Numbered from the stretch's first letter, positions 1 to 32,000 are shown. The stretch is DNA of 32,000 bases from Pseudarthrobacter sp. P1 (GCF_050156935.1 NZ_CP189584.1:1195263-1227262), one strand, 5' to 3'. Program-made: numbers and translations. Notes: a model not told the origin generated them from the sequence alone.

Positions 1-474
1 TTCCGCCGCAGACGCCTTGGTCCGGCGCCGGCGCCACACCAGCAGGGCGGCAAGCGCGGCGGCGGCAACGGCAAGGATGGCAAGGGCCGCCGGGGATCCA
101 GCGGCGGCGGCAACGGCAGCGTCAAAGGCGGCCAGCCCCACCGTGGCGTAGATGACGGCCCAACAGAGTCCGCCCACCAGCGTGGCCGGGATGTAGCGCC
201 GCAGCGGCATCCGCCCCAAACCGGCGGCGGCATTCACGGCGGTCTGGAATCCGATGGTCAAAAAGCTCGCGGCCACCGCCGGGGCGCCCCAGTGGGCAAT
301 GACGGCCTCGGCCCTGGCCATGGTGGCGGAATCAAGATGCCGGGCGAACCGCGTCCTGCGCCCGCCGGCGGCCAGGCCGCGCCCGGCCCAGTAGGTGGCG
401 TTGGAGCGCAGCAGGACGATCACAAAGAGGGTGGAAAAGGCCCACTCGAAGGGCAGGGAGGTGATCTGGTCCAT
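1..474 (-). CDS. DedA/VTT-family integral membrane protein (3' end runs off the window)
   Basis: Absent from the ORF track because it has no stop inside the window. Reverse translation from ATG (474-472) reads MDQITSLPFEWAFSTLFVIVLLRSNATYWAGRGLAAGG..., hydrophobic throughout with high GC3. The family call comes from a recalled DedA-like motif and was not searched. Confidence 0.55.
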   Translation of the reverse strand, partial: MDQITSLPFEWAFSTLFVIVLLRSNATYWAGRGLAAGGRRTRFARHLDSATMARAEAVIAHWGAPAVAASFLTIGFQTAVNAAAGLGRMPLRRYIPATLVGGLCWAVIYATVGLAAFDAAVAAAAGSPAALAILAVAAAALAALLVWRRRRTKASAAE

Positions 475-657
475 TTACGCCCCGGCCGCCCGCCACGGAC
501 CGCGCACATCCGGCGCACCGGCACCGGACGGGTGGGTGGGGCTGGGGCGCATGCGAGCTCCTGGACGGCGGGGAATTTGGCAACGTGGATGTTGCGAAAT
601 TGGCTAAGGCAATCCTAACCTACCCCCGCTGCCCGGCGCCAAACAACGCCGGCCGCG

Positions 658-1167
658 CTAATACTCCGTCCGGCCCTCCAGTGCGGCCCAGGCACGGAAT
701 GGCGCCAGCGCCGAGGACTCTGGATCGTCCGCTCCGGCCGGAGCGCCGTCGACCGACAGCCTGGCCACCGGCATCGGACGCTCAGCCACCGGGGTGTCGA
801 AGAACTCGTAGAACACCGCGTCGTCAAAGCCGGCCACCGCGGCATCATGCCTGTCCGCGGCAAAGTACACGGCATCAACCCGGGCCCACAGGGCCGAAGA
901 GAGGCACATGGGGCAGGGTTCACAGCTGCTGTAGAGCACACAACCGGCCAGCGTGAACGTGCCCAGCGCCGCACAGGCGGCCCTGATGGCCGTCACCTCG
1001 GCGTGGGCGGTGGGATCGTTGGTCGCCGTCACCCGGTTGACGCCGCTGAAGGTGCGTCCGTCCGGTGCCACGATGATGGCGCCAAAGGGTCCACCGCCGT
1101 CGGCGACATTGTCGGTGGCCAAGTCAACGGCCGCTGCGAGGTGGCGGCCGTGCGTGTTGTTGTCCAT
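658..1167 (-). CDS. guaD: Guanine deaminase (CDA-fold zinc deaminase, B. subtilis GuaD type)
   Basis: Zinc motifs HAEV...CEPCPMC and GGPFGA are present, and the C-terminal tail ...PFRAWAALEGRTEY closely parallels GuaD. Start was moved to the internal MDNNTHGRH; the upstream extension to 1245 is Arg/Gly-rich and non-conserved in appearance. Confidence 0.8.
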   Translation of the reverse strand: MDNNTHGRHLAAAVDLATDNVADGGGPFGAIIVAPDGRTFSGVNRVTATNDPTAHAEVTAIRAACAALGTFTLAGCVLYSSCEPCPMCLSSALWARVDAVYFAADRHDAAVAGFDDAVFYEFFDTPVAERPMPVARLSVDGAPAGADDPESSALAPFRAWAALEGRTEY

Positions 1168-1384
1168 GATCCCCTTGCGCCTTTCGCGGAGCCGCCCGAC
1201 GGCGCAGGCCAGCCGCCCGCGGCAAACGTCCGCCCCACCACCCAATGTATCCGGATATGACGCATATTTTTGTTGGCCGCGTCACATCCACTTGGTTTCC
1301 CCATATTCGGGGCAATAGTGTCCTGCGTACGGAAGCCTGTGCATCAACGAAGATGCCGGCATGGCCGTTCCAGGAGGAATATCA

Positions 1385-2809
1385 ATGGTAAGTCCCAGCC
1401 CCGGCAATTCGATCACCCTGCGCGTTGAAGCGCCCTCGAGTTTCACGGCCACCAGCGAAATCACCGCCGCCGTCGCCAACGCCGGCGCCCTGATCACCGC
1501 CCTGGACGTCACCGAGTCCCACCAGGACCGCATCGTCGTGGACGTCACCTGCAACACCTCCAGCGAGGCCCACGCGGAGACGATCAAGGACGCCCTGAAC
1601 GCCCTGGCGGGCGTGCACGTGCGCAAGGTCTCCGACCGCACCTTCCTGATGCACCTGGGCGGCAAGCTCGAGGTCGTGCCCAAGGTCGCCCTGCGCAACC
1701 GCGACGACCTCTCCCGCGCCTACACCCCCGGCGTGGCCCGCGTCTGCATGGCCATCGCCGAAAACCCCGAGGACGCCCGCCGGCTGACCATCAAGCGCAA
1801 CACCGTCGCCGTGGTCACCGACGGCTCCGCCGTGCTGGGCCTGGGCAACATCGGCCCGGCCGCGGCCCTGCCGGTGATGGAGGGCAAGGCGGCCCTGTTC
1901 AAGCAGTTCGCCAACGTCGACGCCTGGCCGGTCTGCCTGGACACCCAGGACACCGAGGAAATCATCATGATCGTCAAGGCCATCGCCCCGGTCTACGGCG
2001 GCATCAACCTCGAGGACATCGCCGCCCCGCGCTGCTTCGAGATCGAGGCCCGGCTGCGCGCCGAACTGGACATCCCGGTCTTCCACGACGACCAGCACGG
2101 CACCGCCATCGTCACCCTCGCCGCCCTGGTCAACGCCCTGCGCGTGGTCGAGAAGAAAATCGCCGACGTGAAGATCGTCGTCGCCGGGGTCGGCGCCGCC
2201 GGCAACGCCATCATCCAGCTCCTGCTCGCCCAGGGCGCCGTGAACGTCGTCGCCTGCGGGCGCACCGGGGCGATCAACCGCGACGAAACCTACACCGACG
2301 CGCACCGGACCTGGCTGGCCGAGCACACCAACCCGGAGAACTTCACCGGCTCCCTGCACGACGCCGTCGCCGGCGCTGACGTCTTCATCGGCGTTTCGGG
2401 CCCCAACGTGCTCGGCGAGGCGCAGGTCGCCTCGATGGCCAAGGACTCGATCATCTTCGCGATGGCCAACCCGACCCCCGAGGTCGACCCGGCGATCGCG
2501 GCCAAGTACGCCGCCGTCGTGGCCACCGGCCGCAGCGACTTCCCGAACCAGATCAACAACGTCCTGGCCTTCCCGGGCCTGTTCCGCGGCCTGCTCGACG
2601 CCGGCGTTTCGGACATCACCCCGGAAATGCTCGTCGCCGCGGCCGAGGCCATCGCCAACCGCGTCGGGGACGGGGAGCTCAACGCCTCCTTCATCATCCC
2701 CAGCGTCTTTGACCCGCACGTGGCCGGCGACGTCGCCGAGGCCATCATCGGCGTCGTCCACGCCGCCCGCGACGCCCACGCCAAGCTCCTGGACGGGGCC
2801 CACGTCTAA
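1385..2809 (+). CDS. NAD(P)-dependent malic enzyme with N-terminal ACT-like domain
   Basis: Malic-enzyme motifs are present: [43 protein letters not shown] Rossmann motif, [14 protein letters not shown] 1385 has a strong RBS (caGGAGGaatatcaATG). Confidence 0.9.
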
Positions 2810-2947
2810 CAGGCATGGTTGGCGGCACACGGCCGCCGGCGCGGACCGGGCCATCCTTCACCGGGTGGCCCGGGACCTGCCGGGCGGGTCCGCGCTGCCT
2901 GTTTCAGGCCCCTGTTTCCGGCCCGCGGCGAGGACTAGCATCGTGGC

Positions 2948-4589
2948 ATGACCACCGAGGCCCCGGCCCAACCCTCCTACACATCCGGCACGTCAACGGT
3001 CCCGCTGCTGGGCGAGACCATCGGGGAAAACCTGTCCCGGCTGGCCCTGCGGTTCGCCGACCGCGAGGCACTGGTGGATGTGCCGTCCGGGCGGCGCTGG
3101 ACCTATGCGGAACTGCGCCACGACGTCGGCGAGCTGGCCCGCGGCCTGCTGGCCGCCGGCGTCGGCAAGGGCGACCGGGTGGGCATCTGGGCACCCAACT
3201 GCCCCGAATGGGTGCTGGTGCAATACGCCACGGCCACGATCGGGGCCATCCTGGTCAACGTCAACCCGTCCTACCGCACCCATGAACTGACCCACGCCAT
3301 CACGCAATCGGGCCTGCGGATGATCATTGCCCTGCCCGGTTTCAAGACCACCGACTACCGCGGCATGCTCCAGGAGGCGGCCCCCAACTGCCCCGGGCTG
3401 TCGCGGATCGTCTACATCGGCACACCGGACTGGGACGCCCTGGTGGCCGGAGGCGCCGGGCTCCCCGCCACCGCCGTGCCGGAGGCGATGTCGAAGCTGA
3501 GCGCGGACGATCCCATCAACATCCAGTACACCTCCGGCACCACGGGTTTTCCCAAGGGCGCCACGCTGAGCCACCACAACATCCTCAACAACGGCTACTT
3601 CGTCACGGAGACCATCGGCTTCACCGAGGCGGACCGGCTCTGCGTCCCGGTGCCGTTCTACCACTGCGTCGGCATGGTCATGGGCAACCTCGGCGCCACC
3701 TCGCACGGCGCCGCGATCGTCATCCCGGCCCCCTCCTTCGACGCCGCGGCCACGCTGGCGGCCGTGCACGACCAGCGGTGCACGGCACTGTACGGCGTGC
3801 CCACCATGTTCATCGCCGAGCTGGCGCTGCCCGGCTTCTCCGGCTACGACCTCTCCAGCCTGCGCACCGGCATCATGGCCGGCTCCCCGTGCCCGGTGGA
3901 AATCATGAAGCGCATTCTGGCGGAGATGCACATGGGCGCCGTCTCCATCGCCTACGGCATGACGGAGACCTCCCCGGTGTCCATGCAGACCCAGCCCGAC
4001 GACGACGTCGACCACCGCACCGCGACGGTGGGCCGGGTGCACCCGCACCTGGAGGTCAAGATCGTGGATCCGGCCACCGGCCTGACGGTCCCGCGCGGGA
4101 TGCCGGGCGAATTCTGCACCCGCGGCTATTCGGGCATGCTGGGCTACTGGAACGATCCGGAGAAGACCGCCGCGGCCATCCGACGCGGCCCGCTGGATGC
4201 ACACCGGGGACCTGGCCGAAATGCGCGGCGACGGCTACGTCAACATTGTCGGCCGGATCAAGGACATGGTGATCCGCGGCGGGGAGAACCTGTATCCCCG
4301 GGAGATCGAGGAATTCCTATACGGCCACCCGGACGTGGCCGACGTCCAGGTGGTGGGCGTCCCGGACGCCACCTACGGCGAGGAACTGTGCGCCTGGCTG
4401 CGCATGCGGGAGGGCGCCACCCCGCTGGACCAGGCCGCCGTCGCCGCCTTCTGTGCCGGCAGGCTCTCCCGGCACAAGATCCCCCGCTACGTCCTGGTGG
4501 TGGACGAATTCCCGATGACCGTCACCGGCAAGGTGCGCAAGATGGACATGCGCGAACGCTCCATCGAACTGTTGGGCCTCACAGGATAG
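2948..4589 (+). pseudogene. AMP-binding acyl-CoA synthetase/ligase interrupted by a +1/-2 frameshift near 4181
   Basis: Frame 2 (2948-~4180) carries the adenylation motifs [20 protein letters not shown] and [13 protein letters not shown]. The conserved continuation (D)[44 protein letters not shown]...TVTGKVRK is in frame 0 (ORF 4197-4589). The frame-2 tail to 4645 is Arg/Pro/Gly junk. Confidence 0.75.
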
Positions 4590-4684
4590 CCATCCCTGCC
4601 GCAGGGAAAATCCGTAGCCAGCGCACCGGTTCTGCGCTTTACTGAAGTTGTCCCATTGCGGCCATCAGAGAGAGGTCGGCGACC

Positions 4685-5146
4685 ATGGATTCAGGGCAGC
4701 TGGCATGGACCATCATTGTGATCATTGTGCTTCTGGTGGTCATTGGTGCGGTGATTTTCTTTGGGCGGCGGTGGAAGAAGACCAAGGACCATGAGCGTGC
4801 GGACAATCTCCGCCAGTCGGCGGCAGCCGACGAGCTCGGTGCGCGGGAGAGCGAAGCCAAGGCCGCCAGGGCCGCGGCGGACGCACAACAGGCCGACGTG
4901 GATGCTGCGCACCTGCGCGACGAGGCCCACCAGCGCCAAGCCGACGCCGAGTCGGTCCGGTCCCGCTCCGAGGAACAGGCCAGAAAGGCCGAGGCGCTGG
5001 ATCCGCTGGTCGACGACAGCGAGCCACCGCAGCCCGATCCGTCCGGAAGAGAGGCCGAGGAGGCCGCCGACATCCGGCCGCGCCATGCCGTGGACGGAGG
5101 CGCGGATGGAAAAGACACCCGTGGCGACGAGCGGACGGGCATCTGA
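4685..5146 (+). CDS. Hypothetical membrane-anchored protein (one N-terminal TM helix, charged Ala/Glu/Asp/Arg-rich tail)
   Basis: N-terminus AWTIIVIIVLLVVIGAVIFFGRRWKK is a TM helix with a positive-inside stop-transfer. A purine-rich RBS (gagagagg) lies upstream. No family was recognised. Confidence 0.55.
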   Translation: MDSGQLAWTIIVIIVLLVVIGAVIFFGRRWKKTKDHERADNLRQSAAADELGARESEAKAARAAADAQQADVDAAHLRDEAHQRQADAESVRSRSEEQARKAEALDPLVDDSEPPQPDPSGREAEEAADIRPRHAVDGGADGKDTRGDERTGI

Positions 5147-5175
5147 CCCGCCCACCCCCGGCGTCCGAAAATCTA

Positions 5176-5204
5176 TTGCGATTCATGGCCCGCAAGCCTA
5201 GATT
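5176..5204 (+). promoter_or_regulatory. Candidate sigma-70/SigA-type promoter of the hydrogenase operon
   Basis: TTGCGA (5176-5181), 17 nt, TAGATT (5199-5204), about 24 nt upstream of the hypA ATG. This is a pattern match only. Confidence 0.35.
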
Positions 5205-5227
5205 GGGTGGAACGAGGTGGTACGCCG

Positions 5228-5557
5228 ATGCACGAACTCTCCATCACTCAAAGCTTGGTTGATGCGGTCCTTGACCGGACCGGTGATCGGCACGTGACCG
5301 GCGTGAACCTGCGGATCGGCCGTTTGAGTGGCGTCCTGCCGGATGCCGTCCGCTTCTGTTTTGAACTCGTCTCGGAGGGAACCCCGCTGGCCGGGGCGCA
5401 ACTGCGCATCGACGAGCCTCCCGGCCGGGTCCGGTGCCGAAGCTGCCGCCAGGAATCCGTCCTGCCGGACATGTTTGCGCTGTGCACCTGCGGCAGCGCC
5501 GACGTCGAAGTCACAGGCGGGAGGGAACTCATGCTCGCCTCGGTGGAAGTGGGATAG
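5228..5557 (+). CDS. hypA: Hydrogenase nickel-insertion protein HypA
   Basis: Begins with the MHELSI signature and contains a zinc-site CxxC...CxC (CRSCRQ...CTCGS). Start was set at MHEL rather than the upstream 5207. Confidence 0.9.
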   Translation: MHELSITQSLVDAVLDRTGDRHVTGVNLRIGRLSGVLPDAVRFCFELVSEGTPLAGAQLRIDEPPGRVRCRSCRQESVLPDMFALCTCGSADVEVTGGRELMLASVEVG

Positions 5558-5559
5558 CC

Positions 5560-6453
5560 ATGTGCAGCACGTGCGGTTGCGGCGACGACGGCGGGACGCG
5601 TGTGTCGACGCTGTTGGGAACCCCCGTGGTCCACGACCATGGGCACGCTGCCGGCGCGGACCATGTCCACGACCACCCGCACGACGGCGGCCACGACCAC
5701 GGGCACGACCATCCGCACACGCATGCGGGCCCGGCGGAGGACGGCCACGGCACCCCGGCCACCATCACCCTCGAGCAGAAGGTGCTGGCCAAAAACGATT
5801 TGTTGGCCGCTAGGAACCGCGGCTGGCTGGAGGGCCGGGGCATCCGGGCGCTGAATGTGATGAGCTCCCCCGGCGCCGGCAAAACCACCCTGTTGGTCCG
5901 CACCATCAGGGACCTCGGCGACCGGCTGACAATCGGCGTGGTCGAAGGGGACCAGGAAACCTCGCTGGACGCAGACCGGATCCGCGCCACCGGACGGAAG
6001 GTCATCCAGATCAACACCGGATCCGGGTGCCATCTGGATGCCGACATGCTCCAGCGCGGCCTCACAGCCCTCGACCCGGAGATGGGGTCGACGGTATTCA
6101 TCGAAAACGTCGGCAACCTGGTCTGCCCGGCGCTCTTTGACTTGGGGGAAGCGGCAAAAGTGGTAGTAATTTCCGTTCCGGAGGGCGACGATAAACCGCA
6201 AAAATATCCCCATATGTTCATGGCGGCGGATCTGGTGATTGTCAACAAATCGGATCTGCTCCCGTACGTTGAATTCGACGTGGAGAAGTGCCGCCGCCAG
6301 GCGCGGCGGTTGAATCCCGGCGTCGAGTTCCTCACCGTTTCGGCCACCACCGGCGAAGGCCTGGCTGGCTGGTACGACTGGATTCTGAAGGATCCTGGAT
6401 CGTCAACGGCGCATGGGGCCGCCACAACGCAACCACTGCGCGTCCGTGCCTGA
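5560..6453 (+). CDS. hypB: Hydrogenase nickel-incorporation GTPase HypB with His-rich N-terminal stretch
   Basis: N-terminal MCSTCGCG metal motif, His-rich run HDHGHAAGADHVHDHPHDGGHDHGHDHPHTH, P-loop SPGAGKTTLL, and ENVGNLVCP and NKSDL GTPase motifs. The ATG lies 3 nt after the hypA stop. Confidence 0.9.
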   Translation: MCSTCGCGDDGGTRVSTLLGTPVVHDHGHAAGADHVHDHPHDGGHDHGHDHPHTHAGPAEDGHGTPATITLEQKVLAKNDLLAARNRGWLEGRGIRALNVMSSPGAGKTTLLVRTIRDLGDRLTIGVVEGDQETSLDADRIRATGRKVIQINTGSGCHLDADMLQRGLTALDPEMGSTVFIENVGNLVCPALFDLGEAAKVVVISVPEGDDKPQKYPHMFMAADLVIVNKSDLLPYVEFDVEKCRRQARRLNPGVEFLTVSATTGEGLAGWYDWILKDPGSSTAHGAATTQPLRVRA

Positions 6454-6512
6454 GGTCCAGGCCAGCGCATAACGAGCCCGCGCTCCAGCCAGCGGGGCTC
6501 TCGAAGGAGGCA

Positions 6513-7574
6513 ATGATGCCTACAGCAGCTGCGATCAAAGCCGAAGAGACCCTCATCCATGTTTTGTGGATCAATGCCGGACTCAGTTGCGACGGTGACT
6601 CGGTCGCCCTGACGGCGGCAACGCAGCCCAGCGTTGAGGAGATCGCGTTGGGTGCACTGCCCGGTCTGCCGAAGATCGCGATGCACTGGCCGCTGATTGA
6701 TTTTGAATGCGGCCCGCAGGAAGGCGCCGATGATTTCCTCGAGTGGTTCCGCAAGGCGGACCGCGGGGAACTCGAGCCGTTTGTCCTGGTAGTTGAAGGA
6801 TCCATCCCCAACGAAAAGCTCCATGCCGAAGGCGGCTATTGGTCCGGATTCGGCAACAACCTGGAAACCGGCCAGCCCATCACCACCAGCGAATGGCTGG
6901 ACAAGCTGGCACCGAAAGCCACGGCCATCATCGCCGCCGGCACCTGCGCCGCCTACGGCGGCATCCATGCGATGGCGGGAAACCCCACCGGTGCCATGGG
7001 CGTCCCGGACTACCTCGGCTATGACTGGAAGTCCAAGGCGGGCATCCCCATTGTCTGCGTGCCCGGTTGCCCGATCCAGCCCGACAACCTCTCCGAAACC
7101 ATCACCTATCTGCTGTACCTGGCCACTGGCCAGGCACCGATGATCCCCCTGGACGAATCGCTGCGGCCCACCTGGCTGTTCGGACGGACGGTGCATGAAG
7201 GATGCGACCGTGCGGGCTACTACGAACAGGGCGACTTCGCCACCGAATACGGCTCACCCAAGTGCATTGTGAAGCTGGGCTGCTGGGGTCCGGTGGTCAA
7301 GTGCAATGTCCCCAAGCGGGGCTGGATGAACGGCATCGGCGGCTGCCCCAACGTTGGTGGCATCTGCATCGGCTGCACCATGCCGGGCTTCCCCGACAAG
7401 TTCATGCCCTTCATGGACGAACCTCCCGGCGGCATTCTGTCCACGAACGCCGTCAAGCCCTACGGCGCGGCGGTGCGGGCCCTGCGGCACATCACCATGA
7501 ACACACTGGACAAGGAACCGCGCTGGCGCAAGAACGGCCACGAACTGCTCACAGGCGCCATCCGCACCTGGTAG
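6513..7574 (+). CDS. hhyS: [NiFe]-hydrogenase small subunit, group 1h/5 (no Tat signal)
   Basis: Starts directly at the conserved core (LIHVLWINAGLSCDGDS) after RBS GAAGGAGG. Fe-S ligand Cys patterns are GTCAAYGG, CVPGCP, and HEGC...KCIVKLGCWGPVVKCNV...GGCPNVGGICIGC. Confidence 0.9.
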   Translation: MMPTAAAIKAEETLIHVLWINAGLSCDGDSVALTAATQPSVEEIALGALPGLPKIAMHWPLIDFECGPQEGADDFLEWFRKADRGELEPFVLVVEGSIPNEKLHAEGGYWSGFGNNLETGQPITTSEWLDKLAPKATAIIAAGTCAAYGGIHAMAGNPTGAMGVPDYLGYDWKSKAGIPIVCVPGCPIQPDNLSETITYLLYLATGQAPMIPLDESLRPTWLFGRTVHEGCDRAGYYEQGDFATEYGSPKCIVKLGCWGPVVKCNVPKRGWMNGIGGCPNVGGICIGCTMPGFPDKFMPFMDEPPGGILSTNAVKPYGAAVRALRHITMNTLDKEPRWRKNGHELLTGAIRTW

Positions 7575-7616
7575 TCCTTCCGACCCGGCAATCGCCACAA
7601 GAAGAGAGGCGAGGCA

Positions 7617-9410
7617 ATGACCTCGACGATTCCATCACACAACCAAGGCGGCGCCAACGGCAACGAGCTGGTGGAGATGGCGTGGGATCCCATCACCAGG
7701 ATCGTGGGCAGCCTCGGCATCTACACCAAAATCGACTTCGCCAACCGTGAAGTGGTGGAATGCCACAGCACGTCGTCGATTTTCCGCGGCTATTCCATCT
7801 TCATGCGCGGGAAGGACCCCCGGGACGCCCACTTCATCACCAGCCGGATCTGCGGAATCTGCGGCGACAACCACGCCACGTGCTCCTGTTATGCCCAGAA
7901 CATGGCCTACGGGGTCAAGCCGCCGCACCTTGGCGAGTGGATCGTGAATTTGGGCGAGGCCGCCGAGTACATGTTTGACCACAACATCTTCCAAGAGAAT
8001 CTGGTGGGTGTGGACTACTGCGAAAGGATGGTCGCGGAGACCAACCCCGGGGTCCTGGCCAAGGCGGAGAACACCCGCGCCCCGCATGAGGGCGACCACG
8101 GCTACCGGACCATCGCGGACATCATGCGCTCACTCAACCCTTTCACCGGGGAGTTCTACCGCGAAGCTCTGCAGGTCAGCAGGCTCACCCGTGAAATGTT
8201 CTGCCTGATGGAGGGGCGCCACGTGCACCCCTCCACGCTCTACCCCGGCGGCGTGGGCACGGTGGCCACCATCCAGCTCATGACCGACTACATCACCCGG
8301 TTGATGCGCTATGTCGAGTTCATGAAGAAGGTCGTGCCGATGCATGATGACCTCTTCGACTTCTTCTACGACGCACTGCCGGGGTACGAGCAGGTGGGCC
8401 TGCGGCGCACCCTGCTCGGATGCTGGGGCTCGTTCCAGGATCCGGATTTCTGCAACTTTGCGTACAAGGACATGACGGAGTGGGGACGGAAAATGTTCGT
8501 CACCCCCGGCGTCGTCGTCGATGGGAAACTGGTAACCACGGACCTGGTGCGGATCAACCTCGGCATCCGGATCATGCTCGGCTCCTCCTACTACGAGGAC
8601 TGGGGCGACCAGGAAATGTTCGTCACGCACGACCCGCTGGGAAATCCCGTGGACCGGCGCCACCCCTGGAACCAGCACACCAACCCCAAGCCGCAGCGGC
8701 GGGACCTCGACGACAAGTACAGCTGGGTGATGTCGCCGCGCTGGAATGACGGCCAGGACAATCTGGCACTGGACACCGGGGGCGGGCCCCTGGCCCGGCT
8801 GTGGTCCACGGCGCTGGCGGGGTTGGTGGACATCGGCTACATCAAGTCCACCGGACACAGCGTGGAGATCAACCTTCCCAAGACCGCGCTCAAGGGCCCG
8901 GTGTCGATGGAATGGAAGATTCCGCAGTGGAGCAACACGCTGGAACGCAACCGCGCCCGGACCTACTTCCAGGCGTACGCCGCGGCCGCGGCCCTGCACT
9001 TCGCGGAGAAGGCGCTGGAGGAAATCCGCGCCGGGCGGACCAAGACCTGGGAGTCGTTCGAGGTCCCGGATGAGGCCGTGAGCTGCGGATTCACCGAGGC
9101 CGTCCGCGGCGTCCTGTCGCACCACATGGTGATCCGCGACGGCAAGATTGCGAACTACCACCCCTACCCGCCCACCCCATGGAACGCCAGCCCGCGCGAC
9201 GCCTCCGGCACGCCGGGACCCTACGAGGACGCCGTCCAGGGCCAGCCCATCTTTGAGGAGAACGACCGGGAGCATTTCAAGGGCATCGACATCATGCGCA
9301 CGGTGCGCAGTTTCGATCCGTGCCTGCCCTGCGGCGTGCACATGTACCTAGGTGACGGCAAGAGCCTGGACGTCCTGCACTCCCCGACGCAGTCGCTCAC
9401 CGGCGAGTAG
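7617..9410 (+). CDS. hhyL: [NiFe]-hydrogenase large subunit, group 1h/5 (high-affinity Hhy type)
   Basis: N-terminal Ni-Fe motif TSRICGICGDNHATCS and C-terminal motif SFDPCLPCGVH, followed by a 22-aa extension (MYLGDG...) that would be the endopeptidase substrate. These two signatures match those recalled for group 5/1h enzymes. Confidence 0.93.
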   Translation: MTSTIPSHNQGGANGNELVEMAWDPITRIVGSLGIYTKIDFANREVVECHSTSSIFRGYSIFMRGKDPRDAHFITSRICGICGDNHATCSCYAQNMAYGVKPPHLGEWIVNLGEAAEYMFDHNIFQENLVGVDYCERMVAETNPGVLAKAENTRAPHEGDHGYRTIADIMRSLNPFTGEFYREALQVSRLTREMFCLMEGRHVHPSTLYPGGVGTVATIQLMTDYITRLMRYVEFMKKVVPMHDDLFDFFYDALPGYEQVGLRRTLLGCWGSFQDPDFCNFAYKDMTEWGRKMFVTPGVVVDGKLVTTDLVRINLGIRIMLGSSYYEDWGDQEMFVTHDPLGNPVDRRHPWNQHTNPKPQRRDLDDKYSWVMSPRWNDGQDNLALDTGGGPLARLWSTALAGLVDIGYIKSTGHSVEINLPKTALKGPVSMEWKIPQWSNTLERNRARTYFQAYAAAAALHFAEKALEEIRAGRTKTWESFEVPDEAVSCGFTEAVRGVLSHHMVIRDGKIANYHPYPPTPWNASPRDASGTPGPYEDAVQGQPIFEENDREHFKGIDIMRTVRSFDPCLPCGVHMYLGDGKSLDVLHSPTQSLTGE

Positions 9411-9416
9411 CCGGCC

Positions 9417-10421
9417 ATGATCGCGCACACCGGCCAGGCCGGTTCCAGTGTCCCGGCTGCGGCCACCGCAGCCGGACCCGGGGCTGCCCGGTCCGGCGGT
9501 GACCAGCTCCGGGTGGCCGGCGAGCGGATCGGTACCCTCCTGGACGGCCTGTCCTCCGGCGGGGCCGTGGCCCGGGACCGGGCCGAGGAGCTGGTGCGCC
9601 AGGTGACGGATCTGTACGGCGCGGGGCTGGAGCGCATCCTGGACCTGCTCTCCGCCCGGGGGCTGCTCGACGGCGGCACCCTGGACGCCTTGCTGTCCGA
9701 TGAATTGGTCTCCGGCCTGCTGCTGGTCAACGGCCTGCATCCCCACGATGTGGCCACCCGGGTTGCCGCCGCCCTGGACAGCGTGCGGCCGTACCTGGGT
9801 TCGCACGGCGGCGATGTCGAGCTGTTGGGGATCAGCGACGACGGCGTGGTGCGGCTGCGGCTGCTGGGCAGCTGCCATGGCTGCCCGTCGTCGTCGGTCA
9901 CGTTGAAATTGGCCGTGGAAGACGCCATCGAAACCGCGGCGCCCGAAGTCACAGCCATTGAGGTGGCCGAGGAAGAGCCGGCCGGCGCCGGCGGCGCCGT
10001 CATTCCGATCAATGCGCTGCGGATGCGGCTGGACCAACAGGCCGCGGAGTCCTTCGCCGGCGCCGTTGGCGGCCAGTGGGAGCCTGCGGCGGAGCTGGGC
10101 GGGCTGGCGGACGGCGAAGTGGCGGGCTTCCTGATCGCCGGCACAGCCGTGCTTGCCTGCCGCCTCGGCGAAGACATTTTCGCCTACCGGGACTACTGTC
10201 CGCGCTGCACCAAGTCCTTGACCGGCGCCTCGCTGCAGCGTGCCCTGGCGTCCCCTACCGGCGGGGCCCTGCTGCGCTGCCCCACCTGCCGCGGCCACTT
10301 TGATGTCCGGAAGGCCGGTGCCTGCCTCGAGGACAAGGCCCAGCATCTGGAGCCGCTGCCGCTGCTGGTGCGCGGCGGCGTGACCTCCGTGGCCATTCCC
10401 GCCACCGCCGGGCACATGTGA
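9417..10421 (+). CDS. NifU-domain / Rieske-like (Cys4) iron-sulfur protein associated with Hhy hydrogenases (HhyE-like)
   Basis: The central region LDSVRPYLGSHGGDVELLGI...LLGSCHGCPSSSVTLK is a NifU C-terminal-type domain. The C-terminus has CPRC...CPTCRGHFD in a Rieske-like arrangement, with Cys replacing the His ligands. Confidence 0.75.
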   Translation: MIAHTGQAGSSVPAAATAAGPGAARSGGDQLRVAGERIGTLLDGLSSGGAVARDRAEELVRQVTDLYGAGLERILDLLSARGLLDGGTLDALLSDELVSGLLLVNGLHPHDVATRVAAALDSVRPYLGSHGGDVELLGISDDGVVRLRLLGSCHGCPSSSVTLKLAVEDAIETAAPEVTAIEVAEEEPAGAGGAVIPINALRMRLDQQAAESFAGAVGGQWEPAAELGGLADGEVAGFLIAGTAVLACRLGEDIFAYRDYCPRCTKSLTGASLQRALASPTGGALLRCPTCRGHFDVRKAGACLEDKAQHLEPLPLLVRGGVTSVAIPATAGHM

Positions 10422-11197
10422 TGTCCATCGGCCAGGAGCGCAATGCCGGCACCATGGCGCCATGGGCCGCCGGCACTCCCCTCCAGAACGGTGCGGACGG
10501 CGGCACCGGCGCCACGGGATCGCCGCCGCTGGCCCTGCTTCGGCGCATCGCGGGCAGCCGCCCCGCTGCGGCTGCCGGCGAGCGCTGTGAGATGTGTGCC
10601 GAACCCCTGGCCGAGAAGCACCAGCATGTGGTGGACACGGAAAGCCGCGCGCTCCTGTGCACCTGCCGCCCGTGCTACCTGCTGTTCACGGACTCGGGGG
10701 CGACTCTGCGTTACCGGTCCGTACCCGAACGGTATGTCTCCTTCCCTGGCTTTGAGCTGGGCGCCGGCCAATGGGACGAGCTGGAGATCCCGATTGGCTT
10801 GGCCTTCTTTTTCTTCAACACCGGGATGGGGCGCACTGTGGCGTTCTATCCGGGCCCTGCCGGGGCGACGGAGTCCGAGCTTCCCTTGGGTGCCTGGGAC
10901 GCGGTGCTGGCCGCCAATCCTGCCGTCTCCATCGCGGCCCCGGACACGGAGGCCCTCCTGATCCGCGCGCCGGGCCCCGAGCGGTTGGGTGCGGATTGCC
11001 ATCTGGTGCCCATCGACGCCTGCTACGAGCTGGTGGGCCGGCTGCGCAAGGTGTGGCGGGGGTTTGACGGCGGCCAGGACGCCAGGGAGGCATTGTCCGG
11101 TTTCTTTGACCACGTGGTCCGCAGCAGCAAGCCTGCTCCCGCGATGGTCTCCCCCGGGGCCCGGCCGGTGGAGGGGGGCAGCGATGGCCCAGCTTGA
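10418..11197 (+). CDS. Conserved hypothetical protein, hydrogenase-linked, Cys-cluster (CxxC...CxCxxC)
   Basis: High GC3. The start overlaps the upstream stop (ATGTGATG). Contains RCEMCAEPL...LLCTCRPCYLLF. I recall homologues as a DUF family in actinobacterial hhy loci; this is unverified. Confidence 0.7.
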   Translation: MMSIGQERNAGTMAPWAAGTPLQNGADGGTGATGSPPLALLRRIAGSRPAAAAGERCEMCAEPLAEKHQHVVDTESRALLCTCRPCYLLFTDSGATLRYRSVPERYVSFPGFELGAGQWDELEIPIGLAFFFFNTGMGRTVAFYPGPAGATESELPLGAWDAVLAANPAVSIAAPDTEALLIRAPGPERLGADCHLVPIDACYELVGRLRKVWRGFDGGQDAREALSGFFDHVVRSSKPAPAMVSPGARPVEGGSDGPA

Positions 11198-11825
11198 GTT
11201 CAGCGTTCTGGACATCATTGCGGAGCCCTTTGCCGCGGCCCCGCAGCTCACGGCCCGGCTCCGCGTCACCGAGTCGACGGGTGCCGTCATCCACGCGATG
11301 GCCCTGCGCTGCCAGGTCCGGATCCAGCCGCAGCGCCGTGGCTACACGCCGGCGGAAGAGGAGGGGCTGCTGGACCTCTTTGGCGCCCGGCTCCGTTGGC
11401 CGTCCACGCTGAAGCCCTTCCTGTGGATGCAGTGCTCCACCCTGGTCCAGGGCTTCACCGGCGAGACCGAGGCCGACCTCCCGCTCCCCTGCACCTATGA
11501 CTTTGACGTCGCGGCCGCCAAATACCTGCATGCACTCCGCGAGCGCAGCATCCCGGTGGAATTCCTCTTCTCCGGCACCGTCTTCACCCAGGGCCTGGCC
11601 GGCTTTGGCGTCGAACAGGTGCCGTGGGACCGTGAAGCCTCCTTCCAGCTGCCGGTGGCAACCTGGACGGGGCTCATGGAGCAGCACTTCCCGCACTCCG
11701 GCTGGATCCGGGTGGACAAGGATGTTCTGGCCGCCCTGGCACACTACAAATCGGCGCTCGGGCTGACCTCCTGGGAAGCGGCCATCGAAGGCCTGCTCGC
11801 CGGAGCTGGTGACCCGGCGCAATGA
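11184..11825 (+). CDS. Conserved hypothetical protein, hydrogenase-linked
   Basis: ATG 11184 (MAQLEFSVLD...) overlaps the upstream gene by 14 nt. Codon bias is host-like. No known motif was found. Confidence 0.65.
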   Translation: MAQLEFSVLDIIAEPFAAAPQLTARLRVTESTGAVIHAMALRCQVRIQPQRRGYTPAEEEGLLDLFGARLRWPSTLKPFLWMQCSTLVQGFTGETEADLPLPCTYDFDVAAAKYLHALRERSIPVEFLFSGTVFTQGLAGFGVEQVPWDREASFQLPVATWTGLMEQHFPHSGWIRVDKDVLAALAHYKSALGLTSWEAAIEGLLAGAGDPAQ

Positions 11826-13282
11826 GGAGTCCAAGCCTGAGCCTGGCACGGGCCATTGCCGACGCCGTGCTCTACGAGGGCTACCTGCTCTACCCCTACC
11901 GGGCGTCGTCGCAGAAGAACCAGGCCCGCTGGCAGTTCGGCATTCTTGGCCCGCCGGGGGCCGCGGAGTCCGGGGCCGGCGAGGAATCCGGCCTGTTCGC
12001 CGATGCCCTGTTGCGTGCCGGTCCGCTGGCCGAAGTGGCGGTCCACCTGCGTTTCCTGCAATTGCAGACGCGCACCGTGGAGCGGGCGGACGCGACGGGG
12101 TTCATCCCCGTGCCCGAGCTGTCCGCTGGCTCCGCCCGCTGGCTGACCTGGGATGAAGCGATCGAGCATGAGGTGCCGCTGGGCCCGTTCAGCTTGGCCC
12201 AGCTCCGGGAGGGGCCATCGGTGGCCGTCGAGATCCCCGACGGGGAGGATGCCGAGCTGCTTCGTGACCCCTCGGGATCCGCCGTGGGGCGGCTGGTGCG
12301 CCGGCGCAGGGCATTGCGGGCCACGGTCACGCTCACCATGGACAGCGCGGGCACTGATTACACGGGGGCGGATCAAGCGGGGGCGGCGGGCGCCGGGGAT
12401 GCACCCCTGCTGCGGCTGCGTGTGGCCGTGGACAACACGGCCGCCGGGCAGACGCGGGACAAGCACGATGCCATCGCCCAATCGTTCATCGGCACGCACG
12501 TGCTGCTCAGCCTTGTCGACGGTGACTTCATCTCGCTGCTGGATCCCCCGGATGGGGCCCGGGCTGCTGCCCAGGCATGCACCCAGCACCGTGGCTGGCC
12601 CGTCCTCGCCGGACCGCCCGGCCAAAGCGACGTCCTGCTCATCTCCCCCATCATTCTCTACGACCACCCCGCGGTGGCCCCGGAAAGTTCGGTGGCCCTC
12701 TACGATTCCACCGAAATCGACGAGATCCTCACGCTGCGGGTGCTCACGCTGACCGAGGAGGAAAAGGCCGAAGCCCGTGCCACCGATCCGCGTGCCGCCG
12801 AGATCATCGACCGCTGCGAGGCCATGACCGAGACCGAGCTCCAGGCCCTGCACGGCATCCTGCGCAACCCGCATGCCGGCGAGGACCTCGGCAGCCAGGC
12901 CACCGCCCCGCCCTTTGAGGTGCTGGCGGAGGAACCGCCGGCGGGAACACCCTGGTGGGATCCGGCCGCGGATTCGTCCGTCCGGCCGGAGTCCGACGTC
13001 GTGGTGATCAAGGGGGTGCCGGTGGCACGGGGCAGCCGGGTGGTTGTCATGCCGAGCAGGCGGGCGGATGCCCAGGATCTGTTCTCCGCCGGGCAGCCGG
13101 CCCGCGTCACGGGCGTCCACTTTGACGTCGACGGCAGCACCCATGTCGCCGTCGTCATAGAAGCCGACCCCGCGGCGGAACTCCAGGAATGGTACGGCCG
13201 GTACCTGTACTTCTCCCCGGAGGAACTGGAGCCCCTCGATCCACTGCCGGCCGCAGACGACGGAAGGAAAGGCCCACAATGA
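11822..13282 (+). CDS. Conserved hypothetical protein (486 aa), hydrogenase-linked
   Basis: ATGA start/stop overlap at 11822-11825. Codon bias is host-like. The N-terminal motif is LYEGYLLYPYR...RWQFG. No known catalytic motif was found. Confidence 0.7.
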   Translation: MRSPSLSLARAIADAVLYEGYLLYPYRASSQKNQARWQFGILGPPGAAESGAGEESGLFADALLRAGPLAEVAVHLRFLQLQTRTVERADATGFIPVPELSAGSARWLTWDEAIEHEVPLGPFSLAQLREGPSVAVEIPDGEDAELLRDPSGSAVGRLVRRRRALRATVTLTMDSAGTDYTGADQAGAAGAGDAPLLRLRVAVDNTAAGQTRDKHDAIAQSFIGTHVLLSLVDGDFISLLDPPDGARAAAQACTQHRGWPVLAGPPGQSDVLLISPIILYDHPAVAPESSVALYDSTEIDEILTLRVLTLTEEEKAEARATDPRAAEIIDRCEAMTETELQALHGILRNPHAGEDLGSQATAPPFEVLAEEPPAGTPWWDPAADSSVRPESDVVVIKGVPVARGSRVVVMPSRRADAQDLFSAGQPARVTGVHFDVDGSTHVAVVIEADPAAELQEWYGRYLYFSPEELEPLDPLPAADDGRKGPQ

Positions 13283-13398
13283 GGACACTTGGCAAAATAT
13301 CCGCGGTGGGGCTGCTGGTGGTGGCCCTGGCCGGGGTGGTGGTTGCGTTGCGCTCCATCCCGGACATTGCCCGCTACCTGAGGATCAGCCGGATGTGA
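13279..13398 (+). CDS. 39-aa single-pass membrane micro-protein (MRTLGKISAVGLLVVALAGVVVALRSIPDIARYLRISRM)
   Basis: ATGA overlap with the upstream stop, and its own stop overlaps the GTG of the protease gene. It has one clear TM helix and a basic amphipathic tail. I recall similar small proteins annotated next to actinobacterial hydrogenase proteases; this is unverified. Confidence 0.55.
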   Translation: MRTLGKISAVGLLVVALAGVVVALRSIPDIARYLRISRM

Positions 13399-14087
13399 GC
13401 GGCACCCACCCCGGCACCCCGATGGCCGTCGGCACCACCCGCCCGCGGCAGCCGGCCGGCCGCGGCCCCGCGCCCGGTCCGGTGTCCGCGCCTGCCCGCA
13501 TTTTGGTGGCGGGGGTGGGCAACATCTTCCTCGGCGACGACGGGTTCGGGCCGGAGGTGGCCCGCCGGATCGCCGTCGGCACCGGTGTCGCCGGCACCGG
13601 TGCCGGGGGCGGCGCGGAACCCGGAGCCGATGGGGATCTCGGCCGCCGGGGTGTCCGGGTGGTGGACTATGGCATCCGCGGGATCCATTTGGCTTACGAC
13701 CTGCTGGCGGGCGTCGATGCGCTGATCCTGGTGGATGCCGTCCCGGCCGCACCCTTGGACACGACGAGCTCCGGGACGGGGAACAGGCCCGGGGATGTCC
13801 GCGTCTTCCAGGTCTCCGCCCAGGACCTTTCCGGCGGCAGCACCGGCGGCGGTCTCCCGCCCCTGGATCCGCACGGGATGGACCCGCTGACCGTGTTGGC
13901 CAGGCTCCAAACCCTCGGCGGAGAACTTCCCCTGACGTTTGTCGTGGGCTGCGTCCCCGAGACAACCGCCGAGGGGATCGGCCTGTCGGCGGCCGTCGCG
14001 GGAGCGGTACCCGAAGCCATCGAGACGATCATGGCCCTGGTGGCGGAACATGGCCCCGGGGCACGAAGGGACGAACCATGTGTCTAG
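13395..14087 (+). CDS. [NiFe]-hydrogenase maturation endopeptidase (HupD/HybD/HyaD family)
   Basis: Motifs ILVAGVGNIFLGDDGFG, VVDYG, ALILVDAV and DPHGM. The start is uncertain (GTG 13395 or ATG 13422). A Gly/Ala-rich insertion lies between the first two motifs. Confidence 0.85.
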   Translation: MSGTHPGTPMAVGTTRPRQPAGRGPAPGPVSAPARILVAGVGNIFLGDDGFGPEVARRIAVGTGVAGTGAGGGAEPGADGDLGRRGVRVVDYGIRGIHLAYDLLAGVDALILVDAVPAAPLDTTSSGTGNRPGDVRVFQVSAQDLSGGSTGGGLPPLDPHGMDPLTVLARLQTLGGELPLTFVVGCVPETTAEGIGLSAAVAGAVPEAIETIMALVAEHGPGARRDEPCV

Positions 14088-14329
14088 GAATACCCGGCCA
14101 GGTGGTCCGGATGCTCGATGGCTACGGCAATCAGCTGGCTCTGGTGGACGTTGCCGGCGTGGAACGGAAAATCAACATCGGGCTCCTGGACGAGGGGCCG
14201 CTGGAACCGGGCAGCTGGGTCCTGATCCACATGGGCTTCGCACTGGAGCGGGTGGACTCCGCCGGGGCCCAGCGGGCCATGAGCGGCCTGAAGATGATGG
14301 GCTCCGGGGAGGACAACGACGGCGCCTAG
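14078..14329 (+). CDS. hypC: Hydrogenase assembly chaperone HypC/HupF
   Basis: N-terminal MCLGIPG signature and the WVLIHMGFAL motif; 83 aa. Confidence 0.9.
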   Translation: MCLGIPGQVVRMLDGYGNQLALVDVAGVERKINIGLLDEGPLEPGSWVLIHMGFALERVDSAGAQRAMSGLKMMGSGEDNDGA

Positions 14330-15102
14330 CCGCGTTCCAGCGCGATGGCCGCCCCCCTATGCTCCACCCCGGTGTTGGCGATCTTCAGGTGCCTTTCCGT
14401 GAAGTGCCTGAGCCTGTGCAGCTGCCCGGCAGTGAGCTTGTCGCAGATCCAGTCCCAATGCAGCGATACGGCGTCGCCAACGGCAAGGCCTGAGACAAAG
14501 CCGGCTCCGGCGACAGCAAATTTTGCCGTCTCCAGAATGGGATCGGCCAGGTGCAGGGCCACTCCGTCCCACGCCAGGGGGCGGGAACGGACCACTGCCT
14601 CATCGCCCGCGATGGCCACCACCTCCCCCCACCTGATGCGGCACTGGTCCAGGACGTGCAGCGCTGTGGCAAACCGTCTGTCGTCCCGCAGCAGGCCCAG
14701 CCACGGGTAGACCTCGAAGACATGGAAGCTGTGGTGCGGTACGCCACCGGCCAGCACCCCCTCGACCAGGTGCGGGAATTGCATCCCGGTCCGGGCGCGG
14801 AAGCGGTCCTCCATTGAGTTCCCGATGTTGTTTGTACCCACCGCGTCCAGCAGCGGGCTGCCCACCCAATAGGCCTCCACCACCCGGTAGTCGAGCGGAT
14901 CGGGGATGCCCGTGGCGCCGGCAATCAGTTCAAGGTATGGCCAGGCGCCCGCAAATCCCTTGGCCAGCTCGCGCAATCCGGGATCGGTGACCCCCGTCTG
15001 GCCGTACTGGAACAGGGCATCGCTGTCCTCCGGCCCGCAACTGCCTCTGGCGTTGGGTGGATAGGCGTAGCGAACAAAGAGTTGGGCACCGTCGATAACC
15101 AT
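14326..15102 (-). CDS. Conserved hypothetical protein (258 aa), convergent with hypC
   Basis: Start set at MVIDGAQLFVRYAYPPN (ATG 15102-15100). Codon bias is host-like. Its stop shares the CTAG at 14326-14329 with the hypC stop. No family was assigned with certainty. Confidence 0.65.
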   Translation of the reverse strand: MVIDGAQLFVRYAYPPNARGSCGPEDSDALFQYGQTGVTDPGLRELAKGFAGAWPYLELIAGATGIPDPLDYRVVEAYWVGSPLLDAVGTNNIGNSMEDRFRARTGMQFPHLVEGVLAGGVPHHSFHVFEVYPWLGLLRDDRRFATALHVLDQCRIRWGEVVAIAGDEAVVRSRPLAWDGVALHLADPILETAKFAVAGAGFVSGLAVGDAVSLHWDWICDKLTAGQLHRLRHFTERHLKIANTGVEHRGAAIALERG

Positions 15103-15311
15103 GGTCCGGCCTCGTTCCGCAAAGGATATGTCGACGCTAGCACCGTGGCGTGGTTGCCACAAGGAATGCGCGGAGCATCGCCGGGCAGACCTTCCGGCCG
15201 TGGCGGCGGCCCTCCCGCAAGTCATTGACAGTGCTGGGATTCGGGCAGAAGCTGTGACCAATCGAAGAATTGAGTGGTCCGCCAGTCTTTGGCAACGAAG
15301 GAGCCCAGCCG

Positions 15312-16436
15312 ATGGCTAGTCCCGCTGTAAACCGGCGCGCCGTGCTCTCCATGATCCTCGCCGGCGGCGGAGCGGCAGCGCTTGCCGCATGCGGGCCGCC
15401 AAACGCCGGATCCCCACCGGCAACCGGCGGGCCCATCACCCTGACGGACCAGCGGGGCAAGACCCTCACGTTCGACAAACCGGTCATCCGCGTGGTGACC
15501 ATTCCCATGCCCAGCGCATCTCTGCTGGTGGCCGTTGACCAAGGGGCCGACCACTTGGCCGCCATGCACAACGCCTCCTGGGTCGCCATGCGCGACGGCA
15601 CCATGGGCCAAATGTTTCCGGCGGTGCTGGAGATCCCCCACGACATTGCCACCGATGACTTCACACCCAATGTGGAGAGCATCCGGGCGCTGAACCCGGA
15701 CGTTGTGGTGCAGTGGAGTGATTCCCGGCTCACGGAACCATTGGAGAACGCGGGCTTGAAAGTCATTGGACTGACCAATACCGGCCAGCAGCAGGACGTG
15801 GACGCATGGGCCGCCCTCTTCGCCACCATGCTGGGCAAGCCGGACCGTGCCGTGCAAATGAAGGCGCGCAGCGACGGGAAACTGAAGGCAATCCAGGCCC
15901 TGGCTGCCACCCGTGCGGCCGGCTCCAGCATCCTGTATATCAACCGGTTCACCGGCGGGCTGAAGGTCGCCGGCACCGGCAGCTACAACGATTTCTACAT
16001 CAAGCTGGTGGGCGGCAGCAATCCAGCCACGGGCCCCCACGGCGTCGCCGGCAAAGGCATGGTCGGGGTTGACGTGGAGCAGGTGCTCAGCTGGGACCCC
16101 GAAGTGATCCTGCTGGGCAATTTCGACAATGCCCTGCCCAAGGACGTCTACTCTGACCCGGTGCTGGCGAGCACGTCGGCAGCGCGGAACAAACGGGTCT
16201 ACAAGGTCCCGCTGGGCGGCTACCGGTGGGATCCCCCCGGGCAGGAGTCCCCCCTCATGTGGCAGTGGCTCTTGGACATCAGTTTCCCGGTGCCGTCATC
16301 CAGCTTGCGAGCGACAATTCCGGAGTACTACGGGTTCCTCTACGGGCGCACACCAACCCCCGCAGAGATCGACACCATGCTGTGGCTGGATGCCAACGGT
16401 GGATCCGCAAACTACCAGCAGTTCCATGGCGCATGA
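15312..16436 (+). CDS. ABC transporter substrate-binding lipoprotein, iron-siderophore/cobalamin (FecB/BtuF, PBP type-8) class
   Basis: RBS GAAGGAG lies 8 nt before ATG 15312. The signal peptide has a lipobox (AAALAAC). The overall sequence resembles periplasmic-binding-protein-2 family members, and the gene is followed by FecCD and ATPase genes. Confidence 0.8.
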   Translation: MASPAVNRRAVLSMILAGGGAAALAACGPPNAGSPPATGGPITLTDQRGKTLTFDKPVIRVVTIPMPSASLLVAVDQGADHLAAMHNASWVAMRDGTMGQMFPAVLEIPHDIATDDFTPNVESIRALNPDVVVQWSDSRLTEPLENAGLKVIGLTNTGQQQDVDAWAALFATMLGKPDRAVQMKARSDGKLKAIQALAATRAAGSSILYINRFTGGLKVAGTGSYNDFYIKLVGGSNPATGPHGVAGKGMVGVDVEQVLSWDPEVILLGNFDNALPKDVYSDPVLASTSAARNKRVYKVPLGGYRWDPPGQESPLMWQWLLDISFPVPSSSLRATIPEYYGFLYGRTPTPAEIDTMLWLDANGGSANYQQFHGA

Positions 16437-17502
16437 GGTCGGGGAACGCCAGGCGCCCAGACTGAAACGGCCGGCCCAGCGGCCGTACCCCGGAGTGCTC
16501 CGTCCGATCGCCGGCACCGCCGCCCTGCTGTTGGCCGTGGTGCTGGTGTCGCTGGCCCTGGGCCGGTATTACGTCCCGTTCTGGCATGTCGTCCAGGCGC
16601 TGGCGTCCCACGTGGTGCCGCTGGGAACCCCGGTTCCCAGCGCCGAGGACAGTGTGGTGGTTCTGGTGCGGCTGCCCCGGATCATCCTTGCCCTGCTGGT
16701 CGGCGGCGGGCTCGCCGTCGGCGGGGCCGCGCTCCAGGCCATCTTCAGGAATCCGCTGGTGAGTCCGGAAATCATCGGTGTCTCAGCAGGTGCATCCTTT
16801 GGCGGCGCGCTGGCCCTGCTGCTCGGCGCCGGTTCCCTCGCACTGGTCGGTGGATCCTTTGTGTTCGGCCTGGCGGCCCTGTGCCTGCTCTTTCTCATTG
16901 CGTCGGGGCGCGGCGGCGCACCCATGCTGATGATCGTCCTGGGCGGCGTGGTGGTCGGATCCTTCTTCTCCGCGCTCGTCTCGCTGACCACCTACATCGC
17001 CGACCCGTTCACCACCCTGCCGGCCATCGTCTTCTGGCTGCTGGGCAGCGTGGCCGCCGCCAGCTACGCAAAGGTCCTGATCGCCGTCGTGCCCATCCTT
17101 GCCGGCACCGGCATCCTGCTGGCACTGCGCTGGCGCATCAACGTCCTTTCGCTCGGTGATGAAGACGCCGCCGCGCTGGGTCTGCGCCCGCGCACCCTGC
17201 GCTGGGTGGTGCTGGTCTCGGTCGCACTGATCGTGGCAGGGGCGGTGGCTGTCAGTGGCGTCATCAGCTGGGTGGGGCTGGTGATCCCCCATCTGGCCCG
17301 CATGTGGGTGGGGCCGGACCACCGGGTGCTGCTGCCGGTGTCCTTCCTGCTGGGCGGCGCCTACCTCATCGCCGTCGACACCATTGCCCGCACCGTGACG
17401 GCCGGTGAAATCCCGCTGGGCGTGCTCACCGCCCTGATCGGCGCACCCGTATTCTTCGCCCTGCTCCGGCACAACCGGGACAGGATCTGGGACAGTGCTT
17501 GA
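16426..17502 (+). CDS. ABC transporter permease, FecCD/BtuC family
   Basis: A polytopic membrane protein with FecCD-like motifs (RLPRIILALLVGGGLAVGGAALQAIFRNPLVSPEIIGVSAGA...). Overlaps the SBP gene by 11 nt. Confidence 0.85.
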   Translation: MAHEVGERQAPRLKRPAQRPYPGVLRPIAGTAALLLAVVLVSLALGRYYVPFWHVVQALASHVVPLGTPVPSAEDSVVVLVRLPRIILALLVGGGLAVGGAALQAIFRNPLVSPEIIGVSAGASFGGALALLLGAGSLALVGGSFVFGLAALCLLFLIASGRGGAPMLMIVLGGVVVGSFFSALVSLTTYIADPFTTLPAIVFWLLGSVAAASYAKVLIAVVPILAGTGILLALRWRINVLSLGDEDAAALGLRPRTLRWVVLVSVALIVAGAVAVSGVISWVGLVIPHLARMWVGPDHRVLLPVSFLLGGAYLIAVDTIARTVTAGEIPLGVLTALIGAPVFFALLRHNRDRIWDSA

Positions 17503-18250
17503 GCTCGCAGGCGTTGGCTTTGGCTATGGCGGGCCCGAGTGGGTATTCCGGAACGTGAGTTTCCGGGTTGCCGCGGGTTCGGCGACGGCTGTCCTCGGAC
17601 CCAACGGCAGTGGCAAAACCACCCTGATCCGCTGCGTCGCAGGTCTCCTGGACCCTGTCGAGGGGTCAGTCCACCGGGCGGACACCGTGGGCTACGTGCC
17701 ACAGGCGCACGGCAGCGCGTTCGCCTACCACGCGCTGGATATGGTGCTCATGGGCCGGGCCCGGCAGATCCGCGTATTCCGCTCCCCCGGCGCCGCCGAC
17801 CGGCTGGCCGCGATGTCCGCCATGGAACGGGTCGGCATCGGTGCCCTGGCGGACCGGCCGTTTCCCACGCTCAGCGGCGGTGAACAACAGCTGGTGCTCA
17901 TCGCCCGTGCCATTGCCGCCGAGTCCCCCATCCTGGTGCTGGACGAGCCCTCCACCGGCCTCGATCTGAAGAACCAGGTCCGCATCATGGCGCTGTTGCG
18001 TGACTTGATGCAGGACGGCATGGCGCTGCTGCTGAGCACCCACCATCCCGACCACGCCCTGTACCTTGCGGATTCGGTGGTGCTGATGGGGCGTGGCAGC
18101 GTTCAAACGGGGCGGACGGACACGCTGCTGACGGATGCGGCCCTCTCGGCGCTGTACGGCGTGGGCGTCAACACGATTTCTTACGACGACGGCGGAACGG
18201 CCCGCCGCGCCGTCGTTACCCGCTTCGACCAGCCCACAGACAGCAGCTGA
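17495..18250 (+). CDS. ABC transporter ATP-binding protein (FecE/FhuC-like)
   Basis: Walker A GPNGSGKTT, signature LSGGEQQ, Walker B ILVLDEP. GTG start overlaps the permease stop. Confidence 0.85.
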   Translation: MLELAGVGFGYGGPEWVFRNVSFRVAAGSATAVLGPNGSGKTTLIRCVAGLLDPVEGSVHRADTVGYVPQAHGSAFAYHALDMVLMGRARQIRVFRSPGAADRLAAMSAMERVGIGALADRPFPTLSGGEQQLVLIARAIAAESPILVLDEPSTGLDLKNQVRIMALLRDLMQDGMALLLSTHHPDHALYLADSVVLMGRGSVQTGRTDTLLTDAALSALYGVGVNTISYDDGGTARRAVVTRFDQPTDSS

Positions 18251-18311
18251 AACACCAGCGGGCAGAGTTCCACGGCTGTGGCGGTTCCCCCGGCGGCTGC
18301 GGAGGTGAAGA

Positions 18312-18542
18312 ATGGCGGATATGGGCGCAACATATTCAGCCTCGGGCCGGATCACCGCCGATTCCCCGGAAGCGATAGCCTCCGCGGTACGGGCGGCCAC
18401 GGAAGAACTCCACGGCATTTTGCAAAACCACGGCATTGACGCCTCCTTCGATGACATAGCCCTGCTCGGACACTCAGAGTCGTGGGACGGCGAGGGCCAG
18501 CGATGGATCCACGTCTACTGGCCGGTGGACAAGGCCGGGTAA
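18312..18542 (+). CDS. Hypothetical small cytoplasmic protein (76 aa)
   Basis: Strong RBS (GGAGGtgaagaATG). No family was recognised. GC3 is somewhat lower than in neighbouring genes. Confidence 0.5.
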   Translation: MADMGATYSASGRITADSPEAIASAVRAATEELHGILQNHGIDASFDDIALLGHSESWDGEGQRWIHVYWPVDKAG

Positions 18543-19372
18543 AGGATCAAGCCATCAAGAAAGAGCTGAAGGACGCAGCGAACACGGTCGAGGATGCATC
18601 GAACTCCCGGGCCTTTGTTGTTGCGGCCAGGGCCGGTTTCGCGGTCAGCGGGCTGCTGCACGTGCTGGTCGGGATTGTGGCCATCCGGCTGGCTTTCGGC
18701 AAGGCTGGCGAAGCGGACCAGGGTGGCGCGGTCGCGCAACTTGCGGCCCAGCCACTGGGGACGCTGCTGCTCTGGACGGCGTTCGCCGCCTGCGTGGCGT
18801 TGGCGCTGTGGCAGTTCAGCGAGGCCCTCTTCAGCTACCGCGGCCTCCCTGCCCGGAAGAAGCTGGGCATGAAGTTGTCCGCGGCCGGACAGGGGGCGGT
18901 TTTTGCCGTCATTGCCCTGACGTTTGCCACCTTCGCTGTGGGCCAGGGCAAGAACAGCGGCGAGTCCACCAAGGACTGGACCACGACGCTTCTGAGCGCG
19001 CCCCTGGGGTCACTGCTGCTGTATGCCATCGGAGCCGCCGTGGCCATCACCGGCATTGTCTTCGCGGTGCGTGGGTGCATGGCATCCTTCACCAAGATGC
19101 TGGTGTTGCCGTCCTCGCCAGCGGCCCGCTCCACCGTCACGGTGCTCGGCGTCATCGGCTACATCGCCAAGGGCATCGTGCTGGTGCTGACGGGTGTGTT
19201 GGTCATCATCGCCACGGCACATGCTCGGCCGCAGGAATCCACGGGCCTCGACGGCGGCTTGAAGGCCCTGCGCGAGCAGCCCTACGGCGTCTACCTGCTA
19301 GCGCTGGTCGGTGCCGGGCTGGTCGTCTATGGACTGTATCTGGCGGCCAAGTCCCGGTACGCGCGGATGTAG
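18503..19372 (+). CDS. DUF1206-like integral membrane protein
   Basis: Three repeated two-helix hydrophobic modules (ARAGFAVSGLLHVLVGIVAI..., GQGAVFAVIALTFATFAV..., GYIAKGIVLVLTGVLVI...), as recalled for DUF1206. The only in-frame starts are GTG 18482 and ATG 18503, so it overlaps the upstream ORF by at least 40 nt. Confidence 0.65.
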   Translation: MDPRLLAGGQGRVKDQAIKKELKDAANTVEDASNSRAFVVAARAGFAVSGLLHVLVGIVAIRLAFGKAGEADQGGAVAQLAAQPLGTLLLWTAFAACVALALWQFSEALFSYRGLPARKKLGMKLSAAGQGAVFAVIALTFATFAVGQGKNSGESTKDWTTTLLSAPLGSLLLYAIGAAVAITGIVFAVRGCMASFTKMLVLPSSPAARSTVTVLGVIGYIAKGIVLVLTGVLVIIATAHARPQESTGLDGGLKALREQPYGVYLLALVGAGLVVYGLYLAAKSRYARM

Positions 19373-19397
19373 CGGAGCACTGCGGCACGTGGACGCA

Positions 19398-19444
19398 AAA
19401 ACGCCCGGCCCCTCCCCTTGAAAAGGGGTGGGGCCGGGCGTTTT
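19398..19444. terminator. Bidirectional intrinsic terminator between convergent genes
   Basis: A near-perfect 47-nt hairpin. AAAACGCCCGGCCCC (19398-19412) pairs with GGGGCCGGGCGTTTT (19430-19444), with an inner CCCCTT/AAGGGG stem. A/T runs lie on both sides. Confidence 0.75.
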
Positions 19445-19456
19445 GAAACAGTTGGA

Positions 19457-21225
<1,769 letters not shown>

Positions 21226-21241
21226 GGCTAGCTATGCACCC

Positions 21242-23362
21242 TTAAAGCTGACAGGAAACACAATTTTCCACCTCCGTCCCTTCCAGCGCGAGCTGGCGGA
21301 GACGGATGTAGTAGATGGTCTTGATGCCCTTGCGCCAGGCGTAGATCTGCGCCTTGTTGATGTCACGCGTGGTGGCGGTGTCCTTGAAGAACAGCGTCAG
21401 GGACAGGCCCTGGTCCACGTGCTGGGTGGCAGCGGCGTAGGTGTCGATGATCTTCTCGTAGCCAATCTCATACGCATCCTGGTAGTACTCCAGGTTGTCG
21501 TTGGTCAGGTACGGGGCCGGGTAGTACACGCGGCCGATCTTGCCTTCCTTGCGGATCTCGATCTTCGAGGCAACCGGGTGGATGGAGGAGGTGGAGTTGT
21601 TGATGTAGCTGATGGAACCGGTGGGCGGCACGGCCTGCAGGTTCTGGTTGTAGATGCCGTGCTCCATGACGGAGGCCTTCAGCTCGCGCCAGTCATCCTG
21701 CGTGGGGATGTGGATGCCCTCGAAGAGCTCCACCACGCGGGCCGTCTGCGGAACCCATTCGCGGTCCGTGTACTTGTCGAAGAACTCGCCGGTGGCGTAC
21801 TTAGACTTCTCGAAGCCGCCGAACGTGGAGTTGGTCTCGATGGCCAGCAGGTTCGAGGAGCGCAGGGCGTGGAACAGGACCGTGTAGAAGTAGATGTTGG
21901 TGAAGTCCAGGCCCTCTGCGGAGCCGTAGTGGACCCGCTCGCGGGCCAGGTAGCCGTGCAGGTTCATCTGGCCCAGGCCGATGGCGTGCGACTGGTCGTT
22001 GCCCTTGGCGATGGAGGGCACCGAGGTGATGTTGGACATGTCAGAGACCGCGGAGAGCGCCCGGATGGACGTCTCGATGGTGGCGCCGAAGTTGGGCGAA
22101 TCCATGGTCTTGGCGATGTTCAGCGAGCCCAGGTTGCAGGAGATGTCCTTGCCGGTCTCGTCGTAGGACAGGTCGTCCAGGTACGTGGTGGGCTGGGAAA
22201 CCTGCAGGATCTCCGAGCACAGGTTGGACATGATGATCTTGCCCTCGATCGGGTTTTCCCGGTTCACCGTGTCCTCGAACATGATGTACGGGTAGCCGGA
22301 CTCGAACTGGATCTCGGCGAGGGTCTGGAAGAACTCGCGGGCCTTGATCTTGGTCTTCTTGATCCGGGAGTCGTCCACCATCTCGTAGTACTTCTCGGTG
22401 ACCGAGATGTCGGAGAACGGCATGCCGTAGACCTTTTCGACGTCGTACGGGGAGAACAGGTACATGTCCTCGTCGCGCTTGGCCAGCTCAAAGGTGATGT
22501 CCGGAACCACAACGCCCAGCGAGAGGGTCTTGATGCGGATCTTCTCATCGGCGTTCTCGCGCTTGGTGTCCAGGAAGCGGTTGATGTCCGGGTGGTGGGC
22601 GTGCAGGTACACCGCACCGGCACCCTGGCGGGCACCGAGCTGGTTGGCGTAGGAGAAGCTGTCCTCGAGGAGCTTCATCACGGGGATGACGCCGGAGGAC
22701 TGGTTCTCGATCTGCTTGATCGGCGCGCCGACCTCGCGGATGTTGGTCAGGGCGAAGGCCACGCCGCCGCCGCGCTTGGAGAGCTGCAGCGCGGAGTTGA
22801 TGGAGCGCCCGATGGACTCCATGTTGTCCTCGATGCGCAGCAGGAAGCAGGAGACGAGCTCGCCGCGCTGGGCCTTGCCGGCGTTCAGGAACGTCGGGGT
22901 GGCGGGCTGGAAACGTCCCTCGATGACCTCATCCACCATGTTAATGGCGAGCTGCTCGTTGCCGCGGGCCAGGTGCAGGGCCACCATGCACACGCGGTCC
23001 TCGTAGCGCTCCAGGAAGCGCTTGCCGTCGAAGGTCTTGAGCGTGTACGAGGTGTAGAACTTGAACGCGCCCAGGAAGGTCTCGAAGCGGAACTTCTTCT
23101 TGTACGCCCGGCTGAACAGGTCGCGGATGAAGTTCATCGTGTACTGGTCAAGCGTCTCGCGCTCGTAGTACTCGTTCTTGACCAGGTATTCCAGCTTCTC
23201 TTCCAGGTCATGGAAGAAGACGGTGTTGTTGTTCACGTGCTGGAGGAAGTACTGGTGCGCGGCCTCGCGGTCGGCATCGAACTGGATCTCGCCGTTGGGA
23301 CCGTAGAGGTTCAGCATGGCGTTGAGCTCATGGTAGCCAAGTCCCTTGTATGCCTCGGGCAT
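21242..23362 (-). CDS. nrdE: Class Ib ribonucleotide reductase alpha subunit NrdE
   Basis: Full-length NrdE-like sequence: [19 protein letters not shown]..., the catalytic NLCSEI, and the C-terminal [23 protein letters not shown]. Start set at MPEAYKG (RBS AAGGAAG) rather than 23413, which would overlap nrdI. Confidence 0.92.
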
Positions 23363-23382
23363 AGCAGCTTCCTTGCTCTGGG

Positions 23383-23880
23383 TTACAGCCGATTCTGTAA
23401 GCGTTGCGTCCAAAATATGTCCAATCCCTGGTGTACACGGTCAACGTCCTCGGACGTGCCCATGAGCTCAAAACGGTAAAGAAGGGGGACCTTGCACTTG
23501 GCGGCGATGATGTCGCCGGCCAGGCAGTAGGTTTCCCCGAAGTTCGTGTTTCCGGCGGCTATGACGCCGGCAATAAGGCTGCGGTTCTGCTCCACGTTGA
23601 GGAACTTGATGACCTGTTTGGGAACGGCCCCATGCCCGGTCTCCCCACCATAGGTGGGAAGGACCAGCACGAAGGGTTCCAAAGCCAACAGCGTGTCATC
23701 ACGGGTGAGCAGTGGCAGCCGGGCAGCATCCATCCCCAGCTTTTGGACAAAACGGTGGGTGTTGTCCGAGATGGAGGAGAAGTAGATGAGCCTGCTGCGG
23801 GTGGGGAGCAGACCGGCGACGGCGGCAGCTCCGGTTCCGGCGCTGGTGCCGTGCTGATGGATATCTGCAATGGCAGTCAT
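23383..23880 (-). CDS. nrdI: Flavodoxin-like RNR maturation protein NrdI
   Basis: [15 protein letters not shown] and [12 protein letters not shown] motifs. It sits between nrdH and nrdE. Confidence 0.88.
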
Positions 23881-23940
23881 TGGTATCGCTTCCCACGATG
23901 TGCCCGGTGGATGTGCTGGCCCGGGCGGCCGGCTCCGTGC

Positions 23941-24186
23941 CTAGGCGACGGAGGCGGCGGCCGCGACGGCCAGTTCTTCGATCTTGTCGGGACGGAACCC
24001 GGACCAGTGGTCCTGGTCGGTCACGACAACGGGGGCCTGCATGTAGCCGAGGGACCGCAGACGCTCCAGGGCCTCGGGGTCCTGGGAGATGTCCACGCTC
24101 TGGTACGTGATGCCCTTCTTGTCCAACGCCCGGTAAGTGGCGGTGCACTGGACGCACGCTGGCTTGGTGTAAACCGTAACGGTCAT
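23941..24186 (-). CDS. nrdH: Glutaredoxin-like protein NrdH
   Basis: 81 aa with the CVQC redox motif (VYTKPACVQCTATYRAL) and WSGFRPDKI. Confidence 0.9.
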   Translation of the reverse strand: MTVTVYTKPACVQCTATYRALDKKGITYQSVDISQDPEALERLRSLGYMQAPVVVTDQDHWSGFRPDKIEELAVAAAASVA

Positions 24187-24399
24187 GATCCGTTCCCCTT
24201 CTTGGAAGCACCTTCTCTGGTGGCTTCTGGCTCTTTTGCTGCCGGCTTGAGCCTATGAAGCGCGCCCCCTCGCCTTGCGGCATTCCCGGTTTTGGAGGTG
24301 CTCTTCGCACGTGCTCTTGACCTGGGCGGATTCGGCGTCTAATACGGCCTCGCCAGCGTTCCGGGAGTGATTCCCGTACTGCTCGATTTCTGTAGTTCG

Positions 24400-24415
24400 A
24401 TACTACATGTAGTGC
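24400..24415 (-). promoter_or_regulatory. Candidate NrdR box overlapping a possible -10 (TAGTAT) of the nrdHIEF promoter
   Basis: ATACTACATGTAGTGC contains the perfect palindrome ACTACATGTAGT (24402-24413). It matches about 12 of 16 positions of the recalled NrdR consensus acaCwAtATaTwGtgt. Degenerate ACA..TGT palindromes follow at 24437-24445 and 24449-24458. The region is AT-rich. Confidence 0.4.
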
Positions 24416-24745
24416 AAGCTCCTGGAGTTGACCCCAACATGATGTATTACAAGTATGTCATTTTATGCACCGGCCGTCCACAGGCGGGGCCGGGAAAATT
24501 GCCGGAAACGTCGCCTTTTAAGCCGGGCTATCCACAGGCTGTGGAGTACTTAATCACTTAATTCGGGGCGGCGTGTCTCCTTCCTCGGCGTGTCGCGCCC
24601 TGGTGTCCGGGCACTCCCCCACCACAAGACGCCCCGGCCCCGCGCGAGCCGTCATTTGTGGGCAGTGTTCGGCCTGCGGACCCACCACAAGTGACGGTTC
24701 GCGCGGGGTCCATGGCGGCTAGGCTTGGGCTTGAAAACTTGAAAG

Positions 24746-25678
24746 GTGGTGGGCGTGGTCAATCCGGTGCATTTGCGCACATTGGTGGAGGTGACCCGGT
24801 TGGGGTCCTTCGCGGCGGCGGCTACCCGGCTGGGGTACACGGCGTCGGCGGTCTCGCAGCAGATGTCGGCCCTGGAGCGGGACACGGGTGTGGTGCTGTT
24901 CCAGCGCTCGGCCCGCAGCGTCCAGCCCACCGATGCGGCCCAGGTCATGACCCGCCACGCCAGCAAGGTGCTCACGGACATTGACGCCCTGCTGGCGGCC
25001 AGCTCGCGGACCCACGCGGCCACCAGCCAGGAGTTGCGGCTGGGCATCTTCCCCTCGCTGGCCACCTATGTGCTCCCCCGCCTGCTGCGCAGCCCCAGCT
25101 GGCCGGACCTGGGCATCAATCTGAAGGTCTCGGTGGCCGAACCCGGGCAGACCATCCAGGGCCTGCGCACCGGCGGCGAGCTGGACGTGGCACTGGTCTA
25201 CCAGGTGGGCCAGAGCGGCCTGGCCTGGCCGCACACGGTGAGCCGGCAGTGGATCGGCGACGACAACTTCCGCGTGGTCCTGCCCAAGTCCTGGGGCATC
25301 CAGGCCAACGCCGAGGTGAACGCAGCCCAGCTGAACGACGTGCCGTGGATCATGCACCACCCCGGCACCCCGGACGCCATGGTGATCGAGCGCCTTTTCG
25401 CCAGCTGCAATCTGCACCCGCAGGTGGCCGTCCACAGCGACGACTTCAACGCCAGCCTGCAGCTCGCCTCGGTGGGCCTGGGTGCCGCGCTGGTGCCGGA
25501 ACTGGCCCTGCAAAACCGGCCCGACGGCGTCGTCGTACTGGATGTGCCGGAGATCCGGCTGGCCCGCAACATCTTTGCCCTACTCATCAATGACAAGGCC
25601 ACCGCCCAGGTGGGCGTGTTTGTGGACCGGCTCTCGGGCATCCTCAACGAGCTCTCCCGCGATACGCGCCTGGGCTAG
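24746..25678 (+). CDS. LysR-family transcriptional regulator
   Basis: N-terminal wHTH LRTLVEVTRLGSFAAAATRLGYTASAVSQQMSALERDTGVVLFQR, followed by a LysR substrate-binding domain. Confidence 0.85.
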   Translation: MVGVVNPVHLRTLVEVTRLGSFAAAATRLGYTASAVSQQMSALERDTGVVLFQRSARSVQPTDAAQVMTRHASKVLTDIDALLAASSRTHAATSQELRLGIFPSLATYVLPRLLRSPSWPDLGINLKVSVAEPGQTIQGLRTGGELDVALVYQVGQSGLAWPHTVSRQWIGDDNFRVVLPKSWGIQANAEVNAAQLNDVPWIMHHPGTPDAMVIERLFASCNLHPQVAVHSDDFNASLQLASVGLGAALVPELALQNRPDGVVVLDVPEIRLARNIFALLINDKATAQVGVFVDRLSGILNELSRDTRLG

Positions 25679-25788
25679 CGACGCATCCACCCATGACGCA
25701 CAACTGCACTGGAGGACGCCGTTTCCCGCTGATGACATGACCACGCCGCCATCCTGAACGGGATCCGACGTCGGAGACCGCACAAACA

Positions 25789-25827
25789 AAACCGCCGCCG
25801 CTCCCGGAAGGGGAACGACGGCGGTTT
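25789..25827. terminator. Bidirectional intrinsic terminator (LysR gene / metE)
   Basis: AAACCGCCG (25789-25797) pairs with CGGCGGTTT (25819-25827), with an inner TCCC/GGGA stem. T-rich tracts follow on both strands (GGTTT on plus; TTTGTTTG on minus). Confidence 0.6.
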
Positions 25828-25866
25828 GGTTTCGGCAGGCTCAACCAGCCAGACCGGCGGGTCAGG

Positions 25867-28176
25867 CTAGACCAGCTGGGCGCGGACTTCCTTGGTGGCG
25901 TTGACCAGGTTGCGCAGGGACTCCTCGGTCTCCTTGTAGCCGCGGGTCTTCAGGCCGCAGTCCGGGTTGACCCAGAGCTGGCGGGCCGGCACGTGCTTGA
26001 CGGCGGTGCCCAGCAGCTCGGAGACCTCGGCCTGGCCGGGGACGCGCGGGGAGTGGATGTCGTAGACGCCCGGACCCACGCCGCGGCCGAAGCCGTGGCT
26101 CTCCAGATCGTGCACCACGTCCATGCGGGAGCGGGCGGCCTCAATGGAGGTCACGTCTGCATCCAGGCCGTCGATGGCGTCGATGATGACGCCGAACTCG
26201 GAGTAGCACAGGTGGGTGTGGATCTGGGTGCCGTCCACCGCACCGGCGGTGGAGAGGCGGAAGGAGTTCACGGACCAGTCCAGGTAGGAGGCCTGGTCGG
26301 CCTTGCGCAGCGGCAGCAGCTCGCGCAGGGCGGGCTCGTCCACCTGGATGACCTTGATGCCAGCGGCCTCGAGGTCGGCGATCTCGTCGCGCAGGGCCAG
26401 GGCAACCTGGTTGGCGGTCTCGCCCAGGGGCTGGTCGTCGCGGACGAAGCTCCAGGCCAGGATCGTGACCGGGCCCGTCAGCATGCCCTTCATCGGCTTG
26501 CTGGTCAGCGACTGGGCGTACTCGGCCCAGGCCACGGTGATGGCCTTGGCGCGGGTGACATCGCCCCACAGGATGGACGGGCGGGTGCAGCGGCTGCCGT
26601 AGGACTGGACCCAGCCGTGGACGGTGACGTCGAAGCCTTCCAGGTTCTCGGCGAAGTACTGGACCATGTCGTTGCGCTCGGGCTCGCCGTGGACCAGGAC
26701 GTCGAAGCCCAGCTCCTCCTGCAGGTCCACCACGCGCTTGATCTCTTCCTTCATCAGCGTCTCGTACTGCTCGCCGGTGAGCTCGCCCTTGTTGGCGCGG
26801 GCACGGGCTGAGCGGATTTCGCCGGTCTGCGGGAAGGAACCGATGGTGGTGGTGGGCAGCGGCGGGAGGTTCAGCTCGGCATCCTGGGCGGCGGCGCGCA
26901 CGGAGTACTCGGAGCGGTTGAAGTCCGCCGGGGTCAGTGCGGCCAGGCGGGCGCGGACCTCGGGGCGCTGGACGCCGGTGGCGGTGGCGCGGGCGGTGAT
27001 GATGGCACCGGCCTCGTCGATGGCGCCCTGGACTGCTGCGCGGTCGGTCAGGACGGCGGCCAGGGTGACAACCTCGGTGGCCTTCTGGTCGGCGAAGGCC
27101 AACCAGCTGCGCAGTTCCGCGGAGAGCTTGACCTCTTCGGCAACATCGTGCGGGACGTGCTGGGTGGAGGTGGAGGTGGAGACGGCCACGGTCAGGCCGG
27201 CAGCCTTGAGGGCCTCCAGCTTGTCGGCGGCGACGGCAAGGTCGTTGCGCCAGATGTTGTGGCCGTCGACGACGCCGGCAACCAGGGTCTTGCCGGCCAG
27301 CAGGGCCAGGTCCTCGGTGGAGGGGACGGCACCCTTGAACAGGTCCAGGTGGATGGCCTCAACGTTGGTGGCGGCCAGGGTCGGCAGCAGCTCGTTGATG
27401 GCGCCGTACGGGGTGCTGACCAGGATGGCCGGGCGGGCCGTGGCGGCGGCGAGGACCTCGTAGGTGCGGGCCACGGCGGCCTTGACCCCGGCGACGTCGA
27501 TGTCCTGGTCGACGGCCAGGGCGGGCTCGTCCAGCTGGATCCAGGTGGCGCCGGCGGCGGCCAGCTTGGCCAGCAGCTCAACGTAGACCGGCAGCACGTC
27601 TTCCAGGCGGGACAGCGGGGAGAAACCGGCCGGCGCGTTGTCGGAGGCCTTGCTCAGCAGCAGGTAGGTCACCGGGCCCACCAGGTACGGGCGGGTCTCG
27701 ACGCCGTTGGCCAGCGCGTACTCGAACTGCTCCACGATGCGGGTGGAGGTCAGCGAGAAGTTGGTCTCCGGGCCGATTTCCGGCACCAGGTAGTGGTAGT
27801 TGGTGTCGAACCACTTGGTCATTTCCAGCGGCTGCTGCTCGGCGGTGCCGCGGGCCAGGGTGAAGTAGGCGTTGATGTCCAGCTGGCCCTCGGCATTGAG
27901 GAGGTTGCCGAAGCGGGCCGGAACGGCGCCGATGTGGGTGGTGGCATCCAGCACCTGGTCGTAGTAGGAGAACGTGCCCGGAACGGCGGCGGGCTCGGTC
28001 AGGCCCAGCTCGGTCAGGCGCTTGGCGGTGCCCAGCTGGATCTCCTTGGCGGCGGCGTCCAGCGCGGTGGCGTCGATCTTGCCGGCCCAGAAGGACTCGA
28101 TGGCCTTCTTCAGCTCGCGGCGGCGGCCGATGCGGGGGTAGCCCAGCAGGGAGGCGGAGGGGAATGCGGTGGTCAT
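25867..28176 (-). CDS. metE: Cobalamin-independent methionine synthase MetE
   Basis: About 770 aa. It starts MTTAFPSASLLGYPRIGRRRELKKAIE and has the C-terminal zinc-site region HTHLCYSEF...CGLKTR. Start moved from 28224 to 28176 (RBS AAGGACAG). Confidence 0.93.
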   Translation of the reverse strand: MTTAFPSASLLGYPRIGRRRELKKAIESFWAGKIDATALDAAAKEIQLGTAKRLTELGLTEPAAVPGTFSYYDQVLDATTHIGAVPARFGNLLNAEGQLDINAYFTLARGTAEQQPLEMTKWFDTNYHYLVPEIGPETNFSLTSTRIVEQFEYALANGVETRPYLVGPVTYLLLSKASDNAPAGFSPLSRLEDVLPVYVELLAKLAAAGATWIQLDEPALAVDQDIDVAGVKAAVARTYEVLAAATARPAILVSTPYGAINELLPTLAATNVEAIHLDLFKGAVPSTEDLALLAGKTLVAGVVDGHNIWRNDLAVAADKLEALKAAGLTVAVSTSTSTQHVPHDVAEEVKLSAELRSWLAFADQKATEVVTLAAVLTDRAAVQGAIDEAGAIITARATATGVQRPEVRARLAALTPADFNRSEYSVRAAAQDAELNLPPLPTTTIGSFPQTGEIRSARARANKGELTGEQYETLMKEEIKRVVDLQEELGFDVLVHGEPERNDMVQYFAENLEGFDVTVHGWVQSYGSRCTRPSILWGDVTRAKAITVAWAEYAQSLTSKPMKGMLTGPVTILAWSFVRDDQPLGETANQVALALRDEIADLEAAGIKVIQVDEPALRELLPLRKADQASYLDWSVNSFRLSTAGAVDGTQIHTHLCYSEFGVIIDAIDGLDADVTSIEAARSRMDVVHDLESHGFGRGVGPGVYDIHSPRVPGQAEVSELLGTAVKHVPARQLWVNPDCGLKTRGYKETEESLRNLVNATKEVRAQLV

Positions 28177-28239
28177 GTTCTGTCCTTGTGTCTCGTGGTG
28201 CTCAAGTGTGAAGGGGTACTGCAAACGAATGGGGGTGTC

Positions 28240-29196
28240 TTAGGCCTGGGCCAGCACGCGGCGGGCCAAGGCCGGGCGGCTGGGCCGCAGGAGTTCGAGC
28301 CGGTCCAGCACATCCAGCGCTGCGCCGTGCTCGTTGAACGTGTACAGGTGGATGCCGGGGGCGCCGGCGTCCAGGGCCGCCCGGGCCAGGTCCACGGTGG
28401 CGCGGACACCGATCCGGCGGCGTTCTCCGTCGTCGTCCGCCCGCCCCAACGCCTCCAGCAGCGCGGGGGCTGGTTCGACGCCGGTCAGCGTGGCCAGCCG
28501 GTTGAGCCGGCGGACGCTGGTCAGCGGCATGACGCCGGGGATGATCGGGATGGTCACGCCGGCACGGCGGGCACGGGAGAGGAGGTCCGCATACTGCTCC
28601 GGGTGGAAGAAGACCTGGGTGATGGCGAAGTCCGCGCCGGAACGCTGCTTGGCCAGCAACACCTCGATGTCGTGCTGGATGCTGGGCGATTCCGGGTGCT
28701 TGGCCGGGTAGGCCGCGACACCGATGGCCACCTTGCCGGCACACAGCAGGGCGGTGCGGCGCTGCTCCACGCGGCGGATCAGTTCAATCAAATCCTGGGC
28801 GTAGTTCAGCGAGCCGGGCTGTGGCTGGGCCGGGGCATCCTGGGGGTGGTCGCCGCGCAGGGCCAGAATGCCGCGCACACCATGGTCCAGCAGCTCCGAG
28901 ATGATCTCCGCCAGCTCCTCCGGCGAATTGCCCACGCACGTCAGGTGCGCCAGCGGGCGGAGGCTGGTTTCGGTCAGCAACCGGTTGAGCAGCTCGACGG
29001 CGGTGCTCCGGTTGGAGCCGGAGGCGCCGTAGGTGACGGAGACGTAGTCGGGGTTGGTGCTCTCCAGCTCCCGGATGGTGTCCCACAGGCTCGCCTCGGC
29101 GGCGGCATTGCGGGGCGGGAAGAGCTCGTAGGACAGGGCGATGGGTGCCGTGCCCGTGAGTTTTGGATGCGTCTGTATCAGACTTGGTGGTGACAT
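28240..29196 (-). CDS. metF: Methylenetetrahydrofolate reductase MetF
   Basis: SYELFPPRN, VSVTYGASG, HLTCVG, ILALRGD and FAITQVFF motifs. Confidence 0.9.
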   Translation of the reverse strand: MSPPSLIQTHPKLTGTAPIALSYELFPPRNAAAEASLWDTIRELESTNPDYVSVTYGASGSNRSTAVELLNRLLTETSLRPLAHLTCVGNSPEELAEIISELLDHGVRGILALRGDHPQDAPAQPQPGSLNYAQDLIELIRRVEQRRTALLCAGKVAIGVAAYPAKHPESPSIQHDIEVLLAKQRSGADFAITQVFFHPEQYADLLSRARRAGVTIPIIPGVMPLTSVRRLNRLATLTGVEPAPALLEALGRADDDGERRRIGVRATVDLARAALDAGAPGIHLYTFNEHGAALDVLDRLELLRPSRPALARRVLAQA

Positions 29197-29460
29197 TTGC
29201 TGTCCTTGGCTTGGGGGCCACGTCCCGCCTGTGCACTTTTTCTAGAACAGTGCCCGGCGCTGGTGGGATCAGGTAAGGGAATCGCAGTCCTCTCCGCACC
29301 CACCGCGCTGGGCGGCATGGCACACCCTTGCGGGTGCACACCTGATGCAGACGTCCTGCGGCAAATGTCAGGCCCACATGGGGGCACCCACACCCTTGGC
29401 TGATGGATCCGTGGATACGGACCTGCAAGGATCGCTGACACGCTACGTTCGGTAACTTGG
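29197..29460 (-). promoter_or_regulatory. Long structured 5' leader of metF-metE (unclassified cis-regulatory RNA candidate)
   Basis: About 260 nt lie between a candidate promoter and the metF ATG. On the minus strand the promoter reads TTGCGC, 18 nt, TAAAGT (plus-strand coordinates 29495-29490 and 29471-29466). The leader contains several helices and repeated motifs (see findings). Confidence 0.35.
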
Positions 29461-29690
29461 CATTGACTTTACCGACCCGTGCGGGAGACGCGCAAAAAGC
29501 ATTCCGAATTAAGACGCCGTTTTACGTGATGTGACATCCAGATATGCGGCCAGAGCGGCGGGCGAGGCCTCCGTGCCGAATTAGTGGACCGCCGGCGGAG
29601 GGCGGGGCGGCCGCATGGATCGGCAGCGTGCGCCGCCGACCGGGCCGGCAGCCTCTTCCGCGCCCTCCATGCCGGGTCTAGGCTGTGGCC

Positions 29691-29888
29691 ATGAATGAAC
29701 TACCTGCGGCATACAAGGCATACCTAGAGGGCAAGTCCGAGGACTTCGTGGACACCATCTCGCCCATCCTCAAGCAGTCCGCGGCCGACCAGCGCCACGG
29801 CGTGCGGGTGGTGGTGAACCCGCACGTGCTGCAGGCCCATCTGGACGACAGGGTTCCCTATGGGTCCATCGTCGAGGACATCGATTAA
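29691..29888 (+). CDS. Hypothetical small protein (65-67 aa)
   Basis: High GC3 and an intact frame (MNELPAAYKAYLEGKSEDFVDTISPILKQ...). The start is ATG 29691 or GTG 29685. No family was recognised. Confidence 0.5.
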   Translation: MNELPAAYKAYLEGKSEDFVDTISPILKQSAADQRHGVRVVVNPHVLQAHLDDRVPYGSIVEDID

Positions 29889-29919
29889 CCCGACGTCCAC
29901 GACGGCGGCGGGGCGCTAG

Positions 29920-31774
29920 CTAGGAGTGCGCTGAACAAGGGGCAATTCGGGCCGCGGGTTTCGCTTTCGCATCCTTTCCGGAGCCTTTAGCGGCCCGCTC
30001 GGGGTCTCCTTTCTGGGCGCCGGAAATCTGGTGCTTGGATTTCGCGGGGCTTGTACGTCCATCCGGGGCTCGCCGCGGCTTGGATTTGGGCGGGGACGGT
30101 GGCTGGGTCCCTTTCCGGGTCTTATCCCAGGGCCCAGGCCCCGGTTTCGCGGGTGAGGCCCATGTTCAGGAGTCGCCGGAGGTTCAGCGCGGCGGTGCGG
30201 ACCTGCAGCCAGGCGTTGTTCTTTTCCACGCCCCGGTATCTCAGGGCCCGGTTGCCTCCGGCGACCAGCCAGCCGATGGACCGTTCCACCAGGGGCCGGT
30301 AGGCCCGGTAGTCGTGCCGGAACCCGGGCTCGAGGGCGGCGGCCCGGTGGGCGCGCTGCCGTGCGTGGTGCTTGGTGATGACGACCTTGCGCCCGCCCTT
30401 GGCCGTGGTGCATTGCTCACGCAGCGGGCAGGCCTTGCAGGCGGTGCCGAAGTTCACGTTGCCTCTGGCGCTGATGGTTCGCACCTCACCTTTGGGGCAG
30501 GTGAGCGTGTTCTTGTCTTCGTCGTGGGTGAAGTCGTCCAGGTCGTAGCCGCCGGGCACTGCCGGGCGCAGCGGCCTGGGCTTGACCAGCCCCTGGTGCC
30601 CGGCCCCGTCGAGGTGTTCGAGCATGGCCCCGGAGCCGTAGGCCGAGTCCCCAAGCACCTGGTAATCCGTGCCATCGTCCTTCATGCTCGGGTCGCTGCC
30701 CAGCAGCTCGATCCCGGCTTCCGCGTCGCTGGAACCGGGGCCGGCGGCCCGGGTCATCACGGCGCTGGTGTAGAGCCCGGTTTCCGGTTCGGCAATGATG
30801 TGTCCCTTGAACCCGTCCATCATCACCGAGCGGGACTTGTGCGCGTGCCTGGCCTCGGGATCCACGATGGAGACCATCCGGTCCCGGGCGACCTTCCGGG
30901 CGATCCGCCACCGCCCGTCGGTGCCGTCGGAACCCTCGGCCGGCTCCACGTCCTGGCCCGAAACCAACGCCAGCAGCACGTAGGCCTGCGCCTGCGGCGA
31001 GTCTTCTTCCAGGGTGTCGGGATCCACCGCGCCAAGCAGGGCCAGGGCGTCGGTGACCAGCCCCGAGACCAGGGCGTCCTTCGCTTCCTTGTCGTCCCAG
31101 GCGATGTCCGGCTTGCCCACGTGCGAGTAATCGTAGGAGGTGGCATGGACCGCCATGAGCGTGGCCCCGTGCTCCATGGCCCTGCCGAAACGGCGGATCA
31201 CGGCAATCAGCTGGGTGATGGTGTCCTGCCGGGCCACCGCATCGGCGAACACGGTCGAATCCACCGCCCGGCGGTGCCGGCCGGTGAGGACACCGGTCGC
31301 GGTGATGACCTGGGCGACGGCTTCGGTGATGCGGTGCGGGTTGCTGCTCTCGCGCAGGCGGTTGCGCCAATGCACCAGCGCCGTGGGATGGAACGCGGTC
31401 TCGGTCAGCCCGTACCCGCAGGCGGCCTTCCACCGCAGGTCAAAGGTCAAGGCTTCGGCCGTGGCCCGGTCCGACAAACCCTCCAGGGCCTGCAGGACCA
31501 GGACGGTGCCGATGACGCCGGCCGGGATCGAGGGCCTGCCCCGCTTGGAGGGAAACAGGTCCTCCATCATCGAGTCCGGGAAAAGCTCCGAGCGGTGCCC
31601 GGCCAGAAACGCGTAGGCACTGCCCGGGGCCAACAGCTCCCCGGCCAGTGCCTCCACATCCAAATACCCGCGCTGGGCCTCTTCAATTCCTTGCATGCAT
31701 CCAGTCTTAAGGACCAGGACCCGAAGTCCAGCAGGCGCGCCTTAAACCATCCAAATTGTTCAGCAGTGTCCTAG
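29920..31774 (-). mobile_element. IS1182-family (IS5-like) insertion sequence, apparently intact
   Basis: A single 524-aa DDE transposase lies between imperfect terminal inverted repeats. The left end is CTAGGAGTGCGCTGAACAA (29920-29938). The right end reverse-complements to CTAGGACACTGCTGAACAA (31774-31756), 15/19 identical. CTAG occurs at both junctions. Confidence 0.8.
30122..31696 (-). CDS. IS1182/IS5-like DDE transposase
   Basis: An N-terminal InsH-like region (MMEDLFPSKRGRPSIPAGVIGTVLVLQ...LRWKAACG). Candidate DDE residues are in AVDSTVF, VLGDSAYGS and YRPLVERSIGWL. CKACPLREQC is typical of IS1182 transposases as I recall them. Confidence 0.88.
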   Translation of the reverse strand: MQGIEEAQRGYLDVEALAGELLAPGSAYAFLAGHRSELFPDSMMEDLFPSKRGRPSIPAGVIGTVLVLQALEGLSDRATAEALTFDLRWKAACGYGLTETAFHPTALVHWRNRLRESSNPHRITEAVAQVITATGVLTGRHRRAVDSTVFADAVARQDTITQLIAVIRRFGRAMEHGATLMAVHATSYDYSHVGKPDIAWDDKEAKDALVSGLVTDALALLGAVDPDTLEEDSPQAQAYVLLALVSGQDVEPAEGSDGTDGRWRIARKVARDRMVSIVDPEARHAHKSRSVMMDGFKGHIIAEPETGLYTSAVMTRAAGPGSSDAEAGIELLGSDPSMKDDGTDYQVLGDSAYGSGAMLEHLDGAGHQGLVKPRPLRPAVPGGYDLDDFTHDEDKNTLTCPKGEVRTISARGNVNFGTACKACPLREQCTTAKGGRKVVITKHHARQRAHRAAALEPGFRHDYRAYRPLVERSIGWLVAGGNRALRYRGVEKNNAWLQVRTAALNLRRLLNMGLTRETGAWALG

Positions 31775-32000
31775 GGCGCCAGCAGCAGCTTGGCCGCGTG
31801 CGGGCTCAGTGTCCCCTCCAGGACCAGGGCCGCGGCCCCAATGGCACCGCCGTCGTGCCCGGAACTGGCGCCCGTCACGGCAATGGCGTGGACATCAGTG
31901 GTGACCGACAGGGACTGAAGCAAAGGCGGCACGATGCGCAGGTACGTCGATTCCAGATACGGCCAGAACGGGCCGCCAAACACCACGCGCTCCACATCCA
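31771..32000 (-). CDS. ROK-family protein (kinase or repressor), C-terminal part only
   Basis: The frame runs off the window at 32000. The tail ...ERVVFGGPF...SSGHDGGAIGAAALVLE... resembles ROK C-termini. The stop TAG (31773-31771) lies within the CTAG at the IS junction. Confidence 0.5.
   Translation of the reverse strand, partial: DVERVVFGGPFWPYLESTYLRIVPPLLQSLSVTTDVHAIAVTGASSGHDGGAIGAAALVLEGTLSPHAAKLLLAP

Follow-up and report, generated by a model that had tools for sequence, protein, structure and literature searches.

Conserved accessory proteins encoded in group 1h [NiFe]-hydrogenase operons: a possible role in assembly or maturation

Three genes between the NifU-like gene hhyE and the maturation protease gene of a hydrogenase operon in Pseudarthrobacter sp. 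P1, here called A, B and C, encode conserved cytoplasmic accessory proteins found specifically with the [NiFe]-hydrogenases of group 1h (Hhy/AH type), oxygen-tolerant enzymes that allow bacteria to live on the traces of hydrogen in the atmosphere. We see about an even chance that they are 1h-specific factors of assembly or maturation, and not of catalysis or electron transfer. The trio is not a discovery: the earlier note on this DNA took it for an undescribed functional module, but PHG066-069 of C. necator and hhaABC of T. roseum are already on record (PMC4377017, PMC6776052). The additions here are recurrent natural gene fusions that join C with the protease, B with C and HhyE with A, fold negatives for A and C, an invariant Cys5His2 motif in A, and the micro-ORF DUF6893.

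Organization of the operon

The window, the whole stretch of 32,000 nucleotides analysed (NZ_CP189584.1:1195263-1227262), carries all genes of the operon on the plus strand. The cluster begins in the window with hypA (5207-5557; Pfam HypA, E = 1.2e-29) for a nickel metallochaperone, and hypB (5560-6453, ATG at 5560; Pfam cobW/HypB, E = 4e-25) for a GTPase whose N terminus bears the motif MCSTCGCG and which also has a His-rich stretch. The small-subunit gene hhyS (6513-7574; Pfam Oxidored_q6 and NiFe_hyd_SSU_C) starts at ATGATG, preceded by the Shine-Dalgarno sequence GAAGGAGG, and its product is 95% identical to an Arthrobacter homologue. The large-subunit gene hhyL (7617-9410; Pfam NiFeSe_Hases) encodes a protein with a 22-residue C-terminal extension beyond the CLPCGVH motif. 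Its L1 motif TSRICGICGDNH and L2 motif SFDPCLPCGVH are verbatim the 1h/5 signatures given in PMC5364354, and it shares 78% identity with HofG of C. necator; motifs and identity assign the operon, by sequence, to a group 1h (Hhy, group 5 or AH) [NiFe]-hydrogenase.

The hhyE-like gene (9417-10421; Pfam NifU, E = 2.4e-22) encodes a protein with a helical N-terminal region, a NifU-like domain and, at the C terminus, a Rieske-like domain that has two CxxC motifs, the match to Rieske_2 (E = 3.4e-4) falling under the Pfam cut-off. It is followed by A (10421-11197), B (11184-11825) and C (11822-13282), the DUF6893 micro-ORF (13279-13398) for a single helix of 39 aa, the hupD/hycI-type gene (13395-14087; Pfam HycI and TIGR00072, E = 5e-24) for the maturation endopeptidase of the large subunit, and the hypC/hupF chaperone gene (14078-14329; Pfam HupF_HypC, E = 1.4e-21).

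From hhyE to hypC, each gene overlaps the next. The hhyE stop and the start of A share 1 nt in TGATG (10416-10423 reads ATGTGATG), A and B overlap by 14 nt at 11184-11197 (ATGGCCCAGCTTGA), and ATGA joins B to C at 11822-11825 and C to DUF6893 at 13279-13282. The protease gene then starts at GTG 13395 within a GTGA junction, and hupD overlaps hypC by 10 nt. ORF calls returned the trio on the plus strand where the earlier note had placed it, and the four junction sequences that it gave were exactly as described. Two of its details change. Gene A, given there as 10418-11197 (259 aa), keeps its end but has its likely start at ATG 10421 and not at GTG 10418, which yields 258 aa in agreement with NCBI record P0121; and the ATGA at 13279-13282, a genuine overlap, starts DUF6893 and not the protease. 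The chain of overlapping stops and starts is likewise present but not confined to the trio. To read it as co-translation with the enzyme subunits is therefore to over-read it: the chain reaches HupD and HypC, and the overlaps fit a maturation role equally well.

The three gene families and their linkage to group 1h hydrogenases

GC3 of A, B and C (0.83, 0.86 and 0.84) is host-like, as had been proposed, with 0.87-0.89 for hhyE and hhyL. Homologues number 6,710 for A, 3,298 for B and more than 7,990 for C. These values, and the strong Pfam matches of A and B, show that the three are real genes and not the chance ORFs common in 68% GC DNA. Profile-HMM searches, one of the follow-ups that had been suggested, matched A to DUF5947 (E = 1.6e-70; 236.8 bits against a cut-off of 25; profile positions 1-175 of 177) and B to DUF6084 (E = 1.7e-91; 305.9 bits against 25; positions 1-210 of 213); NCBI names a protein identical to A "DUF5947 family protein". 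C matched nothing in Pfam or NCBIfam, where no curated model for it exists, and its family comprises 3,783 clusters at 50% identity. Thus the absence of a recognisable family is true of C but not of A and B, and the statement that the trio bears only DUF or "hypothetical" labels stands, C being unlabelled. Pfam and NCBIfam gave nothing beyond the DUF families: no NifU or Rieske domain and no regulatory or DNA-binding domain. None of the three matches a PDB chain or has a hydrophobic segment in its sequence, and sequence comparison finds no cofactor-type Cys motif in B or C. A search of the literature returned no mutant results for these genes.

The genes are strictly linked to those of 1h hydrogenases, as the earlier note had stated. 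In every one of 80 related genome loci B and C lie next to each other, and 64 of these loci keep the full order from hypB to hypC; the same gene order recurs on C. necator pHG1, in Methylocystis (Proteobacteria) and in distant metagenomic relatives. Homologues away from hydrogenase genes were not seen among the 80 loci, C lying always in a hydrogenase cluster. Profiling against hhyL, also suggested earlier, agreed: among 72,556 plasmids screened, the 13 carrying C are the same 13 that carry a 1h HhyL. The plasmid pHG1, which encodes three other hydrogenases too, has a single copy of C.

Natural fusions add a functional link, the nature of which a fusion by itself leaves unspecified. Seven of ten long C homologues scanned (599-765 aa) end in a HycI protease domain, the fused protease being the only one of its gene cluster. 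Such fusions fall into at least seven clusters at 50% identity, and several recur with identical length in independent assemblies. They lie dispersed among nearest neighbours that are not fused, a pattern suggestive of repeated fusion. A B-C fusion protein of 765 aa has 28 cluster members, and an N-terminal HhyE region is fused to DUF5947 in a protein of 375 aa found in two independent assemblies. A further apparent match between A and the HhyE profile was an artefact, a run-through ORF in one MAG; hhalign of A, B and C against the HhyE profile was negative. Overall the fusions favour assembly or maturation over an electron acceptor.

The Cys/His motif of A and the question of electron transfer

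In A, a Cys5His2 region precedes an alpha/beta domain. The alignment shows no variation across phyla at C56, C59, H67, H69, C80, C82, C85 and C201, and the pattern C-x2-C-x7-H-x-H-x10-C-x-C-x2-C, in which the two halves of CEMC...CTCRPC flank HxH, is unchanged from Actinobacteria to Proteobacteria. This conserved motif is a putative metal-type site. The Cys cluster of A and the LYEGYLLYPYR...RWQFG motif of C, both picked out in the earlier note, are thus invariant within their families, and are the families' most conserved parts. The predicted structure of A has a pLDDT of 78 overall, above 90 at residues 100-235 and only 50-68 across the Cys motif region. Structure searches, which the earlier note had advised as well, gave no neighbour for A among PDB folds (best E = 0.14), and no ferredoxin- or rubredoxin-like fold.

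Could A carry electrons? A (maybe with HhyE) would then bind an iron-sulfur cluster and link Hhy to the menaquinone pool, with B and C as adaptors. The invariance of the motif across phyla is in keeping with this, as is the existence of the HhyE-A fusion. Neither a cytochrome b gene nor one for any other known acceptor was found in 1h operons by Pfam searches of the window and inspection of related loci, and T. roseum hhaABC sits in the structural operon, apart from a separate maturation operon (PMC6776052). MSMEG_2717/PHG067 has been discussed as a candidate electron acceptor (PMC6883350), a proposal of Schaefer et al. 2013 as that paper cites it. The motif, however, differs from the canonical ferredoxin, rubredoxin or Rieske pattern; A matches no Pfam iron-sulfur family; and its model has no neighbour among known iron-sulfur carriers. 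The NifU CxxC motif is lost from the HhyE-A fusion. Cofactor motifs are absent from B and C, and the repeated fusion of C to a maturation protease would be odd for a respiratory adaptor. Purified Huc, which reduces menaquinone analogues directly, consists of HucL, HucS and HucM only, without HucE (PMC10017518), and SolV, taken up below, lacks the trio genes (PMC7174314). We rank the electron-acceptor idea below assembly or maturation and hold it to be rather unlikely.

The PDB search with HhyL bears on the same question. Its only strong match was HofG in 5AA5 (5aa5_C), the alignment stopping at residue 575, the motif His. The C. necator enzyme of that entry was reportedly crystallised without counterparts of A, B and C. 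As 5AA5 is the sole solved 1h entry matched by HhyL, its HofG chain ending at the processed His, and as the trio matches no PDB chain, we infer that A, B and C are not stable subunits.

Gene C, DUF6893 and the membrane

C opens with the invariant N-terminal motif; a beta-rich core, the conserved segment SPIILYDHP...TEIDEILTLR and a helical region follow, and the model ends in an SH3-like barrel. Its most conserved segments are predicted at low confidence. Neither the A nor the C model resembles a solved structure; for C, Foldseek gave only a likeness of the modelled C-terminal domain to PetP (TM 0.77), a small peripheral subunit of cytochrome b6f. The top Foldseek match of C, to DISARM DrmA (E = 1.4e-5), was rejected: the TM-score was 0.22 with an rmsd of 22 A, PADLOC had no matches, and C always sits in a hydrogenase cluster.

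The DUF6893 micro-ORF does not figure in the earlier note. It matches the Pfam model at 39.8 bits (cut-off 24.6; E = 4.5e-10), and peptides with its conserved tail S(I/L)PDxxRYLKxRxM occur in at least 39 of 65 related loci; DUF6893 is also found in more distant lineages. It is the sole predicted membrane element of the operon. Since Hhy-type enzymes are membrane-associated without a transmembrane segment (PMC7174314; PMC13332983), A, B and C might, with DUF6893, scaffold Hhy into an oligomer or anchor it at the membrane. The PetP-like barrel predicted for C would suit such a module, and around the C. necator cluster no DUF6893-like ORF turned up in a simple pattern scan, although this correlation is a single case. 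The trio itself has no hydrophobic segments, a transiently acting protease is hard to square with a permanent scaffold as fusion partner of C, and the SolV enzyme is membrane-associated without the trio (PMC7174314). We think a structural or localising role unlikely.

A proposed role in assembly or maturation

Assembly or maturation is the reading to which the position in the overlapping chain, the fusions, the 1h linkage, the PDB results that speak against stable subunits and the expression data point. PHG066 and PHG067 are highly expressed (PMC4377017), and hhaABC rises 5.5-fold along with hhyLS under starvation (PMC6776052). The lack of cofactor Cys motifs in B and C, and of ferredoxin- or rubredoxin-like PDB neighbours for A, argues the same way. 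So, by analogy, may HucE, which is genetically required (PMC6883350) yet missing from purified Huc.

Two sub-modules can be envisaged. A, through its putative metal site, would work with the NifU-like HhyE, the likely task being iron-sulfur cluster or metal handling for the small subunit. B and C would act as a pair, together with the endopeptidase HupD, on the precursor of the large subunit, perhaps binding pre-HhyL or presenting it at about the time when nickel is inserted and the 22-residue C-terminal tail is cut off.

Several observations weigh against this scheme. The hhaABC genes belong to a structural operon, and HhyE, a protein that M. smegmatis needs for Hhy activity, runs together with HhyL and HhyS in native gels (PMC6883350). 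The Cys5His2 of A could hold a redox-active cluster. The trio has no homology to known Hyp, Hup or Hox accessory families; fusion gives a link and not a function; and the conserved segments of C are weakly modelled.

Nor is the trio universally required: the high-affinity 1h enzyme of M. fumariolicum SolV is active, its hhyS, hhyL and hupD genes lie side by side, and homologues of the hypothetical proteins of the operon are reportedly absent (PMC5364354; PMC7174314). That the trio is dispensable in some active systems, is co-induced with hhyLS under starvation, and belongs to enzymes active in air and in dormant cells (PMC6883350) would also fit proteins that stabilise, reactivate or store the enzyme in dormancy or O2, primary assembly proceeding without them. 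Regulatory or DNA-binding domains were not detected, and the tight coupling, with fusions to HupD and HhyE, points to the stage of biogenesis; we regard protection, repair or regulation as quite improbable.

Comparison with known systems

The trio is in the literature already as PHG067-069 (A being PHG067, B PHG068 and C PHG069), as MSMEG_2717-2715 (by synteny, A being MSMEG_2717) and, probably, as hhaABC. For M. smegmatis and T. roseum the basis of the equivalence is position, together with Islam et al. 2019, C. necator being the one compared by sequence. PHG066-069 were described as four ORFs of unknown function (PMC4377017), and hhaABC as three "conserved hypothetical proteins" in the same position (PMC6776052). 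In the C. necator AH (hofKG) cluster on pHG1, the order is the same (small subunit, large subunit, NifU-like gene, A, B, C, protease), with overlaps of 4-8 nt. The A, B and C counterparts there are orthologues, 33-47% identical, with A and B in the same Pfam families. For C, tblastn against pHG1 found PHG069, 32.6% identical over 93% of the query (E = 2e-38), and the matching CDS lies between the genes for DUF6084 and the protease; both proteins have YEGYxLYPYR and SPIILYD...TEIDE. The clusters differ in that HhyE of the window has an extra Rieske-like C-terminal domain, which PHG066 (192 aa) lacks, and in that the window has DUF6893 between C and the protease, whereas pHG1 does not.

The closest functional analogy is with the helpers of the group 1d membrane-bound hydrogenases (HoxL, HoxV, HoxO, HoxQ, HoxR and HoxT; HyaE/HyaF; HupG-K). 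These are operon-encoded and enzyme-specific and supplement the Hyp machinery for maturation in air, as is proposed for A, B and C. No sequence relationship is detectable: Pfam and NCBIfam gave no match of the trio to HupH, HyaE, rubredoxin or HypC-type families, and these searches, with hhalign of A, B and C against the HupD, HypC and HhyE profiles, found no homology to characterised Hyp, Hup, Hox or Hya accessory families. Tat signal peptides are not known from group 1h small subunits, so a HoxO/HoxQ-like role for A, B and C would have to differ. HoxR is a Cys-rich rubredoxin-type protein (Fritsch 2014, as cited in PMC6883350). The NifU-like HhyE/HucE proteins, for which an electron relay and a maturation role have both been considered (PMC6883350), are encoded just upstream of A.

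Immediately downstream of the trio are HycI/HupD and HypC/HupF. C is not homologous to either (hhalign probability at most 0.1% against both profiles, with the protease motifs absent), yet HupD is its natural fusion partner, and the simplest reading is that C and HupD/HypC share pre-HhyL as substrate. The trio is thus coupled to a bona fide maturation enzyme, both by the C-HycI fusions and by the overlaps that run on into hupD and hypC.

The Hydrogenase Operon and Its Uncharacterized Genes

The hydrogenase genes of the window (GC 68%) form a single chain on the + strand. It runs from hypA (5207-5557) and hypB (5560-6453) through the subunit genes hhyS (small, 6513-7574) and hhyL (large, 7617-9410) and a hhyE-like gene with NifU and Rieske-like domains (9417-10421) to the three genes that we call A (10421-11197; Pfam DUF5947, E = 1.6e-70), B (11184-11825; Pfam DUF6084, E = 1.7e-91) and C (11822-13282; no Pfam or NCBIfam model). 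A micro-ORF, the endopeptidase gene hupD (13395-14087) and hypC (14078-14329) complete it; no hypD, hypE or hypF was found in the window. HhyL is 78% identical to HofG, the large subunit of Cupriavidus necator, and carries verbatim the group 1h/5 signature motifs TSRICGICGDNH and SFDPCLPCGVH (as given in PMC5364354).

High-GC DNA yields many false ORFs, and the window has 137 of 80 aa or longer. A, B and C are nevertheless real genes, since their GC3 (0.83-0.86) is similar to that of the neighboring genes, A and B match Pfam families, and each of the three has thousands of homologues. The three ORFs and every junction quoted in an earlier note on this DNA are exact in the sequence. Two of its readings need revision: A, which it began at 10418, most likely starts at the ATG at 10421, and the ATGA at 13279 opens not the protease gene but the micro-ORF, which was overlooked. 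The overlaps run on past C, into hupD (GTGA) and then hypC (10 nt). Its description of all three genes as lacking a recognizable family applies to C only, A and B being members of DUF5947 and DUF6084.

The micro-ORF (13279-13398, + strand) encodes a 39-aa peptide, MRTLGKISAVGLLVVALAGVVVALRSIPDIARYLRISRM, that matches Pfam DUF6893. It overlaps C (ATGA) and hupD (GTGA), and its product, one hydrophobic helix with a conserved basic tail, is the only membrane-type element of the operon. DUF6893-like peptides are encoded in at least 39 of 65 related loci and also, 3′ of the protease gene, in distant lineages. Neither the C. necator nor the Methylocystis cluster had one nearby in a pattern scan. One explanation of the accessory genes is a scaffold or membrane tether that involves this peptide. 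We consider it improbable.

Flanking Genes

Directly after the hydrogenase chain, and convergent with hypC, lies a DUF6390 gene (14326-15261, - strand; 311 aa, E = 3.7e-90). It is followed by a FecCD-type ABC importer (15270-18250, + strand), made up of a periplasmic binding protein, a permease and an ATPase. This importer, immediately 3′ of the hydrogenase cluster, could supply a metal or a siderophore. The low-GC region at 19.4-24.3 kb was considered as an rRNA operon, but Rfam was blank there and the region is the class Ib ribonucleotide reductase operon nrdHIEF (19457-24186, - strand; GC 0.59-0.63 vs. about 0.69 elsewhere). Its genes, all on the - strand, are nrdH (23941-24186), nrdI (23383-23880), nrdE (21242-23413) and nrdF (19457-20434). 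Between nrdE and nrdF sits a GIY-YIG/NUMOD3 homing-endonuclease-like gene (20431-21225, - strand; 264 aa) with a 4-nt overlap with the nrdF start. A LysR regulator, metE and MTHFR genes (24746-29196) separate the nrd operon from an insertion-sequence element whose DDE transposase gene (30122-31696, - strand) is near the window end. On the other side, an acyl-CoA synthetase gene (2948-4645, + strand) has an apparent frameshift: the AMP-binding domain ends at about residue 401 of the 2948 frame, the remainder is Arg/Pro/Gly-rich nonsense, and the AMP-binding_C domain is in another frame (ORF 4197-4589). Either the gene is a pseudogene or sequencing introduced an indel.

Linkage to Group 1h Hydrogenases

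The family of C comprises 3,783 clusters at 50% identity (E ≤ 0.001). A scan of one genome per species gave at least 593 relatives, and in the best 80 of these loci the order is hypB, hhyS, hhyL, hhyE, A, B, C, (DUF6893), hupD, hypC. It is complete in 64 of the 80; the others lack some genes, and many of these loci are truncated at a contig end. The B-C overlap is 4 nt in 71 of 81 loci, and the A-B overlap is 4 or 8 nt in 53 of 71. Plasmid pHG1 of C. necator (Betaproteobacteria) and a plasmid of Methylocystis parvus (Alphaproteobacteria) have the same order, with overlaps of 4-8 nt at most junctions, and the order is also the same in distant metagenomic relatives.

Among 72,556 plasmids, C is present in 13, and the identical 13 have HhyL at 72% identity or more, a perfect agreement; C is absent from the one plasmid whose hydrogenase is distant (26% identity). 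On pHG1, which encodes three further hydrogenases besides the 1h enzyme, C is a single copy located in the 1h cluster. The claim that homologues are specific to 1h/5 loci is thus borne out, by the 13 plasmids and by the gene order kept in the best 80 loci. One C homologue labeled "Burkholderia sp. RS01" is 65% identical to the window protein, much nearer to Micrococcaceae sequences than is C. necator PHG069 (33%); contamination or recent horizontal transfer may be the reason.

That the genes form an undescribed module, as was also proposed, does not hold, because the pHG1 annotation and the literature already cover them. On pHG1 they are PHG067 (A), PHG068 (B) and PHG069 (C), between the NifU protein (PHG066) and the protease (PHG070). 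In Thermomicrobium roseum, three genes described as "conserved hypothetical proteins hhaABC" come right after hhyLS and are induced together with them (PMC6776052); their position makes them probable equivalents of A, B and C. Mohammadi et al. apply the name hha to hyp orthologues, which makes it ambiguous (PMC5364354). Our literature search found no mutant, structural or biochemical study of the three genes. A, B and C are, in sum, already known, conserved 1h-operon genes of unknown function.

Natural Gene Fusions

Ten long relatives of C (599-765 aa) were compared with Pfam. In seven, a HycI/HupD protease domain forms the C-terminal part; one, a B-C fusion, has a DUF6084 domain at its N-terminus. 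The fusions are not assembly artifacts, since 28 members, from JGI, NCBI, ENA and Logan, make up the B-C fusion cluster and four of the C-protease clusters hold two or more full-length members of equal length. The fused protease is the sole protease of its gene cluster. Because the closest relatives of the fused C domains are mostly unfused, the C-protease fusion appears to have arisen several times independently, as nearest-neighbor identity, used here in place of a tree, suggests.

The B-C fusion (765 aa; 1278-3575 in locus L081) belongs to an uncultured lineage, where directly upstream of it a 375-aa protein joins an N-terminal part of HhyE to DUF5947 (158-1285 in L081; 3035-4162 in L082, a second locus of the lineage). 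The alignment covers HhyE residues 56-135 (43% identical, E = 8e-12). The CxxC motif is gone from the NifU-like part of this protein, which two assemblies contain in slightly different versions. The accessory region is here reduced to two fusion genes, and the genes after it are those of the protease and DUF6893, a YceI-family gene, hypA, hypC and hypD. The partners joined by natural fusion are therefore HhyE and A, B and C, and C and HupD. Each pair is a testable hypothesis; the module is not thereby new.

A 514-aa HhyE-DUF5947 run-through ORF in a long-read MAG (locus L065, 7783-9327) was not counted. It is probably an indel artifact, because its junction departs from the normal HhyE C-terminus and has a frameshifted look. 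A profile-profile match of HhyE with A (99.9% probability) was produced by this single locus and is false.

Protein Features

In A, residues C56, C59, H67, H69, C80, C82, C85 and C201 are invariant from Actinobacteria to Proteobacteria. AlphaFold models the protein at pLDDT 78, with good confidence for an alpha/beta domain (residues 100-235) and lower confidence for the Cys/His region; Foldseek found no PDB neighbor (best E = 0.14). In the model of C (pLDDT 74), a beta-rich core (41-275) is predicted with confidence, and residues 390-475 form a small barrel at the C-terminus. By Foldseek against PDB, this barrel resembles the SH3-like domains of PetP (TM 0.77 to target) and of the nitrile hydratase beta C-terminus. 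Segments 14-44 and 276-305 of C are the most conserved, yet poorly modeled. This would be expected of partner-binding regions; a shallow alignment could equally account for it.

None of the three proteins matches a PDB chain in sequence, B and C have no cofactor-type Cys motif, and hhalign found no homology between the C barrel and HypC, between the C core and B, or between other operon pairs. DrmA of DISARM, the best Foldseek match of C, was rejected: the TM is 0.22 and the rmsd 22 Å, PADLOC gave no match, and the context is hydrogenase only.

A Proposed Role in Maturation

We prefer the view, which we hold with about even confidence, that the three proteins serve 1h hydrogenases specifically, as factors in their assembly or maturation. 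In the biochemical steps, all of which we infer, A would have HhyE as its partner, and B and C, as a pair, would join HupD in acting on the precursor of the large subunit, which has a 22-residue C-terminal tail. The only 1h large subunit matched in PDB, the HofG chain of 5AA5, stops at the His of its CxxCxxH motif; the C-terminal tail is therefore removed in the mature enzyme. A role in protection or regulation of the enzyme is another reading; given the fusions to HhyE and HupD, we see only a slight chance for it.

A more ambitious proposal, tentative and somewhat doubtful as a whole, is that atmospheric-H2 hydrogenases have an assembly line of their own, compatible with air, of which HhyE-A and B-C-HupD are the halves; this would be a class of [NiFe] maturation factors with folds unlike any solved. 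C, with B, would be the substrate-presenting partner of the endopeptidase, A a new Cys5His2 metal or cluster handler, and the DUF6893 micro-protein might connect the assembly process or the completed enzyme with the membrane.

A large share of the biological sink of atmospheric H2 is due to group 1h hydrogenases, which are also sought as O2-insensitive catalysts. The presence of A, B and C here is no surprise to a specialist; their function matters for atmospheric-H2 oxidizers. All genes of the operon have an assigned role except hhyE, A, B, C and the DUF6893 micro-ORF. Settling the maturation role would decide which genes to co-express for heterologous enzyme production, and would leave fewer candidates for the physiological acceptor.

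Comparison with Known Hydrogenases

An alternative is that the genes form an electron-acceptor module. Electron carrying was reportedly proposed for the hypothetical proteins of the Pyrinomonas 1h operon by Greening et al. in 2015, and the metal-type site of A could be redox-active. Islam et al. left electron transfer vs. maturation undecided (PMC6883350). We regard such a module as unlikely, B and C having no cofactor-type Cys motif.

The possibly redox-active site of A is also part of the strongest evidence against a role in maturation, together with two observations on other 1h enzymes. In Methylacidiphilum fumariolicum SolV, hhyS, hhyL and hupD are directly adjacent (PMC5364354), and the high-affinity enzyme is active, reportedly without homologues of the hypothetical genes (PMC7174314, PMC5364354). 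In native gels, HhyE co-migrates with HhyL and HhyS (PMC6883350). The preferred reading, maturation, finds backing by analogy in Huc. Its NifU-like protein, HucE, is genetically required (PMC6883350), yet is absent from purified Huc, which consists of HucL, HucS and HucM only and reduces menaquinone analogues (PMC10017518).
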